NCBI GenBank assembly: GCA_007376295.1
Contig: VMGB01000001.1
Location: 349,969-413,968, forward strand
DNA from: Parcubacteria group bacterium Gr01-1014_13
GTDB taxonomy: Bacteria; Patescibacteriota; Patescibacteriia; Magasanikbacterales; GWA2-37-8
Direction of reading: 5' to 3'
Length of the DNA: 64,000 bases
Shown here: piece after piece, positions 1 through 64,000 of the stretch
Layout: each line of letters starts with the position of its first letter
Numbering within the stretch: the first letter of the stretch is position 1
Notes under the pieces: generated by a model
The model's database searches: none
Told to the model about the DNA's origin: nothing
What the model saw: only the letters and a program-made list of their open reading frames with translations
Made by a program: the position numbers and the translations under genes

Positions 1-464
1 GATATTCTTGAATCAATGACATCTATATAAATTTCTCCCGGATGTTGCAACATCAGCTTTTCATTATAACCAACAAAATCAGAGCTACTGGGCAAATACT
101 TGTCCTCAACCCCATCAACGACTCGATAAAAAACATCTGGCTCGGGTAAATAATATCTTGATTCGTTTGGAGATAAATAACCTGACGGTTCAACTTTTGA
201 AACATCATATCCCCCTCCTCCCTTTATTGCTTTTTTCAACGGAACACAAACAGGTAGATCATCCTTTGCCTGTTGTCTAAATTCATAAAATAATTCCCTG
301 GATTTTTCATCAAGTTCTTCCGTAGGCTTAGATAATTCTTTGGATTGTCTTTCTAACGTCTGAAAATAAATTTTAAAGCTTACCCGAATATCTTTTGCCC
401 AATCGGGAAGTTCAGCTTGTTCTTTATCTTCATACCCTCCTCCGCCTTCACGAAATGGAGCCAT
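1..464 (-). CDS. hypothetical protein (5'-partial in window; continues beyond position 1)
   Basis: Minus-strand ORF with ATG at 462-464 and open to the window edge. Translation begins MAPFREGGGGYEDKEQAELPDWAKD... It lies 12 nt downstream of the frr stop, so an operon position is plausible. No recognisable family. Confidence 0.35.
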   Translation of the reverse strand, partial: MAPFREGGGGYEDKEQAELPDWAKDIRVSFKIYFQTLERQSKELSKPTEELDEKSRELFYEFRQQAKDDLPVCVPLKKAIKGGGGYDVSKVEPSGYLSPNESRYYLPEPDVFYRVVDGVEDKYLPSSSDFVGYNEKLMLQHPGEIYIDVIDSRI

Positions 465-475
465 AAAAAATAATT

Positions 476-1024
476 TTAAATCGTATTAATCTCCGCCTCT
501 TTCTTTTCAGTAATTTCTTTCACTTTATCATTGTAATCTTTTACCATTTTATCCAATTCTTCTTCTAAACGATACTTATCATCTTCAGTTACTTCGTTGC
601 CTTCCTCGGCAGACTTTATCATCTCTTTTACATCTTCACGAACTTTGCGCAAAGCAATTCTGGCAGTTTCTTCTTTTTGATGCAAAATTTTTATCAGTTC
701 CTGACGGCGTTCGCTGGTAAGTTCAGGTAAAAATATACGCACTTGACTGCCGGTATTTACCGGATTTATACCCAAACCAGAATCCCGCACCGCTTTTTCT
801 ATAGCACTCAAAACACCTTTGTCCCAAGGTTCAATATTTACTGTTTTGGCATCAGGGATATTTATTGAAGCCAAAGATTTTAAGGTTTGGTGCGTGCCGT
901 AGGCTTCTACCATAATATCTTCTACAATGGCAGCTGAAGCTCTACCTGTGCGCAGCCCGGAAATATCTTCCTTGAAAAAGCTGACCGCGCTCTCAAAATC
1001 TCCTTTAAAATCAGATATTTGCAT
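476..1024 (-). CDS. frr: ribosome recycling factor
   Basis: 182 aa, full-length similarity to RRF (MQISDFKGDFESAVSFFKEDISGLRTGRASAAIVEDIMVEAYG...). Confidence 0.9.
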   Translation of the reverse strand: MQISDFKGDFESAVSFFKEDISGLRTGRASAAIVEDIMVEAYGTHQTLKSLASINIPDAKTVNIEPWDKGVLSAIEKAVRDSGLGINPVNTGSQVRIFLPELTSERRQELIKILHQKEETARIALRKVREDVKEMIKSAEEGNEVTEDDKYRLEEELDKMVKDYNDKVKEITEKKEAEINTI

Positions 1025-1033
1025 AGGTATAAA

Positions 1034-2116
1034 TTAATCTAAAACTGTAAATCCTAAGAATAATAATTTACTATTTTCACGGCTCGTTACCAGGTCTACC
1101 GGTATAGTGTTAGTAGGCAGTTTTCTTGTTACCCAGTTTACTCCGCCATCTACGCTTTTGTAAAGAGTAGAGCGCACATTCTTGTTATTATCCCCTAAAA
1201 TTGTGCCGGTATAATAAAGTTCGTTAGGATTTCTTGGATTAAAGGCAAAACCGTAAATATTTACACTGCCTGGCGGCGTAAGCAATTTTATTTCACTCCA
1301 AGAGGCGCCGGCATTGTCGGATCGAAGTATCCCGTATTTAGAAATCCAGAATAAGCTGTCTTTTTGAGCGGTATTTAAAACAAATCGATTAAAACTTAAA
1401 CTGTCATTGAACTTTTCAAATCCATTTCCGGCATTAACCCAATTTTCACCGCCATCATCGGATCGATACAGCCCCTGGTTATACGCAGCAGCGTATAATC
1501 GGTTAGGGTTAAATGGATCTGCAACCAAATGACGCAGTTCAAAACCAAATCTCTTGATTATCCTCCAGCTCTGTCCGCCATCTCGACTGCGAAAAACATC
1601 TCCACCTAACTGCGCGCCGTAAATAATTTTGGAATCAGTTGTATCTACCGCTAAAGCCACAAATCTCTGGGTGGTTCTTTCTTCGGAGAATAGTAAATCA
1701 AAATTTCTCTGACAATCAGTGGTTTTAAAAATATGCTGACCATCGCTAACATAAATTGTACATTTGTCGCGCGGATCAACTGCTAAAGCGTAAATATATT
1801 TATTGGCTAGAGCAGCAGTTGCATTCCAAGTGTCGCCATTATCATAGCTATAGAACAAACCTTGGCCGCGTGTACCCATATATAAAGCTTTAGGGTCGCT
1901 AGGATCTGTGTAAATTTTGTATACCTTAGCTCCGGACAAACTTCTTACCCCTTGGGCGGTAAGCAGAGTTGATTTGGCTACCCAGGTTTCACCAGCATCA
2001 GCAGACCGAAAAACCCCCATTGGTCCTTGAGCAGTATTTACAAACTGAATACAACCGGCACCGGTAAGTACAAGCGCGGACAAAAGTCCGAGCAAAAGTT
2101 GAATTTTTTTGTGCAT
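1034..2116 (-). CDS. secreted BNR/Asp-box repeat protein (Ycf48/sialidase-like beta-propeller)
   Basis: N-terminal signal peptide. Six SxDxGxTW-type Asp-box motifs (SADAGETW, SYDNGDTW, SRDGGQSW, SDDGGENW, SDNAGASW, SVDGGVNW). Confidence 0.7.
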   Translation of the reverse strand: MHKKIQLLLGLLSALVLTGAGCIQFVNTAQGPMGVFRSADAGETWVAKSTLLTAQGVRSLSGAKVYKIYTDPSDPKALYMGTRGQGLFYSYDNGDTWNATAALANKYIYALAVDPRDKCTIYVSDGQHIFKTTDCQRNFDLLFSEERTTQRFVALAVDTTDSKIIYGAQLGGDVFRSRDGGQSWRIIKRFGFELRHLVADPFNPNRLYAAAYNQGLYRSDDGGENWVNAGNGFEKFNDSLSFNRFVLNTAQKDSLFWISKYGILRSDNAGASWSEIKLLTPPGSVNIYGFAFNPRNPNELYYTGTILGDNNKNVRSTLYKSVDGGVNWVTRKLPTNTIPVDLVTSRENSKLLFLGFTVLD

Positions 2117-2121
2117 ATCGT

Positions 2122-3048
2122 TTAATTAAAACTTAACAAAATTTGTTCAACGACTAGGCGCGGATTTATATTTTGCGCCAGTAAAATTTGTGATTTTTTA
2201 AAATTATCTACTAAGCCGGCCATTTCAGATAAAGACAGTCCTTCATTTTTTTGCGGATTAGCTACTTTTTCTAAAATTTTTTCTCTCCAGAGCACTGTCC
2301 AGGTCTGCAAAGCATCGGAAAGTTTTTCGCTAGTGCGGAGATTGTCGGTTTTTTCGTTAAATAAATCCTCGACCGCTTTTATTTTTTTATAAAATGGCGC
2401 TCCTGATATTTTTTGCCAGCGTTCTATTTCCATATTAAAATTTTTCCGCAACCCTTCATCAGTCGCTGCCATTACTGCTCGCCCCGGTCTGCCCCAAGAT
2501 AATTTTGTAGATTCGGCGGCCAGCTCTTGAGCATAACCCAGCTTTACCAAACCATTTTCGATAACTTTTTCATCTACAGATGAAAAATAGAACATCTGAC
2601 AACGCGAACGGATGGTAGCCAACAATTCATTGTCATCGGTAGTTAACAAAAAAAATACTCTTTGTTTCCCAGCTTCTTCCAGACTTTTCAGCAAGGCATT
2701 GCCTGACTCTTCATTTAACAACTCTGCTTCGTCTATTACTATCACCTGATAACCGCCAAACCAGGATCTCCGGCCCAATTTTTCCTTTAGCTGTCGAACT
2801 TGGGCAATACCAATATCTTTTTTTAGTTTTTCCGTTTTTTCGTCTACTTGGCGGCTAAGATAATAAAAATCTGGATGCGTATCCAGTTGTTTGTCAGTTA
2901 TTTTTAATACTTGCGCAGCCAAATATTTAGCTACTGTTTTTTTACCCACACTCTCGGTGCCAACAAAACAATAAGACTGGGACAGCGCGCTGTTGGCTAT
3001 CACCTTGTCAAAAAATGAGATAATTTTTTCGTGGCCGATAAGGGACAT
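2122..3048 (-). CDS. holB: DNA polymerase III delta' subunit-like AAA+ protein
   Basis: 308 aa. Walker A-like GTESVGKKT, the LIVIDEAELL box B, and an SRC-like motif (TIRSRCQ), typical of clamp-loader delta'/gamma folds. Confidence 0.65.
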   Translation of the reverse strand: MSLIGHEKIISFFDKVIANSALSQSYCFVGTESVGKKTVAKYLAAQVLKITDKQLDTHPDFYYLSRQVDEKTEKLKKDIGIAQVRQLKEKLGRRSWFGGYQVIVIDEAELLNEESGNALLKSLEEAGKQRVFFLLTTDDNELLATIRSRCQMFYFSSVDEKVIENGLVKLGYAQELAAESTKLSWGRPGRAVMAATDEGLRKNFNMEIERWQKISGAPFYKKIKAVEDLFNEKTDNLRTSEKLSDALQTWTVLWREKILEKVANPQKNEGLSLSEMAGLVDNFKKSQILLAQNINPRLVVEQILLSFN

Positions 3049-3092
3049 TTTATTTACGAAATGAGCTCCTCGGAGCTTGCTCCGAACAGCCT

Positions 3093-3470
3093 TTATTTTA
3101 ATTTAGACCTGACTTTTTCTACTACGTCATTTATATTCCAATCCGCTTTCACTAAATACTCATACACTCCGTGTTCCATTGCCTCCGCCACCTTCTTTCC
3201 ATCGCTCAAATTGGTGAGTAGTATTACCTGTGCGTTTTTCCCCCAGGAATCTTCACGTAATTTCCTTAACATAGTCATGCCATCCATAACAGGCATCACA
3301 ATATCCAACAAAATTAAATCAGGATGATGACGCAAAGCCTGTTCCAAACCAACCTCGCCGTTTGGAGCTTGTATAATCTCAAATTTTTCGATGCTAAATT
3401 TCTGGGACAAAACTCCCAAAAGATCCACTTCGTCTTCCACGATAAGAATTTTATTTCTAGTTTTGGCCAT
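3093..3470 (-). CDS. single-domain response regulator (CheY-like receiver)
   Basis: 125 aa with ILIVEDE and LILLDIVMPVMDG motifs (phospho-acceptor Asp region) and no output domain. Immediately downstream of a histidine kinase. Confidence 0.8.
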   Translation of the reverse strand: MAKTRNKILIVEDEVDLLGVLSQKFSIEKFEIIQAPNGEVGLEQALRHHPDLILLDIVMPVMDGMTMLRKLREDSWGKNAQVILLTNLSDGKKVAEAMEHGVYEYLVKADWNINDVVEKVRSKLK

Positions 3471-3497
3471 ACAATAAATTTATGTTAAATAACTAGA

Positions 3498-4826
3498 TTA
3501 AACAACTAGCTCTTTTTCACCGACAACTTTTTTCATGCCGCCTTTAGGAATAGTGAAGTGAAACGCGCTCCCTTTTCCTTCGATTGATTCAAACCAGATT
3601 TTTCCTCCGCTTATTTCTACTATTAATTTGACTATGTACAAACCGAGTCCCGTTCCGCCGGTATAAAATTTAATGGCGTTATCGGCACGGAAAAACTTGT
3701 CAAAAATTTTATTTTGGACATCGGCGGGAATGCCTATTCCCTCGTCAACCACGTCAATCTGATAATACTCTTCTATTTCTTTAAAATCAACTTTTGTTTT
3801 GCACTTCCTTGGTTTGGAATAGTGAACAGCATTGTTTAATAAGTTTAAAAGAGCCTGTCTAAACAAAACCGTATCCACATTGATCAGAGGCAGTGGCCGA
3901 AACGGTTTATTGAATATAATAGCGCAATTTTTGGCCTCGGCGTAAGCAGAAACCTCGGAAATAATACTGGAAATTGTCGCTATTATATCTGTCGGCTTTG
4001 GTTCGACTTTAATTTTTTCGGCATCCAAACGCGAAATATTAAGCAAAGAATTGATGAGGGTAGCCATACGCTTTTCTCCGCGTTCTATTTCAGATAAGTA
4101 CCGTTTTTGCTCTGATGTTAAATTATCATTATTCTCGCCTCTTAACAGTTCCGCGTTCCACTTTATAACTGTAAGCGGGGTGCGTAATTGATGGGAAGCA
4201 AAAGAAATAAAATCTGTCTTCAATTGTTCCGCTTCTTTGAGCTTGGTAATATCTCTTTCCACTCCAACAAAAAACTGTATATCGCCTTTACTGTCTAAAA
4301 TTGGCGCGATTCTTAGTTCGGCCGTATAGGCCTGGCCATTTTTTCGATGATTTACTACGTCGACAATAAAAGTATGTGTTTGGCCGTTTTTTCGATAATT
4401 TGTCAATTCGCCGACAAAAGGCTTCTTTTCTGTTTTTATAGTATGCCACATCTTCTCATAAAAATCTTTTGACATGTTTCCACCCCAAAGCTCTCCGGCC
4501 TTTTTCCCTATAGCTTCTTCCGCTTTGTAGCCGGTAATATTCTCGGCGGCTTTATTCAGATACAAAATAACGCTATTTTTATCGGTAATCATGATGTGAT
4601 CGGACTCGCTGTCTACGGCCAGCTTAAATTTATCCAAGTCTTTGGCTAATCTACTAGTCGTTCTATTTAAAAAATAAATAAAAAACGCTCCTTCCAACAA
4701 AATTAATGCTATAATATGCGCTGTCTTGTTATTTAGGCTTAACCAACCCGCCACCGCCGCTAAAAATACTGCCATTAAACTCAATGTAGCGAATGGTCGT
4801 GTCTTTGTTTTAAAAATATTAAGCAT
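3498..4826 (-). CDS. sensor histidine kinase (2 TM, PAS, HisKA, HATPase_c)
   Basis: N-terminal TM helices, a PAS-like segment (ITDKNSVILYLNKAAENITGY), H-box FASHQLRTPLTV, and G-boxes GGTGLGLYIV. Confidence 0.8.
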   Translation of the reverse strand: MLNIFKTKTRPFATLSLMAVFLAAVAGWLSLNNKTAHIIALILLEGAFFIYFLNRTTSRLAKDLDKFKLAVDSESDHIMITDKNSVILYLNKAAENITGYKAEEAIGKKAGELWGGNMSKDFYEKMWHTIKTEKKPFVGELTNYRKNGQTHTFIVDVVNHRKNGQAYTAELRIAPILDSKGDIQFFVGVERDITKLKEAEQLKTDFISFASHQLRTPLTVIKWNAELLRGENNDNLTSEQKRYLSEIERGEKRMATLINSLLNISRLDAEKIKVEPKPTDIIATISSIISEVSAYAEAKNCAIIFNKPFRPLPLINVDTVLFRQALLNLLNNAVHYSKPRKCKTKVDFKEIEEYYQIDVVDEGIGIPADVQNKIFDKFFRADNAIKFYTGGTGLGLYIVKLIVEISGGKIWFESIEGKGSAFHFTIPKGGMKKVVGEKELVV

Positions 4827-4887
4827 AATTTTTTCGTAATCTATATTATATTATAACATAGATACAAAAAAACCTAAATCTCCGCGC

Positions 4888-5895
4888 CTATTTTGTCGCC
4901 AAAATGCTTCTTTTATAATTTTCCAAATTATCCAAAGCAATCCCCACGCCTTTGGCAACGCAAAGCAGTGGCTCTTCGGCCACATAAGTAGCCACGCCAG
5001 TTGCTTGAGCAATAAGTTCATTTAAATTTCGCAGCATCGCCGAACCGCCCGATAAAATTATGCCTTTGTCTATAACGTCCGCCGAGAGTTCCGGCGGAGT
5101 TTTATGTAAAACTTCTTTGATGGCTTCAATTAAATTTCCTAAGTCGTGCTGCAAAGCTTCGGTAGTATCATCAGAATTTACTGTAATAGTTTTTGGTAAA
5201 CCAGAAATCATATCCCGGCCTTTCAACTCATAGGTTAAAGGTTTGTCCATATACATCGCCGAACCAATTTTTATTTTTATTTCTTCGGCCGATCTTTCGC
5301 CAATGGACAAATTATATTTATGACGAATATATTCTATGATAGCCTGATCAAATTTGTTTCCGCCAATTCGCGCTGATCCCCAAGAAACAATTCCACCCAA
5401 AGATATTACGGCGATTTCCGATGTTCCACCACCAATATCTATAATCATATGCCCAGAAGCCGCGCCAATAGGGATATCTGCGCCAATAGCAGCCACCACT
5501 GGCTCTTTGATGATATATGCAGCACGGGCACCAGCCGCGATAGTAGCGTCAATTACCGCTCTTCTTTCCGTAGAAGTAATCCCAGCGGGCACTGTTACCA
5601 TTACCTCAGGGCGAAAAAGGTGGACTCCCCCTAAAGCTTTGTTTATAAAATACCTAAGCATCGCTTCGGTAGTATGATAATTGGCAATCACGCCGTCTTT
5701 TAATGGTCTTTCAGCAACTATAGAATCAGGAGCGCGGCCAATCATGTCTTTAGCTTCCAGTCCTACGGCCAATACTTTGCCGTCTACTTTGGACACAGCC
5801 ACCACACTAGGCTCGTTTATTACAATGCCTTTTTTCGGCACATACACCAAAACATTGGTGGTCCCCAAATCAATACCAATTTTTTTGATGAACAT
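4888..5895 (-). CDS. mreB: rod shape-determining protein MreB
   Basis: 335 aa actin-like ATPase (IGIDLGTTNVLVYV, DIGGGTSEIAVISLGG). Confidence 0.9.
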   Translation of the reverse strand: MFIKKIGIDLGTTNVLVYVPKKGIVINEPSVVAVSKVDGKVLAVGLEAKDMIGRAPDSIVAERPLKDGVIANYHTTEAMLRYFINKALGGVHLFRPEVMVTVPAGITSTERRAVIDATIAAGARAAYIIKEPVVAAIGADIPIGAASGHMIIDIGGGTSEIAVISLGGIVSWGSARIGGNKFDQAIIEYIRHKYNLSIGERSAEEIKIKIGSAMYMDKPLTYELKGRDMISGLPKTITVNSDDTTEALQHDLGNLIEAIKEVLHKTPPELSADVIDKGIILSGGSAMLRNLNELIAQATGVATYVAEEPLLCVAKGVGIALDNLENYKRSILATK

Positions 5896-5910
5896 AAATA
5901 AAAGTGGTAA

Positions 5911-7335
5911 CTAGTTCAAATTAACTTTGAAGTCCCTGTCTAACCGTAAATCTGTTTTGTAATTATAAATTTGATTTCCTAAATCTGTTTTGACTTCCCC
6001 AGGTTCCGCGGAAGATATATTTTTACCAAAGTTAAGATCCAGAGTCAATCCGCTAGCGATAGTTCCTGCTTGTTTTTGAACAAATAAATTATATGAATTC
6101 TTTTTTATTTTCTCAACCACTGTTGGTGATAAATAAAATTGCCAAACCAACTCACCAGTTTTGCCCGGCTCGATAGAAGTAAATGTGCCAAACCATTGCT
6201 TGCCGTTTTCTACTCCCTGATCTACAACGCCCGGTTCGGTTGTGCGGTCCTTTTTCATGCTTCCTAACACAGAAACAAACTGGCTCCCCGCAGGCAAAAA
6301 TACCCGAGCATAAGTTCTGTATCTAGTAGTAAATTTAGTAAAAGTTCCTTTGTTGGTATATTTCATTTTAACAGTGGCAATATATCTACCACTAGTGGTT
6401 GGCGCAAATGAATAAGACAGTTCACGATCCATCACTTTATCAGTTTTTAAAGCTGCCAAGTTAGCGTCTACCCACAACAGATAATCGCCTGAGGTTTGCT
6501 TCATTTCTCCAGCCCAATTTTTTGCTAATAAAACACTTTGTGTTTCCGGATCAGTGGAATAAGCAATAATATGTTTTTCTGCTAACATTCTCTGGCTTAG
6601 AGCCCAATACTGCGACCAATGTTTTAAAATGTCTCCGCGAATACGGGCCATCAAAGCATGGGTTAAATCCGCCAAAACTTTTTTACGTTCATCAAAATGC
6701 AGTCCTTGATCGGCATAACCAAACTCAACCTCATATTCCAATTTTTCTGTAAAATTCTCTGCAGTAAATACTTGGCCATTTACCGTAATAGGTCCGCCGA
6801 TTTTTAGAACTTCTTCTAACAGAGTTGGGGTAATACCAATTACTCCGGTAATATCTTCGGCTGCCGTACCCCTTTCTTTTTTAAACAGATCCATTCCTTT
6901 TATAGACGAACTGGCAAAATCTGGAGACCAGTTGCTGTCGCGAAAGCCCCATCTTTTTATAGATAAATATTTTTGCAGCGGCTCGGGCGGCACAGACGGG
7001 AAATCTTGCGGACTACGATTATCTAAAATTTCGGTTCCTTCCACTTTTAAAATTTCCGGCATACCCTTGTTGACCCGTACCACACCATAAGCGCCGATAA
7101 ATCCCCCACCCGGACGAATTTCTGTGTTGTTTAAAAATAAAATAAGATATGTTTGCGGCTGGGAAAAACCAAGAACCTTTTGAATAAGATTACTTTCGTT
7201 GACATTGGAGGTAATCTTCTTACTTACTTGCTCTACCACCACGCTTTGCAATTTGCCGGAACGATACCAAGAACGCAGGGTTAGAGCTCCTGCCACCAAA
7301 CCAACTACAAGTAAAAGAAGGATGTATTTACGCAT
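5911..7335 (-). CDS. membrane-anchored extracytoplasmic protein (DUF4012-like)
   Basis: 474 aa with a single N-terminal TM helix and a large exported domain. Sits directly upstream of a processive GT2, a pairing often seen for DUF4012 proteins. Family assignment from memory only. Confidence 0.4.
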   Translation of the reverse strand: MRKYILLLLVVGLVAGALTLRSWYRSGKLQSVVVEQVSKKITSNVNESNLIQKVLGFSQPQTYLILFLNNTEIRPGGGFIGAYGVVRVNKGMPEILKVEGTEILDNRSPQDFPSVPPEPLQKYLSIKRWGFRDSNWSPDFASSSIKGMDLFKKERGTAAEDITGVIGITPTLLEEVLKIGGPITVNGQVFTAENFTEKLEYEVEFGYADQGLHFDERKKVLADLTHALMARIRGDILKHWSQYWALSQRMLAEKHIIAYSTDPETQSVLLAKNWAGEMKQTSGDYLLWVDANLAALKTDKVMDRELSYSFAPTTSGRYIATVKMKYTNKGTFTKFTTRYRTYARVFLPAGSQFVSVLGSMKKDRTTEPGVVDQGVENGKQWFGTFTSIEPGKTGELVWQFYLSPTVVEKIKKNSYNLFVQKQAGTIASGLTLDLNFGKNISSAEPGEVKTDLGNQIYNYKTDLRLDRDFKVNLN

Positions 7336-7345
7336 GAATTTTGGG

Positions 7346-8830
7346 TTAAGTTCTTTTTTTCACCGATACATTGAAACCTAAATATTTTCCAAACATCAAA
7401 TGAGTAACTGCGTCCAAACAAGGAAGAGAGGAAAACAAAATCAAAGAAACCGGAACCAGCGCCCACTGCAAAACCATGAATAAATATTGATGGCGCGGTT
7501 GATTTCCCGGGCGTCTGGGTAGTATTAGCATACTCATTATTGCCGAAACAAACAAGCCCATCATGGCCAAAGTCATCAACACTTCCAAAATATTTGGGGC
7601 ATTAAAGAATAGTGCGCTCTGCCGAACTTCATCACCCGCTACCCAAAGCGGCAGACGGCCGATGAGCGTAATTAAAATAGCCACTACAGCCCAACTCCAC
7701 TTACCTTCCCATTCATGAAAAAGAGTGGTAAATTTTTTTATCCAGCTAATTTTTTTGTTTTTACGAAACTGCCACAACAAGTAAGGAATATGTTCGGTGC
7801 CCCAAGCCCAACGTCGCTGTTGTAAATATAAATTTTTTAAACTTTTCCACCAGCTCTCATCGCGCACTGTATCCATAGAAACAGGAATATAAAGCGGCGT
7901 GACTTCGTAATCTCCATTATACCTCAACCAACACTGATAAAAAATACGCGAATCTTCGCTGATAATATCTTTGCTATGGCCGCCACAATCCATAATCGCT
8001 TTAAAGCTCATGCTGTGCGAAGAAAAAGTAATTAAGTTATCTAATCTGGCCAAACTAAACAGCATCCAAAAACTGGTACCAAACGCCATAATACGAATTA
8101 TTGCCGGCGATTCCCAGAGATTGTTGTTATACAAAGTTAGCGGTTGAAACGAACTGCGTTCCGGGCGAGGGTGTTTACAATATAAATAGGACAGATGGGC
8201 AAAGTACTGAGGATGAACAATAGTGTCGATATCAAAAATGGACGCGATAATGTCGGCATAATCCCAACCGCGAGCATCGGCATATTTTTGGAATTCCATT
8301 TCCGCATTATGGATATTAGAACCTTTACCAGGGATTTCATCGGGCAAATTATCAGGGTGCGTATAAAAAATTAAATCGGCAAATTTACCGGCATAACTTT
8401 CAGCTATGCGGGTCTGCATTTTTTGCCAATGCTCTAATTTTCGTCCTTCTCCGGAAATAACCAAATAAATTTTACTAGCTGGGTAGGTAGACGCTAAAAA
8501 ACTATTCAATGTTGATTCAATCACTTCCCAACCTTCATTGTATAAGGGCAAAAAAATAACATTTTTTCTTTTCTCCCAAAGCGGAAATTCTCTGGTCAAA
8601 CTTTCAAACCAATCGGCACGGATAGCCTTACGAAAACGCCGCCATGATAAAAATAGATAAAAAGAAAAATAGATAACCCGCAGTACCCAGTAAACATCGA
8701 AAATTAAAATAAAATAAATCATCCATAAAGGTTTTATGAATGATAAAGTTATGCTGACAATTAAAGTCAGCCAAATAGTGAGGCCAGGTAAAATTTCGTA
8801 TAAACGATAACGATGATAATTTGAAAGCAT
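7346..8830 (-). CDS. processive family-2 glycosyltransferase (cellulose/chitin-synthase-like, membrane-integrated)
   Basis: 494 aa with N- and C-terminal TM helices, a GT-A catalytic core, and a QxxRW motif (LQQRRWAWG) characteristic of processive beta-glycan synthases. Confidence 0.7.
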   Translation of the reverse strand: MLSNYHRYRLYEILPGLTIWLTLIVSITLSFIKPLWMIYFILIFDVYWVLRVIYFSFYLFLSWRRFRKAIRADWFESLTREFPLWEKRKNVIFLPLYNEGWEVIESTLNSFLASTYPASKIYLVISGEGRKLEHWQKMQTRIAESYAGKFADLIFYTHPDNLPDEIPGKGSNIHNAEMEFQKYADARGWDYADIIASIFDIDTIVHPQYFAHLSYLYCKHPRPERSSFQPLTLYNNNLWESPAIIRIMAFGTSFWMLFSLARLDNLITFSSHSMSFKAIMDCGGHSKDIISEDSRIFYQCWLRYNGDYEVTPLYIPVSMDTVRDESWWKSLKNLYLQQRRWAWGTEHIPYLLWQFRKNKKISWIKKFTTLFHEWEGKWSWAVVAILITLIGRLPLWVAGDEVRQSALFFNAPNILEVLMTLAMMGLFVSAIMSMLILPRRPGNQPRHQYLFMVLQWALVPVSLILFSSLPCLDAVTHLMFGKYLGFNVSVKKRT

Positions 8831-8834
8831 AATT

Positions 8835-9206
8835 TTAGCCTATACGCGCTTCCCCGCTATATGTGGGAATAACGTATTTACCTACCACGGCTGATTTGGC
8901 TAATTCAAGAGCGGCTGTTTGATCAAAATTTTTAGGCAAAGCTACTGCCGGTATTTTTAAACTATATGCCAGCGTATTTACTGTTGTCACTGCCAACCGG
9001 GAAGCTGTAAACCGTCCTGCGCCCACAACTACACCTAAGTACTTAATATCTTTTCGGGTTAGCTTCAAACTTGATAGTAATTTATCCAAAAAAATTAATA
9101 CATCTCTATTGTCCTTTGTTTCAAAAATTCGTTGAATAAATTTGTTATCCAACGAAAAATCAAAGATTACTTTGCCTTCTTCTGTATTATCAACAATCAA
9201 AAACAT
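8835..9206 (-). CDS. tsaB: TsaB/YeaZ-like protein (short form)
   Basis: 123 aa. N-terminal YeaZ core (LIVDNTEE...LGVVVGAGRFTASRLAVTTVNTLAYSL). Shorter than canonical TsaB. Confidence 0.45.
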   Translation of the reverse strand: MFLIVDNTEEGKVIFDFSLDNKFIQRIFETKDNRDVLIFLDKLLSSLKLTRKDIKYLGVVVGAGRFTASRLAVTTVNTLAYSLKIPAVALPKNFDQTAALELAKSAVVGKYVIPTYSGEARIG

Positions 9207-9224
9207 ACGTTTTTTTGATAACTA

Positions 9225-9833
9225 TTATAGCTGACTAAGTTCGTCTATAACACTGACATGTTTAGCTTCAAAGATGCTGTATAAGAACTTATCGCCTATC
9301 TCTCTGCGGTCGTTCCATTCTTTTTGGGTCATAATGGTGTAGCGCAAAGATTTACCCAGCTTCTTTTCAAATTCACTAATAAGCTTTGATACCAAAACCG
9401 GCTTGATTTCTCCCACCAATAAAATATCTGTTTCTACACTCTTGGCATCGGTAAAACAGCCGGTAAACAATAACACCTTTATCTTGCCGGCTTTTTCTTT
9501 CAAAAGATCAATTAATTCCCGCTCATACAACATCTGCGCTTTGAAGAGTAAAGACTTCATTTCTGGATATAACAAACAAGCTGGATCTAGCTTATAGTAT
9601 TTAGAGCGGCCAGTACCCACGCCTTCCGCTACCTCTACTTTATCTATGGCCATAGGCATTATCAGGCCAACCTGTTCCAAATTGGCCAGCTCTCTTCTGA
9701 TGGCATTAAGTTGGGATTCGGCCAACCGAGCTAGCTCTCGAACATAAAAAGGCCGTTCGGGTGAATGGAAAAAGATATATAAAAGCTTTACCCTGGTCTT
9801 TGAACCAAAAAGTTGTTCAAGCATATTTTGCAC
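9225..9833 (-). CDS. winged-helix transcriptional regulator-like protein
   Basis: N-terminal wHTH signature (SKTRVKLLYIFFHSPERPFYVRELARLAESQLNAIRRELANLEQVGLI). C-terminal domain of unknown function. Divergent from the large membrane protein gene. Confidence 0.45.
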   Translation of the reverse strand: MQNMLEQLFGSKTRVKLLYIFFHSPERPFYVRELARLAESQLNAIRRELANLEQVGLIMPMAIDKVEVAEGVGTGRSKYYKLDPACLLYPEMKSLLFKAQMLYERELIDLLKEKAGKIKVLLFTGCFTDAKSVETDILLVGEIKPVLVSKLISEFEKKLGKSLRYTIMTQKEWNDRREIGDKFLYSIFEAKHVSVIDELSQL

Positions 9834-9877
9834 CTAAAGATCTATGTATATTAATGAAGTCTTAGTCCTTGTTTATT

Positions 9878-9906
9878 TTTACATTTTAAGGCCAGTATAG
9901 TATAAT
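9878..9906 (+). promoter_or_regulatory. sigma70-type promoter for the 9947 gene (TTTACA-17-TATAAT)
   Basis: TTTACA at 9878-9883, a 17-nt spacer, and TATAAT at 9901-9906, 40 nt upstream of the ATG. Confidence 0.5.
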
Positions 9907-9946
9907 TATAATGACTTAAAAAGTCAAAATCAAGCTAAACAATCCC

Positions 9947-12256
9947 ATGGAACCAGCTCTACATTTACATGAATTCTTTGTGGAAGGGAGCAATCCTGAG
10001 ATATCGCACGTGCTCCTAAATATTACTGAACCTTCTACCCCCACCGAAAGGGACAAGGGCTACTTTTTTGCTATCTGCGAAATAAACAATGCCACCACGA
10101 AATATATTGCCAAGATGCAGAACGTGATAGACGAAATAGAAAACAGCTACTACGAAATCCCTGATAAAATAGGACAAACAGCCATGGAGATTGTTCTAGA
10201 TAAAATTAACCAGGAAAGCCTGGCCATGGTGCAACCGGATATTTCCTTGCATTGTATTGTCGGGGCAATACGCCAAAATGATATAATTTTCAGTTTCTAC
10301 GGACAACCACAGATGGTGCTATTCTACAAAGCCAAAGATGACACCTATAAAAAATTAGATTTGGTTGAACAAAATAAATCAAATGAACAAGATGATGAAA
10401 TAGATGGCAAACAAGAAAAAAATCAGTTATTTTCACAGATCGTACAGGGAAAAATCGGACCTAATGATTTTTTCTTTGCGGGTACTGCTCATATTGTAAA
10501 ATATTTCAACCATGACCGATTGCAAAAAATTATCACTACCAGACCGCCCCGCCAAAGCGCAGAGCATCTACAGAGAGTTCTGTCAGAAATCAAAAACAAC
10601 TTATCATTCGGCGGTATAATTATAAATCTACAGCCTGGCCCAGCCGCTCCTGTTTTGATAAAATCATCCCCTGCCAGAAAAGGCGGAGCGGGCCGATCGC
10701 TAAAAAACCTGTTTAGCACCGAAAGAAATACAGCCCACATGCTCTCACCGTCTCTCTTATCCAGATTTGAAGAAGAGACTCCGTCAGCCAAAGAAGACAG
10801 CGCGTTTGCTGGCGGAATGCTTGCAAGCGAAGAAGGTTCGAGATCCAACACCGAGATTACTTCTTCCCATCTTCGCGCCAGAACTGGAAAAATCAAAAAA
10901 GCAGAAGACGATACAAAAGTACAAGATATATTAAAAAAGACAGGGGTAATTATTTGGAAAATGTTAAAATATGCAGCTCGTGGCTTAGTATTGCTACTAC
11001 TGTTTATTAGCACTATAATTTCTACCCTAGGAAGAAATTTCCTTTTGTTATTTTTTATTATTACCAACTACCAAAATAGACGTCATACTATTTTGGCTCA
11101 ATGGGCGAGATGGTGGAAAAATATAAAAGAAAATGCCAAACACCTTCCAGTGGTAACAAAGATATTGCTAGCATTATCTTTGGTTCTGCTCTTGACGTTT
11201 GGCGCTGGGATATTTTATATAGGCGCCAAACAAAAAAAGCAGGCGCGAGCGGCCGCGTACACTAAAGCTGTACAGGATATAAAAACAAAGGAAGACGCCG
11301 CGGAAAGTTCTCTTGTTTATAACGATACCGTAGCCGCACTGGCCAGCATTAAAGAAGCCGAGCAAGTTTTAAAACAATTATCCTGTGTAACAACTTTGGA
11401 AAAATCCACTTGTAAAAATTTACAAGACCGGCTTGATGATTTACAGATGAGAGCGCGCAAAGTTACTTTAGTTCGCCCCACATTACTAGCAAATTGGGAT
11501 AATTTGGGACAAAACATTCAAGTGAATAATGTATTTTTGTTAAGCAATAAAATTTATGGCTTTGGCCAAACTAGCGCTGACATAATAACATATGACCCCT
11601 TGGTAAAAGAATCAAAGGTGGTTTCACCAGGTATATTTGTAGCAAATTTCAATGCCGCTTCTGTACCGAAAGAAAACGATTACGCCGTCTTGTTATACGA
11701 AGGAAAAGATCTTGTCCAGTTTAATCCAAAGGATAATTCCTGGAAAAAAATAGATATTGATTATCCAAATGAAAATGTCAAAATTAGCAGTGTGTCTGTA
11801 TACAATCGTCGTCTATACACTATAGATATTGAAAACAATCAAATCTATAAACACGATGCTATAAAAACAGGTTTCTCTACCGGCAAAGAATGGACAAAGA
11901 ATAATACTAGCGATATAAAAACAGGCGTAGATTTAGCGGTTGATGGTGACGTTTTTGTCCTAGGAAACAACGGCTCTATTTACAAATTTTCCAATGGCAT
12001 AGTGCAGCCATTTGCTATTAGCGGTTTAGAACCGGAGCTTAAATCAGCAGATAAAATTTGGACTTATAATGATTTAAATTATATTTACATTCTAGATACT
12101 GCTGGCAAGAGAATAATTGTGCTGGATAAAACCGGACAACTAAAGAAACAAATTACAGCAACGGAATTCTCCAATCCTACCGGCATGATTATAGATGAAG
12201 AAAAAAGTACTGCCTATATACTCGACAGCAACAAACTATACCAGATTAGTTTATAA
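9947..12256 (+). CDS. large bitopic membrane protein: cytoplasmic N-domain, 2-3 TM helices, extracytoplasmic beta-propeller-like repeats
   Basis: 769 aa. Hydrophobic helices lie around residues 330-420. The C-terminal ~350 aa carry repeated YxxD/YILD-type blades (YTIDIENNQIYKHD, YILDTAGKRIIVLDKTG, YILDSNKLYQISL). The N-domain is unassigned. Confidence 0.45.
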   Translation: MEPALHLHEFFVEGSNPEISHVLLNITEPSTPTERDKGYFFAICEINNATTKYIAKMQNVIDEIENSYYEIPDKIGQTAMEIVLDKINQESLAMVQPDISLHCIVGAIRQNDIIFSFYGQPQMVLFYKAKDDTYKKLDLVEQNKSNEQDDEIDGKQEKNQLFSQIVQGKIGPNDFFFAGTAHIVKYFNHDRLQKIITTRPPRQSAEHLQRVLSEIKNNLSFGGIIINLQPGPAAPVLIKSSPARKGGAGRSLKNLFSTERNTAHMLSPSLLSRFEEETPSAKEDSAFAGGMLASEEGSRSNTEITSSHLRARTGKIKKAEDDTKVQDILKKTGVIIWKMLKYAARGLVLLLLFISTIISTLGRNFLLLFFIITNYQNRRHTILAQWARWWKNIKENAKHLPVVTKILLALSLVLLLTFGAGIFYIGAKQKKQARAAAYTKAVQDIKTKEDAAESSLVYNDTVAALASIKEAEQVLKQLSCVTTLEKSTCKNLQDRLDDLQMRARKVTLVRPTLLANWDNLGQNIQVNNVFLLSNKIYGFGQTSADIITYDPLVKESKVVSPGIFVANFNAASVPKENDYAVLLYEGKDLVQFNPKDNSWKKIDIDYPNENVKISSVSVYNRRLYTIDIENNQIYKHDAIKTGFSTGKEWTKNNTSDIKTGVDLAVDGDVFVLGNNGSIYKFSNGIVQPFAISGLEPELKSADKIWTYNDLNYIYILDTAGKRIIVLDKTGQLKKQITATEFSNPTGMIIDEEKSTAYILDSNKLYQISL

Positions 12257-12260
12257 CAAA

Positions 12261-12285
12261 AAGAGCCCTTCCGGGCTCTTTTTTA
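12261..12285. terminator. bidirectional rho-independent terminator (AGAGCCC-ttcc-GGGCTCT + T-run)
   Basis: Perfect 7-bp stem with U-tracts on both strands, between convergent genes 9947-12256 (+) and rplL (-). Confidence 0.7.
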
Positions 12286-12299
12286 TTTCTAAAAAGTAA

Positions 12300-12704
12300 T
12301 TATTTTAGAGTTACTTTGCCGCCAGCTTCTTCAATCTTCTTTTTCATAGCTTCAGCATCTTCTTTCTTTACGCCTTCTTTAACCATCTTAGGAGCGCCAT
12401 CTACTAAAGCTTTAGCATCTGCCAAACCTAAACCGGTTACTTCTTTTACAGCTTTGATCACATTGATCTTGCTAGCACCGGCATCGGTAAGCTCAACATT
12501 GAACTCAGTTTTTTCCTCAGCGGCAGCAGCTGCGCCTCCGGCAGCTGGAGCAGCCATCATCATGGCTGGAGCAGCGGCAGAAACGCCGAATTTTTCTTCC
12601 AAAACCTTTACCAATTCGGAAAGGTCTAGAACAGACATTTTTTCAACTTCTTCTACAAGGCTTTTAAACTTTGCAGGGACTTCTACTTTATTTTCTTCGG
12701 TCAT
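12300..12704 (-). CDS. rplL: 50S ribosomal protein L7/L12
   Basis: Canonical L12: N-terminal dimerisation region, Ala-rich hinge, C-terminal domain ([24 protein letters not shown]...GGKVTLK). Start taken at the internal ATG (MTEENK), not the longer track ORF. Confidence 0.9.
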
Positions 12705-12714
12705 ATATTTATTA

Positions 12715-13239
12715 TTAAGCTTTTGATTTAGCAATATTATTAAGTACACCTACTAAACCGCGCAAATTTCCAGCCAGTACATTTACGAAACCAGAAACAG
12801 GGCTGTTGAGAGAGCCAACTAATCTGCCTAGCAATTCTTGTTTGCTTGGCAAACTGGCCAAACTCTTTACTGCGGAAACGTCTACGAATTTACCTTCCAA
12901 TACACCACCGAATATTTTTAATATTTCGTGAGTTTTGGCAAAAGTGTTTACTACTCTGGCAGCCGATACTTCGTCTCCCAAAGCCATAAAGGTAGCCACA
13001 CCACCGGCGAAAACCTTTGGATCAATATCTTTTAATCCCACGTCTTCACAAGCGCGCTTTACCAAAGTCTTTTTGGCAGCTACTACTTTAATATCATTTT
13101 TGCGGCATTCGCGTCGCAGTTCTTCTGCTTCAGAAACTTTTAAACCTTGAAAATTGGCAAAAACTACGGCTTTAGCGGCTCGCAGTCCGTCTTCCAAAGA
13201 TTTAATCGTTTCTTGTTTTTGTTGTTTTGATTTAGGCAT
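12715..13239 (-). CDS. rplJ: 50S ribosomal protein L10
   Basis: L10 family ([43 protein letters not shown]...). Start at the ATG at 13237-13239 preferred over the upstream GTG. 10-nt spacer to rplL. Confidence 0.85.
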
Positions 13240-13449
13240 ATAAAATAAAAAATCTGTGTGTTCCACAGAATTCTAGTACAAATCGACCTAACAGGCTAAA
13301 ATTGCCCTTTATTTGCACCTCGGCAGGAAATTAAGTCTTGCGACACCTGCTGTCTATGGTTGAATAGATAATATAATATCTGTGGATAAATGTCAAGGGG
13401 TTGATTTATAATAAAAGGCCGGTAAACATTTATATTTTATCGACCTTAC

Positions 13450-13740
13450 CTAACCCCGAAATTTATAAAATAGCTTCTTTAATTCTATCATCTCATTATG
13501 AAGATCATCACACTCTTCATCGGTAAGTACCGCTACAGCGTCTATATCAGGTACACTCCCTAGAGGAATTGAATCTGTCTTATGCGAACCCAAACGATGG
13601 AGTTTCTTCCAAAATTCGTCTAGTTTTTCCCAAACTAAGAATACTTCCTCATCGCTAATATCCATTTTACATCCCCAAAAACCAGGAAAAATGATCAAAA
13701 ATTCTTCTCTAATCTCTTTAACCGTAGTAGGCATGTTCAC
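13450..13740 (-). CDS. hypothetical small protein
   Basis: 96 aa, host-like composition, no recognisable domain. Confidence 0.35.
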   Translation of the reverse strand: MNMPTTVKEIREEFLIIFPGFWGCKMDISDEEVFLVWEKLDEFWKKLHRLGSHKTDSIPLGSVPDIDAVAVLTDEECDDLHNEMIELKKLFYKFRG

Positions 13741-13819
13741 CTCCTTTGGTTACCAACCCGTAATTGGGTTAACAGACTATACCAGTATAGAACCTCTCTT
13801 GTCAACTGGTACAGAGGGG

Positions 13820-13848
13820 TTGACAAAGACTAGTTTTTATGCTATGAT
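13820..13848 (+). promoter_or_regulatory. sigma70-type promoter (TTGACA-17-TATGAT) for the foreign-GC ORF
   Basis: ggTTGACAaagactagtttttatgcTATGAT; the -35 hexamer is consensus. A strong SD (AAGGGA) lies 6 nt before the ATG at 13900. Confidence 0.55.
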
Positions 13849-13899
13849 GTGACCTACATTTGGTATACCGACCAAAAAACACCAACAGAAAGGGATAAA

Positions 13900-14454
13900 A
13901 TGTCGATGTCGCTTTTGGTCCAGTATGAAGAGGACCTAGAGTCCAAACGGGAAGAAGTCTACTGCCAGCTCAAAAAGCTGGTGAAGAATCTGCCCATGTA
14001 CTTGAGCGCAACCACCAAGAGAGCGCTTCGGATTCACTTCGACAACTTCGACTTCGGGTATCAGTGGACCGAAGACGGCGAAGAGCTGATCCAGAAAGCT
14101 CGCATGGAACAGATGGCGACGGCAGAACGCTGGAAACGCTACGAAGAATTCGAACTGTTTGAAGACGAGCCCTGGATCGATGACCAGACGAAGAAGCTCT
14201 GGGGTTTCGCCGAGTACTGGGAGAACAAATTCGATCAGGAGACCATCAACGCCTGCAGGTTGAAGAAGGATCTCGCCTTTGAGTACGGAAGCATCCTCGT
14301 TCTGGAGAAGGCTTCTGGCAAAACCTACCATCGTAACGGTATCAAGCGCGATAAGACCGAGTTCTGGAACCGTCCCCAGCCGACTAGACGGCGACAGATC
14401 AAACTGCACAAAAAGATGCAGCGACGCCAGAACGACAATCAGCCTCAGGAGTAA
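13900..14454 (+). CDS. hypothetical protein of foreign base composition (acidic N-terminal half, basic C-terminal tail)
   Basis: 184 aa. By eye the coding region is ~50% GC, with CTG/GAG/AAG/CGC-rich codon use, against ~37% GC in its neighbours. Start assigned to the SD-preceded ATG at 13900 (the track ORF starts at 13849). No recognisable family. Confidence 0.55.
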   Translation: MSMSLLVQYEEDLESKREEVYCQLKKLVKNLPMYLSATTKRALRIHFDNFDFGYQWTEDGEELIQKARMEQMATAERWKRYEEFELFEDEPWIDDQTKKLWGFAEYWENKFDQETINACRLKKDLAFEYGSILVLEKASGKTYHRNGIKRDKTEFWNRPQPTRRRQIKLHKKMQRRQNDNQPQE

Positions 14455-14475
14455 CCACAACGGATGCTCCACTCA

Positions 14476-14510
14476 CCCGCCAAGACCACCTAGGTCGAAG
14501 CGGGTTTTTT
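14476..14510 (+). terminator. rho-independent terminator (CCCGC...GCGGG + T6)
   Basis: cCCCGCcaagaccacctaggtcgaaGCGGGtttttt, directly after the stop of the 13900 ORF. Confidence 0.5.
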
Positions 14511-14523
14511 AATTATACCAAGG

Positions 14524-14552
14524 TTGACAAATAGCTCGTTTTATACTATCTT
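14524..14552 (+). promoter_or_regulatory. sigma70-type promoter (TTGACA-17-TATCTT), paralogous to the 13820 promoter
   Basis: ggTTGACAAAtagctcgttttatacTATCTT; the GGTTGACAAA and GTTTTAT.CTAT blocks are shared with the promoter at 13818-13848. SD AAGGAG lies 8 nt before the ATG. Confidence 0.5.
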
Positions 14553-14572
14553 GCCTCACAAGGAGTAACCCA

Positions 14573-14866
14573 ATGGAAAAGACGCCCTATAACCCGGATG
14601 AAGACGAAAATCTCTTTGACAACTCAATGAATGCATTTTGTTTGATCTTGAGACAACTTGTTTCTCGCAACAAAAACCTCCGTAGCCAACTCTCTGATCT
14701 ATCCAGGAAACAAAAAAATGGCATATCTGCTTCCACAAAAAAAGAAATCTATAACCACCTCCTTGAAGATGATATCTGCAATGACGAGTGGTTCCAAGAT
14801 GGCAAGTGCCTACTACTAAAAGCCAAAAAAGAGGCCAAATCAAAAACCAAAAAGAGACGAAAATAA
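14573..14866 (+). CDS. hypothetical small protein with Lys-rich C-terminus
   Basis: 97 aa, host-like GC, perfect SD (AAGGAGT). C-terminal tail KAKKEAKSKTKKRRK. Confidence 0.45.
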   Translation: MEKTPYNPDEDENLFDNSMNAFCLILRQLVSRNKNLRSQLSDLSRKQKNGISASTKKEIYNHLLEDDICNDEWFQDGKCLLLKAKKEAKSKTKKRRK

Positions 14867-14875
14867 TGGCACGCG

Positions 14876-14906
14876 CCCGCCAACTGCAAAGTTTAGCGGG
14901 TTTTTT
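14876..14906 (+). terminator. rho-independent terminator (CCCGC...GCGGG + T6), paralogous to the 14476 terminator
   Basis: gCCCGCcaactgcaaagtttaGCGGGtttttt shares CCCGCCAA and AGCGGGTTTTTTA with the terminator at 14476-14510. Confidence 0.45.
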
Positions 14907-15447
14907 ATTTTCTACCAAGAAGTCTTGCCAAAAAACCTGGTTTTTTAAATTCTAAAGGTTTAACTATCATTGTTTTGTTTGCGTCTCCTGATTGGCTGTG
15001 TTTAAGATTTTCAAGCTTCTCCTCAAGATCTCTTAATCTTTCAACCGCATCTGTATCGCCATAATTTTGCTCAACATCAAAGCGAGCGCCATCTATTTGT
15101 TTTTCCAATTCGTCATAAGCAGAGATATTCTCTCTGACCAAACGAGCTTCTTCACCCATTAAATTCATTACCGGATTGGTTGATCTTGCTTTCGCTTGAT
15201 CAAACTCTACATCTGTAATTTGCTGACGCAAAATTGCCAATTCATCTTTGTCATCTTGGGTTAACTGCTCCCCTTTTCTCAATACTGGCTTTGACTCTTC
15301 TGCCTTTCTCTTAAACTCCTCAGCTTTTCTTTGTATCTCCGCAGTTTCCTCCGGAGAAAAAATTACAGCGTTGAATCGTTCTCGTTTTTTTGCTCCAAAC
15401 CCATAATTTGTTTCTGCCGGAATAAATTTTGGTTGTTTGTCGGCCAT
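14905..15447 (-). CDS. hypothetical coiled-coil protein
   Basis: 180 aa, highly charged with heptad-like pattern (EEFKRKAEESK, LRDLEEKLENLKH). No domain assignment. Confidence 0.4.
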   Translation of the reverse strand: MADKQPKFIPAETNYGFGAKKRERFNAVIFSPEETAEIQRKAEEFKRKAEESKPVLRKGEQLTQDDKDELAILRQQITDVEFDQAKARSTNPVMNLMGEEARLVRENISAYDELEKQIDGARFDVEQNYGDTDAVERLRDLEEKLENLKHSQSGDANKTMIVKPLEFKKPGFLARLLGRK

Positions 15448-15454
15448 ATAATAT

Positions 15455-16144
15455 TTATTTAATTAAACTGCCTTGGTATGTCTTACCATCTAAGACGTCT
15501 TTCAGTCCGGACAGGTCTGTACCTTTAGCAAACTTTACCGTTAAACCCAATTTTTGCGCTGTTTTGGCTGCTACCGGATCAAAAGGAAGGTTCGCCCCTG
15601 GAATCCATTTGTCCCCTACAATTTTTCGCAGTTCGTCCCAAGTTAAATTTTCCATTTTCTTTGCTTGGGAATTTTCGCGCGGATCAGCATCATAGATATA
15701 ATCTATATTGGAAAGATTAATTACTTCTTGGGCGCCATAAGTTTTGGCCAATAAAACGGCATCGTAGTCAGTGGAACAGCCGGGCTTCCAACCACCAGCT
15801 ACCAGGATAGATTTTCTTGATCTTACTTTTTTAGTCGGATTAACAATTAACTCCGGATCCGCCCTACCATTAAATAACAAACCAACAAATCTGGCATTAA
15901 AATGCGTAGCGTAAATTCCCAACCAATCCAGATCAATATCAGTAACATTGGCTGATTCTTTGGCTGCTTTCTGGTATTTGCGGCAAGTAGACCCACCGCC
16001 AATTACCAAAATAAATTTTTCCCCCACTTCAACTCTCTTTAAAATTAATTCTCTAAACTTTTTTAAAAATTCAATGTTAAATCCTTCCGGTGGAATTACG
16101 ATAGACCCTCCCAACGATATAATCCGGTATTGATTTTTCGGCAT
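15455..16144 (-). CDS. pyrH: UMP kinase homologue (amino-acid-kinase fold, archaeal-type)
   Basis: 229 aa. The RIISLGGSIV...VIGGGSTCRKY and VAGGWKPGCSTD motifs resemble the short archaeal-type PyrH rather than the bacterial long form. Confidence 0.65.
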   Translation of the reverse strand: MPKNQYRIISLGGSIVIPPEGFNIEFLKKFRELILKRVEVGEKFILVIGGGSTCRKYQKAAKESANVTDIDLDWLGIYATHFNARFVGLLFNGRADPELIVNPTKKVRSRKSILVAGGWKPGCSTDYDAVLLAKTYGAQEVINLSNIDYIYDADPRENSQAKKMENLTWDELRKIVGDKWIPGANLPFDPVAAKTAQKLGLTVKFAKGTDLSGLKDVLDGKTYQGSLIK

Positions 16145-16150
16145 AACTTA

Positions 16151-16315
16151 TTAAAATTGATTTGCTTTAAAATTATGGGTCTGTGATTTATGATTCTTCC
16201 CCATAGCTCCTTTTAACTTATTAGGCGAATACATGGATTTGTTTGCCTTAAAAGTACTTGGCGTTCTATATCCTGTCTTGCCCTTTTGAGCTCTGTTGGA
16301 AGAATAATTTTTCAT
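16151..16315 (-). CDS. possible small basic protein (54 aa), missing from the ORF track
   Basis: MKNYSSNRAQKGKTGYRTPSTFKANKSMYSPNKLKGAMGKNHKSQTHNFKANQF. Starts 4 nt after the stop of the upstream membrane-protein gene and fills an otherwise empty 170-nt gap. No SD. Confidence 0.25.
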   Translation of the reverse strand: MKNYSSNRAQKGKTGYRTPSTFKANKSMYSPNKLKGAMGKNHKSQTHNFKANQF

Positions 16316-16318
16316 AAT

Positions 16319-16657
16319 TTATTCTTTTGATAAAGAATTAACTGCCCAACTGATAAGCCACATAGCCAACGCCCCCCAAAAAGCTGGCCAAAATCCAGCT
16401 ACAAAAAATCCTTTAACTACAGAAGCTGCGAGCCAGAACATCAGAGCGTTTATTACTAAAGTAAAAAGACCTAGGGTGAATATGTTTATAGGCAAAGTTA
16501 AAACAAGAAGAATCGGACGAATAAGAGCATTTATAAGCCCCAGTATTAAAGCGGCCACAAGCGCGGAATAAAAACTTACTACCGTTATGCCAGGAATATA
16601 ATATGCAATCAGAATCAAGGCTAAAGCGCTAAGCAACCAACGAACTAATAACTTCAT
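16319..16657 (-). CDS. small 4-TM membrane protein (phage-holin-4 / YvlD-like)
   Basis: 112 aa, four hydrophobic helices. Overall resemblance to the holin superfamily IV / DUF360 membrane proteins. Confidence 0.45.
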   Translation of the reverse strand: MKLLVRWLLSALALILIAYYIPGITVVSFYSALVAALILGLINALIRPILLVLTLPINIFTLGLFTLVINALMFWLAASVVKGFFVAGFWPAFWGALAMWLISWAVNSLSKE

Positions 16658-16689
16658 ACGATTATATTAAGTTAATTAAACTGGTTAAT

Positions 16690-17286
16690 TTATGCACCGA
16701 CTAGTAAAGTAAATAATCCTTCGATCAAAGGTGAAATAAGTTCAAACAAGAAGAAAATGAAGAAAAGTAGAAGTACAAATCCGTATTTGTCCAAAAAATT
16801 TCTAACTCCTACCGCCGAATCTGGCAAAATAGCATATAAAACTTTGGAACCATCGAGTGGTGGGATAGGCACCAAGTTAAATATCATTAACATAACATTG
16901 GCGTATACTATAATAGACAGTATAGAAGTAAAATTGGATGCAGGTAAAAAACGTATCAAAACAGCAAAAGCAATGGCCAGTAAAAGGTTGGTAGCTGGTC
17001 CGGCTATGGCCACCACGGCTGGTCCCCATTTTTGATTTCTTAAGTTATATGGGTTATAAGGTACGGGCTTGGCATACGCAAAAAGAAACTTACCACCGGT
17101 AAGCACAGACAGAGTAATAGGCATTAAAATAGTCCCCCATAAATCTATATGAGGTATCGGATTTATGGTTAATCTGCCAGCCAACCTGGCTGTTGGGTCG
17201 CCAAGCATGTCTGCAGCCAAACCATGGGCATATTCGTGGATAATAGCCGAAGGGACGATGACTAAAAAGTAAAAAATGAAGTCCAT
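16690..17286 (-). CDS. site-2 protease family (M50) zinc metalloprotease
   Basis: HExxH (HEYAHG) in the first TM helix, a downstream LDG motif (PPLDGSKV), and multiple TM helices. Confidence 0.7.
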   Translation of the reverse strand: MDFIFYFLVIVPSAIIHEYAHGLAADMLGDPTARLAGRLTINPIPHIDLWGTILMPITLSVLTGGKFLFAYAKPVPYNPYNLRNQKWGPAVVAIAGPATNLLLAIAFAVLIRFLPASNFTSILSIIVYANVMLMIFNLVPIPPLDGSKVLYAILPDSAVGVRNFLDKYGFVLLLFFIFFLFELISPLIEGLFTLLVGA

Positions 17287-17289
17287 ATA

Positions 17290-17318
17290 TTGACAAAACT
17301 TAGGGATTAAAGTATAAT
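17290..17318 (+). promoter_or_regulatory. sigma70-type promoter for rpmB (TTGACA-17-TATAAT)
   Basis: aTTGACAaaacttagggattaaagTATAATtat. Confidence 0.55.
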
Positions 17319-17363
17319 TATCGCATTAGTATTATATCTCAAAAACGTTAACTTTTCAAATAT

Positions 17364-17540
17364 ATGTCCAGAATTTGCTTTATCTGCGATAAATCTGCTG
17401 CTCGTGCCAACCACGTCAGCCACTCCAATCGCAAGGTGCCACGAAGACAAAATCCTAATCTTCAATTAATCAAAGTAGCAGGCGAAAGCGTCAGAGCTTG
17501 CTCCAGCTGCCGCCGAACAATGGTTAAAAAAATGGCTTAA
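17364..17540 (+). CDS. rpmB: 50S ribosomal protein L28 (not in the ORF track, <60 aa)
   Basis: 58 aa, MSRICFICDKSAARANHVSHSNRKVPRRQNPNLQLIKV...; the L28 signature NxVSHSNxKTxRR.PNLQ is present. Confidence 0.85.
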   Translation: MSRICFICDKSAARANHVSHSNRKVPRRQNPNLQLIKVAGESVRACSSCRRTMVKKMA

Positions 17541-17572
17541 AAAAATCCCCCTCTCGGGGGATTTTTTGTTTA
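17541..17572. terminator. bidirectional rho-independent terminator (TCCCCC-tctc-GGGGGA + T-run)
   Basis: aaaaaaTCCCCCtctcGGGGGAttttttg, between convergent rpmB (+) and the cupredoxin gene (-). Confidence 0.7.
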
Positions 17573-17578
17573 TTGATT

Positions 17579-18091
17579 CTATTGCACTATTATCGTTCCG
17601 CTCATTGAAGGATGGAGACCGCAAGCATAGGCGTATGTTCCCGGCTTATCAAATTTAAGCTGATAAGATCCGCCATTACTAAGGACAGCCGAAGCTGCAA
17701 ACCGACCATCGCTAGACACAACACTGTGAGGGGCACCGTCTTTATTTGTCCATTTTACTGTTGTACCTGCTTTAACTGTAATACTGGCTGGAGCAAAGGC
17801 GAAGCTAGCAATTGCAACTTCACGAGTTTCCGGTTTGCTTTCTGCTGGAGCAGGGGTTGGTTCCGGTGCTGGAGTTGAAGGTTTGGTTTCTGGAGTTTGG
17901 GTCTGAGAAGATGCTGAAACATTTGTTTGAGATTCCGGTAGAGAGGACTGCGGAGATTGTTCAGTTGGTGCTGTAGTAGTATTTTCCAGTTGAGTTTCCG
18001 TTGTAACAGTATTGTTCGCAGCACAGCCTGCGCCCATTAAAACCAAACTGCTTACCATCGAACCTAATACCAAGAATTTTTTCATATACAA
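17579..18091 (-). CDS. cupredoxin-domain lipoprotein (plastocyanin/azurin-like type-1 copper protein)
   Basis: Lipobox LMGAGCA, a Thr/Pro/Ser-rich linker, and a C-terminal cupredoxin domain with H...C..H..M ligands (GAPHSVV...YACGLHPSMSG). Confidence 0.7.
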   Translation of the reverse strand: MYMKKFLVLGSMVSSLVLMGAGCAANNTVTTETQLENTTTAPTEQSPQSSLPESQTNVSASSQTQTPETKPSTPAPEPTPAPAESKPETREVAIASFAFAPASITVKAGTTVKWTNKDGAPHSVVSSDGRFAASAVLSNGGSYQLKFDKPGTYAYACGLHPSMSGTIIVQ

Positions 18092-18140
18092 TTGTATATT
18101 TAAGATTAATAAAATTATTATAGCACGGATTTAGAAAAAA

Positions 18141-18179
18141 GAAAAGGACATTCATTATTTTGAAATGTCCTCACAAACC
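18141..18179 (-). terminator. rho-independent terminator of the 18183-18668 gene
   Basis: On the minus strand: AGGACATttcaaaataatgaATGTCCT followed by a U-rich tail. Confidence 0.5.
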
Positions 18180-18182
18180 GCA

Positions 18183-18668
18183 TTAATCTTTTAGTTTTAC
18201 TTCTTCTTTCTCCGCCACATCTGGTTGCTGCTTATCTTGATTCAAGGCTGCAAATTCAGCCAGAGCTCCTGGGAATCTGCTTCCGACAAAGAAAGTCAAT
18301 CCCATTAATTTATTCCACCAATACCAAGTTTCCATCCGATTTTCATCATAACCTTTCTTCAGCTCCCAGCACTCACCTTCTTTTATCCACGCCCTTGGTT
18401 CATAGTCTTTTATCTCATAAAAACGGCCGGCATCAAAGAGTGCGGACAAACTCATTAACACAACAACTGAGAAAAGAATAATCAAAAGCACAAAACCATA
18501 CGTAGGAAAATGAAACGTTACAAGAGAGTATCCGTTGACTACAGCGATGATTGCAAAAAGCCCAGCCATAATTAACGACCTACGCATCATGCGCTTATAC
18601 CTTTGCGCTTTTTCTGCAGCAATTTCTTCATAAGAAAATTCTTTGCGAGCAGGTTGTGCGTCTAACAT
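18183..18668 (-). CDS. hypothetical 2-TM membrane protein
   Basis: 161 aa with two central hydrophobic helices. No family recognised. Confidence 0.4.
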   Translation of the reverse strand: MLDAQPARKEFSYEEIAAEKAQRYKRMMRRSLIMAGLFAIIAVVNGYSLVTFHFPTYGFVLLIILFSVVVLMSLSALFDAGRFYEIKDYEPRAWIKEGECWELKKGYDENRMETWYWWNKLMGLTFFVGSRFPGALAEFAALNQDKQQPDVAEKEEVKLKD

Positions 18669-18703
18669 TGTCCAACTCCTTTTTGTATGGGAATTTTACC
18701 CAG

Positions 18704-18776
18704 TCAGGCTAGCGGGACTTGAACCCGCGGCCTCATGCACCCCATGCATGCGCGATACCAACTTCGCCATAGCCTG
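18704..18776 (-). tRNA. tRNA-Pro (anticodon GGG)
   Basis: Hand-folded cloverleaf on the minus strand: acceptor CAGGCTA/TAGCCTG, D-stem GCGA/TCGC, anticodon stem CATGC/GCATG with loop AUGGGGU (G37), T-arm GCGGG-TTCAAGT-CCCGC, discriminator A. CCA is not encoded. Confidence 0.85.
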
Positions 18777-18798
18777 TTCGAATGAGAGAAGGAAATAA

Positions 18799-19878
18799 TT
18801 AAATTTCTACCAAGGTATTTTCACCCAGAATCATTTTTTGTTTACCAATTCCCTTTACCACATTTACTCCAGAGCCAACAATGCTGCCAAATAATTTTAT
18901 ATCGGCACTAATATTGCATTTATTTAAAATAATTGAATCCCCTATTTGGGCGTTCTTTATAGTACTACCAGCTCCGATAGTGGTATTTGGACTAATTATA
19001 CAATCTTCCAAAGTACAATTTTCTCCTATTAGCACCGAGCCAGTAATTTTTACATTTTTATTTACAGTTGTACCCACGCCAATACGCACCTTACCATTTA
19101 TCTGCGCGCCCTCCTCTACCTTTCCTTCTACCTTAAAATTTTCCGTAGGAATTTCTTCTAATAAAAGCTGGCTGGCAACTATCAAATCATCCGGCATACC
19201 TGTATCCCTCCACCAACCGGTTATCTCTTTATATCCAACTTTTAAATTGTTCTTTAGAAAATCAGAATGAATACTGGATATTTCATATTCTCCTCTTGAA
19301 CTTTTTTGAATATTATTAAAGGCTTTAAAAAAGACTCCTGGACCATATAAATAAATGCCGGTAACGGCAAAATTATTCGGCGGGTTTGAAGGTTTTTCTA
19401 ATACATCCACAAGATTATTTTTTTCATCAAAAACTGGCACACCAAAACTGCGGGCATCTGGAACCTGAGATAAGGACAACATGCAGTCGTAATTGCCATT
19501 TACAAATTCGTCTACAAAATTATTTAAACTTCCTAAAATTACATTATCAGAAAGATAGAATAAAAACGGATCATTACCGATAAATTTTTCCGCTTGTTTT
19601 ACCACATGCGCCACTCCTTGTGGACCGCCTTGCTGTTCAAAAAAAGTTATTTTAACCCCCCAATGTCCGCCATCACCAATATATTTTTGCAGTTCTGTTT
19701 CACCTGGATTGGTATTAATAAAAATTTCTTCTATACCCGCATTGACCGCTTTTTCTATAGCATGAAAAATCATTGGCTTATTGGCCAAAGGTATCAAATG
19801 TTTATTCATGGTAGAGGTTACTGGCCGCAGTCTAGTCGCTCGTCCCCCACCAGTTAATATTGCTTTTTTTATTTTCAT
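18799..19878 (-). CDS. sugar-1-phosphate nucleotidyltransferase with C-terminal left-handed beta-helix (G1P thymidylyl/uridylyl- or M1P guanylyl-transferase family)
   Basis: N-terminal GGxGxRL motif (LTGGGRATRLRPVT) and C-terminal hexapeptide repeats. Confidence 0.7.
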   Translation of the reverse strand: MKIKKAILTGGGRATRLRPVTSTMNKHLIPLANKPMIFHAIEKAVNAGIEEIFINTNPGETELQKYIGDGGHWGVKITFFEQQGGPQGVAHVVKQAEKFIGNDPFLFYLSDNVILGSLNNFVDEFVNGNYDCMLSLSQVPDARSFGVPVFDEKNNLVDVLEKPSNPPNNFAVTGIYLYGPGVFFKAFNNIQKSSRGEYEISSIHSDFLKNNLKVGYKEITGWWRDTGMPDDLIVASQLLLEEIPTENFKVEGKVEEGAQINGKVRIGVGTTVNKNVKITGSVLIGENCTLEDCIISPNTTIGAGSTIKNAQIGDSIILNKCNISADIKLFGSIVGSGVNVVKGIGKQKMILGENTLVEI

Positions 19879-19882
19879 ACAA

Positions 19883-20977
19883 TTACCAAAAAATAATTCT
19901 CTTTGCTATAAACCAATACGCTACCATCAGCGGATTAGCAATATATTTTAATAACGGATTATTAATATCTTTTTCTTCAAAAATAACTTTGTCCGCTGCT
20001 AATTTTAAAATCTCTTTATCTGTAACTTTACGTATAGATTGAATATGTTTGCGTTTAGCCAACCACAACTGCCAATGTTTTAAATTTAACCAATATTTAT
20101 ATACGCTTATTCGTACCGCAAACCAACCGCTTATAACTGAAAAGAATATCAGACCAATTTCCATAACTAAAGCCATCGGCAGAAGCACCAGTAAGGTAGG
20201 CCATTTAAAATACATCAACATCACACCATATCTGTTTCTTTCCATGTAGTAAAATTTGTCTTCATTACGACTAAACTGATATTTATGATAAAAAATCGCA
20301 TCTCTGACTATACATACTTTATACCCAAGAGCTTTCATGCGCAATGAATATTCTATGTCTTCGTGATACAAGAAAAAATCTTTATCCCAAGAGCCATATT
20401 CTTTGAGCAACTTCGCGCGCATAAGTATGGAAGCGCCGCTGGCATAACCGACTTCTTCTACTGGAGCCAATTTTAAATCACTTTTCTTAACTCGAAAATT
20501 TCCACAATAACCAAAGCCTAAATAATGAAAAGAGTTGCCGGCTGTATTTACTAATTCCGTTTCCGGATAAAGCAGCAACAAAGATTGAGCCGCCCCGATT
20601 TGTTGGTCTGCCTCCAAAGCTGCCACCATTTTTTCTATACAATCTGCAGCCATAAAGCCATCGTTGTTGTGCAGATACACATAATCAAAACCGTGTTCTA
20701 AGGCCCAAGCAATACCGATATTGTTACCTCCGGCAAAACCAAGGTTTTCTTTTTGAGGCAAAAGCGTAACATGCGGAATGCTACTACCAGAAATTGGCAA
20801 TAATTTTTCTTCCAGATTTCGCATTGATGAACCAAACTTTGGATGCGGGTTATCAACTACAATAAATTCTACCCGATCTTTTGGATAAGTAATTTTTTGC
20901 AACGCAGAAGTGACATCGTCTAAATAGATGTCAGAATTGAAAGATAAATAAATTATTGCGACCTTAGGATGCTGCAT
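19883..20977 (-). CDS. family-2 glycosyltransferase with C-terminal TM segment
   Basis: GT-A fold (VVDNPHP..., NLGFAGGNN, DxD-like HNNDG), a DUF-like membrane tail. Confidence 0.7.
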   Translation of the reverse strand: MQHPKVAIIYLSFNSDIYLDDVTSALQKITYPKDRVEFIVVDNPHPKFGSSMRNLEEKLLPISGSSIPHVTLLPQKENLGFAGGNNIGIAWALEHGFDYVYLHNNDGFMAADCIEKMVAALEADQQIGAAQSLLLLYPETELVNTAGNSFHYLGFGYCGNFRVKKSDLKLAPVEEVGYASGASILMRAKLLKEYGSWDKDFFLYHEDIEYSLRMKALGYKVCIVRDAIFYHKYQFSRNEDKFYYMERNRYGVMLMYFKWPTLLVLLPMALVMEIGLIFFSVISGWFAVRISVYKYWLNLKHWQLWLAKRKHIQSIRKVTDKEILKLAADKVIFEEKDINNPLLKYIANPLMVAYWFIAKRIIFW

Positions 20978-21818
20978 AATATTTATGATGACGTCGCCAT
21001 TTCCACAAGTACTTGAACCAGCTGACCAAATGAATTCTGGCCAATTTGTTTTTTATTAAAGCATTAAATATTCCCGGTACTTTGGCTGACTCGCGAGCAT
21101 GTTTATGCATTATGATAATATCATGAACATAATAAACTGGCCAGCCGTTCTCCCACATAGTCAGCGACCAATCACAGTCCTCCAGATACATAAAATAGCG
21201 TTCATCAAACCACCCAATGGAATCTACGACTTCCTGGCGAACGACCATAGCTGCCCCCAGCACCCAATCTACCGGCATAGTTTCATTGTGATCAAAATCT
21301 TTCATTAGCAATCTATCAGAGTGCTTTTTTACCCACTTGTACTTCTTATCAAAATTTATCTGTTTCAAAGGTTTGATCAAAATTGATGGCAGATCAAACC
21401 GGTAACAAGAATACTGTAAAGTCCAGTCGCTGTTGAGCAGCTTGGGACCAATGCAGCCTATCTTCGGATTATCATCCATAAACTTTATAATCCGTTCGAT
21501 GGTACGAGAATTTTCTAATACTGTAGTGTCTGGATTTAAAGCAAAATAATATCTAGCTGGTGTGGCTTTAAATCCAATAGTATTGCCTTTGCCAAAACCC
21601 ATGTTCCTGCCGCAATCTATATATTTTACCGTTGGAAACTGGGCGGCCAAATCTTCTTTAATACCGTCTTTATTTTCTGAGTTATCAGCTACAGTAATCT
21701 GAACATCATAAGGGCAGTTGGCAATATCTTTCAAAACCGAAGCAACCGCTTCTAAAATGTCGGCTCTCATGAAGTAATTTAAAAATACAATATTTATATC
21801 TTTCATCATGCCCACCAT
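20964..21818 (-). CDS. family-2 glycosyltransferase
   Basis: GT-A signatures (ITVADNSENKDG, GFGKGNTIG, LEDCDW). Confidence 0.7.
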   Translation of the reverse strand: MVGMMKDINIVFLNYFMRADILEAVASVLKDIANCPYDVQITVADNSENKDGIKEDLAAQFPTVKYIDCGRNMGFGKGNTIGFKATPARYYFALNPDTTVLENSRTIERIIKFMDDNPKIGCIGPKLLNSDWTLQYSCYRFDLPSILIKPLKQINFDKKYKWVKKHSDRLLMKDFDHNETMPVDWVLGAAMVVRQEVVDSIGWFDERYFMYLEDCDWSLTMWENGWPVYYVHDIIIMHKHARESAKVPGIFNALIKNKLARIHLVSWFKYLWKWRRHHKYYAAS

Positions 21819-22840
21819 TGGCGCATCTCCTGCCAGCTTATCTTCCTTAAAGACCTAATTAGGCGGCGTTTTTGCGCTAAATCATTAGTAAATAACCCTT
21901 TCAGCCCGCCCAGTACCCTCCTATGAAAAAACAGGAAGTAGACGAACTTCTTCAATTCATACCATAAAATCCAGGGAAAATCAAGGGTAAAGTTCTGCCA
22001 GTACTCATTTTTGTATAAGGTCATCAAATGGTTTTTGTAGCTATGGTATTTTACTAATTCAGATTGCTTTTTTTTATTAGCTAAAGCAGACAGGTCGCCG
22101 GCCTCTTTGGGGCCAGCCGCAGACCGATCGTGGTAGGCTACCGCATCCAAAACAATATATGATTTGTGCCCAGCAGATGCCAAACGAAATGCGAGATCTA
22201 CATCTTCTTTGTATGAATGATATGACTGGTCAAAAATACTGCCATCTGCATACGCAACACTTTTTAAGGCCAAGGCTCGAAATGCAGGCAACGCGCCGGA
22301 AACTCCAAACACAGGCAATGCAAGGGATGAAAAATTAGTTTTTATTTCTGACCAATTTTTTTGGGCATGGCTCTCCATAACTCGCCTACTGCGATAAACT
22401 TCCAATCCTAAAGTGTCAATTTGATCGGTAAAACTTTTTTGCAAGTCATTTACGGCTTGATTAAAATTCCATCTCATCAATCTTGGGGAAACAGAAGTGG
22501 CTTCTGGGCGTTCATCCAAAAACATGACAATTTTCTCCAAACAATCTGCTTTTAAATACATGTCTTGATTGAGCAACAACATGTATTCACTTTTAGATTC
22601 TCTAAACACCTGATTATGTCCGCCGGCAAACCCCAAGTTATTTTCATTTTCAATAATTTTGTATGGAACAGGGAAAATACTCAATTCTTTTTTAATCAGC
22701 TCCAACGTATTATCACTAGAATTATTGTCGACCACAAAAAGTGTCCAATCCTTGTATGTCTGTTGGCGTAGTGAATCAAAAAGAAAGGGTATATACTTTG
22801 CCCCATTCCAGACTACAAGATGAACTGATAATTTAGCCAT
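21806..22840 (-). CDS. family-2 glycosyltransferase
   Basis: VVDNNSSDNT, NLGFAGGHN, an ED-type acceptor motif. Confidence 0.7.
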   Translation of the reverse strand: MAKLSVHLVVWNGAKYIPFLFDSLRQQTYKDWTLFVVDNNSSDNTLELIKKELSIFPVPYKIIENENNLGFAGGHNQVFRESKSEYMLLLNQDMYLKADCLEKIVMFLDERPEATSVSPRLMRWNFNQAVNDLQKSFTDQIDTLGLEVYRSRRVMESHAQKNWSEIKTNFSSLALPVFGVSGALPAFRALALKSVAYADGSIFDQSYHSYKEDVDLAFRLASAGHKSYIVLDAVAYHDRSAAGPKEAGDLSALANKKKQSELVKYHSYKNHLMTLYKNEYWQNFTLDFPWILWYELKKFVYFLFFHRRVLGGLKGLFTNDLAQKRRLIRSLRKISWQEMRQWWA

Positions 22841-22844
22841 ACAA

Positions 22845-23627
22845 TTAACTCTTTCTCCATTTCCAAAAATATTGCACCATGCTTTTGATAAACTGCTTTT
22901 GTTTCCAAAAAAAGTTTATCTTTTTAAAACTCTGCCCGACATAATCTACGCAACTAATAACCGGGGTGTAAACAACTTTTAATCCCATTTTTTTAACCTC
23001 TCGGCAAAGATCAACATCTTCAAACCAGATAAAATATCTGGGATCAAAGGCCCAGCCTAATTTTTCGTAGACCTGCCGGCGCATTATCATAAATGAACCG
23101 CGCACTGAATCTACTTCTTGTTCTATATCCGGATTAAAATCTTTGAATAAATAATTATCAACAATATTTGGGAATAGATGCGGTAATTTTAAAATTATAG
23201 CTAATTGATCCCAAATTGTCGGAAAACGTCTAGGCAAAGCGCTTCTATTTAATTTTCCATGCTGATCTACCAACTTACAGCTAGCCAATCCCACATCTGG
23301 ATGACTACGCATCCAATCTACCATTTTGTCCAGACTTCCCTCTTCTACCAGCATATCTGGGTTTAAAAAAAGCAAAAACTCGCCCATAGCGAGTTTGGCT
23401 GCTTGATTATTAGGGGAACCAAATCCCCTGTTTTTTTCGTTTTTTAATAACCTAACTCCTCCCGTTTTCTCTATCAGCTCTACCGTATTATCGGTAGAAG
23501 CATTATCGACAATAATTTCTTCAAAAGAAATATTTTTGCAGCCGGCTTTGACTGATTTTATTTGCTTTTCAATCAGTTCGGCTCCATTCCAAGTAACAGT
23601 AATTACAGATAAATCCATACAGTACAA
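22845..23627 (-). CDS. family-2 glycosyltransferase
   Basis: IVDNASTDNT, NRGFGSPNN, FEDVDLC. Confidence 0.7.
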   Translation of the reverse strand: MYCMDLSVITVTWNGAELIEKQIKSVKAGCKNISFEEIIVDNASTDNTVELIEKTGGVRLLKNEKNRGFGSPNNQAAKLAMGEFLLFLNPDMLVEEGSLDKMVDWMRSHPDVGLASCKLVDQHGKLNRSALPRRFPTIWDQLAIILKLPHLFPNIVDNYLFKDFNPDIEQEVDSVRGSFMIMRRQVYEKLGWAFDPRYFIWFEDVDLCREVKKMGLKVVYTPVISCVDYVGQSFKKINFFWKQKQFIKSMVQYFWKWRKS

Positions 23628-23631
23628 TTAA

Positions 23632-24696
23632 TTATTTTTTCAATTGGTCTTTAAAAAAATCAACCAAAGGAATAGCTGTAGGATCTATGCCTTGTAACAT
23701 GGCAGAATAAAAACTGACATAGCTGCCTAAAACAAGCACCTCGCAAGCCTGTAGTAACTTTTTCTTTTCCTGGCACTGATATGAAGTAAATGAAATTTTT
23801 TTGTTATCTAAAACCTGTTTGGTGATTTCGTATCTTTTTTGTAAACGTTTGTCGTACAACTGCGATTCCAATAAAACAAACTTGATATCATTTTTATTGC
23901 TTCCTGGAAAAGAAGTTCCTTCCATCAAATGGTGATTCATTTCTGGAACTATAAAATAACCGGCAAATCTTTTGGCATTCTCGTTCATTTGGTTGGCCGC
24001 TATATGCGCGTTACCAGCCAAATGTTCTGAAGACAGATACCATACGCTTTTACCAAGCAGGCTTGTAGCCAACTGTTTAGCCAAATTATTTACTTCCGGT
24101 TTATCAACACCAAAAAATAAATTAAATTTAGAAATTGTTTGTAGGGCATTTTTAACTTCTGCCGGAGATAGTTTGAGTAAGCCGACATTTGCTAGTAAAG
24201 CAATCTGACCAAAAATAGAATATCCGAGCCCCATTCTTGGCGACCCGCACGGATTGTTGTTGGTAGTAAAAATTAGCGCAGGAATTTTATTCTTTTTTGC
24301 CCAATCGGCCAATTTACCACCGGAACAAATCACCATCACTTTTGCTTTCTTCTTTTTGGCATCAGCGGCTGCGCTGACAATTTCTTCGGTTGATCCAGAA
24401 TAACTAGAAGCAATAACTAATGATTTTTCGTTTACAAATCTTGGAGCGTCATACCCATTTACAATTTCTACAGGAATTTGCAGGCTTTCTAGAAAAACTG
24501 ATTTGATAAGGTGCGCGCCTAAAGCTGAACCACCCATACCCAAAACCACCATGTTATTTACTTTTTTATATCCCGACGGAATTTTAACTTTTTTTGTCAA
24601 AGCCAAAACTTCTTCCACTTGCTTACCAAGCAACTGGATACTGCCAAGCATATTCTGTGAGTCTAAAGCCGATATTTTTGCTTTGTCGTCTAACAT
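23632..24696 (-). CDS. bifunctional phosphoglucose/phosphomannose isomerase (SIS-domain, archaeal-type PGI/PMI)
   Basis: Two SIS-like halves (VVLGMGGSALGAH...; ASSYSGST EE). Confidence 0.65.
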   Translation of the reverse strand: MLDDKAKISALDSQNMLGSIQLLGKQVEEVLALTKKVKIPSGYKKVNNMVVLGMGGSALGAHLIKSVFLESLQIPVEIVNGYDAPRFVNEKSLVIASSYSGSTEEIVSAAADAKKKKAKVMVICSGGKLADWAKKNKIPALIFTTNNNPCGSPRMGLGYSIFGQIALLANVGLLKLSPAEVKNALQTISKFNLFFGVDKPEVNNLAKQLATSLLGKSVWYLSSEHLAGNAHIAANQMNENAKRFAGYFIVPEMNHHLMEGTSFPGSNKNDIKFVLLESQLYDKRLQKRYEITKQVLDNKKISFTSYQCQEKKKLLQACEVLVLGSYVSFYSAMLQGIDPTAIPLVDFFKDQLKK

Positions 24697-24810
24697 ATTT
24701 AATAATTAAAAGTTATGCTATTTTAGCAATTTTGGCATATTTTGTAAAGAAAAAAATAACATACTAAAAAGACCCGTTTCAGTAGATCTTTTTGCTCCTG
24801 GCTATTAGAT

Positions 24811-25659
24811 TTAATTACTAGCTTTTTTCAGCGCGGCGTATTTTTTCATCGTATCAACTACAGCTTCCTTTATCGGTCGCATATGAATACCCAATTTTTC
24901 CAAATTTTCCGATTGTAAAAAATTATTTGATCTTAATTTTTTAGCTAATCCGGTTGTAACCAATTCCTCCTCTGTAATCCATTCATTGGCATGATTTGGG
25001 TCAACATATTCTTTGTACAAAGCAATAAGCTCTTTATGCTTTAGAGTTCCGGGATTGGTAACATGAAATATTCCGGTTGCCTGTTTTTCCAAAAGCTGCG
25101 CAAAAACATGAATCATATCTTCCAAAACCGTTACGCTGTTTTCCACATCAATAACTTTTTTATAAGATGCCAATTTGTCAATTAAATTTCCCGGAGAAGA
25201 AATATAATCTATAGGCATGCGAATACGGCCGATACCCACGTTGGGCAAAGTGGACAAAACTAAATCAGCGGCATATTTGGCGCGGCTATAAACTGCGGAA
25301 GGGTTAGCAAAATCACTTTCTTTCCAGCCTTTTGGATCGGGTGATTCGCCATAAAATACACAACCACTACCCATATGCAGTAAATATACATTTTTTTTCT
25401 GACAGGCCTCGGCCAGCATTATCGGCAAAACTGTGTTACCAAACATTGTTTCCAATTGGTGAGTTTCGCACCAGTCGACATTTGGCTTACCAGTAATTCC
25501 GGCAGCATTAAGAACCGAATCAGGTTTGTGTTCATCTAACAAATCCTCCGCGTCTTTTACCGAAGTAATAATCTTACCGGATAAAACTGCATCCGGCCAA
25601 GCGCCGGCACAGCGAGTACCCATAAAACCATTGCCGATAATTAAAATCTTTTTCGCCAT
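24811..25659 (-). CDS. rfbD: dTDP-4-dehydrorhamnose reductase-like (RmlD family)
   Basis: Short Rossmann GNGFMG and YSRAK (YxxxK). Adjacent to RmlB. Confidence 0.6.
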   Translation of the reverse strand: MAKKILIIGNGFMGTRCAGAWPDAVLSGKIITSVKDAEDLLDEHKPDSVLNAAGITGKPNVDWCETHQLETMFGNTVLPIMLAEACQKKNVYLLHMGSGCVFYGESPDPKGWKESDFANPSAVYSRAKYAADLVLSTLPNVGIGRIRMPIDYISSPGNLIDKLASYKKVIDVENSVTVLEDMIHVFAQLLEKQATGIFHVTNPGTLKHKELIALYKEYVDPNHANEWITEEELVTTGLAKKLRSNNFLQSENLEKLGIHMRPIKEAVVDTMKKYAALKKASN

Positions 25660-25660
25660 A

Positions 25661-26662
25661 TTATTTGTATTGCTTTTTATAATACTCCAGATACTCGCCG
25701 CTTTTTAATTTTCTCCACCAAGACTCATTGGCACGATACCATTCAATGGTTTCTTCCAAACCCTCGCCAAAATCCTTTTCGGGCTCCCAACCTAAATCTT
25801 CTTTTATTTTACTCCAATTAATAGAATAACGTCTATCGTGACCAGGACGGTCTTTGACCGGCTCAATCATTTCCTCGCCCTGTCCCATTTCCGCTAAAAT
25901 TAATTTTGTTAGCTCTACATTTTCTATTTCCTGGCCAGTGCCGATGTTATAAACTTCTCCGGGTTCGGCTTTATGCAATAACAAATCAATGGCGCGGCAA
26001 TGATCGCTAGTATGAATCCATTCTCTAACATTTTTACCATCGCCGTACAATGGCACTTTTTTTCCTTCCAAAAGATTGGTTATAAATAAAGGAATAATTT
26101 TTTCCGGATATTGATTAGCGCCGTAAAAATTACAGCTATGCGAAACAACTACTGGTGTTTGATAAGTAACAAAATACGCGCGGCACAGATGATCGCCTCC
26201 GGCTTTGGCTGCAGCATATGGACTGTTGGGCGCAAACGGAGATTCTTCGGTAAAACTCCCCTTCTCAATACTTCCATAAACTTCGTCGGTAGAGACCTGG
26301 ACCATCTTTTTTAAATTAAATTTTTTGGTAACTTCAAGCAGATTAAATGTACCCAAAACATCAGTGCGTAAAAATGCGTCTGGATCCATAATTGATCTGT
26401 CCACATGAGTTTCAGCAGCATAATTTACAATTGCTTCAATACCGAACTCTTGCACAGTTTTTTCTAATATTTCGCGGTCGCAAATATCACCTTGGACAAA
26501 TTTATAGCGCGGATCATTTTCTACCTCGTGTAAGTTTTCCAAATAGCCAGCATAAGTTAATTTATCAAAATTCACCACCTGGTAATCGGGGTACTTTGCC
26601 AAAATATATTTTATGAAGTGCGAACCCATAAAACCGGCTCCGCCACAAACTAACAATTTCAT
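25661..26662 (-). CDS. rfbB: dTDP-glucose 4,6-dehydratase
   Basis: GGAGFMGSHF, the catalytic TDEVYG...YAAAKAGGDH triad region, and a length typical for RmlB. Confidence 0.85.
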   Translation of the reverse strand: MKLLVCGGAGFMGSHFIKYILAKYPDYQVVNFDKLTYAGYLENLHEVENDPRYKFVQGDICDREILEKTVQEFGIEAIVNYAAETHVDRSIMDPDAFLRTDVLGTFNLLEVTKKFNLKKMVQVSTDEVYGSIEKGSFTEESPFAPNSPYAAAKAGGDHLCRAYFVTYQTPVVVSHSCNFYGANQYPEKIIPLFITNLLEGKKVPLYGDGKNVREWIHTSDHCRAIDLLLHKAEPGEVYNIGTGQEIENVELTKLILAEMGQGEEMIEPVKDRPGHDRRYSINWSKIKEDLGWEPEKDFGEGLEETIEWYRANESWWRKLKSGEYLEYYKKQYK

Positions 26663-26664
26663 AG

Positions 26665-27777
26665 TTACTTGTAATTACTTTTTTTGCTTACACCAGCCAC
26701 TATTCCCATCGCTGCCAGCATTACCAGCATGGCCGAACCACCATGACTGATAAACGGCAGGGGCACACCGGTGAGCGGTAATAGCCCTATAGTTGTGCTA
26801 ATATTAAGGAAAGATTGCCAGACAAACCATACCATAATTCCGGCAGTAAGTAAATGGCCGAACTGGTCCGGCGCTCCCTTGGCTATTTTAAACCCCCGAA
26901 AACCCAAAAATACAATAAGCACTACCAAAGCCACGCTAATTAATAACCCCATTTCCTCGGCAATTACGGCAAAAATGGAATCTGCCTGTACTTCTGGTAA
27001 GTACTGAAACTTTTGTCGCGAATGGCCCAATCCTAGACCCCAAATCCCTCCAGATCCTACGGCCAGGAAAGATTGATTGATTTGATAGCCGATTCCTTGC
27101 GGATCCAGCTCGGGATGTAAAAAAGTTGTTAACCTTTTTACCCTATAACTATCAGGAGCAACCACCAGCATCAGAACAAAACAAACTACCCCAATTAATC
27201 CTAAAATAGCTAAATAAATCTTGGGGGTGTCTGCTAAATAAAGCATGGCAAAAATAATCACTGCCAAAATAGACAGTGTACCAACATCTGGCTGCGCCGC
27301 GATTAACAGAACTGCTGGAGAAAGCATGGCCAAAACCGGCATTAGTCCATTTTTCCAATCTCTTAAATCCCTACCTTCAGAAAGCAGTTTGGCCAAAATT
27401 ATAATTACAGCCAGTTTGGCAAACTCAGAAGGCTGTAAACTTAAACCGAGCACCTGAATCCAGCTGCGGGCGCCATTTAGCACCAAACCGACACCAGGTA
27501 TAAAAACCAAAGCCAAAAGAATTAAGGCTAATATATAAATCACTCCGCTTAATTTTCGCAATAAATTATAATTAAGACGAGCGAAAATTAAAAATAAAAA
27601 AACTCCCGGCAATAAACCAAATAAAAATTGTTTCTTAATGAAATAAAAGGTATCACCAAACCGGGAATAACCGGCGGGCGAACTCGCCGAAGCTAACATC
27701 ACCAGCCCAAATACCACTAAAATTCCAACGAGTAATAGAAACAGCCTGTCCGCTGATTTTGAAGAGGCTTCTTGCAC
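26665..27777 (-). CDS. rodA: SEDS family peptidoglycan polymerase (RodA/FtsW)
   Basis: 10-TM protein with SEDS signatures (PSEFAKL, QADSIFAVIAEEMG, FISHGGS). Confidence 0.8.
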   Translation of the reverse strand: MQEASSKSADRLFLLLVGILVVFGLVMLASASSPAGYSRFGDTFYFIKKQFLFGLLPGVFLFLIFARLNYNLLRKLSGVIYILALILLALVFIPGVGLVLNGARSWIQVLGLSLQPSEFAKLAVIIILAKLLSEGRDLRDWKNGLMPVLAMLSPAVLLIAAQPDVGTLSILAVIIFAMLYLADTPKIYLAILGLIGVVCFVLMLVVAPDSYRVKRLTTFLHPELDPQGIGYQINQSFLAVGSGGIWGLGLGHSRQKFQYLPEVQADSIFAVIAEEMGLLISVALVVLIVFLGFRGFKIAKGAPDQFGHLLTAGIMVWFVWQSFLNISTTIGLLPLTGVPLPFISHGGSAMLVMLAAMGIVAGVSKKSNYK

Positions 27778-27779
27778 AC

Positions 27780-28133
27780 TTAAATGTTTAATCTAACTAG
27801 AAGTATTGTCCCGATCATTAAAAACACATGGAAAAATAAAACCCAAACGCTCATAAGCCTGGCCAAAAATTTATCTACCGAATAAAACATTAATGAAAAA
27901 AAGTAATTTAACAAAATTACCGCCAAACCAAGCAAGGGTATAAAATAAATCCTCCACCATTCACCCACCAAATCTACTCCGAAAATTATATTATAATGCA
28001 AAAAAATCTGGGCAGCATCGGGCCGAATATTGGAAATCAAATACCACCACAAAAATATTTGAATCAAAATAGTGCCTAATAATGGCACCCCGGTCCAAAT
28101 ATCGCGAAAATATAGCTTGGGAGAGTAAAACAT
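27780..28133 (-). CDS. hypothetical 3-TM membrane protein
   Basis: 117 aa, hydrophobic, downstream of rodA. Confidence 0.4.
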   Translation of the reverse strand: MFYSPKLYFRDIWTGVPLLGTILIQIFLWWYLISNIRPDAAQIFLHYNIIFGVDLVGEWWRIYFIPLLGLAVILLNYFFSLMFYSVDKFLARLMSVWVLFFHVFLMIGTILLVRLNI

Positions 28134-28153
28134 GGTAATTTAGGGCTAGTCTA

Positions 28154-28182
28154 TTGACAATTACTATGAAATATATTATACT
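28154..28182 (+). promoter_or_regulatory. sigma70-type promoter for rpmA (TTGACA-17-TATACT)
   Basis: aTTGACAattactatgaaatatatTATACTatt. Confidence 0.5.
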
Positions 28183-28227
28183 ATTTTTACTAAATTAATC
28201 AATCTTTCTAACTTCAATAATAAGCAT

Positions 28228-28503
28228 ATGTCCCATAAAAAAGCAGGTGGTTCTACCCGGTTGGGCCGAGATTCCAATGCCCAGCGCCTAGGAGTAAAAC
28301 TCCATGACGGCCAAGCCGTACGAACCGGTATGATCATAATCCGCCAGCGCGGTACCAAATTCCATTTAGGAAAAAATGTCAAAAGAGGCGCAGATGATAC
28401 TATTTTCTCCATGGCTAATGGAAAAGTAAAATTCACCCAACATAAACGACGTAGATTTGATGGCAGCCTAAAAATGGCAAAATTTGTCCACGTTGAAGCC
28501 TAA
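28228..28503 (+). CDS. rpmA: 50S ribosomal protein L27
   Basis: [24 protein letters not shown]...[16 protein letters not shown]; canonical L27. Confidence 0.9.
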
Positions 28504-28520
28504 AAACAATCTTCAAAAAA

Positions 28521-28547
28521 ATCCTCCCAAATTTGGGAGGATTTTTA
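28521..28547. terminator. bidirectional rho-independent terminator (ATCCTCCCA-aatt-TGGGAGGAT + T-run)
   Basis: Perfect 9-bp stem between convergent rpmA (+) and the epimerase gene (-). Confidence 0.7.
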
Positions 28548-28558
28548 ATTTATATATT

Positions 28559-29467
28559 TTATAGGCCGGCCTCTTTTTTTAATTCGGCAACACCTTCTTC
28601 TAAAGTTATTGTTGGCCCCCAGCCTAGGAGTTTTTTAATTAATGTAATATCTGCCATTGTACTTCTTGGATCTCCTGGCCTAGGATCAACAAAGATATAA
28701 TCTCCTCCAATTAATTTTGCCACATCATTTACAGTATAAGGCTTACCATTGCCTACATTCATCACTTCACCATGGCCAACTTTTTCTGATTCCATAGCTA
28801 ATATGTTTGCCCTGGCAACATCATAGACATGAATATAATCACGAAGATATTCACCATCGCCACAAATAGTCATGGGCTTTCCTTCTTTGATCTGTTTAAG
28901 AAATTTGGCTACTACTAAAGCGTAAGCACCCTCTGGATCCATGTGTGGCCCATAAAGATTAAAATAACGAAGAGAAACAGTGTTAAACTTGTAAAGTTCA
29001 TAGAATAAACGGCAGTACTCTTCACCAACATATTTTTGCAACCCATACGGACTTAACGGCGCAGGCTTCATAGTTTCTACCAAAAGATCTGACTTTTGTT
29101 CTCCATAGGCTGAAGAAGAAGCGCTATAAACCAATCTTTTTACTCCATTATCCCGGGCAGACACCAAAACATTGAGAGTTCCGCCTATATTAATATCATT
29201 GGTTTCTTGAGGATTTTCTATCGAATATGGCATACGAGCCATTGCCGCCAGATGGAAGACTCCATCAACGCCAGCCATCACTTTGTTTATATCTTCCATG
29301 TTGCGGATGTCTCCTTCAACATATTTAACGTTGGGCTGTACTCTATCCGGAAATCTTCCGCCGCTATAATTATCAAAAGATACAACTTCATCACCTTTTG
29401 CTAAAAGCTGTTTAATAAGGTTTGTGCCGATAAAACCGGCTCCGCCGGTAACAAGATACTTTGACAT
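28559..29467 (-). CDS. NAD-dependent nucleotide-sugar epimerase/dehydratase (GalE/WbpP-like SDR)
   Basis: TGGAGFIG and YxxxK (YGLQK). Confidence 0.7.
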   Translation of the reverse strand: MSKYLVTGGAGFIGTNLIKQLLAKGDEVVSFDNYSGGRFPDRVQPNVKYVEGDIRNMEDINKVMAGVDGVFHLAAMARMPYSIENPQETNDINIGGTLNVLVSARDNGVKRLVYSASSSAYGEQKSDLLVETMKPAPLSPYGLQKYVGEEYCRLFYELYKFNTVSLRYFNLYGPHMDPEGAYALVVAKFLKQIKEGKPMTICGDGEYLRDYIHVYDVARANILAMESEKVGHGEVMNVGNGKPYTVNDVAKLIGGDYIFVDPRPGDPRSTMADITLIKKLLGWGPTITLEEGVAELKKEAGL

Positions 29468-29471
29468 AAAT

Positions 29472-30875
29472 TTAAATCTTACTTTTTAGAAACGAAGAAC
29501 CTACCGCTATTACGTCATAGCCTTTACTTTGTAATTCCTCATATTTGTCTTGAACCAACCGTCTGCCGTCCATAATTAAGTATGGTGGCGGACAAATTGA
29601 CTGAATTTTTTCGCCTAACAAACGGAACTGGGCCCAATCAGTTAAAATCAAACAAGCGTTGCTGCCCTTTAGCGCTTCTTCTTCTGTATCAAAATACTCT
29701 ATTTTCTCATAACGAGGATCATTTTTAGGGTTAAATAGATTTTTGAACATTGGCAGCGCAGCCGGGTCATAAATCCTGATTTTACTTACGTTAGAATTAA
29801 TAAGATGTCTTACTATATCAATAGCTGGAGAATGTCTAACATCATTTGTATTTTGCTTAAAGGCTACGCCTAAAACAGTAATAACTTTTCCATCCCACGA
29901 AAAACCAGCTTCTTTTTCGGCGCGGCTATAAAAATGATCGCGCTGAAACTTGTTTGCTTCAAGCGATAATCTAATTTGATGAGTGTTGGCGCCAGCTTCT
30001 TCCATTTGATGAGCCAAAGAAGCAGCGTCTTTTATAAAACAACTACCCCCAGCGTAAACACTGTCATAAAGCCCCCAAGTGCCTATCCGGGCATCGGTAT
30101 TAATTATCTGTCTAACATTTTCAAATTTTATGTTTGGAAAAAATTCACAAAGTCTGCCAATAACATCAAAGGTGACCGCCAATTTGCTAAACAAAAGATA
30201 GTTGGCCAATAATTTTCCAGCGGCCGCTTCATATGGATTTGTTTCAATGTATTTTACATTAGTGGAACTAAAACGGGCATATACCTCGCGCATGATCTTA
30301 AAATCCTGCTCTTTTTCAGCGCCGATTATTACCCTATCCGGTCTGATTGATCCTTCGATAGCTTTTCCTTCGACCAAAAATTCTGGATTAGACACTACGC
30401 CAAAATTTATTACTCCATGTTCATTCATTATCTGCGCCGTCATGTTTATCATGTTCACCGGTACTGTGCTTTTATTAACAATGACAATATACTTGCTTTG
30501 CTCGCCTTTATTTCGTTTGGCTAAATGGCTAGCTAATTCGTTGGCGGCTTTATAATAATAAGACAGGTCCGATTCTCCTTCAGAACCTTCCTTTTCCGGA
30601 GTCGGCAAACACATAAAGACAGCGTCGATATCATTTAAAGCCTTAACAACGTCATTATAATCAGCGGTAAAGGTTATTCTATCTTTATTGTTTGCAAGCA
30701 TTTTACAGAGGCCATCTTCCAACAGACATGACTCTATCTCCTCTACATTATTTGAGGCGAGCATTTTGATTTTTCTTTCATCTATATCATATACCAAAAC
30801 ATCATGCCCAGAGTCAGCCATTACAGCCGCGGAACAAGTACCAACATATCCAGAACCTATATATAAAATCTTCAT
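29472..30875 (-). CDS. ugd: UDP-glucose 6-dehydrogenase family
   Basis: GSGYVGT Rossmann, central catalytic Cys region (GGSCFIKD), C-terminal UDP-binding domain. Confidence 0.8.
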   Translation of the reverse strand: MKILYIGSGYVGTCSAAVMADSGHDVLVYDIDERKIKMLASNNVEEIESCLLEDGLCKMLANNKDRITFTADYNDVVKALNDIDAVFMCLPTPEKEGSEGESDLSYYYKAANELASHLAKRNKGEQSKYIVIVNKSTVPVNMINMTAQIMNEHGVINFGVVSNPEFLVEGKAIEGSIRPDRVIIGAEKEQDFKIMREVYARFSSTNVKYIETNPYEAAAGKLLANYLLFSKLAVTFDVIGRLCEFFPNIKFENVRQIINTDARIGTWGLYDSVYAGGSCFIKDAASLAHQMEEAGANTHQIRLSLEANKFQRDHFYSRAEKEAGFSWDGKVITVLGVAFKQNTNDVRHSPAIDIVRHLINSNVSKIRIYDPAALPMFKNLFNPKNDPRYEKIEYFDTEEEALKGSNACLILTDWAQFRLLGEKIQSICPPPYLIMDGRRLVQDKYEELQSKGYDVIAVGSSFLKSKI

Positions 30876-30880
30876 GATAA

Positions 30881-31747
30881 TTACGATTTAAAAATATTTA
30901 TACTTAACGCCAAAAACATTCTAAATTTAATTCCTAGCCAAACTATTAAATCAATTAAGAAGTTGTATTTAAAATGTTTTTTATAATACAACCACATCGC
31001 CTCATAGAAATTTACCAGGGATTTTACCCGGCGTTTGCCGCTGCTTTGACCACCAAAATGAATAATCTTGGCATCACTAACATACACTATTTTCCAGCCT
31101 TTATCAAGCACTCGTTTGCAAAAATCGAGATCCTCGCCATACATAAAAAATCTTTCATCAAAACCTCCAATTTCCGCATAAACCTGCCGACGAAACATCA
31201 TAGCTGCTCCAGACAAAGCCTGGGTCGAACCGGTAATTTCTGGATCAATGGCATATTGCTTGTACTGATTGACCAATTTGTTGTTTTTAAAAATTTTAGT
31301 CAGTCCAAATAAATGAAAAAGTGAATTTAAAGGATTTGGCAGCATTCTACGGCAAGCATGTTGAAAAGTCATGTCTTTATTAAGCAGTCTGGGCCCGACC
31401 AGCATAACATCAGCATGTTGATCCAGATAATTTACCAACTTGTTTAAGGCGCTATCTAAAACCACGACATCGGTATTTAAAAACATTAAATAATCACCTT
31501 GGGCAATTTTTAATCCTTGATTGTTAGCTTTGCCAAAACCGCGATTATCCGGATTGACAATTAAAACTACTTGCGGGAATTCTTTTTTTATCATTTCTAC
31601 ACTGTTGTCTGCCGAATTGTTATCAACCACAATTACTTCAAAATCTATCCCGCTAGTTTCTTTATAAATAGAAGCAAGCGCCTGTTTGGTCAGGTCGCAA
31701 GTGTTCCAATTAACTAAAATCACAGACAATTTCATACTAATTTTCAA
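30881..31747 (-). CDS. family-2 glycosyltransferase
   Basis: VVDNNSADNS, NRGFGKANN, YGEDLD. Confidence 0.7.
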   Translation of the reverse strand: MKISMKLSVILVNWNTCDLTKQALASIYKETSGIDFEVIVVDNNSADNSVEMIKKEFPQVVLIVNPDNRGFGKANNQGLKIAQGDYLMFLNTDVVVLDSALNKLVNYLDQHADVMLVGPRLLNKDMTFQHACRRMLPNPLNSLFHLFGLTKIFKNNKLVNQYKQYAIDPEITGSTQALSGAAMMFRRQVYAEIGGFDERFFMYGEDLDFCKRVLDKGWKIVYVSDAKIIHFGGQSSGKRRVKSLVNFYEAMWLYYKKHFKYNFLIDLIVWLGIKFRMFLALSINIFKS

Positions 31748-32702
31748 ATTTTACTTTACCAGTATACCTCTCATAAACCCCGACTGGCCAACCGCACATT
31801 TTGGCGATATCCCCATAAACAATAATAAATGGTAAAAAAACAAATCCCAAAATTTTACTAACTAAAGAAAGTTTCTCGCAATATATAAACCATCTTTTCC
31901 AAAATTTTCTTAAATAATCCAACCAAACAAGCAGTAATAACGCCCCTAATAATGGACCTGTTTTAAGGCTTAAATACAAAAAAAATATATTTACAGAATA
32001 AAAAACATATCTTGCCATCTGGCGATGGAACCATAATTTACCATGACCATCGCTTCTGGTATAACCAAACAATTGTTTAAAGTAACTTTTTAAATTGGTC
32101 CTAGGTCGCCAAAAAACCAACGGCTCCCGTATATACTCTGTTTTTATTGCTAATTTAGAAATTTTTAAATCAAAAACTACATCTTCGCACAACGGAATCC
32201 ATTCTGGATAACCACCCGCCTGTTGCCAAACTTCCTTTTTAAAAGCAACCGAACGGCTGGACGGCAACCAATTTTTTCTAAATTCAAAAGGTGCGGGGAT
32301 AGTAGCGGCGGCTATGAGCCGCGTCAATAAGCTATCATTTGCCTTAAACCATGGACCAAAACCGGTAGCCACAAAACTGCTTTGGCCAGACAAAATTGGA
32401 TCGGTAATTTTTCTAAACCAATTAACATCATAATTACAACCAGCATCAGTTACGACGATTATTTCGCCCTGCGCCTCGCCGATGGCAAAATTTCTGCCGG
32501 CAGATATATTCCCAGGGTATTGCCAAACTTTTACCAAGCTATTTTGCCTGCTTTTTTCCTGCAGCATTTCCCAGGTGCCATCTTTCGAACCTCCATCGAC
32601 GATAATTATTTCTTCGGGCAAAACCGTTTGCGACAAAACCCCCTCTAGCCAATCGGCTAAATTACCGCTTTCGTTTAAAACAGTAGTGATTAGAGAGATC
32701 AT
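31737..32702 (-). CDS. family-2 glycosyltransferase with C-terminal TM helices
   Basis: IIVDGGSKDGT, TDAGC and a hydrophobic C-terminus. Confidence 0.7.
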   Translation of the reverse strand: MISLITTVLNESGNLADWLEGVLSQTVLPEEIIIVDGGSKDGTWEMLQEKSRQNSLVKVWQYPGNISAGRNFAIGEAQGEIIVVTDAGCNYDVNWFRKITDPILSGQSSFVATGFGPWFKANDSLLTRLIAAATIPAPFEFRKNWLPSSRSVAFKKEVWQQAGGYPEWIPLCEDVVFDLKISKLAIKTEYIREPLVFWRPRTNLKSYFKQLFGYTRSDGHGKLWFHRQMARYVFYSVNIFFLYLSLKTGPLLGALLLLVWLDYLRKFWKRWFIYCEKLSLVSKILGFVFLPFIIVYGDIAKMCGWPVGVYERYTGKVKFEN

Positions 32703-32778
32703 AAATATTTAACTCTATCGCTTGATTATACCGTATATAAGCGTAATTTGACAAGTTGTATCATACCACCAAAAGGTA

Positions 32779-32807
32779 TTGACATATCTATTTATTTAAG
32801 GTATAAT
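32779..32807 (+). promoter_or_regulatory. sigma70-type promoter (TTGACA-17-TATAAT) for the lipoprotein gene
   Basis: Perfect consensus hexamers with 17-nt spacing. SD AGGAGTAAC lies 7 nt before the ATG. Confidence 0.55.
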
Positions 32808-32866
32808 TGGCGACATTCTGGTAGGCGTTCTATTCAGAAAAACCAAATCTTTCAGGAGTAACACAA

Positions 32867-33154
32867 ATGCGTAGAAAGATGTTCATGATCAGCTCGGTAG
32901 TAGTGGTTTTAACTATTGGGGCTTGTGAAAAACGTCAACCACCTCCAATAAATACCGCGGTGGAAAGCGCTCCAGTATCACTGATGCAACAGCTAGACCA
33001 GGTCGGTATCCAAATAAAGCTGAATACCTTGACCGTTGTCTGTGATCCGGCAAGGGGAAACCTTATTTATATCGTCGGTGGAGGCGGCGGATTTGGTGGA
33101 ACCAATGGACAGATAGACGTAGCGCTTGCAGTAGTCCATCAACCCTGCCAATAA
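32867..33154 (+). CDS. small lipoprotein, hypothetical (Gly-rich C-terminal region)
   Basis: Signal peptide with lipobox LTIGAC and a GGGGGFGGTNG stretch. Confidence 0.45.
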   Translation: MRRKMFMISSVVVVLTIGACEKRQPPPINTAVESAPVSLMQQLDQVGIQIKLNTLTVVCDPARGNLIYIVGGGGGFGGTNGQIDVALAVVHQPCQ

Positions 33155-33178
33155 TAAGGATTTTCTACCATATCAAGC

Positions 33179-33212
33179 GGGGCATTCACGCATAGCGTAG
33201 TGCCCCTTTTTT
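33179..33212 (+). terminator. rho-independent terminator (GGGGCA...TGCCCC + T6)
   Basis: GGGGCAttcacgcatagcgtagTGCCCCtttttt after the lipoprotein gene. Confidence 0.6.
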
Positions 33213-33300
33213 ATACCATATTGCAGTAAGTTGATATATAATATACTATACTGAAAAGATAGTTTACATTTAACTTTTCTTCTCATCACTCATTTCCTTT

Positions 33301-34437
33301 ATGAGACCAACAACAATCGCTGTAAATGCCCGCATGTTGCTAAAAAATCGACTTGATGGCATAGGCTGGATAGCCTACCACACCTTGAAACGCATGGTGC
33401 AGGAACACCCGGAAATTAACTTTATTTTTTTATTTGACCGAAAATACGACAAGGAATTTATCTTTGGTCCAAATGTTACTCCATATGTAGTTTTCCCGCC
33501 AACTCGCCATCCGGTTTTATACGTTCTGTGGTTCCAAATCGCTATCCCCCGTATCCTAAACAAACTTAAGCCGGATTTATTTTTATCCCATGACGGCCTG
33601 ATAACATTGGGAGCAAAATACAAACAACTCTCGGTTATCTGCGATATTAATTTTTTTCATTACCCTAAGGATCTCCCGTTTGCTTACCGTACTTTCTTTA
33701 ACTTTTTTTTCCCGCGCTACGCAGCCCAAGCAACTAGAATTCTTACCATATCTAACTTTTGTAAAAATGATATTGTAAAAAGCTATCACACTAACCCAGA
33801 CAAAATAGATGTAACATATGTTGGCGTAGAAAGCTCTTTTGCCCCACTCCCGGAAGAAAAACAAGCAGAAGTTCGCGCAAAACATACCGACGGAAAAAAA
33901 TACTTTATTTTTGTCGGCTCAATTCATCCAAGAAAAAATATTGTTGGATTGCTAAAAGCATTTGAACTATTTAAACAAAAAAGCGGCAGCGACTATAAGT
34001 TGGTGCTGGCCGGATCATTTTTTTGGGGCAAAAAAGAAATCAACAAAACCTTGGAAGAAATGAAATACAAAAATGATGTTATTTTTACAGGCCGTACACC
34101 TGATAATACTTTGCGCGAACTGCTCGCTTCGGCATTTTGCCTAACATTTGTTTCTTACTTTGAAGGTTTTGGTATTCCTCTAATCGAAGCGATGCGCTGC
34201 CATACTCCCATTATTTCCTCAAACGTAACCTCATTACCGGAAGTAGCTGGCGATGCAGCGATATATGTTGATCCGTTTAATATTGAAGATATGTGCCGCG
34301 GAATGCTTACCATGTATCAAGACGAAACTTTGCGCAATTCACTTATAAAAAACGGCATTGAACAGTATAAAAAATTTACTTGGGATGCTTCGGCTCAAGG
34401 TTTTTGGTCGAGTATACAAAAAACCTTATCCCAATAA
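33301..34437 (+). CDS. family-4 (GT-B) glycosyltransferase
   Basis: EX7E-type motif (EGFGIPLIEAMRCHTPII), FVGSIHPRKN. Confidence 0.8.
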   Translation: MRPTTIAVNARMLLKNRLDGIGWIAYHTLKRMVQEHPEINFIFLFDRKYDKEFIFGPNVTPYVVFPPTRHPVLYVLWFQIAIPRILNKLKPDLFLSHDGLITLGAKYKQLSVICDINFFHYPKDLPFAYRTFFNFFFPRYAAQATRILTISNFCKNDIVKSYHTNPDKIDVTYVGVESSFAPLPEEKQAEVRAKHTDGKKYFIFVGSIHPRKNIVGLLKAFELFKQKSGSDYKLVLAGSFFWGKKEINKTLEEMKYKNDVIFTGRTPDNTLRELLASAFCLTFVSYFEGFGIPLIEAMRCHTPIISSNVTSLPEVAGDAAIYVDPFNIEDMCRGMLTMYQDETLRNSLIKNGIEQYKKFTWDASAQGFWSSIQKTLSQ

Positions 34438-35445
34438 CGTTGTAGCTTCTCCGGCTTGTCTGCGCCGAATCCACTGCGCAGTTTTTAAAATTCCTTCACG
34501 AAGTGAGATTGTAGGATGCCAATCGATTGCCTTCTCTAACTTTTCGGCTATCATCTCACGGCGCACGGCAGTGACGGCCTTTGTTTCTTTTACTACATAC
34601 TCAAAAGGTCTTTCGTCGCCCAACAGCTCCCAAACCAATTTTGCCGCATCAACAATTTTTGTCGCTTCGCTTGTACCTACATTAAAATCGGTATTCATAA
34701 CTTGAACATCTCGTTGTACGGCCTTTTCTACAATTGCTACTGTTGCCGCCACAGCGTCATCAACATAGGTAAATGGTCTGGTTGCATCTTCGCCACCCAA
34801 AAGTTCAAGCGGGTATTGCCCAGATAAGACCTTCTCAATAAACGCAGGCAGAACATGAATATCGCCGGGAGTTGATCCTTTTGAATCTTCTCCAGGACCA
34901 TAGATGTTATGATAACGAAGAATTACATACGGCATCTGATACTGGGAAAAATATGCACGGCAAAAATATTCACCAGCTAATTTTGACATACCATATACAT
35001 TGGTTGGAAGGTAAGCTTTGGACAAATCTTCTTCACGATATGGAAACACCGTAGATCCTTGAAACGCCATGGAGCTTCCAGAATAGATAATACATGGTTT
35101 GCCAGCATCAAGCGCGGCTGGATAGACCGCAGCATCAATGGCCATATTTTCCTGAAGAATTTCTGCCTGATGCTCATGCATATAGGTTAGCGATCCGATG
35201 TTGGCAGCGAGATGCAAAATAGTATGCGCGTCAGCTAATGCGGATTTGGCAAAAGCAGAATCACGAAGATCGCCTTGTCTTATTTCAACAGAGCTATCAA
35301 ACTCAATACCGCGTTCTTTGGGATGTACTTTATCCACGACTACCACAGGATAACCAAGCTTACAAAGCTCAATAACTACGCGGCTGCCCACATAACCGCT
35401 CCCCCCGGTAACAATAATCTTTTTATCTTTCCCCAAGTCCTTCAT
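34426..35445 (-). CDS. NAD-dependent nucleotide-sugar epimerase/dehydratase (SDR)
   Basis: TGGSGYVGS and YGMSK. Confidence 0.7.
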   Translation of the reverse strand: MKDLGKDKKIIVTGGSGYVGSRVVIELCKLGYPVVVVDKVHPKERGIEFDSSVEIRQGDLRDSAFAKSALADAHTILHLAANIGSLTYMHEHQAEILQENMAIDAAVYPAALDAGKPCIIYSGSSMAFQGSTVFPYREEDLSKAYLPTNVYGMSKLAGEYFCRAYFSQYQMPYVILRYHNIYGPGEDSKGSTPGDIHVLPAFIEKVLSGQYPLELLGGEDATRPFTYVDDAVAATVAIVEKAVQRDVQVMNTDFNVGTSEATKIVDAAKLVWELLGDERPFEYVVKETKAVTAVRREMIAEKLEKAIDWHPTISLREGILKTAQWIRRRQAGEATTLLG

Positions 35446-36736
35446 ATGTAATATGACTATATGATTTTATAACTTTAGAATCAAACAAATGCCAACCATC
35501 AAAAAAGAACGCCTGCTGATTTAAATTTGGAAGTAATTTTTCAATATCAAAATATTCATACGACACATGGTTGTTCATAAAGAGAACACAATCCGCGCCT
35601 TGAAAACCTTCTTCCAGTGTGCACGGCGTAATACCAAGCCCAACAATTGCTTCTCTTTTTACCACGAAATCATGGCCATGTATATTTTTCGCACCCGCTT
35701 CCTGGAGACATTTTAGAAAATCTACTGTTGGAGAACCGCGCAGATCGTCGGTCTCTGGTCTTCCTTTAAATGCCAATCCGGAAACAAAAATTTTTGCGGT
35801 CGCTATGTCTTTACCATTGGCAGCGCAGTGTTTTCGAACCAGGTCAGCGGTAAATACAGGCAAAGATTCATTTACCTTACGTGCCATCGCTACCAACTGA
35901 GGTGTATATCCAGCGGTCGTAGCAAAATCAACTAGAATATGCGGATCTTTTTCCAAACAGGCTCCTCCCACAAATCCAGGTACTGGCACATTGGTTCTAG
36001 GATATCCGAAATTAGCTGCTTCTATGAGCTCTATAGCGTTCAAGCCGAGTTGACGAGACACCATAGCTACTTCATTAGCAAAAGCAAACGTAAGATCCCT
36101 ATATGAATTATCTAAAATTTTAATCATTTCAGCTGACTCAAGAGAAGAAACTCTAATGATAGTTTTAGTAACTTGAATAAAAATTTCCGAAGCTTTATTT
36201 AAGCTTTCTTCGTCTAGCCCGCCAATAACCTGTGGCAGATATTTCAATTCGGAAAGTGCTTTCCCTTCAATTGTACGCTCAGAGGCAAAAGCCAAATAGA
36301 AACGCTCCTTCTGATGTTTCTGTATCATGGGCAATACATAATTTCTGGTAAGCCCTACCGGTACTGTGCTGCGCAATACTACCAAACCACCCGGTCGTAA
36401 GTTCTTGGCCACATCGGTAACAGCGCTTTCAATATGGCTGATAATTGGTTTTTTAGTACTTTTATCAAGCGGTGTTCCTACGGATATAACAAAAACATCC
36501 ATCGCTATGTCTGCGGGAATGGTTGCGGAAATAAACAAATTTTTATTAACAAATTTTTTTAAAAGCACCTCGAGCCCTTTCTCATGGAAATGCGGCTTGC
36601 CATTTCTTAGCTGTTCCGCGAGCTCTTCGCTCTTAGTAATGCCGTAGACTTGGAATCCTTTTTCTGCAAGCACTACTGACAAAGTAAGCCCCACATATCC
36701 CAGCCCTACCACACAAATCTTTTTTGATTCCACCAT
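35423..36736 (-). CDS. nucleotide-sugar dehydrogenase (UDP-ManNAc/UDP-GlcNAc dehydrogenase, WecC/WbpA-like)
   Basis: VVGLGYVGL Rossmann, catalytic Cys (GGACLEKD), C-terminal NDP-sugar binding domain. Confidence 0.75.
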   Translation of the reverse strand: MVESKKICVVGLGYVGLTLSVVLAEKGFQVYGITKSEELAEQLRNGKPHFHEKGLEVLLKKFVNKNLFISATIPADIAMDVFVISVGTPLDKSTKKPIISHIESAVTDVAKNLRPGGLVVLRSTVPVGLTRNYVLPMIQKHQKERFYLAFASERTIEGKALSELKYLPQVIGGLDEESLNKASEIFIQVTKTIIRVSSLESAEMIKILDNSYRDLTFAFANEVAMVSRQLGLNAIELIEAANFGYPRTNVPVPGFVGGACLEKDPHILVDFATTAGYTPQLVAMARKVNESLPVFTADLVRKHCAANGKDIATAKIFVSGLAFKGRPETDDLRGSPTVDFLKCLQEAGAKNIHGHDFVVKREAIVGLGITPCTLEEGFQGADCVLFMNNHVSYEYFDIEKLLPNLNQQAFFFDGWHLFDSKVIKSYSHITYEGLGER

Positions 36737-36808
36737 ATAATTTCTTGCTTTTATTGCTTAGCTATTTAAGACATCCCATTATACGCTCTCTAAAGACAAC
36801 TGTCAATT

Positions 36809-37663
36809 TCAAATCTTCCTTGCTACCAAAGACAAAGTATCTCGCACATTAATCGGTATGGCGAAGTCCTTTAAGAAACTTTTAGCTGACCATTCGGCTA
36901 GTTTGGAAAAGATTTTTAATCCTGTCCAACTATAGAGCAATCGGATTATATAAGGGACAGTAAACCATTTGCCATGGTGCGCTGTATGCACAACTTCAAA
37001 ACCATTTTTTTCCAAGATAGAACCAAGATTTTTGGCAGAGAAATAAAACAGGTGCTGCGGCGGCACAAAGGCATGCCATTTTTTATTCCAAACTCTGGCC
37101 CACAAACTACCAGCATCAGGTGTAGTGAAAAGCAACAGACCTTTGTCTGCAAGCAAGTTTTTTGCTCTATTTATAACATCTACCGGGTCTTTTACATGCT
37201 CAATCACATCCTGCATTACTATTACATCAAATTTCTTTACACTTTGGTATGATTCAAGTGTTGTGGCGGAGGCTGCCAAACCCTTTTCCTGGGCTTTTTT
37301 CACAGCATACTCAGATATATCAATCCCCTCTGTTTCCCAGCCTCTCTGGCGGGCTAAATCCATAAAAAATCCAGTAGCACAGCCTACTTCAAACATACTA
37401 ACCTGGCCTTGTTTGTGAATATATTTAGCAAGCAGGTCGATGTAGTCGATATAGGTTTTTTTAGTTACTTCTTTATCTAAATCATAATCAATATAGCCAT
37501 CGAGCGTCACATCTCCGGTGAAATATCCTTCCGAATAATATGGACTCAGATCTGCTGGAATATTTTCTACGGCCATCAATTTGCAGGACGGGCAACGCAT
37601 AATATGAAAAGTTTTCTTCACAAAATATGGTTCCATTTTTGTCTGACAATTAATACAAATCAT
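36809..37663 (-). CDS. class I SAM-dependent methyltransferase with N-terminal zinc ribbon
   Basis: CxxC...CxxC at the N-terminus. Motif I VGCATGFF. Acidic motif II. Confidence 0.65.
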   Translation of the reverse strand: MICINCQTKMEPYFVKKTFHIMRCPSCKLMAVENIPADLSPYYSEGYFTGDVTLDGYIDYDLDKEVTKKTYIDYIDLLAKYIHKQGQVSMFEVGCATGFFMDLARQRGWETEGIDISEYAVKKAQEKGLAASATTLESYQSVKKFDVIVMQDVIEHVKDPVDVINRAKNLLADKGLLLFTTPDAGSLWARVWNKKWHAFVPPQHLFYFSAKNLGSILEKNGFEVVHTAHHGKWFTVPYIIRLLYSWTGLKIFSKLAEWSAKSFLKDFAIPINVRDTLSLVARKI

Positions 37664-37664
37664 A

Positions 37665-39878
37665 TTAAATTTTTTCTAATAAAAATACAGTATATTTATA
37701 GGTGTAGCTAGGACGGTTAAGAATTTTTTCTTTCACTTTTTTAAAAGTTGGATCAAGTGGCACGCTATCAAATCGTTTGATAACCTTATACCCTTCCGGC
37801 ACACCGGCTTCGGTATCAATTGTTTCTTCCGCACCCTCGGAGCCTGTCGAAAAAAACCAAATTTGCGCATGCGCAGGCAAGTCTACAGAACTCGGGTTAT
37901 TAAAATTAATTGGAATGGTGTTGCTAAAATATTTTTCTTTATAAAAATCATAAACCCCGCCAATTGCGTTGGGCGTAATAGCTAAATATTGGCCCGGCCG
38001 GGAATGATCGCGAACATACTGATACTGTTCAAAGGTTCGGAAATAACTGGGATTGAGATAATTTTTTGCCTGATAAAAGTTACAAAGACCACACACGGCT
38101 ACTATCCCCCACAACAAAAACAAAACGAATTGAATTTTATAGCGTAATTTACTTAAACATAACACGAATACCATAATCCATAACGGATAAGCCACAAAAC
38201 CAAATTTCGGATAAACTATAAAATTATAGCGGGGATCGGCTATATTCATAAAAAAAGTGTTCAGTAAAACCATCGACGCCGCTAGAAAAACAACAAATAA
38301 TTGTCCGGCTGTCCACATTTTTTTTCTAAACCCATAAACAAATCCTGCTATAACTGCGATTAAAACAGTGATACCGACTACAAAGACATAGTTCCAAGGG
38401 AAAATATTTTCCCCAAAGAAAAAACTGTAAATATGAAAAAATACCGCAAAAACAATGTGTTTCCATGAATTTGCCAGCAGATTAATATTGCTCCAACCGC
38501 CATCGCCTTGAATAACTATTCGGTGATATATCATCCATACTAACGGGCTCAACAAAATAGCTGCAACCAACTGACCGAAAAACCATTTTACAAATGGTAT
38601 TATCGGCCGGCGTCTAATTAAACCATACAAATAAACTAGGTTGGTAAAAAAGGCAACATAAAAAAAATGCGGATAGTCGGTATAACCAACCAAAACTAAC
38701 GCGGCTAAGTACCAATACCAGACATGTTTGCGGTATCCCTCAAACAGAAGCCGGTAAAAAAAATAAAATGTCAGCAAAGAAAAAAAGGCTGCTAAACTAT
38801 GATAGCGGGCCATTTGCGAAATCAAGACAAAGTATGACGAAAAAGCGGTAAAAAAAGCGGCTAGCAAAGCTACTTTTTTATTACCTACTACTAAATGAGT
38901 AAATTTATAAACCAAACAAACAATCCCCAATCCGGCTAAAATAGAAACCAGTCTGATTGTTAATTCTGTCCAAGGAAAAATCTTACTCGCTATAAGCACC
39001 AAAAAATAATAAAGCGGAGGATGATTATCTGGATGATTCCAATAGGAAACTATAAAACCGCCAACACTGTTTTTTAAATAATCTAAGACCGCCGTCTCAT
39101 CGCCCCAAAAAGTGCGATAAGCAACGCGGTATAACAATAAAAAAACCGATAAAGCCAATATGCCGACTAAATATTTATGCTTGCATGCCCAATGCCAAAA
39201 TTTATAAAAGCTATAAAAAATAATTTGTTTTAAAAATAGCCAGTACTCTTTTTTGTCCAATTTTGAAGTGCTAAATTTTCTAATTCTAAATTGAAAAGGC
39301 ACTTCTTTAACTCGCGCCTGTTTGCCCTTAATTAAAATTTCCAAAAGAATTTTATAACCCACGGTACTAAGCGGGACTCCGGTAATTACTTCCCGTTTCA
39401 AGAAAAAAAACCCGCTCAGCGGATCTTTAACGCCAGTTAAAAATCTGGTTGCCATCACTCCGGCTTCGGAAATAAGTTTACGCCACCACTTCCACTGTTC
39501 AACACTACTTCCCTTTTCAAATCTGCTACCTAAAACAATGTCGTGATCTTTTAGCAAACCGACCATTTCGTTTATATTTTTTGGGTCATGACTTAAATCT
39601 GCATCCATTACTCCTAGTAGCGGCCTGTCGGAATGGTTAAAACCTTCACGTACAGCGCTGCCTAATCCCAGCTTACCAGATCTATGTACCACTTTGATAG
39701 GAAATTGCTTGCTTAACTCTTCCGCTACCTGACCAGTTCCATCCGGCGAATTATCATCTACAACAATAAGTTCGGCATCAATTTCTGTCTTATTAATAAC
39801 GCTAAAAACTTCTTCCACTAAAAGTGGTAAATTTTTTGCTTCATTATAAGTTGGAATAATAATTGAAACCTTTAGCAT
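37665..39878 (-). CDS. fusion protein: polyprenol-phosphate sugar synthase-like GT2 (DPM1/GtrB/ArnC-like) + PMT/ArnT-like GT-C glycosyltransferase
   Basis: The N-terminal ~230 aa is a GT-A (IIIPTYNEAKNL, VVDDNSPDGT, DADLSHDP). It is followed by >10 TM helices carrying a DE motif (FWGDETAV) and an HPPL-like motif (NHPPLYYFL) in the first extracytoplasmic loop, as in PMT/ArnT GT-C enzymes. Confidence 0.65.
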   Translation of the reverse strand: MLKVSIIIPTYNEAKNLPLLVEEVFSVINKTEIDAELIVVDDNSPDGTGQVAEELSKQFPIKVVHRSGKLGLGSAVREGFNHSDRPLLGVMDADLSHDPKNINEMVGLLKDHDIVLGSRFEKGSSVEQWKWWRKLISEAGVMATRFLTGVKDPLSGFFFLKREVITGVPLSTVGYKILLEILIKGKQARVKEVPFQFRIRKFSTSKLDKKEYWLFLKQIIFYSFYKFWHWACKHKYLVGILALSVFLLLYRVAYRTFWGDETAVLDYLKNSVGGFIVSYWNHPDNHPPLYYFLVLIASKIFPWTELTIRLVSILAGLGIVCLVYKFTHLVVGNKKVALLAAFFTAFSSYFVLISQMARYHSLAAFFSLLTFYFFYRLLFEGYRKHVWYWYLAALVLVGYTDYPHFFYVAFFTNLVYLYGLIRRRPIIPFVKWFFGQLVAAILLSPLVWMIYHRIVIQGDGGWSNINLLANSWKHIVFAVFFHIYSFFFGENIFPWNYVFVVGITVLIAVIAGFVYGFRKKMWTAGQLFVVFLAASMVLLNTFFMNIADPRYNFIVYPKFGFVAYPLWIMVFVLCLSKLRYKIQFVLFLLWGIVAVCGLCNFYQAKNYLNPSYFRTFEQYQYVRDHSRPGQYLAITPNAIGGVYDFYKEKYFSNTIPINFNNPSSVDLPAHAQIWFFSTGSEGAEETIDTEAGVPEGYKVIKRFDSVPLDPTFKKVKEKILNRPSYTYKYTVFLLEKI

Positions 39879-41041
39879 AATGATCTGTAAATATCGGTTA
39901 CTTGATGAACATACTCTTCCACAGCAAATTTTTTAGTCTCTTTTTGACAGCCAGCCTTTAAGTGGCTATATACAACTTGGTCATCTAAACTAGCTAAAGC
40001 ATTGGCTAGCGCAATTGGATGAGCTGGCGGCACAATTAAACCAGCCTCCCCGACTACTTCCGGAATTGCGCCGCAATAGGTGGAAACAATGGGCACTTGC
40101 GCGCAAATAGCTTCGCCCAAAACATAGCCAAATTGTTCTTGCCAAGTTGGTCGAGGAATACTTCCTAAGATAAGACATTTTGCCCCTTTATAAAACGCTA
40201 ACATTTCGTCATATGGTAATTGACTGTGGAAAATAACCTTATCGGTTAAGCCCCAATCCTTCACAATTCTAACCATGTTCTGGAGTTCAGGACCCTTACC
40301 AACTATTACCAATAATTTTTTGCTTGAATCTAATAATTTGGAAAGGTATATCCTCCAACCATACAAAACATCGTAAACCCCTTTTTCTTTTACCAAACGA
40401 TTTACCATTAAATATACTTCTTTTCCGGCTAATTGAGGCGGAAAAATAGTTTTATCAATTACGGGAGCGGGTACGATTCCAGGAATAACAACCTGAATTT
40501 TTTTCTCTGGAACACCATAATCCAATAATAACCCCGCAGCATCATGGGAAACTGGCAAGAACTTATCAACTTCTTCTTTGTTGTAATCCATTATTTTTTT
40601 AAGTTGACGACGCCAATAAAGAGGTGGCATTTTAAAACCTGGCCAATAATTATATTCAAATCTGCCAAAACTGTTTTCCCAAACTGTAACGACTGTCTTT
40701 AATTTTTTATTTATTTTTTTAGCCATCACCGCCTGATACGTAAAGTAGTTATACAATTCACTAGTATGAACGATATCAAAACCTTCCAACTTTTTTTCCA
40801 AACCAAAAAACCTTTTATACTGACCGAAAAAATATTTATAAAAATTTTTAGACAAAAAATTATCGCTGCTGGTATGCATTTTTATCATTGGAAACGGCAA
40901 AGGCGATTGAACATAAACATTTTTACGCGCCGCAAAAACTGTTTGGACTATATCTTCGGGAAAATATTTCCAAGTCTTAGTTTCGTGATCTCCCAAACCA
41001 TCTCCGCGAATCTGAGCTACGGTAATTTTTTTCTGAGACAT
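39872..41041 (-). CDS. family-4 (GT-B) glycosyltransferase
   Basis: EQFGYVLGEAICAQVPIV EX7E motif. Confidence 0.75.
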   Translation of the reverse strand: MSQKKITVAQIRGDGLGDHETKTWKYFPEDIVQTVFAARKNVYVQSPLPFPMIKMHTSSDNFLSKNFYKYFFGQYKRFFGLEKKLEGFDIVHTSELYNYFTYQAVMAKKINKKLKTVVTVWENSFGRFEYNYWPGFKMPPLYWRRQLKKIMDYNKEEVDKFLPVSHDAAGLLLDYGVPEKKIQVVIPGIVPAPVIDKTIFPPQLAGKEVYLMVNRLVKEKGVYDVLYGWRIYLSKLLDSSKKLLVIVGKGPELQNMVRIVKDWGLTDKVIFHSQLPYDEMLAFYKGAKCLILGSIPRPTWQEQFGYVLGEAICAQVPIVSTYCGAIPEVVGEAGLIVPPAHPIALANALASLDDQVVYSHLKAGCQKETKKFAVEEYVHQVTDIYRSLC

Positions 41042-41045
41042 AAAA

Positions 41046-42245
41046 TTATTTCATTTCGTATTTAAAATACAACACATCGCCTGTGGTGCTAAACTGATCC
41101 CTATTTTTCCAAAAATAGTTCCATGTACAAGGAATGTTATTTTTACACAGATTCATGATTGTAAAAAGAGTGGCGTAACGAAGGGTGCTTTGGATAATAT
41201 AAGGAGTGATCATAGCTAGAACTACCATACCAATAGCGAGATGCTTAAACCAACGTCCTTTAATATAAATGTTATATATACCATAAGCAGCTATTGGCGC
41301 AAACAGCCAGGCGGAAATAAATACCGTCCTGGCTATAAACATTGGCCAGCTATAATATGATAGACTTGATAGTATAACTGCTAACAAATAAATTTTTATA
41401 TTCTTATCCAAATTCCGCCAATTTCTTATTAAGAAATATAAACCAATTGCAATAAATAGCCACAAAATATTATAGGTACTGGCATGAACACCAAACCATC
41501 TAAGCAAAGTAAAATTTTCCGCGACGTATGCCTTCCAATTTTCTGTAAACCAATATGCTGAACTGTAATTAACATCCTGCCCTCTGAAAAAATTGACAAT
41601 AATTGTCGCAAACGGAAAAATAGAAAATCTAATAAAGTTAAACACTCTTTCTTTCCAAGAAACTTTATCGAGTAAAAATAAAATACCGACAAATAATGCG
41701 CCCATACTGCCACTTTCCTTTGTCAAAAGCCCAAACGCAACGGCCATACCGCCTAAATAAAGCCATGACTTATTCTTATCTTCCCACCATCTCCAACCAG
41801 CATAAAGGGTCAGCACAAACCAAAAGTATCCGCCCATATCCTGAACTTGAGTAAGCGCATAACGCACCATTGCATATCCGGTCATGACAGTAATAGCGGA
41901 AACAAAACCGATAAAATTATTTTTAAAAACTCGCCTAATTAATCCGTATGTTAAAAGTACCAGGCCATAATAAAAAACTATATTGGTCGTAATCAAACTT
42001 TGCTCCGGCGACATAAAAAATAGCAACTTTGCGCTTACTACCGCATAAAAAGGATTCAGGTACCTGGCGGGGAAAAAGGAAACATCGTATCCTCTAAAAA
42101 ATTTGATCAAATCTATAAAGCCCGATGTGTCGTTATTGGGATGAAAACCATATAAAAAACTAAAAACAACCAAATTAAGCGTGGCCAAAAAAGCTAGTGA
42201 AAAAATGATTTTGTGTTTTTTTATTTTTTCAAATAAAGCCACCAT
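41046..42245 (-). CDS. polytopic membrane protein, possible GT-C-fold glycosyltransferase
   Basis: 399 aa, ~11 TM helices, aromatic-rich. Adjacent to a GtrB-like GT2. No clear DE motif. Confidence 0.4.
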   Translation of the reverse strand: MVALFEKIKKHKIIFSLAFLATLNLVVFSFLYGFHPNNDTSGFIDLIKFFRGYDVSFFPARYLNPFYAVVSAKLLFFMSPEQSLITTNIVFYYGLVLLTYGLIRRVFKNNFIGFVSAITVMTGYAMVRYALTQVQDMGGYFWFVLTLYAGWRWWEDKNKSWLYLGGMAVAFGLLTKESGSMGALFVGILFLLDKVSWKERVFNFIRFSIFPFATIIVNFFRGQDVNYSSAYWFTENWKAYVAENFTLLRWFGVHASTYNILWLFIAIGLYFLIRNWRNLDKNIKIYLLAVILSSLSYYSWPMFIARTVFISAWLFAPIAAYGIYNIYIKGRWFKHLAIGMVVLAMITPYIIQSTLRYATLFTIMNLCKNNIPCTWNYFWKNRDQFSTTGDVLYFKYEMK

Positions 42246-42260
42246 ACTTTTTATATAAAT

Positions 42261-42971
42261 TTAAAATGATTTAAAACGCCATTTTAAAATTGTCCACAAA
42301 ACAACTAGTCCATCCCGATAACGAATCTTTTTTCCTTCCGCAAAAGTTCTCGGATTATAATGAATAGGAACTTCTGCTATTTTTAACCCCTTTCTAAAAA
42401 GTTTGCACAGTAATTCGACATCGTAGGCAAAACCATCGGCTTGAATTGGCAAATCGACCATATACTGTCGTGGAATTATTTTGTAGCAAGCAAAAAAATC
42501 CGTCCCCTGTCTATTATACAACAAATTAATACTGGCTATAATAAGTTTATTCCCCAAATATGTGAGCGGGTGCGGGTGAGACCAGCCTGTATGAATATTT
42601 TTTAATTCACTAAACCTAGCTCTGGATCCCAAACTAATATCGGCTATATTTTTTTGTATTGGCTCAATCAAGGCTTTTAGGTCCTGTGGGTCATATTCTA
42701 AATCAGCATCTTGAATAGTAATGTAATCTCCCGTAGCCTGCGCTATCCCCAGCTTTACTGATGCCCCCTTACCGCTGTTTTTTTCTTTAAAAACAACTTT
42801 GTAGGTATCGCCCAAACCTTTTAAAATCTCCCGGGTTCCATCGGTTGAACAGTCATCAACAATAATGATTTCTTTTTGGCAATCATTTAAAAAAACTTGA
42901 TCTACCCTTTTTAATATTTCAAGAATTGTATCTTTTTCATTGTAAGCAGGGATAATTATGGAAAGTTTCAT
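42261..42971 (-). CDS. polyprenol-phosphate sugar transferase-like GT2 (GtrB/DPM1-like)
   Basis: IIIPAYNEKDTI, IIVDDCSTDGT, DADLEYDP. Confidence 0.75.
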   Translation of the reverse strand: MKLSIIIPAYNEKDTILEILKRVDQVFLNDCQKEIIIVDDCSTDGTREILKGLGDTYKVVFKEKNSGKGASVKLGIAQATGDYITIQDADLEYDPQDLKALIEPIQKNIADISLGSRARFSELKNIHTGWSHPHPLTYLGNKLIIASINLLYNRQGTDFFACYKIIPRQYMVDLPIQADGFAYDVELLCKLFRKGLKIAEVPIHYNPRTFAEGKKIRYRDGLVVLWTILKWRFKSF

Positions 42972-43894
42972 AGCCGTTTACTTATTTCTTCCATCATCTT
43001 TGTAACCTTGCTTCCAAATTCGATACCGGTTAGCGGACGGCTATTTGTATTTATACACTCAATAAAATGTTCTAATTCATTTCTCAGCGGTTCACGCGCT
43101 GTTACTATAGGAACAACAGGCTGATCAATTACACCGGATAAAGGCAAGGTCGATTTATTTCCGTCCCGTACCGGATATGAATTTTTAATCCATTTTAATT
43201 TTACTTCTTCACGATCATTAAACAAAACCATTCCTTTGTCTCCCACTAGTGTTACTTTACGCACTTTTTCCGGCCAATACCAAGATGTGATTAGGTGGGC
43301 TGTCAGACCGCTTTGAAACTTTACTGTAACACCGGTAAAATCATCTTTGGCGGAAGAATTAAACGAACGACTTGCTCCCGAAATTTTTACAATCTTTCCC
43401 GGAGAAAATAAATACTCCACTACCGCCAGATCGTGTATGCCGGCATCCATGAAACTTCCGACATCAGCTCTTAAAAGTCCGCAATAAAGATTTTCTCCCA
43501 TTAAGTACTTAACTGTTCCCAGTTCGCTAATACGATTCTTTATATATCGAATCGAATCGTTATAAATATATTGAAAACCAACCATGAAAACTAAACTTTT
43601 ATTTTTCTTTAATTCTTTTTCTACTTTTTTGGCTTCGGCAACGCTAAGCACCATCGGTTTTTCAACCAAAACATGCTTACCGGCGCGAAGAGATTTAAGT
43701 ATTATTTCGCAATGAGTAGAGGGCGGGGTAGCAATGACAACACAATCAATTTCTTTGTTATTTATAATTTCATCCGTTTCTGCAGATGTATTAGAGGTTT
43801 TGACTAACTTTACACCAGGAATTTCCGGCAACAAACGAACATAGTGTTTTCCAAAATGCCCCAATCCGATTATCCCAAATTGCAGAATTTTCAT
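42968..43894 (-). CDS. Gfo/Idh/MocA family NAD(P)-dependent oxidoreductase
   Basis: N-terminal Rossmann IIGLGHFG with EKP motif (VLVEKP) and a C-terminal alpha/beta domain. Confidence 0.7.
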   Translation of the reverse strand: MKILQFGIIGLGHFGKHYVRLLPEIPGVKLVKTSNTSAETDEIINNKEIDCVVIATPPSTHCEIILKSLRAGKHVLVEKPMVLSVAEAKKVEKELKKNKSLVFMVGFQYIYNDSIRYIKNRISELGTVKYLMGENLYCGLLRADVGSFMDAGIHDLAVVEYLFSPGKIVKISGASRSFNSSAKDDFTGVTVKFQSGLTAHLITSWYWPEKVRKVTLVGDKGMVLFNDREEVKLKWIKNSYPVRDGNKSTLPLSGVIDQPVVPIVTAREPLRNELEHFIECINTNSRPLTGIEFGSKVTKMMEEISKRL

Positions 43895-43909
43895 ACTGCA
43901 AAATTATAT

Positions 43910-46201
43910 TTATATTAAGATGTTTTTCATCCATTTATAGGAACGAGCTAATCCGTCTTGTAAACTGATCGATGGGTTATAGCCCACCATCGACTTGGCT
44001 TTGGACAAATCCGGACAGCGTCTGGAAGGTTCGTCTTGAGGGTAATTATCAGGATAATTAACTAAGTTTATTTCAACTTTTTTGTCTGGTACAACAGTTA
44101 CAAAAATTTCGGCTAGTGATTTCATATTAATTTCCGGACCATCGTTGCCAATATTAAACACTTCACCATTTTTGTCGGAAAGCAAAACTTTAAAGAAACC
44201 GATGATGGCGTCGGTAACATAACAAAATGTCCGTGTCTGATTTCCTTTATCGTGGACGGTTAGTGGCTTGCCTTCAATGGCCTGGCTTAAAAATGTTGGT
44301 ACGACTCTGTAGTCTTTAGCGCTCATCCCTGGACCATAGACATTAAAAGGACGGACAAATTTAACAGGAACTTGGTGTGTTTGGTAATAAGCCATGCACA
44401 AAGTTTCACCAAGACGCTTGGATTCATCATAGCAAGATCGTGGGCCGGTGGAAGAAACATTGCCCTTGTATGTCTCCGGAGTAGGAATAAACTTTGGATC
44501 CGGATCTCCGTAAATTTCACTGGAACTAAAATATAATACGCTGGTTACATTTTTCGCCAAAGCCAGCTTTAACATGTTATTTAAACCTAAAACTGTTCCT
44601 TCTATAGTTTCGATTGGGTATTTCTTGTAATAAACAGGTGAAGCAATGCCGGCGGCAGAAACAATATAATCAATCGGCATATCCAGAGAAATTGGCTCAC
44701 AGATGTTGTGCTGTTTAAACACAATATATTCGCTGTTCACTTCTTTGAGAAGATTGTTTTTCTTTCCGACAATATGATTGTCGAGCGAAAGTACTCGGCA
44801 AGGTGTTTTAAAATATTTTTTATTTAACAAGTCTATCGTCGCTGTTAGGTAGCTGCCGACAAATCCGGATCCGCCCGTAATCAAAACAGTTTTACCTTCG
44901 AGCGCACCCGCCACTTTCTCTATCCCTTTGGCAATAACATTTAAATCTTCTTCCACTACCCCACTAACAACTTGGGCAAATGGTACGGGGATAATAAAAT
45001 TCTCGAAATCAGAACATTTCTTAATAATAGAATCGGCAAAATTCCAAGCTAAAATTAGGATATAATCCGGAGGATTTTCTTTCAATTCAGTAGCGGCTTT
45101 TACCGGAATATGCGTACCCGGAGAATATAGCCCTTGTTTCCACACGCTATCATCAACAATATAATCCAAAGTTTCCGGTCCGATATTAAAGTAATTCAAC
45201 AAAGTACTGCCTTTTGCCGGAGCGCCATAACCAATAATTTTTTTGCCTTTAGATTTTAAGTCGCGCAAAAGTTCCAGCAAACGAGTTTTATTTTCACTAA
45301 TTTTGCCTTGAAAATTTAGAAAGGTTTCTATATCAGTCATCTTTCTTTCGTTTTCATGAGCGATAAATTTTTCTATGTTTGGCGATACAGTATGCTTCCC
45401 GCCTTTTCTCTGCACAAAGACACGCAGAGATCCACCGTGAGTATCTGTTTTTTCAACATCAAATACCTGCATTCCCAAACGATCAAATAAAGTACTGATT
45501 GTTTTTACAGTAAAATAAGAAAGGTGTTCATGATAAATAGTGTCAAATAAATTTTTCTCGATTAAATCCAATAAATAGTATGCTTCGATAACAAAAACAC
45601 CATCATCAGCCAATAAAGTTTTTACTCCTTCCACCACAGAATCCAAATCGTCTATGTGCGGAAAAACGCTGGTGGCTGTCATCAGAGATGCTTTGCCCTT
45701 TTCTTGCGCTATTTTACCAGCCACTTCCGGAGTAAAATATGCCGCCATTGTTTCTATACCATTTTCGGTTGCTCTCGCCGCAATATTTGCAGCCGGATCA
45801 ACGCCCATTATCTTTATACCCATTTCTTTATATGGACGCAGTAAAATTCCATCATTGCTGCCAATATCAACCACCAATGAATTGCTATCTAAAGCAAATC
45901 GCTGAGCCATTTCACTGGCAAAAGATTTGAAATGGGCCACAAAAACTGGTGAAGTGGATGAGCTATAGACATAATTACCAAAAAGAAGATCTGGAGATAC
46001 TACGTCTGTGAGCTGAACAAATGAACAGTCCTTACAAAAAGACAGCTCCAGCGGAAAGCTGGGCTCTGGTTTGTCTAGGTCTTCTGGTTTTAAGAAAGCA
46101 TTGGCCGGAGGCGTGCTTCCCAAACTTAATACTTTGGCTAAATTTGTTCCTTTACAGACCCTACAGTCATTTTTTGTTACACAGAGATCACCAAGAGACA
46201 T
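43910..46201 (-). CDS. fusion protein: TylCIII-like NDP-sugar C-methyltransferase + UXS/ArnA-like SDR (decarboxylase/4-ketoreductase family)
   Basis: N-terminal Cys4 zinc ribbon (CRVCKG...CKDCS), SAM motif VVDIGSNDGILL and a C-methyltransferase C-domain (residues ~1-430). The C-terminal ~320 aa carry TGGSGFVGS and the UXS-type CYDESKRLGETLC motif. Confidence 0.7.
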   Translation of the reverse strand: MSLGDLCVTKNDCRVCKGTNLAKVLSLGSTPPANAFLKPEDLDKPEPSFPLELSFCKDCSFVQLTDVVSPDLLFGNYVYSSSTSPVFVAHFKSFASEMAQRFALDSNSLVVDIGSNDGILLRPYKEMGIKIMGVDPAANIAARATENGIETMAAYFTPEVAGKIAQEKGKASLMTATSVFPHIDDLDSVVEGVKTLLADDGVFVIEAYYLLDLIEKNLFDTIYHEHLSYFTVKTISTLFDRLGMQVFDVEKTDTHGGSLRVFVQRKGGKHTVSPNIEKFIAHENERKMTDIETFLNFQGKISENKTRLLELLRDLKSKGKKIIGYGAPAKGSTLLNYFNIGPETLDYIVDDSVWKQGLYSPGTHIPVKAATELKENPPDYILILAWNFADSIIKKCSDFENFIIPVPFAQVVSGVVEEDLNVIAKGIEKVAGALEGKTVLITGGSGFVGSYLTATIDLLNKKYFKTPCRVLSLDNHIVGKKNNLLKEVNSEYIVFKQHNICEPISLDMPIDYIVSAAGIASPVYYKKYPIETIEGTVLGLNNMLKLALAKNVTSVLYFSSSEIYGDPDPKFIPTPETYKGNVSSTGPRSCYDESKRLGETLCMAYYQTHQVPVKFVRPFNVYGPGMSAKDYRVVPTFLSQAIEGKPLTVHDKGNQTRTFCYVTDAIIGFFKVLLSDKNGEVFNIGNDGPEINMKSLAEIFVTVVPDKKVEINLVNYPDNYPQDEPSRRCPDLSKAKSMVGYNPSISLQDGLARSYKWMKNILI

Positions 46202-46209
46202 ATTTTAAT

Positions 46210-46605
46210 TTATATAAGCTTCACACGAACAGTATCTTGTTCATAATCACCCTGACTTCTGGATTTTAAAGCAAAAACGAAACAAGTTGTATCTTCCAAA
46301 AACTTCATGGCATGAGCTACCATTGGTCGAGAAAAAACCATATCACCAGCTTTAACAATCTCTTTTTCCATCTTGGTTAAATCTGGGACACCATCAACTA
46401 GAGGTGCTTCATAATACTCCATGCTTCCGGTGAGTAAATAAACATGATGCCCGTCTTCTTTGTGGTAATGATTAGCGCGAATAGCACCCGGCTTAGAAGT
46501 CATCATTAGCATACTTTTAATAGTTGTCTGGCCATCATCGAGCAATTTGGTGATTCCACCTCTGTCATCAACAAATTCTGGAGCAATATTTCTTACGATT
46601 TGCAT
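46210..46605 (-). CDS. small cupin, WxcM/FdtA-like (NDP-4-keto-sugar 3,4-ketoisomerase family)
   Basis: 131 aa single cupin barrel with an HYHKEDGHH His cluster. Size and context fit the FdtA/WxcM N-domain family rather than RmlC. Confidence 0.5.
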   Translation of the reverse strand: MQIVRNIAPEFVDDRGGITKLLDDGQTTIKSMLMMTSKPGAIRANHYHKEDGHHVYLLTGSMEYYEAPLVDGVPDLTKMEKEIVKAGDMVFSRPMVAHAMKFLEDTTCFVFALKSRSQGDYEQDTVRVKLI

Positions 46606-46680
46606 ACTAAAAATGAGTTAATTTAATGAGATTAGTTGATAAAATTATATTATACCAGCCAAACAAAGTCAACTGGGATA

Positions 46681-46710
46681 TTGACTTTTTACCCAAAAAC
46701 AGCCTATAAT
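46681..46710 (+). promoter_or_regulatory. sigma70-type promoter (TTGACT-18-TATAAT) for the radical SAM gene
   Basis: TTGACTttttacccaaaaacagccTATAAT. SD AAGGAGT lies 7 nt before the ATG at 46740. Confidence 0.55.
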
Positions 46711-46739
46711 TCAGCCAGACTGATAACAAGGAGTATATA

Positions 46740-48272
46740 ATGTCGAGACTACAACCAAAAATTCTTTTGGTTTACCCGCCTAACCAGCTGATGGCTATTG
46801 AAATGCCCCGGCCGGACGGTTCGCTCGGCCCATTGTACCTCAGCGGCGCTCTTCGCGACGCAGGGTTTGATGTTGATCTACTGGACGCTTCTGTCGGTAC
46901 AAACGAAGATAAGCTCAGTGATACGTTCCACAACCGAGTTCTCTTGCCGAACGGTCTAACCCGTATCGGCATGACCCCGGATCGCCTGCGGGAATACTTC
47001 GCCAAAGGCAACTTTGATATCGTAGGTATTAGCAGTAACTTCACCCCCCAGACCAAAATGGCTCTGGAGGTGGCAGGCATTGCTAAAGAAGTAAACCCCG
47101 AAACTCTAGTTATTGCGGGTGGTGTCAATGCCCGCGCACTTTCGGATCGTTTCCTAGCGAGTCGTTTGGTGGACGTGGTCATCCTCACCGAAGGTGAAAA
47201 AATCATCGTCGACCTGGCTCGTGCCTGGCAACAAAACACGTCGTTTGACAATGTAAATGGTATTAAATACTTGCGCACGGGATTCCCGGTGACTAGGCCA
47301 GTAACTCCGGAATTAATCTCGGATAATCTGGACAGTCTACCGATTCCAGCCTGGGATCTTCTACCACATGCCAAATACGACGAAATCAATAGTCCGCATG
47401 GTAGTATCATTAGCAGTCAGAAGCGGCGTTACGCCCCTATCATGACCTCGCGCGGCTGTCCGTTCCGCTGCGCATACTGCCACATTAGTGAAGAAAAAGA
47501 GGCCGGCTCCTTCACAGGCGATATCGGCTCATTGCGACTCAAATCGATTGATCGCGTTATGGAGGAACTAAAAAAATTACTCGCGCTTGGAGTAACCCAC
47601 CTCTATATCGAAGACGACAGTCTTCTCGCCAAAAAAGCTCGCATCAAAGATCTTTTTCATCGCCTTACCGGCCTTGGACTGAAGATTAGCGGTGTGAACG
47701 GCGTAAATCTAGTCCACTTTGGTATCCCGACTACAAACGGACGGCTAAAACCAGACGTTGGGTATCTGGAAATCCTAAAGGGTGCTGGATTTGATGAGAT
47801 TGTCTTCCCGGTAGAATCCGGAAATCAACGGATTCTTGATAAATACGCTACGTCTAAACTGCCTCTGGATAAACTTGATGTCATCCAACTCGTGCGCGAT
47901 GCGGTGGAAGTCGGAATTACCTGTCCAGTCAATATGATGGTTGGGTTCCCCGACGAAACTAAAGCCGAGATGAATGAGAGTGTTGAGCTGGCAAAGAAAC
48001 TCATCGATGCTGGTGCTCGATACGTAACGTTCTTTATTCCTATTCCGTTCCCCGGAAGCAAGCTATACCGTATGGCTATCGACGGGGGCCACTTGTCAGC
48101 TGATTTCGATCCGGACACGATGAATTGGAAAAATGCTGTCATGCAAAATACGACGGTGCCACCGGAGGAAGTGGTGGAATTCCGCGATTGGGCGTGGGAA
48201 ACAGTAAATAGCGAAGACTATAAGAAGAAACGTAAAGAAAGAGAAATTGGCGATCAGCGCTTTGCAAAATAA
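46740..48272 (+). CDS. B12-binding radical SAM enzyme (class B, cobalamin-dependent radical SAM methylase family)
   Basis: 510 aa with an N-terminal B12-binding-like Rossmann domain and a CxxxCxxC cluster motif (SRGCPFRCAYCH). The ORF is clearly GC-enriched (~50%) relative to flanking genes. Confidence 0.85.
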   Translation: MSRLQPKILLVYPPNQLMAIEMPRPDGSLGPLYLSGALRDAGFDVDLLDASVGTNEDKLSDTFHNRVLLPNGLTRIGMTPDRLREYFAKGNFDIVGISSNFTPQTKMALEVAGIAKEVNPETLVIAGGVNARALSDRFLASRLVDVVILTEGEKIIVDLARAWQQNTSFDNVNGIKYLRTGFPVTRPVTPELISDNLDSLPIPAWDLLPHAKYDEINSPHGSIISSQKRRYAPIMTSRGCPFRCAYCHISEEKEAGSFTGDIGSLRLKSIDRVMEELKKLLALGVTHLYIEDDSLLAKKARIKDLFHRLTGLGLKISGVNGVNLVHFGIPTTNGRLKPDVGYLEILKGAGFDEIVFPVESGNQRILDKYATSKLPLDKLDVIQLVRDAVEVGITCPVNMMVGFPDETKAEMNESVELAKKLIDAGARYVTFFIPIPFPGSKLYRMAIDGGHLSADFDPDTMNWKNAVMQNTTVPPEEVVEFRDWAWETVNSEDYKKKRKEREIGDQRFAK

Positions 48273-48279
48273 CAATACC

Positions 48280-48311
48280 CGAGATAGAACCTCCCTATCT
48301 CGTTTTTTTTT
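48280..48311 (+). terminator. rho-independent terminator (CGAGATAG...CTATCTCG + T9) for the radical SAM gene
   Basis: The hairpin overlaps the stop codon of the convergent GT2 gene and is followed by T9. Confidence 0.65.
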
Positions 48312-49128
48312 GACTTTTTTCTATCTGCCAAACTTGCCAATAAAGAGAGAAGTAATAAATATAATTATAAAAACAGAGTTTCCATCCCGTCCAACTGGCC
48401 CATAATCCGTTTTTAAATTGGCCGAGAAAATCTTTAATCGGGTTAACGATTAAATAAAACACGATATGTGTTCTTACTTTTTTTGCGTAAGTAATCCATT
48501 TCTCTGGGGTCGTATTAAAACATTCATAAGTTACTAATTCCGGAAAAAAATATCTGGCATGAATCGGAGACCACATTTCTCTTTTTCTTTTAACGGTGGC
48601 TCGCGAGATATTGTTATAAAGCGGGCGGTGTCGCAGATATATTTCTAACTTTTCAGTTTTACCGTCAACCTCTCCCATCGCATGAGGAATACCGACAAAA
48701 CGCATAGCCGATTTTTTGAAAAGACAGGCTTTTTGAATTCCTTTGCAGCGTAAAGTTTTTTTGCCGTCCCACATCTCCCAATTAAATATAAATCTATTAA
48801 CGCCATTTTGATTATTTACTTTTTCCCTGATTAACGGAAAATCTTTTTCTTCCAGAGATTCATCGGCATCCATAAGCAGGATCCAGTCTCCCACTGCGGT
48901 ATTAAAACAAAAAACAAAATGCAGAGTAGAAATCCCGGCATGCGGCCGCACAAAAACTTTGTCGGTATATTCTCTAGCTATTTCCAAAGTTTTGTCTTTG
49001 CATTCGCCATCATGTACCACAATAATTTCATCCACTAAACCTTTAATACTGTCCAAGCATTTTCGCACAATTTTTTCTTCGTTGTACACGATAAGACAGG
49101 CAGAAATTTTTTGCTTGCTATTTTCCAT
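48295..49128 (-). CDS. family-2 glycosyltransferase
   Basis: CLIVYNEEKIV, VVHDGECKDKT, MDADE. Confidence 0.7.
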   Translation of the reverse strand: MENSKQKISACLIVYNEEKIVRKCLDSIKGLVDEIIVVHDGECKDKTLEIAREYTDKVFVRPHAGISTLHFVFCFNTAVGDWILLMDADESLEEKDFPLIREKVNNQNGVNRFIFNWEMWDGKKTLRCKGIQKACLFKKSAMRFVGIPHAMGEVDGKTEKLEIYLRHRPLYNNISRATVKRKREMWSPIHARYFFPELVTYECFNTTPEKWITYAKKVRTHIVFYLIVNPIKDFLGQFKNGLWASWTGWKLCFYNYIYYFSLYWQVWQIEKSQKKTR

Positions 49129-49150
49129 ATGCTAATTAGCTGATTTTAAA

Positions 49151-49873
49151 TTACAGCTGCTGCATTGCTTTGCTAGCGTCATTGATAAATTGTACCACAG
49201 TTTCTTTGGTACGGGCAGAGAGAAGACATTTGGCGAGTACTTCCGGAGGAATAGTGAGAATGTGGGCTCCGCTTTTACCCCACAAATCTACGTTTTCCGG
49301 ACTGCGTACAGACCCAACGATAATTTCAATGTTTTTATAGTTATGAAAATCAAGCCATTGTCTGACATCTTCGAGGACTTTTTGCGCTTGCTCTACACCA
49401 TGTTCTTCTGAAATTCTACCGGCAAAAATACTTATATTATGAATTTTTCTTGCGCTAGTCTTCGCCATACCTGCATTGATTGCTTTGGCGGCAAGTATTG
49501 CCTGATTAAAGGTCATCATTGCTGTCACATTTACAGAAATACCTTCGCTAACCAGTCTGTAAATAGCAGGTAAAAGAGAATTACCATTGCGATCAGTAAT
49601 AGTTACTTTTACGGTGATGTTTTCTGCCCAGGTATTGAATTTTCTTGCCTGATTAAGAACCTGTTCTAAATCATCGCTTGTCACCTCAACGCTTAGTGGC
49701 TGGGGCGCAATTAAACGAGCGATTTCGATCAATCTTTGTTTCATTCCTTCTTCTCCGCCGGAAACGCCGGATTTTAAACAAATACTTGGGTTGGTAGTAA
49801 CTCCATCACAAATCCCCCAGCTTACATATTTTTCAATTTCCTTGATGTCAGCGCTGTCGATAAATATTTTCAT
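49151..49873 (-). CDS. tal: transaldolase / fructose-6-phosphate aldolase family (short type)
   Basis: 240 aa TIM-barrel Tal/Fsa signature (FIDSADIKEI...GVTTNPS). Confidence 0.75.
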   Translation of the reverse strand: MKIFIDSADIKEIEKYVSWGICDGVTTNPSICLKSGVSGGEEGMKQRLIEIARLIAPQPLSVEVTSDDLEQVLNQARKFNTWAENITVKVTITDRNGNSLLPAIYRLVSEGISVNVTAMMTFNQAILAAKAINAGMAKTSARKIHNISIFAGRISEEHGVEQAQKVLEDVRQWLDFHNYKNIEIIVGSVRSPENVDLWGKSGAHILTIPPEVLAKCLLSARTKETVVQFINDASKAMQQL

Positions 49874-49892
49874 ATAAATTACTGGTTTATTA

Positions 49893-50429
49893 TTAATTGA
49901 TAATTTCCAAAATAGAAAGTAAATCTTGTATTCGTGAGTCTGGTTCTAAATGATCATTACGGCCATCAGAGACAATCACAGACCGAACCCCGGCAGCTCT
50001 GGCAGCCAGAAGATCATTATCCGTGTCACCTATCATATATGATGATGGCAAATGAATATTCCATTTTTTTGCCGCATCCAGTAGCATGCCTGGGAGTGGT
50101 TTTTTGCAGAGACAGCCGTCATTACGACGATGAAAGCAGATAAAAATATCATCAAATGAAAGATTTTTTACCTCAGCCATTATGCGCTCGTGTTGTTCCT
50201 GGGGTAATTTACCATATGCTATATCCGGTTGGTTTGTAACTAGGATACGAAGATATCCTAGCTTACCAACAGCTTCCAATACTTCCTTAATCCCTGACTT
50301 GAAACGGAATTCACTGTGATGATGTGGCGCAGTAAAACGAACCTTCTTTTCTCCAACAAAAAAATTTTCGCCCCGATCTATAACTTCATTCACAACTCCA
50401 TCGCGGTCAAAAAAGACAGCCTTTACCAT
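49893..50429 (-). CDS. gmhB: D-glycero-D-manno-heptose 1,7-bisphosphate phosphatase (HAD-IIIA)
   Basis: FFDRDGVVN, NQPDIAYG, and a CxC zinc motif (CFHRRNDGCLCKKP). Confidence 0.75.
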   Translation of the reverse strand: MVKAVFFDRDGVVNEVIDRGENFFVGEKKVRFTAPHHHSEFRFKSGIKEVLEAVGKLGYLRILVTNQPDIAYGKLPQEQHERIMAEVKNLSFDDIFICFHRRNDGCLCKKPLPGMLLDAAKKWNIHLPSSYMIGDTDNDLLAARAAGVRSVIVSDGRNDHLEPDSRIQDLLSILEIIN

Positions 50430-50435
50430 AATATT

Positions 50436-51020
50436 TTAATAACCACTTTGCTGTTTTAACAAATTTATCAATAAATGGTTAACTACTAATTGATAATCTT
50501 CAGTGTGAGGAGTTACCATGGATTCTTCGATTTTTGGCACAACTAAACAAGCGTCGGCAACCTGAGCAGCGACACCAGTCTCCCTGCCAACCACAGCCAG
50601 AATTCTTGCACCCACAACTTTGGCATATTCCATAGCCTTGACTAAATTTCCAGAAATATTTTGAGTTCCTCCGTTAACAGAGAAAATAAATAGGCAGTCT
50701 TTAGCAGTAAGATTATGCATTTCCAGTTGACGTTTAAAAACAGAATCCCAGCCTTCGTCGTTGGCTAACGCGCTAAACAAGCCCACGTTATCGGTAAGAC
50801 AAAAAGTAGAGATATTGGCAATTTTATTAAAGTCGTTGGTAGCGTGGGAAGCCGAAGCTCCTCCTCCACCTATACCCAAAAAGAAAACTCTGCCTTTGAG
50901 TTCGCGTGTAATAGATAAAATATCAGCCATTTTTTCCAAACGTTCTCGACTGCACTCATTGGCAATTTGAGCTGTTCTTTTTAGGTACTGATCTATAAAA
51001 TTGTGCTTGTCCATAACCAT
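50436..51020 (-). CDS. gmhA: phosphoheptose isomerase (SIS domain)
   Basis: RVFFLGIGGGGASASHATNDF and SVNGGT. Confidence 0.8.
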   Translation of the reverse strand: MVMDKHNFIDQYLKRTAQIANECSRERLEKMADILSITRELKGRVFFLGIGGGGASASHATNDFNKIANISTFCLTDNVGLFSALANDEGWDSVFKRQLEMHNLTAKDCLFIFSVNGGTQNISGNLVKAMEYAKVVGARILAVVGRETGVAAQVADACLVVPKIEESMVTPHTEDYQLVVNHLLINLLKQQSGY

Positions 51021-51115
51021 GAAAATTAAAAAAATATCAAAAAAACTGACCCCCTTAATTAATACTAACGTTACCTTTTTTTGCCAAGAATGTCAATAAT
51101 CGACCTGCTCTGTGC

Positions 51116-52111
51116 CTAGTCAAAATCAACCATTGTCTTTGCCCCTTCTTTTTCAAATCTAAAGGGCATTTCTTTCAAACCGTTGGTTTTCATCGCTTCA
51201 CGCACGCTTTTTCTCTCTTTATCTCCAGGACAATAAAATACCAAAAATCCACCGCCGCCGGCTCCCATAATTTTGCCACCCAAAGACCCATTTTCTTTGG
51301 CCAAAGCATAAAGCCTGTCAATATTTGGATCAGACATTTTTGTAGACATTGTTTTTTTGATTCGCCAATGCTCATCCATTAATCTACCAAAATTATCCAA
51401 ATTACCACCTTGAATAGAATTTTTAATTTCCATTCCAATCTCTTTAATCTGTAATAGCGATTTAGTCACATCACTTTCTTTTTTCTCAGCCGCAGCGCTC
51501 TGCTCGCCCAAAATTACCATAGCACTTCGAGAAATACCCGTATAAAATAATAGTAACTTATTTTGCAAATCTTCTACTGTTTCACGAGCAATTGCCGCAT
51601 CAGATACCTGCACGGCTCCATTTTTATCAATATTCATTATCGTAAAACCGCCATAGGCTGCCAAATATTGGTCCTGCTTGCCCACAGGCTTATGTAGTAA
51701 GTCAATTTCGATATGACAAGCTAGTTCTGCCAGTTCTTGAACTCCGGAACCCCTACGGGTTAATGTCTGCAATCCTTTTAAAAGTCCAACCAAATAAGAA
51801 CCAGACGAACCCATCCCTGTACCTGCCGGCACATCGGCCGTGGAAGCGATTTCGATTTGGTCTTTAATGCCATAATATTCCAAAGCAGCCCGAGCCAAAT
51901 CATGCTCCAGTTGCGCGGTATTTTCTACAATCTCAATACGAGAATATTTTACACGAACAAGCGAATCCAAAATCGGTCGATTGATACTTATATACATGTA
52001 CTTATCAATAGCGGCACTAAATACAAAACCGCCATGCTGTTTATAAAAAGCAGGCAAATCCGTACCGCCTCCGCCAAGCGGGATCCTAAATGGGGTGCGA
52101 GTTAAAATCAC
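51116..52111 (-). CDS. hddA: GHMP-family sugar kinase, D-glycero-D-manno-heptose 7-phosphate kinase-like
   Basis: GHMP motifs (PLGGGGTDLP; PAGTGMGSSGS). Embedded between gmhA and a heptose-1-P nucleotidyltransferase. Confidence 0.7.
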   Translation of the reverse strand: MILTRTPFRIPLGGGGTDLPAFYKQHGGFVFSAAIDKYMYISINRPILDSLVRVKYSRIEIVENTAQLEHDLARAALEYYGIKDQIEIASTADVPAGTGMGSSGSYLVGLLKGLQTLTRRGSGVQELAELACHIEIDLLHKPVGKQDQYLAAYGGFTIMNIDKNGAVQVSDAAIARETVEDLQNKLLLFYTGISRSAMVILGEQSAAAEKKESDVTKSLLQIKEIGMEIKNSIQGGNLDNFGRLMDEHWRIKKTMSTKMSDPNIDRLYALAKENGSLGGKIMGAGGGGFLVFYCPGDKERKSVREAMKTNGLKEMPFRFEKEGAKTMVDFD

Positions 52112-52115
52112 AATT

Positions 52116-52832
52116 TTATTTAATATTAGTAAAAAAATCTTGGGTCCGATGATAACCTTCTATGTTATCACAACCAAAAACATACTCTTCTTGGCTAAAT
52201 TGGTACGTGCCAATTTTAATATTGTCCCTCAAAAGCAATGGAAAAACATCCCAACCGAAATCATATTTCTGCCCCTCGGGAATATATTTAAAAATCTCCG
52301 GTTCAAGAACATATGATCCCGCGCTCACCAAACTGCTCATTTCATCGGCATTTTCCATGAACTCTTTGACGCTTCTATCAGAATTAAGCAAAACCCGACC
52401 CCGACCGATACCACTATTTTTATTTTTAGTCATGTCGTGAATAGCCATCGTACAAATAGTTTCATTTTTCTGATGAGCTAACAAAAGATTTTCTAAATTA
52501 CAATTGGTAACATTATCACCATACAAAAGAAAAAATGGTTCGGTAAATTCTTTTTCCACTTTCTTCACCGCCCCTGCGCTACCTAAGAGCTCTTCTTCTC
52601 TGGAATAAACAATGGACACGCCGAATTTTGAGCCATCTTGAAAATAATCCATTATTTGATCGGCTTTATAGCAAACATTGATAATTATTTCCCGCACGCC
52701 ATATTGGCGCGCCAAATCAATATTGTGCTCTAAAATGGGCTTGCCGTTAATCTCAACCAAAACCTTAGGAATATTATCAGTAAGCGGACGGAGTCTAGTA
52801 CCCTCTCCGGCCGCCAAAATCATGGCTTTCAT
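52116..52832 (-). CDS. hddC: D-glycero-D-manno-heptose 1-phosphate guanylyltransferase-like nucleotidyltransferase
   Basis: ILAAGEGTRLRPLTDNIPK, 238 aa with no LbH tail. Context with gmhA, hddA and gmhB. Confidence 0.65.
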   Translation of the reverse strand: MKAMILAAGEGTRLRPLTDNIPKVLVEINGKPILEHNIDLARQYGVREIIINVCYKADQIMDYFQDGSKFGVSIVYSREEELLGSAGAVKKVEKEFTEPFFLLYGDNVTNCNLENLLLAHQKNETICTMAIHDMTKNKNSGIGRGRVLLNSDRSVKEFMENADEMSSLVSAGSYVLEPEIFKYIPEGQKYDFGWDVFPLLLRDNIKIGTYQFSQEEYVFGCDNIEGYHRTQDFFTNIK

Positions 52833-54166
52833 AATATCTTTTTTAATAATGTTTGCGACTTTCTTTTATATTTTAGATAGCACAACCAAATCTTTTCCAA
52901 GATAGAATCAGGATACTCTTTTCCATAAATATCTTCAAGTCGTCTGTAATACTCTTCGAACCAACTTTTTATACTATTTTCATCCGGAAAAAAATTGTTA
53001 GAAGCGTAATATGCCAAAATATTTGGCGACAATTCGATTTTTTTATCCAACGCGCTCTCAATAAATATTTTTTCAAATGTTTTTATACCTATTCTGGCAT
53101 CGTATTTTTCTAGTACCTCTGTATGATTTTTTTCTCCCATTCGGGCAACTTCTTCTAAATGGTGATATAGGTAATCAACCGCTTTGGCCATAGCAGCTCC
53201 GCTCTCAACCACATAACCATTAACCCCATTTTTAATTTGTTCTATCTGACCATTATCCTTGGTATGACTTTTGCCCAACGTAAATCTAGGAAATGGCGTA
53301 GATTTAACTACAACAGGTTTCTTAAAAAACATAGCCTCGGCAATTGTGGAACAGCTGCATTCCCCTATGTGACTATCGTGCACAAAAACATCAATGGCCG
53401 AATAAAAAAGCCCGAGCTCCTTGTCCGAAGAAGTCATATCAAGCATTATCAGATTTTCCGGTGTGCCGGCAGCAATAAGTAAGTTCTTTCTTTCCTCCGG
53501 AACCCCATAAATCAAAAATTTTATTTTTGGATTCATTTTACAAAGCCTTTTCCACATCACCAACATTTCATCATCCCATTTTTCCATTACCGGCCTGGCC
53601 GCCCTGCCTATCACAAAACTTCCTTCCAAACCCAATTTCATCTTGTAATCTTTTATCTCCGCTTCTGTAGGCATATTTTCTTGCCAGTGCTCACAATTTA
53701 CCAGCCCATACACTGTCTTGAGTTTTTTAAAATCAAATTTTATCTTATTTTGCACGCAATATTTTACAAGGTTGGTCTGACTAACAAAGACATGCTTATC
53801 ACAGCGCTGACCAAAATAGCCTTTATCAAGCACACTGAAGGTGTTCATTTCTAAAAGCGATATGCTATCGCCGATTTCTTTTGCCACCGCATCATGAGCC
53901 GGCTCGTTTCTGCCATGTCTGTGCGTATATACAACATCAATATTGTTGTCTTTCAAGGTCTGAGCTATTTCTTTAGGATCGGAAATAAAGAAAATTTTAT
54001 CGCTATCAATAGATTTGGACCGTGGATCATCTTTAGAACCCATTGAAATCACAAAATGACTGAAAAATTCCTTGTTCAGATTCTTATTCATTGTAATAAT
54101 TTCTCTGGCCGTACCCCCTATGCCCATGCCGTTGGTCAGAGAAGCAACTCTTATTTTATTGGTCAT
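52829..54166 (-). CDS. GT-B (family-4-like) glycosyltransferase with C-terminal extension
   Basis: EX7E-like motif (GECSCSTIAEAMFFKKPVV) and a two-Rossmann layout. Confidence 0.5.
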   Translation of the reverse strand: MTNKIRVASLTNGMGIGGTAREIITMNKNLNKEFFSHFVISMGSKDDPRSKSIDSDKIFFISDPKEIAQTLKDNNIDVVYTHRHGRNEPAHDAVAKEIGDSISLLEMNTFSVLDKGYFGQRCDKHVFVSQTNLVKYCVQNKIKFDFKKLKTVYGLVNCEHWQENMPTEAEIKDYKMKLGLEGSFVIGRAARPVMEKWDDEMLVMWKRLCKMNPKIKFLIYGVPEERKNLLIAAGTPENLIMLDMTSSDKELGLFYSAIDVFVHDSHIGECSCSTIAEAMFFKKPVVVKSTPFPRFTLGKSHTKDNGQIEQIKNGVNGYVVESGAAMAKAVDYLYHHLEEVARMGEKNHTEVLEKYDARIGIKTFEKIFIESALDKKIELSPNILAYYASNNFFPDENSIKSWFEEYYRRLEDIYGKEYPDSILEKIWLCYLKYKRKSQTLLKKIL

Positions 54167-54833
54167 TTTTTTTATTCTTAGTTGCGACTAATATATACTG
54201 AATAGCTATTAACTTTGGCCAAAGAAAAAATAATTTTTGACCAATACCAAATAGCTTGTTTATGCCAAACCGTTCCCAGCCGCCATTTGATGGCCGCGCT
54301 TTTTCCAAATGCAAACCAGCTTGCTCGATTAATTCTTTCATTGTCTTTAGAGTGAAAAAACGCATATGGGTCCGATCCATTATACCACCATCCTTATAAT
54401 CCCAACGGCCAACTAACAATTCCCAACGTATGGAATAATGGGCGACATTCGGTAATGAGATCACAAATCTTCCTGTTGGTTTTAGAAATTTCTTTAAACC
54501 AATAAGTACCTGTAGAGGATCAGTCATATGCTCCAGCACGTCTCCCAAAAAAATAACGTCAAATTCTTGACCGGCCATTTCCGGCAAATTCAAAAATTCT
54601 TCAGCGGTATTTTTGAATAATTTAGTATAACCGTAATTTTTCGCGTCTTCATAGAGCTCTTGCACCGGCTCAACGCCCCAAACTTCACAATTTTTTTCCT
54701 TAATTAAATACTCACCCATATATCCACTGGCCGTGCCGATTTCCAAAACACGCGAACCTACGGGCACTTCTTGTAAAAGCAGCCAATGTGTTTGATACTT
54801 TCCGGAATCGTAACGATAATTGCGTTGTTGCAT
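54156..54833 (-). CDS. class I SAM-dependent methyltransferase
   Basis: Motif I VLEIGTASG, motif II DVIFLGDVLEH. Confidence 0.7.
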   Translation of the reverse strand: MQQRNYRYDSGKYQTHWLLLQEVPVGSRVLEIGTASGYMGEYLIKEKNCEVWGVEPVQELYEDAKNYGYTKLFKNTAEEFLNLPEMAGQEFDVIFLGDVLEHMTDPLQVLIGLKKFLKPTGRFVISLPNVAHYSIRWELLVGRWDYKDGGIMDRTHMRFFTLKTMKELIEQAGLHLEKARPSNGGWERFGINKLFGIGQKLFFLWPKLIAIQYILVATKNKKNDQ

Positions 54834-54839
54834 ATATTA

Positions 54840-55697
54840 CTATTTATTAAGCCAGGTATATTTATAACGTTTATGCATTATCTTATTCTTTAACGGCTGA
54901 TAAAGTTTTTTAAGATATGAGTAAATAAACTTTGGGGTTATCCTTTTAAAAACCCCAAAACAAAATGCGTAAATAGCACCCCATAAAAAAAATAGGTCAG
55001 TACGAATTCCCCCGAAATATTTCCGAGCAATGCTCCAATTTTCAAATCGAGCTTTCCACTGATTACTATGTGAAAAACCCATCGTTCCAACTTGATAAAT
55101 AACTGGCTCAACTTTTTTAAATCTGCGCCCTTCCGAAATACAACGAAGCACAAAGTCACCATCGCCCGAAACTTTATATTTCGTGTTAAACTTATATTTT
55201 TTCATAAGTTCAGTCCGAGCAAAAAGTGTTTGGTGTCCAAGCGGCAAGCCTTTCCAAGCTATACTCTTTACATCGTCATATGCCTCACATAATACCGCCT
55301 GACCGTTAATTTGGCCAATGAACCCCCCATACAAGCAGTCGGCTTGCTCAATCGTTGGGTCCGTAAATATTTTTTCGAAAACATCTGTTTGATAAAAATA
55401 ATCACCGCTGTTCATAAAATTTATCCACTCACCGGTAGTATGATCAATACCCTTATTCATAGCCTGAAATATTCCCCCATCTTTTTCACTTACCCAAAAA
55501 GCCAATCGATTTGCATATTTTTTTATAATATCAACTGTGCCATCGGTTGAACCCCCGTCTATAACAATATACTCAACATGTGGGTAAGTTTGATTTAGAA
55601 CACTAAGCATTGTTTGCTCAATATGCTCCACATCATTAAGCACTACGGTAACTATGGAAACCATAGGCGGTTTGAATTCTGTGGTATTGCTATTCAT
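54840..55697 (-). CDS. family-2 glycosyltransferase
   Basis: SIVTVVLNDVEH, VIDGGSTDGT, NSGD. Confidence 0.75.
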   Translation of the reverse strand: MNSNTTEFKPPMVSIVTVVLNDVEHIEQTMLSVLNQTYPHVEYIVIDGGSTDGTVDIIKKYANRLAFWVSEKDGGIFQAMNKGIDHTTGEWINFMNSGDYFYQTDVFEKIFTDPTIEQADCLYGGFIGQINGQAVLCEAYDDVKSIAWKGLPLGHQTLFARTELMKKYKFNTKYKVSGDGDFVLRCISEGRRFKKVEPVIYQVGTMGFSHSNQWKARFENWSIARKYFGGIRTDLFFLWGAIYAFCFGVFKRITPKFIYSYLKKLYQPLKNKIMHKRYKYTWLNK

Positions 55698-56482
55698 AAT
55701 CGGTTAATTACCCAAGCTACAATCAACTTGTTAAAATTAACAAATGACGTTATAGCGCCCATTTTAAACTCATTTTTATTTTGCAAAACTTCCGGAATTG
55801 GTTCGTTTATTTTCCTGCCAATAATAAAATATGTCAATCTTCTTTTTACTTTCCGATTACCGCCAGAGCTATAATCGGAATCATCTTTGGATGATCTGCG
55901 AAGATGAGTAGTATGCCAATATCTATTGGTTAAAAATCGGCTATTAGCTATTTTACAAAATTCCTCATTATCTTTATCTAATAATGTATCTTTGTTGTAG
56001 TCGCCTTGCCAATGCACACCCGAGGTAATTTTAATAAATCTTGGATAGTGAAAATCCTTTTTTCCTAAAATTTTTATAACTCCCTTGCGGTAATAAGTAT
56101 GATAAATATCTCCAACACATAGATAAAAAGGGGCTACCAAACACTCCACACCCGCATTTTCTGTAATTATTTTTTTAGCTTCACTCAAGACTCTGGCTGT
56201 CCAAATTTCGTCGCCATCTAAAATCATAAACCAATCTGTCTTTGTTCTATCCACCATTTCTTGCCGCAACTCGGTATGTCGCTTGCCGTCTGCCACGCCT
56301 TTTTCCTCAAAAATTATCTTATTCGGATACTCTTTTACCAAACTTTGAATAATGGCTACAGTTTTATCGGTAGAACCAGTATCAAAGACCATAACCTGGT
56401 CGACAAAATTAATTACCGACTTAATGGCGTAATAAATAAAATTTTCTTCATTTTTTACCAAACAATGGGCGGTAATTGACAT
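55694..56482 (-). CDS. family-2 glycosyltransferase
   Basis: CLVKNEENFI, FDTGSTDKT, LDGDE. Confidence 0.65.
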   Translation of the reverse strand: MSITAHCLVKNEENFIYYAIKSVINFVDQVMVFDTGSTDKTVAIIQSLVKEYPNKIIFEEKGVADGKRHTELRQEMVDRTKTDWFMILDGDEIWTARVLSEAKKIITENAGVECLVAPFYLCVGDIYHTYYRKGVIKILGKKDFHYPRFIKITSGVHWQGDYNKDTLLDKDNEEFCKIANSRFLTNRYWHTTHLRRSSKDDSDYSSGGNRKVKRRLTYFIIGRKINEPIPEVLQNKNEFKMGAITSFVNFNKLIVAWVINRL

Positions 56483-56485
56483 ATT

Positions 56486-57820
56486 CTACACTACAATGAA
56501 ATCTTTTTTCTTAATTAAGAAAAAAGCCCAAATTAGGTTCCACAAGAAATTGGCTACTAAACTAATTATATAAGTATAGGCTACTCCCATAATACCGTAT
56601 CGAGGAATAAATACTAGATTACAAATAACAAGGAGTACTAGCTGAAAAAATGCGCCTATAGCCATAATATGAGTTTTGTTGAAAATAGTAACGGTCATCG
56701 AAAATGGAATGGCTAAAATATTTAATAAAAAACCATAAGCCAATATCAAATAAACAGGCATCGCCGCCACATATTTCTGGCCAAAAAGAAAATTTATCAG
56801 GTATTGAGATGGGTATATAAGAAGCGCAATTCCAATTGTACCGACAAGTACCCATTTAAATACTCGCTTAACAAAGGCAATAAGCTCTGTTTTGTTTACC
56901 AAAGCGCTTATCTTCGGCATTAAAACGGAACTGATAGAACCATAAACCACCGGAAAAATTTGAATTAACTGCCAGGCGACGGTAAAAACTGCCACCTGTT
57001 CTAGCCCAAGATAATGACTGATCATTACTTGATCTATTTTACCGCCGGCAATAGCCATAAGCGATGAAATGGTAAGCCAAAAACTAAACTTAGCCAATTG
57101 TGAATGCAGATTACTTTTGACTTCTTGATCTACCTCAACTTTTCGGAATTTATCTGGGAACACTCCGTAATTTACTAAAAATAAAATCCAGGGCACAAAA
57201 ATATAAACGGATAAATACACGAATAAATTTCTAACGCCCGCCAACGCCAAAATTATAACTATTAACAGGCGCAAAAATCCTTTTAGGGACTGGACTGAAG
57301 CCTGATAAAAAAATCTTTGATTGGACTGCAGATAAGTAGCCAAAAAACCAAGCAAGATAACGCCGCCAATACCCAGAAAAGAATAAGCCAAGTAAGGGGC
57401 GATTTTGGCTTGGCCAAATAAATATTTAGCCAAAGGATATGATAAAACTATGCCGCCAAGCGTAAGTATCCAAGTTAACGCTACTCGCCAACGCCATACC
57501 GTTTTTAGTAATTGTTTTAACTTATCTGTTTGATTAGTAGCGATGTAATATGGAGCAAATCGCAGTAGGCCCATGTTTAAACCAAAATCAGATATCTCGG
57601 CCATTGTGCTTAACGCTAAAACCGAAAGCGAAAAAATACCAAAAAACTCCTGGCTTAAAGCTCTGGCCAAAATAATATTAAGGACAAGCAAAGACACGCC
57701 GTTTATCAATGACCCGACAGTCACAAAAGCGGTCTGGTGTAAGGCCCTTTTTTTAAAAATAGATTGTATACGCTCTTGAATTTGCATAATTTCCACTCCA
57801 AAAAATTTAGGCCTTAACAA
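56486..57820 (-). CDS. wzx: Wzx-like oligosaccharide flippase (MOP superfamily polysaccharide biosynthesis protein)
   Basis: 444 aa, ~12-14 TM helices, typical PST-family layout. Confidence 0.7.
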   Translation of the reverse strand: MLRPKFFGVEIMQIQERIQSIFKKRALHQTAFVTVGSLINGVSLLVLNIILARALSQEFFGIFSLSVLALSTMAEISDFGLNMGLLRFAPYYIATNQTDKLKQLLKTVWRWRVALTWILTLGGIVLSYPLAKYLFGQAKIAPYLAYSFLGIGGVILLGFLATYLQSNQRFFYQASVQSLKGFLRLLIVIILALAGVRNLFVYLSVYIFVPWILFLVNYGVFPDKFRKVEVDQEVKSNLHSQLAKFSFWLTISSLMAIAGGKIDQVMISHYLGLEQVAVFTVAWQLIQIFPVVYGSISSVLMPKISALVNKTELIAFVKRVFKWVLVGTIGIALLIYPSQYLINFLFGQKYVAAMPVYLILAYGFLLNILAIPFSMTVTIFNKTHIMAIGAFFQLVLLVICNLVFIPRYGIMGVAYTYIISLVANFLWNLIWAFFLIKKKDFIVV

Positions 57821-58595
57821 ACCAAAAACATCCGCAACCGTAAACTTGTTTCTCCACTAAAGATTTGTCCGCATTGGAGATTAATTTTCCCTCATCGGTT
57901 AGTAATGTAAATTCCCGGACTTGGAGATTGGAAAAGGCATTTACAACCTGGTCGTAAGAAAAAATTCTCTGAGAATTAAACTGGACATTAGGTTTTCCTA
58001 CTGGTACTACAATTAATAAACTACCTCCTACCGCCAACACTCTTTGCAATTCTTTCATGGCCTTGATGTCGCCAACAGGGTCTATCGGATCACCATATCT
58101 ACCCAAGCCGATATGCTCCAGCGTGTGCATGCAGGAAAGCGATTTAAGGCTGTTGTCTGCAAAAGGCAACTTTAACAAATCAGCGGATTCTGAGGAAAAA
58201 TTACTCAAAGTTATGTCCGCAGGTCTATAATCGTAAAATTTTACAGGGATAAAGGCTGAAACTAGCGTACTGAAATTAAGCGTGGAACTAATATCAGTAT
58301 GAAATTCAGGATTAATTTCCTTAAGCTTTCTGGCAGCCCAAGCCGGATGATAAGTATAATGACGATCAAAATCTTGCGTACTTGATTTTTCGTGTAAAAT
58401 AGGATAAAAATTTTTGGCCGACAAAACAAACCGGTTGTCCCCGACTTTGACCGATGCCTCTTTAAACTGTTTCCAATCTTTTAAGAATCCAATATACCTA
58501 AATTTGTTTAATACACGATCTTTCATCCTATTTGCCATCACCAATAATCCCAAAGGGAAAGTTTTCTTTAGAAATTGTTTAAGTTTTGGATTCAT
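57807..58595 (-). CDS. DUF268-like methyltransferase-fold protein
   Basis: LSCMHTLEHIGLGRYGDPIDP...GGSLLIVVP; a SAM-MTase-like fold family recurrent in polysaccharide loci. Confidence 0.45.
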   Translation of the reverse strand: MNPKLKQFLKKTFPLGLLVMANRMKDRVLNKFRYIGFLKDWKQFKEASVKVGDNRFVLSAKNFYPILHEKSSTQDFDRHYTYHPAWAARKLKEINPEFHTDISSTLNFSTLVSAFIPVKFYDYRPADITLSNFSSESADLLKLPFADNSLKSLSCMHTLEHIGLGRYGDPIDPVGDIKAMKELQRVLAVGGSLLIVVPVGKPNVQFNSQRIFSYDQVVNAFSNLQVREFTLLTDEGKLISNADKSLVEKQVYGCGCFWFVKA

Positions 58596-58605
58596 AGTAG
58601 ATAAA

Positions 58606-59376
58606 TTAATCTTTAATTATTTCGCTGGAAGATGCGCCGATACCCGATACTCCGAGCCTGACCAGCCTGTGTACTTTTTTTCTGGGGATATATTTTGCTA
58701 ATGTATTTTCGATCGGATACGCTACCATTGTTAATGGAATCCCTTTAAGAAGGGCGCTCTTCCAGATACTATACGCGGATTTACGAAAACCATACAAACG
58801 CGTACAAATATAATCTTCTTTAATATACTGTAATACGAACTCTCCTTCTTCCCAATCATGCAAATTAAATTCTTCATTTAAAAAATATCGTCCGCTTATT
58901 TTAAAATAAAAATCGGCAGAAAATTTAAACTTCTTCATCGCGTAGTATAACATCATTATTTCACCCAAACTTTTCTGCTTACTATCACAGGACCAACGCA
59001 CTAATTTTTTATTTCCCACATAAATGTACTGATCAACTTTTTTCTCCAGTTCAAAAGGTAGATTTTCTTGCAGACCGCTTTCCACCAAAATTATTTTTGC
59101 GCCCGGTACTCGGCTATATATAGAATCAATCGTTTGCTGAGTTTGTTTGGCGCGTTCTTCGGGGCTAAAAATAGAGCGCGGTCCATCGTACTGAATTAAT
59201 TTGCCTTGTTTTGGATAAATTACCGAAGTAATAATAAAACAATACTCCACCATTTCTCTACCTGCCGGTTGTTTCTCAAACAAACCGCCGATCATTACTA
59301 CCAGCTGAAATGGCCATACAAAAAAAATTCTATAGACTTGGCGTAATATAAATGATATTAAATTTTTTAATGTCAT
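58606..59376 (-). CDS. hypothetical protein (glycan-locus associated)
   Basis: 256 aa, N-terminal hydrophobic segment, no recognised domain. Confidence 0.35.
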   Translation of the reverse strand: MTLKNLISFILRQVYRIFFVWPFQLVVMIGGLFEKQPAGREMVEYCFIITSVIYPKQGKLIQYDGPRSIFSPEERAKQTQQTIDSIYSRVPGAKIILVESGLQENLPFELEKKVDQYIYVGNKKLVRWSCDSKQKSLGEIMMLYYAMKKFKFSADFYFKISGRYFLNEEFNLHDWEEGEFVLQYIKEDYICTRLYGFRKSAYSIWKSALLKGIPLTMVAYPIENTLAKYIPRKKVHRLVRLGVSGIGASSSEIIKD

Positions 59377-59377
59377 A

Positions 59378-60070
59378 TCATTTTTTCAAATTATCCATAA
59401 AACCTAAAACATCCTTGGCTTCCGGAAGATCATCTTCTGTATTTTCAATGTCTTGATGGTTAACTGCGCCCTCAAATTCCACCTCGACCCCTATATGTTT
59501 AGCTACGCTCTCTAAAGTTATGGCATTTTTCCCTCCTAACTCCACAATACCTTGACGGTCCAAATTTGATGCTAGCCAAGATACGCAAAAAGAGAGCGGG
59601 ATAAAAGAATAACGGCTTCTCTTATCTACAAAAACTTTTTTACCCTCCAGCATATCAACCAGTACCCCTTTCTTCATATTGTCGCCATAGAGCGCTCCGA
59701 GACGAACAATTAAATTATTGCCAAAATCACACAGCTTTTCTGCCGCAGCCTTATGTCTGCCATAAATAGTATCTGTCTGGCAGCGGGCGGAAACGGTGCT
59801 TATCTGTACAAACTTTTTAAATTGCCAACCGTACAACAGGTCAGCTGTTTTTTTTACTGTTTCCGTAAAATCTTCTTCGGGATGATTATTTGCCCAAAAA
59901 CGACCGGACGGCATAGCGCAATTTATAATTATATCGAACTTTTGCGCTTGTGTGGCGAGATAATTCTCTTTGGTTACTCCTACAACCGAATACTTTGAAG
60001 AATCAAGCAACTCTTTATATAGCGCGCTTCCAACATATCCTTTTGAGCCTATGACGGCTATGGAAAGCAT
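59378..60070 (-). CDS. short-form NAD(P)-dependent sugar-nucleotide reductase (RmlD-like SDR)
   Basis: IGSKGYVGS Rossmann and YGRHK (YxxxK), 230 aa. Confidence 0.55.
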   Translation of the reverse strand: MLSIAVIGSKGYVGSALYKELLDSSKYSVVGVTKENYLATQAQKFDIIINCAMPSGRFWANNHPEEDFTETVKKTADLLYGWQFKKFVQISTVSARCQTDTIYGRHKAAAEKLCDFGNNLIVRLGALYGDNMKKGVLVDMLEGKKVFVDKRSRYSFIPLSFCVSWLASNLDRQGIVELGGKNAITLESVAKHIGVEVEFEGAVNHQDIENTEDDLPEAKDVLGFMDNLKK

Positions 60071-60072
60071 AA

Positions 60073-60522
60073 TTACTTTATCATTGATTGTTTAAATTTC
60101 CCGGGTTCCAACAAAGTCCAGTCGGTTATATTTTTTTTGAGCTGCTCATGTAGAGGAATTTTAAGACGGTGTGTATCACTTTCGTATTTATCGCCGCCGC
60201 GAGGACCATTAACAAAACTTAAGAAAGCACACTTTTCAAGGGCAATAAATTCATGGGCTTCTCCTTTGTCCCAAGTTGTAAAATCATTTTGAGAAATGAC
60301 GGTTTTTTCAATTTTTTTACTACCCTGTTTTCTGCTATAAGCTACCATTTTACCAAAAAGCATAAAATCTGACTGCTGAGAGAGTTTATGAAAATGATTT
60401 CCCCGCACCGCTCCTTTATTTGAATAAATGATAACGCAGTGCTCATAAGGCTCCTTAACAAAAACATCCATAATTGACCCGCGCACATCTTTAAAATCTA
60501 TTTTTCTTTTAACTCGTTTCAT
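60073..60522 (-). CDS. small cupin, WxcM/FdtA-like
   Basis: 149 aa, His cluster GNHFHK. Paralogous in layout to 46210-46605. Confidence 0.5.
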   Translation of the reverse strand: MKRVKRKIDFKDVRGSIMDVFVKEPYEHCVIIYSNKGAVRGNHFHKLSQQSDFMLFGKMVAYSRKQGSKKIEKTVISQNDFTTWDKGEAHEFIALEKCAFLSFVNGPRGGDKYESDTHRLKIPLHEQLKKNITDWTLLEPGKFKQSMIK

Positions 60523-60540
60523 AAATAAGAATTATATTAA

Positions 60541-61749
60541 TTACGATTCTATAACATGAGGAGTAATAAATTGAAGATGGGGAAATTTTGGCGAAATTTT
60601 AGCTTTGAGAAAATCAGCGATGTTCCAGGCAAGAATAAGAGCGTGAGAAACATCCTTATCTATCGTGTCGTCTGAAAAAATTGGTAAATGCGAACCAGGA
60701 GTATATTTTCCAATTTTAAGAGGGGAAGCATCAGTTGCAAAATCTATAAGCGTAGCATCAATGCCACAGTAATTTAAAAGGGTATTGCCCTTGGCCGCTG
60801 CGCCAATCGCAACAATTTTTCCGCCGCTCTCCCGCGCTTTTACCAATTCTTTAAGCAAATTAATTTTGCAATTTTTTACTTCTTCTGCAAACTTTCTCCA
60901 CTCTGCCTGGTCATACAGGCCAAACTTTTCTTCCAAAGCAATTTGCTTCGCTACCAATTCACTTTCTTGGCCGTATCCCACAAAAATCCTTATCGATCCG
61001 CTCATATAATTATTTTCTTCGAGGTGCGTAATCGAGAGTCCAAATTTTTTAAAAAAAGGCACGAGCGGTTTTATAGCGATATAAGATACGTGTTCTAAAT
61101 AAATAACATCAAAGTGTTTTTTTCTTATGATTTCCAAAAAATATGGCAACTCAATTATAAAACTACCCTCTTTGTCCAAAATGGAAATAACGTTTTCCAT
61201 AAATTCATCAAGGGGAGAAATATGATTAAAGGCATTGGTAATGGTGATAACCTTCGCCTTCCCTCTTTTTAATATTTTTTCGGCCGAAGAAGCGTTAAAA
61301 AAATCATTTATTGTTGGAATACCATTTTTTTCGGCCAGCGCGGCAATATTGTGTGAAGGGTCGACCCCCTGAACTTCTGCTCCGAGATCTTTAAACGCGC
61401 CCAGAAGCGTTCCGATATTACTGCCTATATCAACCACCAAATCACCATTTTTTACACCAGCTCTTTTTACTACTTCTTGAGCCATCTCCTGGAAGTGTTG
61501 TATTGAAATTTTAGAATTACCAGAATCATAACTATAATCGTTTTCTTGATAGCGGACTTCGGCGGGCACAACAAAACTATTCATCCCGTGTCCACAGTCT
61601 TGGCAAAGAAGTACACAAAGAGGGTATCGTCTCTCCGGTTCGTCTAGTTGACTTTCTTTCAAAAAAAAGTCCGCCAAAGGGTGAAATCCTAAATCAAGGA
61701 CTTTGGTTAGATTTTTTGAAGCACATAAATGGCATTGCGAAACTTTCAT
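60541..61749 (-). CDS. TylCIII-like NDP-sugar C-methyltransferase (stand-alone)
   Basis: Cys4 ribbon (CHLCAS...CQDCGH), VVDIGSNIGTLL and a C-methyltransferase C-domain. Paralogue of the N-half of 43910-46201. Confidence 0.7.
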   Translation of the reverse strand: MKVSQCHLCASKNLTKVLDLGFHPLADFFLKESQLDEPERRYPLCVLLCQDCGHGMNSFVVPAEVRYQENDYSYDSGNSKISIQHFQEMAQEVVKRAGVKNGDLVVDIGSNIGTLLGAFKDLGAEVQGVDPSHNIAALAEKNGIPTINDFFNASSAEKILKRGKAKVITITNAFNHISPLDEFMENVISILDKEGSFIIELPYFLEIIRKKHFDVIYLEHVSYIAIKPLVPFFKKFGLSITHLEENNYMSGSIRIFVGYGQESELVAKQIALEEKFGLYDQAEWRKFAEEVKNCKINLLKELVKARESGGKIVAIGAAAKGNTLLNYCGIDATLIDFATDASPLKIGKYTPGSHLPIFSDDTIDKDVSHALILAWNIADFLKAKISPKFPHLQFITPHVIES

Positions 61750-61754
61750 AAGAT

Positions 61755-62144
61755 CTATAAAAATATTTTATCATCTACATATGGCCCGTCCTTGAAGGCA
61801 TAAATCAAAGCGTTCTTTGTTATTTTTATTTCATGCGCTCCATCTACTATCAACAAACACTGGCCAGATGAAACATTCTTTTTGGCGATAATTTTTCCTT
61901 TCCTGTCAAAAATACTAGCTTCTATAGCGCCTTTCATAACCACAATTGCTTCCTGGGGCTGTTTGGTAACTTTACGAATTTTTTTATGCACATGCTTTAC
62001 CACAACATGGCCTTGCTTTCGCTTCATTAAAAGCAACTGCAGGGGCCACGAAGGGTCAGTTATTGGAAATGTGCCTTCTTTTGCGGAAGAAAGGTCAATA
62101 ACCAGGGCAAATATTTTGTTTCCTGACTTAATTTTAGTTACCAT
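61755..62144 (-). CDS. small cupin-like protein
   Basis: 129 aa beta-rich with HVVVKHVHKK. Between the GMD-like dehydratase and the C-methyltransferase. Confidence 0.4.
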   Translation of the reverse strand: MVTKIKSGNKIFALVIDLSSAKEGTFPITDPSWPLQLLLMKRKQGHVVVKHVHKKIRKVTKQPQEAIVVMKGAIEASIFDRKGKIIAKKNVSSGQCLLIVDGAHEIKITKNALIYAFKDGPYVDDKIFL

Positions 62145-63119
62145 TTAGGTGTTATCATTAAAATGTTCTAAATCATAATCCATCATGGCGTGTACTATTT
62201 CATTGAATTTCATTTTTGGCTCCCATCCCAGTTTTTTTATTTTTGAAGGGTCACCAAGAAGCAAAGGGACTTCATTCGGTCTTTTATACTTGTCATCTAT
62301 CTTTACATAATCTTCGGAGTTAAGGCCTACATAGGAAAAAGCTTCTTCAACAAACTCTTTTATGGTATGAGTTTCTCCTGTTGCAACTACGAACACATCC
62401 GGTTTCTCCTGTTGCATTATAAGATATATAGCTTCCACAAATTCCGGAGACCAACCCCAATCGCGTTTAGCATCCAGATTTCCTAATACCAAAGAATCCT
62501 GCGTGCCATTTTTAATTCGCGCCACTGCTTTAGTGATTTTTTTGGTCACGAACGTGCCGCCTCTTCTTGGACTCTCATGATTAAATAATATGCCGGTAGT
62601 AGCGAATAATCCGTAACCATCACGATACTGTCTGGTTAGATGGTAGGCGGCTAGTTTTGCTACTCCATACGGACTCTGGGGCATCATGGGGGTATTTTCA
62701 TTGTATGGGGCAGGCACTCCGGGCACACCAAACATTTCCGAGCTTGATGCCTGATAAAACTTTGTTTGAGGAGAAAATTTTCTAATTGCTTCAAGGACGT
62801 TTAAAACACCGACTGCATTTGTTTGAAGCGTATACTCTGGAACTTCAAATGACACTTTTACTTGAGACATTGCTCCAATATTATAGAACTCATCCGGCTT
62901 GATATCTGAAATTAGTCCGGCCGTAGCAAGAGCATCTGTAAGATCGCCATAATGTATATGAATGTTTGGATTGGAGGTAATAAGATGATCGATTCTGCCT
63001 GATGCAAAAGAAGAGATGCGGCGCATTATTCCGTGCACTTCATATCCCTTTGAAAGAAGTAATTCCGCCAAGTACGAACCATCCTGTCCCGTAATTCCGC
63101 TAATAATCGCTTTTTTCAT
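62145..63119 (-). CDS. gmd: GDP-mannose 4,6-dehydratase family (could act on GDP-heptose)
   Basis: ISGITGQDGSYLAELLLSKGYEVHGI...HYGDLTD; canonical Gmd N-terminus and length. Confidence 0.85.
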   Translation of the reverse strand: MKKAIISGITGQDGSYLAELLLSKGYEVHGIMRRISSFASGRIDHLITSNPNIHIHYGDLTDALATAGLISDIKPDEFYNIGAMSQVKVSFEVPEYTLQTNAVGVLNVLEAIRKFSPQTKFYQASSSEMFGVPGVPAPYNENTPMMPQSPYGVAKLAAYHLTRQYRDGYGLFATTGILFNHESPRRGGTFVTKKITKAVARIKNGTQDSLVLGNLDAKRDWGWSPEFVEAIYLIMQQEKPDVFVVATGETHTIKEFVEEAFSYVGLNSEDYVKIDDKYKRPNEVPLLLGDPSKIKKLGWEPKMKFNEIVHAMMDYDLEHFNDNT

Positions 63120-63178
63120 ATTGTTTTACTATTGAAAATGAGGTGAATAAAATATTTAACTTGAAGCATATTATAGCA

Positions 63179-64000
63179 TTACTTCTTAAAAAGTAAAGCA
63201 TCGCCACTAGCAGTGTTTGGCTTATCAATATTGAACCTGGCTTTTCTTAATTTAAGGAGATTATACACTGGATAAGCGAAAATTGACAAAACTATATAAT
63301 AATAAAACCATAGCTTGGGGGAAATATCTCCCCCCTTGGTAATTTGATAGTAGGCTATCCACATAAAATAGAAGAACAACGGCGATAAGGTAACCCAGGC
63401 CGTTATCCTTTTTAAATACTCATTTCCGCTTTTTATATAAGCGATCATTCCCAGCGGCAAAAGCCAAATCATATACCATGGCCAGATAGCCTTTTGCCAA
63501 AAAATTATATACACCACCATACTGATAAACAAAGCTACCAGAAAATCCGACTCGCTTAACGTATCTCTCTTCAAAATAACCAAAACCGCTTTTTTTATAA
63601 ACGGATACATCAAATACAGTATTAGCCCCAACAATCCGAATTGCACAAACCTGGTTAAATACCAATGAAAATTTGCGCCTGCCACAAACTTAAACAGCGG
63701 CTCCAAACTATAATACAACGTGGCAAAAACGCTCATCACCGCCCATTTTGACAATTTGGCTATTGTTTCGAAAACAGCAAACCCCTGCCAAAATTTTGCC
63801 CAAACTAAAACAGTTATTGCAACAGAAATTATAGCCCCCAACAATTGTCCACCAAGCATTTTTTTCCAATTCTGCCAATTTACTTCCTGCCACCATTTTA
63901 ATACAAACCAGGGTATAAAAAATATCGGTATAAATTTGATCCAAATACCAACAACAAGACAAGGCAATACCAACCACCAAGTTTTACGTTTTGTTAAAAT
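63179..64000 (-). CDS. polytopic membrane protein (3'-complete; N-terminus beyond window end)
   Basis: Hydrophobic multi-TM ORF open to position 64000. Resembles O-antigen ligase/polymerase-like or generic membrane proteins; no call made. Confidence 0.35.
   Translation of the reverse strand: MLTKRKTWWLVLPCLVVGIWIKFIPIFFIPWFVLKWWQEVNWQNWKKMLGGQLLGAIISVAITVLVWAKFWQGFAVFETIAKLSKWAVMSVFATLYYSLEPLFKFVAGANFHWYLTRFVQFGLLGLILYLMYPFIKKAVLVILKRDTLSESDFLVALFISMVVYIIFWQKAIWPWYMIWLLPLGMIAYIKSGNEYLKRITAWVTLSPLFFYFMWIAYYQITKGGDISPKLWFYYYIVLSIFAYPVYNLLKLRKARFNIDKPNTASGDALLFKK

Follow-up and report, generated by a model that had tools for sequence, protein, structure and literature searches.

Branched-chain sugars are, to our knowledge, known almost wholly from antibiotic pathways and from the O-antigens of a few pathogens, and nearly all derive from the products of 4,6-dehydratases. 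The TylC3-type C-methyltransferases (MTs) usually operate on an NDP-6-deoxyhexose, with a 4-ketoreductase or epimerase acting after C-methylation as in mycarose- or virenose-like pathways; all characterised members of the family that we know of place the methyl group on C3 or C5 of 4-keto sugars and never on 3-keto sugars, NovU being a C5-methylating example. Among them are PDB 4rv9, which we take to be the D-mycarose 3-C-methyltransferase MtmC, and TcaB9, the catalytic residues of which are presumably H181, Y222, E224 and H225. The garosamine of gentamicin is 3-deoxy-4-C-methyl-3-methylamino-L-arabinopyranose. Decarboxylating SDR enzymes are also known to release a 4-keto-pentose that feeds a second enzyme, in transamination for CalS9/AtmS9 and, as proposed for EvdS6, in a TPP-dependent C-branching to eurekanate, a pentose-derived branching called unique to everninomicin D (PMC10338323). 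Roles in this decarboxylase subclass have been ascribed to the Glu two residues after the Ser/Thr of the catalytic triad, to an active-site Asn and to the Arg corresponding to ArnA R619 and EvdS6 R279, and the EvdS6 authors state that the structures do not account for the choice between keto and reduced product (PMC10338323).

Within a 64,000-nucleotide stretch of DNA from Parcubacteria group bacterium Gr01-1014_13 (the window), an operon was found in which an MT and a UXS-type SDR are joined in a single 763-aa protein (Table 1). Judging from sequence and gene context, we consider the chances about even that this protein is bifunctional and that the cassette around it turns UDP-glucuronate (UDP-GlcA) into a UDP-pentose that carries a methyl branch and serves in surface glycosylation. 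The 763-aa ORF and the neighbouring 131-aa cupin ORF coincide exactly with the boundaries given in a preliminary description of this DNA, and the motifs quoted there (VVDIGSNDG, TGGSGFVGS and CYDESKRLGETLC) each occur in the 763-aa protein. Domain annotation with Pfam, which that description had proposed as a check, placed Methyltransf_13 (PF08421; aa 13-74, 3.5e-24), Methyltransf_23 (PF13489; aa 97-246, 3.2e-16) and Methyltransf_14 (PF08484; aa 254-407, 1.5e-53, aligned over positions 2-160 of the 160 in the profile) in the N-terminal half, and Epimerase/GDP_Man_Dehyd (aa 439-752, 3.4e-43) in the C-terminal half.

Table 1. Features of the MT-SDR operon, in window coordinates.
Feature	Position	Strand	Basis
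131-aa cupin, first gene of the cassette	46210..46605	minus	ORF, family alignment, AF2, Foldseek
763-aa fused MT-SDR	43910..46201	minus	ORF call and Pfam domains
NDP-sugar C-methyltransferase domain, aa 1-412	44966..46201	minus	Pfam, PDB matches, invariant columns
UXS-type extended SDR, presumed UDP-glucuronate 4-oxidase/decarboxylase, aa 413-763	43910..44965	minus	UXS1 match, invariant residues
GFO/IDH/MocA oxidoreductase, presumed keto-reductase	42968..43894	minus	Pfam; 15 nt downstream of the fusion
236-aa GT2, polyprenyl-phosphate sugar synthase type (DPM1/ArnC-like)	42261..42971	minus	Pfam; 4-nt overlap with the GFO gene
399-aa PMT_2-type GT-C glycosyltransferase, presumed user of the lipid-linked sugar	41046..42245	minus	Pfam PMT_2 1.5e-07
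UDP-glucose/GDP-mannose dehydrogenase family (UGDH), presumed UDP-GlcA supplier	35423..36736	minus	Pfam, all three UGDH domains

A single ORF of this kind might be produced by a frameshift, or by a sequencing error that removes the stop codon between two adjacent genes. The MT and SDR genes are separate and abutting in most genomes, and a lone in-frame stop divides them in 13 of 44 split loci, so that an error at one base might pass for a fusion. Such in-frame single-stop junctions are, however, no commoner than chance would make them (about one third), and the identical 763-aa protein is present on three independently assembled contigs. Searching other genomes for the same fusion, as had been suggested, returned over 100 clusters of homologues, drawn from NCBI, ENA, JGI and Logan (760-790 aa, 50-93% identity) with equal domains in equal order and the fusion point at the same junction, and an alignment of 28 fused homologues contains many invariant residues in both halves. 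Structure prediction of the interdomain region, also put forward earlier, gave an ordered MT/SDR junction with no linker (AF2 model, pTM 0.85). Because the identical protein recurs on three contigs, more than 100 clusters exist and both halves are rich in invariant residues, the fusion is natural, as the preliminary description had held, and did not arise in assembly; the artefact reading is improbable in the extreme and, short of read-level inspection, already refuted. Programmed readthrough between split MT and SDR genes was likewise rejected, the frequency of in-frame single-stop junctions (13/44) being that expected by chance.

The assignment of the N-terminal half as a TylCIII/TcaB9-type C-methyltransferase was borne out by the complete Pfam set and by its matches to solved structures (4rv9, 1.8e-98; TcaB9, 3ndi, 8.8e-81), in both of which motifs corresponding to FPHIDD and IYHEHLSYF are aligned. 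Among the 28 fused homologues, the zinc-ribbon cysteines C13, C16, C56 and C59, the SAM-fold motif DIGSNDG, and the catalytic residues H182, Y223, E225 and H226 (Y223-H-E225-H226) are invariant. The half is thus recognisable as a complete NDP-sugar C-methyltransferase, comprising the zinc ribbon, the SAM fold and the nucleotide-binding Methyltransf_14 domain, with a putative function in SAM-dependent C-methylation of an NDP-keto-sugar.

The C-terminal half, previously described as UXS/ArnA-like with a UDP-xylose-synthase-type motif, was also placed correctly, and its residues are of decarboxylase type. Its best solved relative is human UXS1 (2.8e-59; the next SDR reaches 6e-29 and ArnA about 1e-14), with which GGSGFVG, S560, Y591xxxK595 and the motif pairs SSSEIYG/STSEVYG, RPFNVYGP/RIFNTFGP and DYRVV/DGRVV align. 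GGSGFVG, S560-S-E562, Y591, K595, N620 and R632 are invariant across the 28 fused homologues, and equivalents of EvdS6 T126, E128, Y150, K154, N179 and R279 are retained. At the position of EvdS6 T126 the family carries Ser, a difference that is uninformative as to keto or reduced product and was discarded as an indicator. We presume that this half carries out NAD+-dependent oxidative decarboxylation of UDP-GlcA. In NCBIfam it falls under the cut-off of every curated equivalog; it scores 66 against 777 for the ArnA model NF005998, and is therefore not an equivalog of that model, and no curated model of a canonical UXS was among its matches. The fused proteins are at present annotated only as 'NAD-dependent epimerase/dehydratase' or 'UDP-glucuronate decarboxylase', which calls for caution in annotation.

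The sub-threshold equivalog scores could also be read as those of a 4-ketoreductase or epimerase acting on a C-methylated NDP-6-deoxyhexose, with the GMD encoded at positions 62145-63119, or another 4,6-dehydratase, as the source of the 4-keto substrate. This is the standard setting for the MT family, and the GMD and other SDRs do lie within the window. Human UXS1 nevertheless stands far ahead of all other solved relatives (3e-59 vs 6e-29), the Glu, Asn and Arg typical of decarboxylases are kept, variant loci of the cassette contain an ArnA-type formyltransferase, and a 4,6-dehydratase is not part of the neighbourhood conserved over the 56 loci described below. The GMD itself, which the preliminary description had paired with the fusion, lies 16 kb away and adjoins a second, stand-alone C-methyltransferase with its own cupin paralogue and a short SDR. 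A ketoreductase role for the SDR half is accordingly improbable in our estimation, and UDP-GlcA from the UGDH of the same operon is more likely to be the substrate of the fusion than the GMD product. The ORF at 61755-62144 was considered as a third cupin and rejected (hhalign probability 2%).

A GTDB scan followed by re-analysis of the ORFs provided 56 loci, from many phyla, in which MT and SDR are abutting or fused. Upon re-analysis, most of the roughly 60 apparent full-length fusions in the scan turned out to be pairs of abutting genes, with their tblastn segments merged into one. Split genes abut in 44 of the 56 loci, with a further seven loci fused in the order MT>SDR and four in the order SDR>MT; the reversed fusions P0110 and P0113 contain the same UXS-like SDR subtype. 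Also identified were P0245, in which a cupin is fused between the two enzymes (SDR-cupin-MT), and P0243, in which the MT is fused to an RmlB-like dehydratase, both of them analogous fusions of the MT with other 4-keto-sugar-generating enzymes. The fusion is hence a lineage-specific state of a widespread and mostly split cassette, and is not itself the unit of novelty. Channelling between the two halves is plausible from the modelled junction, and since either domain order works, as does the split form, co-stoichiometry or complex formation is favoured over one fixed tunnel.

Unbiased clustering of neighbouring genes recovered, contiguous and co-directional with the pair, a cupin in 39/56 loci (directly upstream of the MT in 38) and a GFO oxidoreductase, its gene immediately following that of the SDR, in 32/56; absences of the cupin (17/56) and of the GFO gene (24/56) are due in part to cut contigs. 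The genes conserved as a core run cupin - MT - SDR - GFO/MocA oxidoreductase and are frequently accompanied by a DPM1/ArnC-like GT2, a close homologue of which lies within 2 kb of the MT-SDR pair in 16 of 55 loci. The preliminary description had linked neither the GFO nor the GT2 gene to the fusion. A UGDH-family gene was found within 6 kb of the pair in about 10 of the 56 loci. Recurrent neighbour clusters C5, C8-C11 and C13 were dismissed as antisense shadow ORFs in high-GC genomes. At its smallest, in the archaeal locus L003, the cassette consists only of GT2, cupin and fusion, with no separate reductase, while variant loci possess a QdtB-like aminotransferase and an ArnA-like formyltransferase. 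The former groups with C3 aminotransferases (QdtB 5e-88, DesV, WlaRG, WbpE), ArnB reaching only 1e-32, and the latter is closest to the ArnA N-domain. Hosts of the cassette include CPR bacteria, DPANN archaea and abundant marine bacteria, Prochlorococcus among them.

The cupin, reported earlier as lying immediately downstream of the fusion, is immediately upstream of it in the direction of transcription, because both genes are on the minus strand; the two are separated by TAA, 8 nt and ATG. Its description as FdtA/WxcM-like holds at the level of the fold and fails at that of sequence. The window cupin has no match to PF05523 (FdtA) at E<=1 and reaches only Cupin_2, at threshold, although sub-threshold matches to PF05523 occur in 17 of 28 relatives (best 1e-6); against PDB, the family profile gives OxdC at 3e-11 and FdtA at 0.05. 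For the AF2 model (pLDDT 96.6), the top 25 Foldseek matches are FdtD, QdtA, FdtA and HCAN_0198 (TM 0.67-0.75, E about 1e-6), followed by RmlC-type epimerases as second-best structural matches. Histidines H46, H48, H53 and H98 occupy the four canonical cupin metal-ligand positions and are all invariant in the family alignment; the invariant H46-x-H48 lies at a similar position, in a protein of similar length, to the catalytic His pair H49/H51 of FdtA and may correspond to it. We regard the cupin as a sequence family of its own, with a predicted FdtA/QdtA-like fold.

Of the remaining operon genes, the GFO protein matches UDP-GlcNAc 3-dehydrogenase best in NCBIfam (1e-35, below cut-off). It has no close characterised relative among solved structures, where the best match, 3c1a, is itself an uncharacterised oxidoreductase and was set aside as a guide to function. 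The GT2 matches Dol-P-Man synthase (5mlz, 1.2e-20) and ArnC (1e-12) in PDB. No solved relative of the GT-C was found in PDB by sequence, and its gene is syntenic in L001 and L087. The UGDH gene shares strand and gene run with the fusion.

We infer each catalytic step of the following route. UDP-GlcA supplied by UGDH would be oxidised at C4 and decarboxylated by the SDR half with NAD+, giving free UDP-4-keto-xylose in the manner of ArnA, RsU4kpxs, CalS9 and EvdS6. The cupin would then move the keto group from C4 to C3 in an FdtA/QdtA-type reaction, which may be metal-assisted, and the MT half with SAM would methylate a carbon adjacent to the keto group via an enolate. Reduction of the keto group would fall to the GFO protein, a step replaced in variant loci by the QdtB-like C3 aminotransferase and ArnA-like formyltransferase. 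Finally, the small GT2 would form a polyprenyl-phosphate-linked sugar, which the GT-C would transfer outside the membrane. The fusion would couple the producer of a labile keto-sugar to its consumer. 

Support for this pathway comes from the domain identities and intact catalytic residues of both halves, from the abutting or fusion of MT and SDR in 56 loci, many phyla and both orders, from the joining of MT to other 4-keto-sugar producers in P0243 and P0245, and from the contiguous, co-directional cupin (39/56) and GFO (32/56) genes. It is further supported by the C3-type aminotransferase and ArnA-N-like formyltransferase of variant loci, the best curated GFO match to a UDP-sugar 3-dehydrogenase, the placing of the GT2 nearest to Dol-P-Man synthase and ArnC, the occurrence of a UGDH gene within the operon and the ordered junction; the isomerisation step is supported by the nearness of the cupin fold to 3,4-ketoisomerases. 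Against it stand the cupin sequence, which lies nearer to metal-binding oxalate-decarboxylase cupins than to FdtA and is missed by the FdtA Pfam model, the fact that keto-sugar release by the decarboxylase is not readable from sequence or structure, the distance of the GFO protein from characterised relatives, the loci in which the cupin (17/56) or GFO gene (24/56) is missing, and the presence of a UGDH near the pair in only about 10/56 loci. Taken together, a C-methyl pentose made from UDP-GlcA is rather probable, whereas the specific order, with isomerisation before methylation and the methyl group placed on C4 or C2 of a 3-keto sugar, is put forward with some reserve.

That order needs a new regiochemistry, since the characterised MT members that we know of act on 4-keto and not 3-keto sugars. 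Under the classical regiochemistry, the MT half would methylate C3 of UDP-4-keto-xylose, and the NADH of the SDR or the GFO protein would reduce the 4-keto group to give UDP-3-C-methyl-xylose or -arabinose, leaving the cupin some other or accessory role. The MT half is very near to 3-C-methyltransferases with 4-keto substrates, with identical catalytic residues, fusing the enzymes of consecutive steps would be most economical, and the lack of a separate reductase in L003 fits reduction by the SDR itself, as in a UXS-like second half-reaction. However, a C3-methylated 4-keto-pentose would offer a cupin isomerase or epimerase no centre to act upon, because C3 is quaternary and C5 is a CH2. The cupin is all the same the partner with the tightest linkage, and P0245 has it fused between the two enzymes; in variant loci, moreover, the aminotransferase is of C3 and not C4 type. 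We therefore rate this route as unlikely, while according it an appreciable share of the probability. A NovU-like methylation of C5 of UDP-4-keto-xylose would instead yield a UDP-4-keto-6-deoxyhexose, to be epimerised or isomerised by the cupin and reduced by the GFO protein, with a net conversion of COOH to CH3. C5-methylating family members such as NovU are generally known, the cupin would have a normal substrate because C5 turns into a stereocentre, and RmlC-type epimerases are its second-best structural matches. This would, on the other hand, be a wasteful path to a class of sugar made directly by 4,6-dehydratases, and no data point to the C5 route specifically, leaving it highly improbable. 

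Returning to methylation after isomerisation, we tentatively suggest as possible a new nucleotide sugar, a UDP-pentose with a C-methyl branch formed by a metal-dependent cupin 3,4-ketoisomerase and a TylC3-type MT at C4 or C2 of the 3-keto sugar, and lipid-carried to the surface in CPR and DPANN organisms and in abundant marine bacteria such as Prochlorococcus. If true, such methylation would be a regiochemistry new to this MT family, and the aminotransferase variant would produce a garosamine-like 3-amino-3-deoxy-C-methyl-pentose. In line with the earlier statement that no characterised enzyme of this type was known, we found none in the literature, where subscription journals are thinly covered and absence is not proof; with the same thin coverage, searches for a C-MT/decarboxylase pair or for C-methylation of UDP-4-keto-xylose gave nothing relevant beyond the EvdS6 paper.

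Compared with known systems, the fusion resembles ArnA, the UDP-GlcA decarboxylase/UDP-Ara4N formyltransferase of E. coli, in joining a C-terminal decarboxylase-type SDR to an N-terminal enzyme that acts later in the same pathway, and the cassette resembles the Arn pathway (ArnB, ArnC, ArnT) in leading onward through a polyprenyl-phosphate GT2 and a GT-C, with an ArnA-N-like formyltransferase in variant loci. The partner domain is nonetheless a SAM-dependent C-methyltransferase and not a formyltransferase, UXS is a closer relative of the SDR (3e-59) than ArnA is (about 1e-14), and the 763-aa protein is no ArnA-type member; the cassette also adds a cupin and a GFO oxidoreductase, and its variant aminotransferase is of C3 and not ArnB type. 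EvdS6, RsU4kpxs and CalS9/AtmS9 belong to the same SDR subclass, with the same residues, and release UDP-4-keto-xylose, but a methyltransferase partner is known for none of them; in the EvdS6 system an acetyl group is added to the carbonyl carbon, whereas in the cassette a methyl group would be added to the alpha carbon. The MT half shares its three-domain architecture and catalytic residues with the NDP-hexose C-methyltransferases (4rv9, TylC3, TcaB9, KijD1), which are stand-alone enzymes of antibiotic pathways acting on dTDP-4-keto-2,6-dideoxyhexoses and fed by 4,6-dehydratases, unlike the fusion, which sits among cell-surface glycan genes and, having a decarboxylase as its partner, presumably acts on a UDP-pentose. 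The cupin is like FdtA, QdtA, FdtD and HCAN_0198 in size (about 130 aa), in fold (TM 0.70-0.75) and apparently in the HxH pair on the same strand motif (RxxHxHK), and like FdtA/QdtA has a QdtB-like aminotransferase as partner in variant loci; it differs from FdtA/QdtA in its roughly 20% identity, its four invariant His at metal-ligand positions, a profile preferring Mn-cupins and a presumed UDP-pentose substrate. Garosamine is likewise a xylose-derived pentose with a C-methyl beside a C3 amino group, as the aminotransferase variant would yield if C4-methylated, but its assembly follows glycosyl transfer and does not take place on the nucleotide sugar; the enzymes are a GFO-type dehydrogenase, an aminotransferase and a cobalamin radical-SAM methylase, with none of TylC3 type. 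Against this background, the joining of a C-methyltransferase to a UDP-glucuronate decarboxylase, fused in two orders and abutting in more than 40 species, points to an undescribed methyl-branched-pentose route with four or five defined enzymes, located in surface-glycan clusters of CPR and DPANN organisms, whose envelopes are essentially unknown, and of ecologically dominant marine bacteria.

The same 763-aa protein, joining a C-methyltransferase (MT) half to an SDR half, was found on three independently assembled contigs, and a search of 5.8 billion proteins identified more than 100 further clusters (760-790 aa, 50-93% identity; NCBI, ENA, JGI and Logan data) with matching Pfam content, supporting the natural fusion proposed in the preliminary description. 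Annotation of these clusters was generic only ('NAD-dependent epimerase/dehydratase', 'NDP-hexose 3-C-methyltransferase', 'UDP-glucuronate decarboxylase'). Alignment of 28 fused clusters revealed many invariant residues in each half, and no linker at the MT/SDR junction (...FIIPVP.P..V / ..IVE.DL...). An AlphaFold2 model (mean pLDDT 87.2) predicted an ordered junction (residues 405-430, pLDDT ~89-95) which, together with a pTM of 0.85, indicates that the two domains would form a single rigid body.

Domain content and sequence matches confirmed the N-terminal half as a sugar C-methyltransferase: it possesses Methyltransf_13 and Methyltransf_14 domains, and matches D-mycarose 3-C-methyltransferase (PDB 4rv9; 1.8e-98) over its full length, as well as TcaB9 (8.8e-81), with the CxxC...CxxC zinc ligands, FPHIDD His and IYHEH motif aligned in register with solved C-methyltransferases. 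The SDR half best matched human UDP-xylose synthase (2.8e-59; next SDR only 6e-29), with paired motifs SSSEIYGDP/STSEVYGDP, CYDESKR/CYDEGKR, RPFNVYGP/RIFNTFGP and DYRVV/DGRVV. The aligned Ser/Thr, Glu, Tyr, Lys, Asn and Arg residues, discussed for UDP-GlcA decarboxylases in a study of EvdS6 (PMC10338323), are invariant in the 28-cluster alignment, in agreement with the original UXS-like assignment. As the fusion scored below NCBIfam cut-offs for the RsU4kpxs-type synthase and for ArnA, we name this half UXS-like rather than a member of either equivalog.

The cupin, previously placed downstream of the fusion, lies upstream in the direction of transcription, its TAA stop preceding the fusion ATG by 8 nt on the minus strand. 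A gap of 15 nt separates the fusion from the next gene, the UGDH gene belongs to the same co-directional run, and gene packing in this neighbourhood is operon-like. The earlier label of the cupin as FdtA/WxcM-like holds for its fold but not its sequence: a very confident predicted model (pLDDT 96.6) was closest to the 3,4-ketoisomerases FdtD, QdtA, FdtA and HCAN_0198 (TM 0.67-0.75), followed by RmlC epimerases, whereas the FdtA Pfam model did not match the window's cupin, and its family profile preferred oxalate decarboxylase Mn-binding cupins (3e-11) over FdtD (0.004) and FdtA (0.05). These cupins constitute a distinct, compact family (166 clusters, 125-139 aa) on contigs matching those of the fusion. 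Invariant residues include R15, R43, N45, H46, H48, D51, H53, H98, R116, Y121, E122 and D124. The canonical motif G(X)5HXH(X)4[H](X)6G is retained with His replacing the usual Glu, and the motif-2 His is present, making this a four-His cupin; the family is possibly metal-dependent.

Features of the window. Positions are in nucleotides, or in residues (aa) of the fusion.
Feature	Position	Strand	Remark
Fusion, 763 aa	43910..46201	-	ORF
Methyltransf_13 zinc ribbon	aa 13-74		Pfam 3.5e-24
Class I SAM fold	aa 97-246		Pfam
Methyltransf_14	aa 254-407		Pfam 1.5e-53
Extended-SDR Epimerase/GDP_Man_Dehyd	aa 439-752		Pfam 3.4e-43
Cupin, 131 aa	46210..46605	-	ORF
SDR	28559-29467		follows first dehydrogenase
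UDP-glucose/GDP-mannose dehydrogenase	29472-30875	-	first paralogue
SDR	34426-35445		follows second dehydrogenase
UDP-glucose/GDP-mannose dehydrogenase	35423-36736	-	second paralogue
GT2 + PMT_2 GT-C fusion, 737 aa	37665-39878	-	GT2 of polyprenyl-phosphate sugar synthase type
B12-binding radical SAM enzyme	46740-48272	+
GT2	48295-49128
Row of sugar-pathway genes	49151-52832	-	putative NDP-heptose genes
Second C-methyl-sugar locus	59378-63119	-
Short SDR, 230 aa	59378-60070	-	truncated-looking
Paralogous cupin, 149 aa	60073-60522	-	hhalign 98.6%
Stand-alone C-methyltransferase	60541-61749	-	38% identical to fused MT half
ORF, 129 aa	61755-62144	-	without family
GMD	62145-63119	-	16 kb from fusion

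A GTDB scan (one genome per species) confirmed at least 597 stretches carrying the MT-SDR pair; ORFs were re-analyzed in the best 80 of these which, with five further loci, yielded 56 loci. Among these, MT and SDR were separate, abutting genes in that order in 44 (gaps of 0-20 nt, or ATGA/TGATG overlaps), fused as MT-SDR in seven, fused as SDR-MT in four, and reversed but split in one; the fusion is thus one state of a widespread cassette. Two reversed fusions (P0110, P0113) place the same UXS-like SDR subtype (SSSEVYG, CYDEPKR, DGRVVPNF) ahead of the same MT. Given that one relative at 65% identity is split and relatives at 51% are fused, fusion and fission are evolutionarily labile. Readthrough of split junctions was considered, but single in-frame stops occurred at the chance rate (13/44), offering no hint of it. 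Carriers among the best 80 of the at least 597 stretches include CPR groups, Woesearchaeota, Nanoarchaeia, Alpha- and Gammaproteobacteria, Magnetococcales, Nitrospinaceae, Elusimicrobia, Omnitrophota, Verrucomicrobia, Prochlorococcus single-cell genomes, and the isolates Mycobacterium sp. E796 and Sorangium sp. So ce1078.

Label-free clustering of every ORF up to 6 kb away from the MT-SDR pair at the 56 loci identified a directly upstream, invariably co-directional cupin at 39 (38 within 600 bp), and a GFO/IDH/MocA oxidoreductase at 32, directly downstream, contiguous and co-directional in all. GT2 enzymes (41 loci), a QdtB-like DegT aminotransferase (10) and a UGDH-family gene (~10) also occurred nearby, with close homologues of the window's 236-aa GT2 within 2 kb at 16 of 55 loci. 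One Woesearchaeote encodes GT2, cupin and fusion alone among housekeeping genes. GFO without DegT was observed at 28 loci, DegT without GFO at six, and both at four, a distribution compatible with one keto intermediate having two alternative, though not strictly exclusive, fates.

Among 1.84 billion representatives, searched exhaustively, the MT family was also encountered fused to enzymes generating or processing 4-keto sugars, including an RmlB-like 4,6-dehydratase (MT first; P0243, 775 aa), an RmlD-like reductase (ahead of MT; P0261, 701 aa), and a triple SDR-cupin-MT fusion (P0245, 879 aa), as well as an MT-MT protein (P0256, 808 aa). GMD, earlier proposed as the fusion's pathway partner, is instead distant and sits beside its own C-methyltransferase, cupin and SDR, probably as a separate GDP-6-deoxy-C-methylhexose-type locus. 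The combination of a 4-keto-forming SDR, this cupin and a C-methyltransferase recurs in three nucleotide-sugar settings, notable in itself.

The window gene is a fused form of an uncharacterised cassette whose most likely product is a methyl-branched UDP-pentose derived from UDP-glucuronate. Several features favour an order in which decarboxylation would be followed by 3,4-keto-isomerisation, C-methylation adjacent to the 3-keto group and, finally, GFO reduction (in the window) or C3 transamination. Aminotransferases of variant loci (e.g. L005) are nearest to C3 enzymes (QdtB, 4.8e-88; 7n63, DesV, WlaRG, WbpE), with the C4 enzyme ArnB at only 1e-32; a variant-locus formyltransferase is nearest to the ArnA N-domain; the top curated match of the GFO protein, below cut-off, is UDP-GlcNAc 3-dehydrogenase; and the triple fusion places the cupin between SDR and MT. 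The classical route, in which MT methylates C3 of a 4-keto-pentose, is a serious rival, and we know of no precedent in this methyltransferase family for the regiochemistry that isomerisation before methylation requires; classical methylation would, however, leave no centre for the cupin to isomerise or epimerise. Since the 236-aa GT2 is nearest to an archaeal Dol-P-Man synthase (1.2e-20) and ArnC (1e-12), and is followed by a PMT_2 GT-C gene, the sugar is probably handed on via a polyprenyl-phosphate carrier, by analogy with the Arn pathway. The predicted pathway is directly testable in vitro.

Other features of the cluster were also observed. The 737-aa protein (747-aa counterpart in L087) unites maker and user of a lipid-linked sugar on one chain. 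Genes for a transaldolase/FSA, HAD phosphatase, SIS isomerase, GHMP kinase and nucleotidyltransferase, a row shared with L087, resemble a GmhA/HddA/GmhB/HddC-like route to an NDP-heptose that includes its own source of sedoheptulose phosphate. Two dehydrogenase paralogues less than 8 kb apart, each followed by an SDR, suggest more than one uronic-acid-derived sugar. Between a GT2 gene and the cupin, on the strand opposite to the latter, lies a B12-binding radical SAM gene (GC 0.45 versus ~0.38 around; top curated match a P-methyltransferase family, 1.3e-40, far below cut-off); L086, an exact-match contig, also has this gene, whereas L087 lacks it at this position, so that it looks recently inserted into the glycan cluster. 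L087 (GCA_035473115.1), the closest named genome (82% identity, with synteny extending beyond 20 kb), bears the label Candidatus Udaeobacter (Verrucomicrobiota); other close relatives are all CPR (Magasanikbacteria and others) or DPANN, and the label may reflect a binning or labelling problem, or horizontal transfer.

Consistent with the initial impression, full-text literature searches yielded no characterised fused enzyme of this type, nor C-methylation of a UDP-4-keto-pentose or this MT/UXS-like pair. The EvdS6 study (PMC10338323) describes pentose-derived C-branching from one sugar only, the eurekanate of everninomicin D, in which the branching is TPP-dependent, and lists ArnA, RsU4kpxs, CalS9, AtmS9 and EvdS6 as decarboxylases releasing UDP-4-keto-xylose. 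The enzyme kinds of the cassette are themselves known. The arrangement recalls ArnA, in which a decarboxylase is joined to a later-step enzyme, with ArnC- and ArnT-like steps thereafter; however, the partner domain differs, and the fusion is therefore not an ArnA.

Follow-up and report, generated by a model that had tools for sequence, protein, structure and literature searches.

A predicted class-B-type radical SAM enzyme with an old and conserved link to a heptose-type sugar module in ultra-small bacteria and archaea

The window analysed is a 64,000-nucleotide stretch of the genome of Parcubacteria group bacterium Gr01-1014_13 (contig VMGB01000001.1). It contains a radical SAM gene, one of only three long plus-strand ORFs in the window, which lies between two sets of glycan genes on the minus strand. 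The gene and its signals are as follows.

46644..46672, minus strand: divergent promoter-like site, TTGACT-17-TATAAT, of the cupin/C-methyltransferase unit (11/12 match)
46681..46710, plus strand: promoter-like site, TTGACT-18-TATAAT, of the radical SAM gene (11/12 match)
46728..46733, plus strand: Shine-Dalgarno AAGGAG, 6 nt before the ATG, kept in relatives
46740..48272, plus strand: radical SAM CDS, with the true start at ATG 46740 (public gene calls begin at M18, giving 493 aa)
46824..47216, plus strand: B12-binding (Rossmann) domain, aa 29-159 (Pfam PF02310, 56.8 bits against a cut-off of 32.1, E 2.5e-15)
47445..47993, plus strand: radical SAM core, aa 236-418 (Pfam PF04055, 63 bits, E 5e-17)
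48280..48311, plus strand: intrinsic-terminator-like hairpin followed by T9 (8-bp stem, 7-nt loop)

The ORF 46740..48272 encodes a protein of 510 amino acids. Residues Y12, P13, N15, Q16 and L17, upstream of M18, were invariant among orthologues and the ATG at 46740 was therefore taken as the true start. The 493-aa version was the call in L081, an independent Logan assembly. An exact-sequence look-up of the 510-aa product returned no match, since public gene calls give the shorter product that begins at M18. The B12-binding domain and CxxxCxxC radical SAM core expected in this ORF were both found by Pfam, as PF02310 and PF04055. The cluster motif is C240-x3-C244-x2-C247 (nt 47457-47480) and its three cysteines were invariant in 28/28 orthologues. 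Within the B12-binding domain is a conserved SNFTPQT loop (aa 99-105), of which F101, T102 and Q104 were invariant in the same 28 orthologues and N100 was present in 24. Some orthologues were fused to a hexapeptide/LbH domain of a type that sugar nucleotidyltransferases carry C-terminally. A conserved antisense gene (ORF 46772-47410, minus strand) was considered as a constraint on the sequence and rejected, as the antisense frames differed in frame and extent among relatives.

The AlphaFold model of the protein had a pLDDT of 88 and a pTM of 0.89. The best Foldseek matches among solved folds were TsrM, QCMT (9ccb), AprD4, OxsB and TokK (E 1e-21 to 1e-16, TM 0.6-0.65), all of them class-B-type enzymes. 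TsrM (6WTE/6WTF) and QCMT/MgmA (9CCB) matched at E 1.5e-21 and 5.5e-19 with a TM of ~0.6 and have the same class-I arrangement of B12 Rossmann domain and radical SAM barrel. They differ in sequence (15-17% identity) and act on tryptophan and protein glutamine, and TsrM is non-radical. The substrates of OxsB (5UL2-4) and AprD4 (6FD2) resemble sugars, being a deoxyadenosine phosphate ring for the former and paromamine for the latter. These two enzymes were 17-20% identical to the present protein; OxsB is larger (744 aa), with additional N-terminal and helix-bundle domains, and AprD4 does without cobalamin.

None of the curated NCBIfam models reached its cut-off with the radical SAM protein. The best match was the Sden_1168 P-methyltransferase family NF038361 (139.5 bits against 575), followed by BchE (TIGR02026, 95.9/481 bits) and HpnJ (TIGR03471, 92.3/578 bits). 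AprD4 (NF033070) scored 49.4/500 bits. The Sden_1168 family (SD_1168) has the same two-domain architecture and was aligned over aa 5-453 at E 1.3e-40. It occurs in phosphonate/phosphinate contexts, whereas the present protein occurs in heptose-type sugar clusters. With its PF02310 domain, CxxxCxxC radical SAM core and overall fold, the protein is predicted to be a class-B-type (B12-binding-domain) enzyme. No sequence motif is diagnostic for cobalamin binding, and a B12 domain alone is not proof of cobalamin use because AprD4 shows the domain without the cofactor. We infer that cobalamin is bound and used by the present protein.

The promoter and Shine-Dalgarno proposed in the original prediction were both recovered upstream of the gene. 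The -35 and -10 elements were kept in the relatives L001, L002, L005, L006 and L007, and the divergent minus-strand site was conserved in L001, L002 and L006. The hairpin at 48280-48302 with its T9 had a folding energy of -10.3 kcal/mol (z -4.7). Its stem was identical in L001, L002, L005 and L006 and the loop varied. The convergent GT2 gene has its stop codon (48295-48297) within this hairpin, as had been proposed. No riboswitch was found in the window by Rfam, which matched only an L10 leader and a tRNA. As the promoter-like sites are opposed, the radical SAM gene lies between two transcription units and not within one operon, and the proposal that it had been inserted into an operon was abandoned. 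The gene is a predicted monocistronic unit with its own conserved predicted promoter and terminator, between two glycan units. The genes of these units are all on the minus strand.

37665..42245, minus strand: PMT_2-type (GT-C) membrane glycosyltransferase, GT4 and GT2-PMT fusion (Pfam)
42261..42971, minus strand: short GT2 of the polyprenyl-phosphate-sugar synthase type, AglJ/PpgS/DPM1-like (Pfam and NCBIfam)
42968..43894, minus strand: GFO/IDH/MocA oxidoreductase (Pfam)
43910..46201, minus strand: fusion of a sugar C-methyltransferase (Methyltransf_13/14) and an SDR epimerase/dehydratase (Pfam)
46210..46605, minus strand: small cupin protein, first gene of the divergent unit (Pfam Cupin_2, 27.3 bits against a cut-off of 27.2)
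48295..49128, minus strand: GT2 glycosyltransferase, convergent with the radical SAM gene (Pfam PF00535)
49151..49873, minus strand: transaldolase/FSA-family enzyme (Pfam PF00923, E 4e-40)
49893..50429, minus strand: HAD-IIIA phosphatase, GmhB-like (best match GmhB, 98 bits against a cut-off of 178)
50436..51020, minus strand: SIS-domain isomerase, GmhA-like (gmhA, 54.8 bits against 209)
51116..52111, minus strand: GHMP sugar kinase, HddA-like (HddA, 168 bits against 600)
52116..52832, minus strand: sugar-1-phosphate nucleotidyltransferase (HddC fifth-ranked, 105 bits against 300)

The radical SAM gene lies between the cupin and C-methyltransferase-SDR block and the heptose-type genes, as originally described. 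The cupin protein, originally called FdtA-like, is at most a putative FdtA, as it matched only Cupin_2 and only at threshold. The Pfam domain types of the isomerase, kinase, phosphatase and nucleotidyltransferase were all present, and the NCBIfam heptose models were matched below their equivalog cut-offs. The transaldolase/FSA-family enzyme is predicted to supply sedoheptulose-7-P or another keto-sugar phosphate. The transferases at 37665..42245 are likely users of a lipid-linked sugar. The known heptose pathway and the Lmb pathway have the same five enzyme types, and the best NCBIfam matches in the present cluster were GmhA, HddA, GmhB and the fifth-ranked HddC, all sub-cut-off. Unlike the present cluster, neither known pathway has a radical SAM enzyme, and full-text searches gave no paper that connects such an enzyme with them. 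The Lmb pathway, too, has a transaldolase of its own. Because GDP-octose in lincomycin biosynthesis is built by these five types of enzyme as well, the present product could be a heptose or a higher sugar.

Approximately 55 orthologue loci were found, spread over Patescibacteria, DPANN archaea, SAR11 and a small number of further lineages. When the library was clustered at 50% identity, some two dozen clusters scored far above thousands of paralogues, and paralogues at 27-30% identity were in loci without the module. The transaldolase (TAL) was present in 40/55 loci, the GHMP kinase in 38/55, the SIS isomerase in 35/55 and the HAD phosphatase in 34/55. The nucleotidyltransferase (NTP) was also present in 40 of the 55 and was directly upstream of the radical SAM gene (rSAM) in 19. 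A polyprenyl-P-type GT2 was present in 41/55 and was the commonest gene directly downstream. Oxidoreductases recurred beside the gene (GFO/IDH in 17 of the 55 loci, DAO in 14 and SDR in 33), none was universal in the core module, and in nine loci GFO/IDH was fused to the DAO-type flavoprotein. The recurrent order was NTP > rSAM > GT2 > (GFO+DAO) > HAD > GHMP > SIS > TAL. A multi-pass membrane (GT-C-like) transferase was usually also part of the module. L024, L030, L040 and L044 had a PfkB kinase and a Cof-type HAD in place of the GHMP kinase and kept the TAL. A GT9 heptosyltransferase gene followed the radical SAM gene in these four loci and on the short contig L042.

Movement of the family from one domain of life to another is seen, and phage-like contigs also carry it. 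IMG/VR contained a single orthologue of the radical SAM protein, and INPHARED contained only a 24%-identical Streptomyces phage protein. The proposed link between the gene and the neighbouring nucleotide-sugar genes was thus strengthened, the heptose-type gene set recurring across the ~55 loci in several phyla. From this gene order, the orthologous group is a predicted standing component of a heptose-type sugar module. It is an uncharacterised, well-defined group.

The radical SAM enzyme probably modifies a cell-surface sugar. C-methylation is plausible as its likeliest chemistry. Our main reading, with a probability of about 0.55, is of a class-B radical SAM enzyme specific to a heptose-type surface sugar, with a methyl-transfer mechanism and with its GC content as a legacy. 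In the proposed reaction a [4Fe-4S] cluster would cleave SAM, and a 5'-deoxyadenosyl radical would abstract hydrogen from the activated heptose at an unactivated carbon. Candidate substrates are a sugar phosphate, an NDP-sugar or a polyprenyl-P-sugar. Methylcobalamin would deliver the methyl group to give a C-methyl heptose, which would be exported and joined to a surface acceptor. Both substrate and methyl transfer are what we infer from domains and gene context. There is a precedent for methylation in that most characterised class-B enzymes are methyltransferases. GenK, GenD1/GntE, Fms7 and MoeK5 combine a B12 domain with a radical SAM core, add methyl groups to sugar carbons that are unactivated, and appear among the Csp3 methyltransferases in PMC12931638. 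These GenK-type sugar C-methylases are the nearest functional parallel to the proposed reaction. They belong to actinomycete antibiotic pathways and act on aminoglycoside or moenomycin intermediates, whereas the present family is found in envelope glycan clusters of CPR, DPANN and SAR11.

The same family and heptose module could instead carry out a non-methylating chemistry, such as an AprD4-like 1,2-diol dehydration with a reductase acting next, an OxsB- or HpnJ-like ring contraction or rearrangement, or an epimerisation, with cobalamin as an electron sink or unbound. We consider this unlikely. OxsB and AprD4 were the top PDB profile matches (43 and 42 bits, compared to 36 for QCMT, 34 for TokK and 32 for CysS), and BchE and HpnJ were second and third in NCBIfam. 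The non-methylating relatives thus scored about as well as the methylases. The score differences among the PDB relatives are small, however, the best fold was that of TsrM, a methylase, and among curated families a methyltransferase ranked first. Asn100 aligned with the lower-axial Asn186 of OxsB in a profile alignment, not a superposition, and is a weak hint against methyl transfer. A hydrophilic lower-axial environment has been associated with enzymes without radical methylation (PMC12931638). The GFO/IDH, DAO-type and SDR enzymes could process a keto product, but the lack of any universal oxidoreductase in the core module argues against this. To our knowledge the host groups are cobalamin non-producers, which makes cofactor supply uncertain and would suit an enzyme without bound cobalamin. 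Against this, PF02310 was matched well above cut-off, unlike a degenerate domain.

The radical SAM gene was a strong compositional outlier, as had been predicted. Compared with the 60 other ORFs of the window its GC was 0.492 (0.387±0.021, z 4.9) and its GC3 was 0.507 (0.347±0.033, z 4.9). Its CAI of 0.60 (0.74±0.026) was the lowest in the window. The flanking genes ranged from 35 to 41% GC, not from 36 to 38% as first given. The codons CGC, CTC, CTG and CCG were enriched, and a proposed bias to GAG was not seen (26% compared to 24%). Synonymous codon choice made up ~70% of the GC excess (residual +0.073, z 6.7). Amino-acid composition was rejected as the cause, as it accounted for only ~30%. 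A second GC-rich patch on the plus strand was present at 13850-14500 (51-54% GC). Three further explanations were rejected. An AT-rich glycan island in a more GC-rich genome was rejected as frr, pyrH, ftsW and ribosomal protein genes in the window were also ~39% GC. GC-ending codons from high expression were rejected on the GC3 of L10 and L7/L12 (0.29-0.32); the ribosomal protein genes in the window had a GC3 of 0.29-0.33 and GC-ending codons are therefore not preferred by highly expressed genes. An assembly chimera was rejected as L081 was 100% identical across 33910-48700 of the window, including both junctions.

The original prediction had called the gene recently acquired and had named beforehand the same gene at this position in all relatives as evidence to the contrary. 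L001 (92% aa identity), L002 (87%) and L006 (81%) each had the gene in the same orientation, with the cupin gene on one side and the downstream glycan genes on the other. In L005 (84%) it was in a rearranged heptose cluster. The window gene and its relatives formed a monophyletic clade in an NJ tree, and all four relatives shared the GC excess. Four-fold-site divergence was 0.39-0.51 for the radical SAM gene and 0.33-0.62 for the flanks. As divergence equals that of the flanks and the site is shared, the gene was present and already GC-rich in the common ancestor. Of the features of a transferred islet, atypical composition was seen; absence from relatives and insertion scars were not. Only chance-level short repeats were found at the gene. 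No integrase or mobility genes flanked it, its neighbours being glycan genes, and no tRNA target was beside it, the sole tRNA of the window being at 18.7 kb. The radical SAM gene is an old conserved partner of the heptose pathway. Its GC-rich codon usage is a legacy older than the divergence of the species group and not a mark of recent acquisition.

Across the orthologue loci GC3 of the radical SAM gene exceeded that of its own flanks in 42/52 (mean +0.078, Wilcoxon 7e-8). The difference was ~0 for the GHMP, NTP, HAD, GT2 and SDR genes of the same loci. The excess was +0.15 to +0.24 in several unrelated lineages, and a single old transfer does not explain an excess in so many. It is rather unlikely, though in keeping with these counts, that the GC excess has been renewed, either through exchange of the promoter-gene-terminator cassette, by recombination between related lineages or by way of phages and mostly from GC-richer alleles, or through a gene-specific force for GC-ending codons. 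The gene tree conflicted with the flanks in L006 (81% identity in the radical SAM protein compared to 86-92% in most flanking proteins) and in L002 (87% compared to 82% in the C-methyltransferase/SDR fusion). Phage-borne copies and the balance of S>W and W>S changes in the L001 lineage would also fit renewal. In the window lineage, however, the substitution bias of the gene resembled that of its flanks. For the gene, whose GC4 is now 0.54, polarised four-fold substitutions gave an equilibrium value of 0.39, and for the flanks one of 0.31, the value for the gene being based on 24 substitutions with a bootstrap interval of 0.17-0.55 that nearly reaches the current GC4. These counts have wide confidence intervals and were limited to the window/L001 pair because four-fold sites were saturated against more distant relatives. 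The DPANN and SAR11 copies were fully host-like in GC3, no GC-rich donor lineage was identified, and the low GC3 of the ribosomal genes also speaks against a force for GC-ending codons. The GC excess appears to be decaying toward host composition in the window lineage. A legacy remains the preferred reading of the codon usage, and the persistence of the excess is only partly accounted for.

It is improbable that the enzyme is unrelated to sugar and acts on a lipid, peptide or RNA from within a variable glycan region. Class-B enzymes do act on lipids, peptides and cofactors, and glycan regions gather unrelated genes. Such a role is at odds with the repeated adjacency to the nucleotidyltransferase and heptose genes across phyla and both domains, an adjacency which outlives the change of kinase type, and with the LbH fusions and the paralogue loci without the module. 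Recent capture from a GC-richer donor, with insertion on the opposite strand into a pre-existing operon, would suit the strong composition and codon outlier, the rarity of long plus-strand ORFs and the movement of the family between domains and on phage-like contigs, but is very improbable given the shared site and orientation down to 81% identity, the flank-like synonymous divergence, the retained regulatory signals, the lack of flanking direct repeats, integrase and tRNA, and the position at a divergent-promoter boundary and not in an operon. A five-sigma GC and codon anomaly can last for ~0.5-1 synonymous substitutions per site, and such an anomaly alone therefore does not date a transfer.

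The known chemistry of class-B radical SAM enzymes is that of antibiotics, bacteriochlorophyll, hopanoids, archaeal lipids and methyl-coenzyme M reductase. Literature searches pairing radical SAM or B12 with heptose, with capsular polysaccharide or with Patescibacteria gave no relevant paper, and a search for CPR cobalamin auxotrophy gave nothing of use. A 2026 review of class-B radical SAM enzymes mentioned no glycan, polysaccharide or heptose substrate. We propose, tentatively and with more doubt than confidence, that primary cell-envelope glycan synthesis may have its first cobalamin-type radical SAM enzyme in this orthologous group. From an activated heptose the enzyme would make a new C-methylated or radical-rearranged higher sugar, a surface coat of ultra-small prokaryotes that depend on a host or a community. 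It would be mobile, including on phages, and would tie the surface of CPR, DPANN and SAR11 cells to scavenged B12. The cell surfaces of the carriers are essentially unstudied and the carriers depend on partners for cofactors. If C-methylation or rearrangement of a heptose is correct, it would mean a new sugar and, for class-B enzymes, a new class of substrate. It would provide a testable biochemical handle on the envelopes of CPR and DPANN, and would suggest B12 dependence in lineages thought to need little.

The radical SAM gene lies on the plus strand of the window. The following features were identified at the locus.

46740..48272, plus strand: radical SAM coding sequence (510 aa ORF)
aa 29-159, plus strand: B12-binding domain (Pfam, E 2.5e-15)
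aa 236-418, plus strand: Radical_SAM domain (Pfam, E 5e-17)
46681-46710, plus strand: promoter-like site TTGACT-18-TATAAT for the radical SAM gene (11/12 match)
6 nt ahead of the radical SAM ATG, plus strand: Shine-Dalgarno AAGGAG (from sequence)
48280-48311, plus strand: 8-bp hairpin followed by T9 (-10.3 kcal/mol, z -4.7)
46672-46644, minus strand: promoter-like site for the cupin / C-methyltransferase-SDR / GFO / GT2 / PMT unit (11/12 match)

Both predicted domains, B12-binding and a CxxxCxxC radical SAM core, were matched in the Pfam search, and the motif C240-x3-C244-x2-C247 was invariant in 28 orthologues. Public gene calls place the start at Met18, giving 493 aa (window 46740-46790; independent assembly contig L081:429-1910). 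The public annotation is truncated, as the 17 residues dropped include five invariant positions and are preceded by a strong Shine-Dalgarno sequence. An assembly artefact at the gene junctions was ruled out because an independent assembly was 100% identical across window 33910-48700. An ORF nearby had a 100% match in Parcubacteria group bacterium Gr01-1014_13.

The promoter, Shine-Dalgarno and terminator hairpin were found as originally described, and the convergent GT2 gene has its stop codon within the hairpin. The gene had also been described as inserted into an operon. The upstream 134-bp spacer carries two 11/12 promoter-like sites back to back, so the gene marks the boundary of two minus-strand transcription units rather than lying within a single operon. 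It is organized as a monocistronic unit with its own signals. The neighbouring cupin, described as FdtA-like, scored 27.3 bits, just over the Cupin_2 threshold of 27.2. Minus-strand genes made up 58 of the 61 long ORFs in the window. The three on the plus strand were 9947-12256 (769 aa, no Pfam match), 33301-34437 (GT4) and the radical SAM gene.

The GC content of the gene was 0.492 and its GC3 0.507, compared to 0.387 ± 0.021 and 0.347 ± 0.033 for the 60 other long ORFs (z = 4.9 for both). Measured against the rest of the window, its codon adaptation was the lowest of all genes (0.60 compared to 0.74 ± 0.026), and the predicted outlier status was therefore upheld. CTG and CGC were enriched as proposed, along with CTC and CCG, but GAG was not. 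Recoding the protein with window-average codon usage gave 0.420 GC, attributing approximately 30% of the excess to protein composition and 70% to synonymous choice (residual +0.073, z 6.7). The contrast was weaker at strict four-fold sites (0.538 compared to 0.393 ± 0.058, z 2.5). The housekeeping genes frr, pyrH, ftsW and rplJ with its L10 leader had host-like GC, so the gene is atypical for the genome and not merely against the glycan island. A second plus-strand GC-rich patch (51-54% GC, approximately 13850-14500) lies between the rplJ leader and ORF 14905-15447. It contains ORF 13849..14454 (201 aa, no Pfam match), which had three homologues only in a collection of 5.8 billion proteins, one of them 100% identical and from Parcubacteria group bacterium Gr01-1014_13.

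The original prediction held that the gene was recently acquired. Over 1,200 homologues were matched; the best 120 all had at least 55% identity and those named were nearly all Patescibacteria. In the related loci L001 (92% identity), L002 (87%) and L006 (81%) the gene keeps its site and orientation and is transcribed away from the same cupin gene. In L005/L009 (84%) it lies within a rearranged heptose cluster. In all of these relatives the gene is 47-51% GC amid surroundings of 37-39%. Measured against L001 and L006, the window's radical SAM gene had raw four-fold differences of 0.385 and 0.507, and its flanking genes of 0.33-0.62. Since these are alike, the gene has co-diverged with its neighbours over some 0.5-1 synonymous substitutions per site, and its GC richness dates back to the common ancestor. 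The -35, -10, Shine-Dalgarno and terminator stem are conserved in the close relatives, and a Peregrinibacteria locus (71% identity) still has a recognizable promoter and Shine-Dalgarno. Neither direct repeats nor an integrase or tRNA were found beside the gene. Recent foreign insertion is contradicted by these same-site orthologues, one of the outcomes that the original prediction had named as refuting it. The corresponding glycan cluster of one close relative also contains another, different B12-binding radical SAM gene (488 aa; L002:11337-12803 and L003:5372-6838), adjoining a methyltransferase and a GT1 gene. It has no counterpart in the window.

A locus scan with one genome per species gave 70 loci, of which about 55 held orthologues at 48% identity or more. 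Carriers included many Patescibacteria classes, Pace- and Woesearchaeota, Pelagibacteraceae, and single Dehalococcoidales and Nitrospirae bins. All neighbouring ORFs were clustered and counted per 55 loci; the counts are lower bounds as many contigs were truncated.

Genes recurring around the radical SAM orthologues
at least 41/55 loci: short polyprenyl-phosphate-type GT2
at least 40/55 loci: transaldolase/FSA
at least 40/55 loci: nucleotidyltransferase
at least 38/55 loci: GHMP kinase
at least 35/55 loci: SIS isomerase
at least 34/55 loci: HAD phosphatase

The recurrent order was nucleotidyltransferase, radical SAM, GT2, (GFO/IDH/MocA and DAO-type oxidoreductase), HAD, GHMP, SIS and transaldolase. 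The immediate upstream neighbour of the radical SAM gene was the nucleotidyltransferase in 19 loci, and its immediate downstream neighbour was GT2 in 14. Also recurrent were GtrA-type proteins, NUDIX hydrolases and an 8-10-helix membrane protein with no Pfam match. None of this neighbourhood was seen around radical SAM paralogues (27-30% identity). The idea of an enzyme acting on the neighbouring nucleotide sugar is backed far more broadly than proposed, and the orthologues are genetically linked to a heptose-type activation and lipid-carrier module.

A 650-aa fusion of GFO/IDH/MocA and DAO-type FAD oxidoreductase (L020:12526-14481) recurs shortly after the radical SAM and GT2 genes, also in L010, L015, L018, L052, L056 and L057. 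The halves are separate adjoining genes in other loci, and the window has the GFO half only (42968-43894). In loci L024, L030, L040 and L044 a PfkB kinase and a Cof-type HAD replace the GHMP kinase while the transaldolase is retained. These four and short contig L042 have a GT9 (heptosyltransferase family) gene after the radical SAM gene. This variant amounts to a switch from the GHMP-kinase route to one in ADP-heptose style. An N-terminal hexapeptide/LbH domain, resembling the one at the C-terminus of sugar nucleotidyltransferases, is fused to some orthologues. The kinase-swap loci with GT9 and the LbH fusions connect the enzyme with the sugar. For the window neighbours NCBIfam ranked GmhB, GmhA and HddA highest, with the HddC model fifth for the nucleotidyltransferase, all below equivalog cut-offs. 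In lincomycin biosynthesis the same five enzyme types produce GDP-octose. The safe term is therefore "heptose-type".

Pelagibacteraceae/SAR11-like loci (L034, L036 and L037) and DPANN Pace-/Woesearchaeota loci (L039, L041, L043, L045, L059 and L060) have orthologues at 48-53% identity, again among heptose-type neighbours. They form one branch of the neighbor-joining tree with fully host-like GC3, which implies that the module as a whole has moved between domains. In a Logan SRR22388126 contig (L079:10001-17836) an LbH-fused orthologue (641 aa) is last in a row of sugar-modification genes, followed directly on the same strand by DUF5681, an SU10-type portal and, between them, a terminase large subunit (phrog_2, E 6e-19), so the copy belongs to a phage or prophage. 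One IMG/VR contig (L080) held an orthologue at 49% identity.

The persistence of the GC excess was addressed by polarizing four-fold substitutions in the window/L001 pair. In the window lineage the gene had 17 GC>AT changes from 62 GC sites and seven AT>GC changes from 40 AT sites. The implied equilibrium GC4 was 0.39 (bootstrap 0.17-0.55), below the current 0.54, and that of the flanks was 0.31 (0.24-0.39). The counts are small but suggest that an inherited excess is slowly decaying, rather than being maintained in this gene specifically. Three observations speak against decay. In 42 of 52 loci the gene had a higher GC3 than its own flanks (mean +0.078, p 7e-8), other module genes having no such excess. 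The excess reached +0.15 to +0.24 in several unrelated lineages and was absent from the DPANN and SAR11 copies. Within the window clade the gene tree conflicts with the flanks, L006 being nearest in most flanking genes and most distant in the radical SAM gene. Together with the copies on phage-like contigs this makes recurrent exchange of the cassette a live, though less likely, alternative. Amino acid composition, expression-linked codon bias and an antisense gene were each excluded as sufficient causes.

No curated family model matched the protein at cut-off. The best was the Sden_1168 P-methyltransferase model (139.5 bits against a cut-off of 575), followed by BchE (96), HpnJ (92) and MJ_1487 (85 bits). 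A sequence-profile search of solved structures gave OxsB 43, AprD4 42, QCMT 36, TokK 34 and CysS 32 bits. The AlphaFold model was confident (pLDDT 88, pTM 0.89) and resembled TsrM, QCMT, AprD4, OxsB and TokK (TM about 0.6, 15-20% identity). By these scores and distant matches the protein is of the class-B radical SAM type and lacks a close characterized relative. Of the clusters in a 50%-identity library, about two dozen scored 360-850 bits, followed by a continuum with thousands of paralogues near 200 bits; by this drop the orthologous group is sharply delimited.

The enzyme probably acts on a heptose-type sugar (probability about 0.8). Its chemistry is tentatively assigned as C-methylation, at close to even odds. 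Sugar C-methylases of the class include GenK, GenD1, Fms7 and MoeK5 (PMC12931638). The enzyme would abstract hydrogen at an unactivated carbon in the activated heptose, and that carbon would be methylated via methylcobalamin. The modified sugar would be handed to polyprenyl phosphate, and GT-C-type transferases (PMT_2 proteins in the window) may place it on a surface acceptor. Dehydration, rearrangement or epimerization, possibly without cobalamin, is a less likely alternative. The conserved residues S99-N100-F101-T102-P103-Q104-T105 align with a loop of OxsB that carries the lower-axial Asn186, and a hydrophilic lower face has been linked to enzymes without radical methylation (PMC12931638). 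This is a weak hint away from radical methylation, being a profile alignment and not a superposition. Two NDP-sugar C-methyltransferase-type proteins (Methyltransf_13/14) are encoded in the window, one free-standing (60541-61749) and one SDR-fused (43910-46201), so that SAM-dependent, non-radical sugar C-methylation is likewise represented in this region.

The words heptose, glycan and polysaccharide were absent from the 2026 review of the class (PMC12931638), and full-text literature searches turned up no paper that links heptose pathways to radical SAM enzymes. The protein is best placed in an uncharacterized class-B radical SAM subfamily that has a new, conserved biological context. The finding is not a strange genome event but a widespread, unstudied enzyme-pathway association which is directly testable in vitro.

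Follow-up and report, generated by a model that had tools for sequence, protein, structure and literature searches.

Which sugar is made by a compact set of nucleotide-sugar genes in a Parcubacteria (CPR) MAG, and from which precursor? The genes lie at positions 58606-63119 of the window, by which we mean the whole 64,000-nt stretch of DNA analysed. A sequence-only reading had seen in them a branched-deoxysugar module that may act on GDP-heptose, in which case it would yield C-methylated 6-deoxyheptoses. Our own answer, which we hold to be reasonably probable, is that the cassette makes a GDP-linked, C-3-methyl-branched 6-deoxyhexose from GDP-mannose, destined for a surface glycan.

Gene order and conservation of the cassette

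Apart from the number of cupins, ORF calls and profile searches confirmed the gene content, minus-strand order and family assignments of the earlier reading. The features are as follows.

62145-63119, minus strand: Gmd-like dehydratase, 324 aa (PF16363, TIGR01472)
61755-62144, minus strand: cupinA, 129 aa, weakly WbuC/DUF6016-like, otherwise unclassified
60541-61749, minus strand: C-methyltransferase (C-MT), 402 aa, TylC3/TcaB9-type (PF08421, PF13489, PF08484)
60073-60522, minus strand: cupinB, 149 aa, CapF-C-terminal/FdtA/RmlC-like (PF14667, AF2 fold)
59378-60070, minus strand: short SDR, 230 aa, putative 4-ketoreductase (PF01370)
58606-59376, minus strand: hypothetical conserved protein, 256 aa, no family match
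57807-58595, minus strand: DUF268-type SAM methyltransferase (PF03269, 60.6 bits; PF08241, 21.6 bits)
56486-57820, minus strand: Wzx/MOP-type flippase (PF01943, 60 bits; PF13440, 46 bits)
49893-52832: putative heptose genes, every assignment below its NCBIfam cutoff
46210-46605, minus strand: third cupin, 131 aa, cupinB paralogue (Cupin_2, 27.3 bits)
43910-46201: C-MT::SDR fusion (UXS-like), 763 aa, the window's first C-MT

The intergenic gaps from Gmd through DUF268 measure 0, 5, 18, 2, 1 and 10 nt, and the DUF268 gene, just beyond the edge of 58606-63119, overlaps the next gene, the flippase, by 14 nt. Given these 0-18 nt gaps and the overlap, the layout is operon-like, and the best explanation is that the cassette is embedded within a long surface-glycan operon running in one direction. 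Three small cupins had been counted in 58606-63119 and described as paralogues of a single operon; two are encoded there, while the third lies 12 kb off beside the C-MT::SDR fusion, in a separate module set apart from the cassette by a plus-strand radical-SAM gene.

The cassette was also found in 14 other CPR species genomes. CupinA directly follows Gmd in all 14 loci, and does so too where the C-MT is absent; the C-MT comes next in 12, cupinB and the short SDR are each present in 10, and all five genes occur together in nine. Since the same gene order is found in many other genomes, the cassette is not a product of chance: it is real, tightly packed and kept across many CPR bacteria. Two loci (L014 and L015) retain cupinA but have neither cupinB nor the short SDR, an arrangement that sits uneasily with our preferred pathway. 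In L003 and L004, Gmd, cupinA and an RmlD-like SDR occur without a C-MT, beside a gene of the GT11 fucosyltransferase family, and in L007 the full cassette is followed by a GT11 gene. In Kaiserbacteria a flippase likewise comes after the cassette.

The methyltransferase, the cupins and the reductase

The SAM-dependent C-MT combines PF08421, PF13489 and PF08484 and has a zinc-finger N-domain. It scored 252.6 bits against the D-mycarose 3-C-methyltransferase 4rv9, which we take to be MtmC, and 172-183 bits against TcaB9 and the Sugar 3-C-methyl transferase entries 5t64/5t6b. The alignment keeps the four zinc-binding Cys and TcaB9 positions Y76, N177, H181, Y222, E224 and H225, so that both family and catalytic residues can be read from the sequence, which identifies the enzyme as a TylC3/TcaB9-type NDP-hexose 3-C-methyltransferase. 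To our knowledge, all characterised TylC3-type enzymes act on dTDP sugars, which counts against the GDP-sugar substrate that we propose.

CupinB scored 24 bits against PF14667, the CapF C-terminal type cupin (curated cutoff 28.7). In Pfam searches with 31 members of its family, PF14667 was matched by all 31 and was the best class, FdtA was matched by seven and RmlC by none; neither cupinA nor cupinB reaches RmlC models (TIGR01221, 14 bits versus a cutoff of 155.75). With the AF2 model (pLDDT 93.8), the top Foldseek matches were RmlC, CapF, FdtA/QdtA, DdahB/MlghB and ChmJ (E about 1e-7 to 1e-8); FdtA/QdtA gave the best target-normalised TM-scores (0.68-0.70), in a search that did not tell RmlC, CapF and FdtA apart. 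The family profile aligns with the CapF cupin domain (residues about 246-355), an RmlC homologue and QdtA, and its invariant residues are D12, R14, G15, R40, H43, H45, H90, R108, Y113, E114, D116 and T117. As modelled, cupinB folds like the epimerases and isomerases that act on NDP-4-keto sugars (RmlC, CapF, FdtA). In five of five distant loci from other phyla, a C-MT gene is immediately followed by a cupinB homologue, and the window's other C-MT, the 763-aa fusion, is likewise adjoined by a cupinB paralogue, the third cupin, which is 27% identical to cupinB (E 6e-11) and also has the family's invariant residues. We regard cupinB as a putative epimerase that would act at C3 and/or C5 in concert with the C-MT.

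CupinA gave no meaningful match in the Pfam profile search, and its likeness to WbuC is weak (TIGR04366, 30.4 bits, under the cutoff of 42). Its AF2 model has a pLDDT of 80.8 and matches known folds weakly, with FdtA/FdtD at the top. H51, H53, E65 and H104 are invariant in its family, which hhalign related to the cupinB family (88.8% probability, E 2.5e-6); by these alignments the two cupins are distant paralogues with a common HxH...H motif. We consider cupinA a putative GDP-4-keto-6-deoxy-mannose epimerase. The HxH motifs pointed out earlier are thus present and invariant in both families, and the cupinB family and fold data uphold the view of these proteins as small, FdtA-sized relatives of nucleotide-sugar cupins, not regulators.

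As had been suggested, the cupins, or one of them, might be 3,4-ketoisomerases of the FdtA type. The sugar would then pass to a 3-keto intermediate, methylation or reduction would take place at another carbon, and the product would be a rearranged deoxysugar, for instance one methylated at C2 (2-C-methyl) or C4 (4-C-methyl). The resemblance part of this suggestion stands: cupinB carries an FdtA-like RGxHxHK motif, is FdtA-sized and has its top TM-scores with FdtA/QdtA, seven of its 31 family members match Pfam FdtA, and in three distant loci the gene after the cupinB homologue encodes a DegT aminotransferase, much as the FdtB aminotransferase follows FdtA. The function itself we judge unlikely. 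A 3,4-ketoisomerase normally feeds an aminotransferase, and profile annotation of the module's genes found none. Moreover, the C-MT, with its catalytic residues kept, is nearest to C3-methyltransferases that require a 4-keto group, and 3,4-ketoisomerisation is chemically impossible on a C3-methylated sugar; the best HMM class of cupinB is the CapF type, tied to an epimerase domain, and cupinA is essentially unclassified.

It is improbable, too, that one cupin stands off the main pathway, as a metal-binding accessory or scaffold for Gmd or the C-MT or as a WbuC-like relic: minimal chemistry requires one epimerase at most, cupinA matches solely the functionally undefined WbuC family, and that below threshold, and L014 and L015 have cupinA without cupinB, but both families keep invariant His/Glu/Arg/Tyr residues in orthologues 55-95% identical and in remoter relatives, the gene adjacency of both is strict across phyla, and in L003/L004 cupinA is the sole candidate epimerase between Gmd and the RmlD-like reductase. 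Against our preferred pathway it still counts that two cupins exceed what minimal chemistry calls for and that the fold assignment of cupinA is weak.

The short SDR matched PF01370 at 37.6 bits and RmlD models weakly, and retains GxxGxxG and Ser-Tyr-Lys. It has 381 homologues of about 230 aa, and across the family GxxGxxG is nearly invariant and S91/S94, Y103 and K107 are invariant; this extended-SDR-like oxidoreductase is a putative 4-ketoreductase. The 256-aa hypothetical protein has no Pfam, NCBIfam or PDB sequence match. It has 909 cluster representatives at E<=1e-3, and in other organisms its domain is fused with hexapeptide acyltransferase or SAM methyltransferase domains; it is probably glycan-processing. 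Outside L001, a contig with the same module, it does not belong to the conserved cassette.

The substrate of the dehydratase

The first enzyme of the cassette matched PF16363 at 407 bits, and motifs GITGQDGS, SSSEMFG, YGVAK and NHESPRRG are legible in it. It passed the gmd equivalog model TIGR01472 (421.8 bits, cutoff 415) and scored 340-366 bits against solved GDP-mannose dehydratases versus 121 bits against the C. jejuni GDP-heptose 4,6-dehydratase 7us5. By these scores it is a Gmd of a short, ~324-aa subtype. Firm placement with strict Gmd enzymes had been named in advance as one half of the outcome that would refute the earlier reading, the other half concerning the cupins, and by its scores this is where the dehydratase falls.

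The heptose proposal drew on genes placed 9 kb away. The distance from Gmd is indeed 9.3 kb (5.8 kb from the end of 58606-63119), and the set, comprising an HddC-like nucleotidyltransferase, an HddA-like GHMP kinase, GmhA-like SIS and GmhB-like HAD proteins and a transaldolase, occupies the same one-directional array; every assignment, however, lies under its NCBIfam cutoff. The cassette Gmds diverge as a subgroup whose scores lie at the equivalog threshold, orthologues reaching 405-421 bits, and in several genomes a canonical Gmd (577 bits) and Fcl lie within a few kb. With scores at the edge of the model (405-422 versus 415) and canonical Gmd/Fcl nearby, a shifted substrate preference is possible. 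Known heptose 4,6-dehydratases accept GDP-mannose too, so specificity in the superfamily can be loose. Against this, HddA, GmhA and GmhB homologues were found within 10 kb of none of the 14 orthologous CPR cassettes, and GT11, a GDP-fucose-type transferase family, adjoins the L007 cassette and the L003/L004 cluster. Because of the Gmd-like scores and the lack of heptose genes near the 14 cassettes, GDP-mannose, not GDP-heptose, is the likely substrate; the cassette is probably not a heptose pathway, and C-methylated 6-deoxyheptoses are a quite improbable product.

Two of these observations sit less comfortably with GDP-mannose as precursor, namely the heptose genes within the same array and the borderline TIGR01472 scores. 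A bifunctional PGI/PMI in the window could supply mannose-6-P, but no clear mannose-1-P guanylyltransferase was found there; the assignment of the 238-aa nucleotidyltransferase encoded by 52116-52832 is equivocal, with sub-cutoff scores for man1P-GTase (131 bits) and HddC (105 bits).

Proposed pathway and known counterparts

Taken globally, the data support the logic proposed earlier, in which a GDP-4-keto-6-deoxy sugar is epimerised or isomerised, C-methylated and reduced after dehydration. In the hexose pathway that we favour, Gmd would convert GDP-D-mannose to GDP-4-keto-6-deoxy-D-mannose, and cupinA, as a GDP counterpart of RmlC, would epimerise C3 and/or C5 beside the 4-keto group. The C-MT would then transfer the SAM methyl to C3 via a C3-C4 enolate. 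CupinB, as its dedicated partner, would fix the exchangeable centre still left; the simplest choice is C5, acted on once the methyl group is in place, in the manner of TylK and EvaD. The 230-aa SDR would reduce the 4-keto group. Such a pathway would end in a GDP-6-deoxy-3-C-methylhexose akin to virenose or 3-C-methyl-fucose/rhamnose, the order of the three middle steps and the stereochemistry not being readable from sequence. The DUF268 enzyme may possibly O-methylate the sugar or glycan thereafter, the adjacent flippase would export the assembled lipid-linked glycan, and the neighbouring heptose genes would provide another residue of it.

This type of deoxysugar chemistry is already known, and the cassette varies it. 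For virenose (6-deoxy-3-C-methylgulose) in Coxiella burnetii, the proposed GDP route comprises CBU_0689 (Gmd), CBU_0691 (TylCIII-like C-MT) and CBU_0688 (Fcl-like epimerase/reductase) (PMC3539893), in a pathway described as not fully characterised (PMC13252051). Both routes are proposals that pair Gmd with a TylC3-type 3-C-methyltransferase, after which a sugar derived from GDP-4-keto-6-deoxy-mannose is epimerised and reduced at C4, towards a 6-deoxy-3-C-methylhexose of a surface glycan. The proteobacterium is proposed to use one bifunctional GMER/Fcl-like SDR for both of these last steps, whereas the CPR bacterium has two small, separate cupins alongside a minimal SDR of 230 aa.

Actinomycete dTDP pathways to branched sugars, such as mycarose (TylC3/TylK/TylC2) and nogalose (SnogG2/SnogF/SnogC), and those of TcaB9, KijD1 and MtmC, share the C-MT family and the logic of 4,6-dehydratase, cupin epimerase, C3-methyltransferase and 4-ketoreductase. 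They differ in carrier (dTDP there, probably GDP here) and in context, secondary metabolism as opposed to a primary cell-surface glycan. Their epimerases are 180-200-aa RmlC-type proteins while the cassette cupins are of about 130-150 aa with HxH, and RmlD-type enzymes exceed the cassette reductase by about 60 residues. For the CapF cupin domain, zinc binding and C3-epimerase activity on a UDP-4-keto sugar are reported; the cupinB family aligns over this domain of S. aureus Cap5F, yet the cassette cupins lack the SDR fusion and partner Gmd or the C-MT instead of FnlA/CapE-type enzymes.

In C. jejuni, GDP-6-deoxyheptoses arise through the DdahA/WcbK dehydratase, the cupin C3/C5 epimerases DdahB/MlghB and the reductases DdahC/MlghC (PMC10680097, PMC7949155). 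The use of a GDP-linked 4-keto-6-deoxy sugar, separate cupin epimerases and SDR C4-reductases is common to both systems, and DdahB and MlghB are structural neighbours of cupinB. The cassette dehydratase, in contrast, is Gmd-like and not DdahA-like (366 versus 121 bits), the orthologous cassettes are without heptose genes, and the heptose-modifying enzymes reviewed in PMC10680097, where the word 'methyl' is absent, include no C-methyltransferase. Finally, RmlB-RmlC-RmlD, the dTDP-L-rhamnose route, differs in carrier and configuration, and the cassette cupins fall short of its RmlC models, but the three-step logic is shared, and the Gmd-cupinA-RmlD-like SDR set of L003/L004 resembles a GDP version of it.

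Gene layout and conservation of the cassette

The module between positions 58606 and 63119 consists of six minus-strand ORFs with intergenic gaps of 0 to 18 nt, and their order is the one the sequence-only reading had given. It sits in a one-directional block of glycan genes spanning roughly 64 to 48 kb of the window. CupinB has 100% identity to a protein of Parcubacteria group bacterium Gr01-1014_13, which places the window in a CPR/Patescibacteria MAG. The first five genes are referred to here as the cassette.

Genes of the module and the gene that comes after it
62145-63119, minus strand: Gmd-like dehydratase (Gmd), 324 aa
61755-62144, minus strand: cupinA, 129 aa
60541-61749, minus strand: C-methyltransferase (C-MT), 402 aa
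60073-60522, minus strand: cupinB, 149 aa
59378-60070, minus strand: short SDR, 230 aa
58606-59376, minus strand: hypothetical protein, 256 aa
57807-58595, after the hypothetical-protein gene: DUF268 methyltransferase

The DUF268 gene is in turn followed, with a 14-nt overlap, by a gene for a Wzx-type flippase and then by GT2 glycosyltransferases. Three small cupins had been claimed for a single operon; two are found here, and the third (46210-46605, 131 aa) lies 12 kb off beside the first C-MT of the window. Once the cupin count is corrected, the module is real. A promoter and terminator scan returned 32 sites against a shuffled expectation of 28.1 +/- 4.2, which is not above chance, so that a promoter-like site at 63197-63170, upstream of Gmd, carries no weight as evidence.

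The hypothetical protein of 256 aa has no sequence match in Pfam, NCBIfam or the PDB. It is one of a sizeable family that lacks annotation (909 cluster representatives at E<=1e-3). Elsewhere this domain occurs joined to a hexapeptide acyltransferase or SAM methyltransferase domain, or at the C-terminus of proteins of about 750 aa; only such fusions give a hint of a role in glycan modification.

To follow the cassette in other genomes, an alignment of cupinA was searched against one genome per GTDB species, which gave 19 loci, and their ORFs were then searched with the window proteins. The 14 CPR loci come from Magasanikbacteria, Kaiserbacteria, Nomurabacteria, Levyibacteriota and MAGs labelled Saccharibacteria or Patescibacteria. 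Gmd stands directly before cupinA in all 14; C-MT comes after cupinA in 12, cupinB and the short SDR are each present in 10, and nine loci hold all five genes. Independent look-ups returned the same gene order. Distant relatives of cupinA (26-32% identity) in Methanobacterium, Planctomycetota, Alphaproteobacteria and Actinomycetota are also found near Gmd-like genes.

Two of the loci from other genomes carry a trio that lacks the C-MT, namely Gmd (365 aa), cupinA and an RmlD-like SDR (176 bits), at 8907-11263 of L003 and 883-3239 of L004. This trio may make a GDP-6-deoxy-L-hexose by a split route like that of RmlBCD, and its resemblance to a GDP version of RmlB-RmlC-RmlD argues for cupinA epimerising the Gmd product. 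A gene of the GT11 fucosyltransferase family is divergent from the trio in L003, and in L007, another such locus, a GT11 gene comes after the full cassette.

The second cupin keeps different company. In five of five loci (L002, L009, L029, L030 and L031, with the gene at ~6001 or ~10001), which include Omnitrophota and Elusimicrobiota, a distant cupinB homologue (40-55% identity) begins no more than about 20 nt past a TylC3-type C-MT gene. Both C-MTs of the window also adjoin a cupinB-type gene, and we therefore regard cupinB-type cupins as regular partners of TylC3-type C-MTs. A DegT aminotransferase comes after the cupinB homologue in three of the five distant loci (L009, L030 and L031), which suggests 4-amino-3-C-methyl sugars there.

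The dehydratase and its substrate

The window Gmd matches PF16363 with 407 bits and passes the TIGR01472 Gmd equivalog by a narrow margin (421.8 bits against a cutoff of 415), while cassette Gmds of other genomes score 405-421 bits, right at that cutoff. Its translation shows the extended-SDR motifs GITGQDGS, SSSEMFG, YGVAK and NHESPRRG, which correspond, as in E. coli Gmd, to the GxxGxxG motif, the S/T-x-E dehydratase pair, the YxxxK motif and the sugar-nucleotide loop, respectively. In L008, a Kaiserbacteria locus, a canonical Gmd (577 bits, TIGR01472) and a GDP-fucose synthase (Fcl, 497 bits) occupy 4437-7179, and the divergent cassette Gmd (421 bits) lies at 9031-10011, about 4 kb from its canonical paralogue, so that a single locus holds two Gmd paralogues. 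Several other loci also contain a second Gmd-like ORF. Since the cassette Gmds score at the cutoff while the canonical L008 paralogue reaches 577 bits, the cassette enzyme is, as judged from sequence, a divergent and short Gmd subgroup, with Gmd by a wide margin its closest match among the enzymes compared.

GDP-heptose had been put forward as the substrate, and a plausible GDP-heptose set does lie downstream, 6-9 kb away (an HddC-like nucleotidyltransferase, an HddA-like GHMP kinase, GmhA-like and GmhB-like proteins and a transaldolase), although every one of these heptose-type genes scores under its curated cutoff. The dehydratase itself speaks against this substrate: it scores 325-366 bits with eleven solved GDP-mannose dehydratases from plants, humans, E. 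coli, Aquifex and Pseudomonas, and 121 bits with 7us5, the C. jejuni enzyme that was the sole heptose dehydratase compared. Moreover, HddA, GmhA or GmhB homologues occur within 10 kb of the orthologous cassette in none of the 14 CPR species loci. The proposal was thus not borne out, and we consider GDP-heptose quite improbable, keeping a small share of belief for it because the cassette Gmds form a divergent subgroup. More likely, the heptose genes of the window provide a different residue of the glycan to which the cassette contributes. The cassette Gmds are short and divergent, stand at the model threshold and coexist with canonical Gmd and Fcl in some genomes, so their specificity may have shifted. 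That they serve a new sugar class, with the two uncharacterised cupin families as its epimerases, we hold to be very unlikely; no such class is known to have been described.

The likely substrate is GDP-mannose. A gene for a bifunctional PGI/PMI at 23632-24696 (minus strand) could, judging by its family, provide mannose-6-P; no unambiguous mannose-1-P guanylyltransferase was found in the window.

Methyltransferase, putative reductase and the two cupin families

The C-MT presents a three-part architecture with all parts over cutoff: a zinc-binding N-domain (PF08421, 59.2 bits), a SAM methyltransferase domain (46.7 bits) and a C-terminal domain (PF08484, 127.2 bits). It scores 252.6 bits with the D-mycarose 3-C-methyltransferase 4rv9, and 172-183 bits with TcaB9 and the Sugar 3-C-methyl transferase entries 5t64/5t6b. 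Pairwise alignment to TcaB9 (3ndi) shows that the four zinc-binding cysteines (CxxC...CxxC) are kept, together with positions Y76, N177, H181, Y222, E224 and H225 (as YsY, NafnH and YlEH), the active-site residues of TcaB9. We infer GDP as its nucleotide only from the adjacent Gmd.

The putative reductase is of minimal size. Its 381 homologues are consistently about 230 aa long, so the short SDR is not a truncated gene, whereas a full-length RmlD-type reductase has about 285 aa. In an alignment of 18 sequences the Ser-Tyr-Lys triad (S91/S94, Y103 and K107) is invariant, and the NAD(P)-binding GxxGxxG motif (G8, G11 and G14) nearly so. The protein falls short of the RmlD models (TIGR01214, 15.3 vs 224 bits; PF04321, 19.8 vs 27 bits) and has no close relative among solved structures.

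The AF2 model of cupinB is confident (pLDDT 93.8), and Foldseek places it mainly among epimerases and isomerases that act on nucleotide-4-keto sugars. Its neighbours include the RmlC homologue 1wlt (E 2.3e-8), CapF (E 7.4e-8), many RmlCs, FdtA/QdtA (target-normalised TM 0.68-0.70), ChmJ, StrM and the GDP-heptose epimerases DdahB/MlghB, with a few artificial metalloproteins scattered among them; by fold, FdtA is about as similar to cupinB as RmlC and CapF are. Among 31 aligned family members (E<=0.01), all match PF14667, 21 match Cupin_2, 12 match Cupin_1, seven match FdtA, and none matches the RmlC Pfam family; the window protein scores 14 bits with the RmlC model TIGR01221 (cutoff 155.75). 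Residues 246-355 of CapF, its C-terminal cupin domain, align to the family profile with 28.8 bits; an RmlC homologue and QdtA align to it as well. Window cupinB itself is below the PF14667 gathering score (24.0 vs 28.7 bits), which together with the family-wide matches and the CapF alignment identifies it as a remote relative of PF14667 and not a curated member. It has no match to PF05523 (FdtA/QdtA/WxcM), found in those seven of its 31 relatives. Ketoisomerases (3,4-) of this type feed an aminotransferase; the cassette module contains none, but the homologues in L009, L030 and L031 have one beside them.

The RGNHFHK motif of cupinB is present and invariant, and residues D12, R14, G15, R40, H43, H45, H90, R108, Y113, E114, D116 and T117 are likewise invariant. 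The third cupin of the window, a paralogue with 27% identity, shares these residues. The cupinB profile also matches the cupin domains of oxalate decarboxylase (about 30 bits per domain), which we attribute to a generic metal-cupin motif. Only with the RmlC homologue, CapF and QdtA do the DxRG segment at the N-terminus and the YExDT segment at the C-terminus align; in addition, the top fold matches are mainly nucleotide-sugar enzymes, and the gene context is one of sugar tailoring.

For cupinA, no usable Pfam match and no RmlC-family match were obtained, its score with WbuC (TIGR04366) is under the cutoff (30.4 vs 42 bits), and searches of PDB chains by single sequence and by family profile gave nothing useful. 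WbuC appears in the searchable literature only as a gene beside resistance genes, with no function given. The AF2 model (pLDDT 80.8) renders the HxH segment poorly, and its Foldseek matches, led by FdtA/FdtD, are all at E>0.01 and TM<0.5. Residues H51, H53, E65 and H104 are nevertheless invariant. A profile-profile comparison with the cupinB family (88.8% probability, E 2.5e-6) aligns the HxH and (A)HE motifs, from which we conclude that the two families are distant paralogues. CupinA is essentially an uncharacterised family.

Proposed pathway, neighbouring modules and known systems

The pathway logic proposed beforehand (dehydrate, epimerise or isomerise, C-methylate, reduce) is supported. 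Gmd would convert GDP-mannose to GDP-4-keto-6-deoxy-mannose, and cupinA would then epimerise centres beside the 4-keto group. The C-MT would methylate C3 via an enolate, cupinB would set the remaining exchangeable centre, and the short SDR would finally reduce the 4-keto group, giving a virenose-like GDP-6-deoxy-3-C-methylhexose. CupinB would act at C5, since C3 is quaternary after methylation and only C5 still exchanges; such a step fits the precedent of TylK/EvaD in dTDP pathways. The families are assigned from the results, whereas substrate, step order and stereochemistry are what we infer.

The cassette C-MT is 38% identical to the C-MT domain of a 763-aa TylC3-type C-MT::SDR fusion at 43910-46605 (minus strand, coordinates including the directly preceding cupinB paralogue). 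The SDR domain of this fusion resembles UDP-glucuronate decarboxylase most closely (204 bits to human UXS1), and UDP-glucose dehydrogenase genes lie at 35423-36736 and 29472-30875. Together these suggest C-methylation of a UDP-4-keto-pentose to a branched pentose, a module that may be more unusual than the Gmd cassette. Between the two C-MT modules, a B12-binding radical-SAM protein (46740-48272, plus strand), the only plus-strand gene found from about 34.5 to 64 kb, could methylate the glycan further by radical chemistry.

An Rml-like set comprises a long-form RmlA-like nucleotidyltransferase (18799-19878, minus strand; 313 vs 320 bits), a weak RmlD-like SDR (24811-25659, minus strand) and a clear dTDP-glucose 4,6-dehydratase (25661-26662, minus strand; 451 bits). 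As no RmlC-family match was found among the window ORFs scanned, a non-canonical cupin may replace RmlC in this set. Further off, at 9947-12256 (plus strand), 7346-8830 (minus strand) and 5911-7335 (minus strand), lie large ORFs of 769 and 494 aa without a Pfam match, beside a DUF4012 protein.

Two pairing rules can be tested, Gmd with cupinA and TylC3-type C-MT with cupinB, the latter across several phyla, and they point to roles for two small cupin families that lack annotation and for a minimal SDR of 230 aa. With its small size and its spread over many CPR lineages, the cassette would lend itself to in vitro reconstitution as a way of defining how GDP-sugars are C-methylated. Its occurrence indicates that these bacteria, with their small genomes, spend resources on unusual surface sugars, which may be of importance in host attachment or phage evasion.

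Primary cell-surface glycans rarely contain C-methyl-branched sugars. Among described systems the nearest is the GDP route to virenose that has been proposed, but not proven, for Coxiella (PMC3539893); a 2026 preprint says of this pathway that it 'has not been fully characterized' (PMC13252051). Virenose of this Q-fever agent is the only GDP-linked C-methyl-branched example discussed in the searchable literature (PMC3539893, PMC13252051), where no other GDP-linked 6-deoxy-3-C-methyl sugar pathway was found; a Coxiella LPS genetics paper makes no mention of a C-MT or cupins. We read the cassette as a variation on known NDP-deoxysugar tailoring, valuable as a compact and widespread putative set for GDP-sugar C-methylation that brings together a minimal SDR and two cupin families without annotation.
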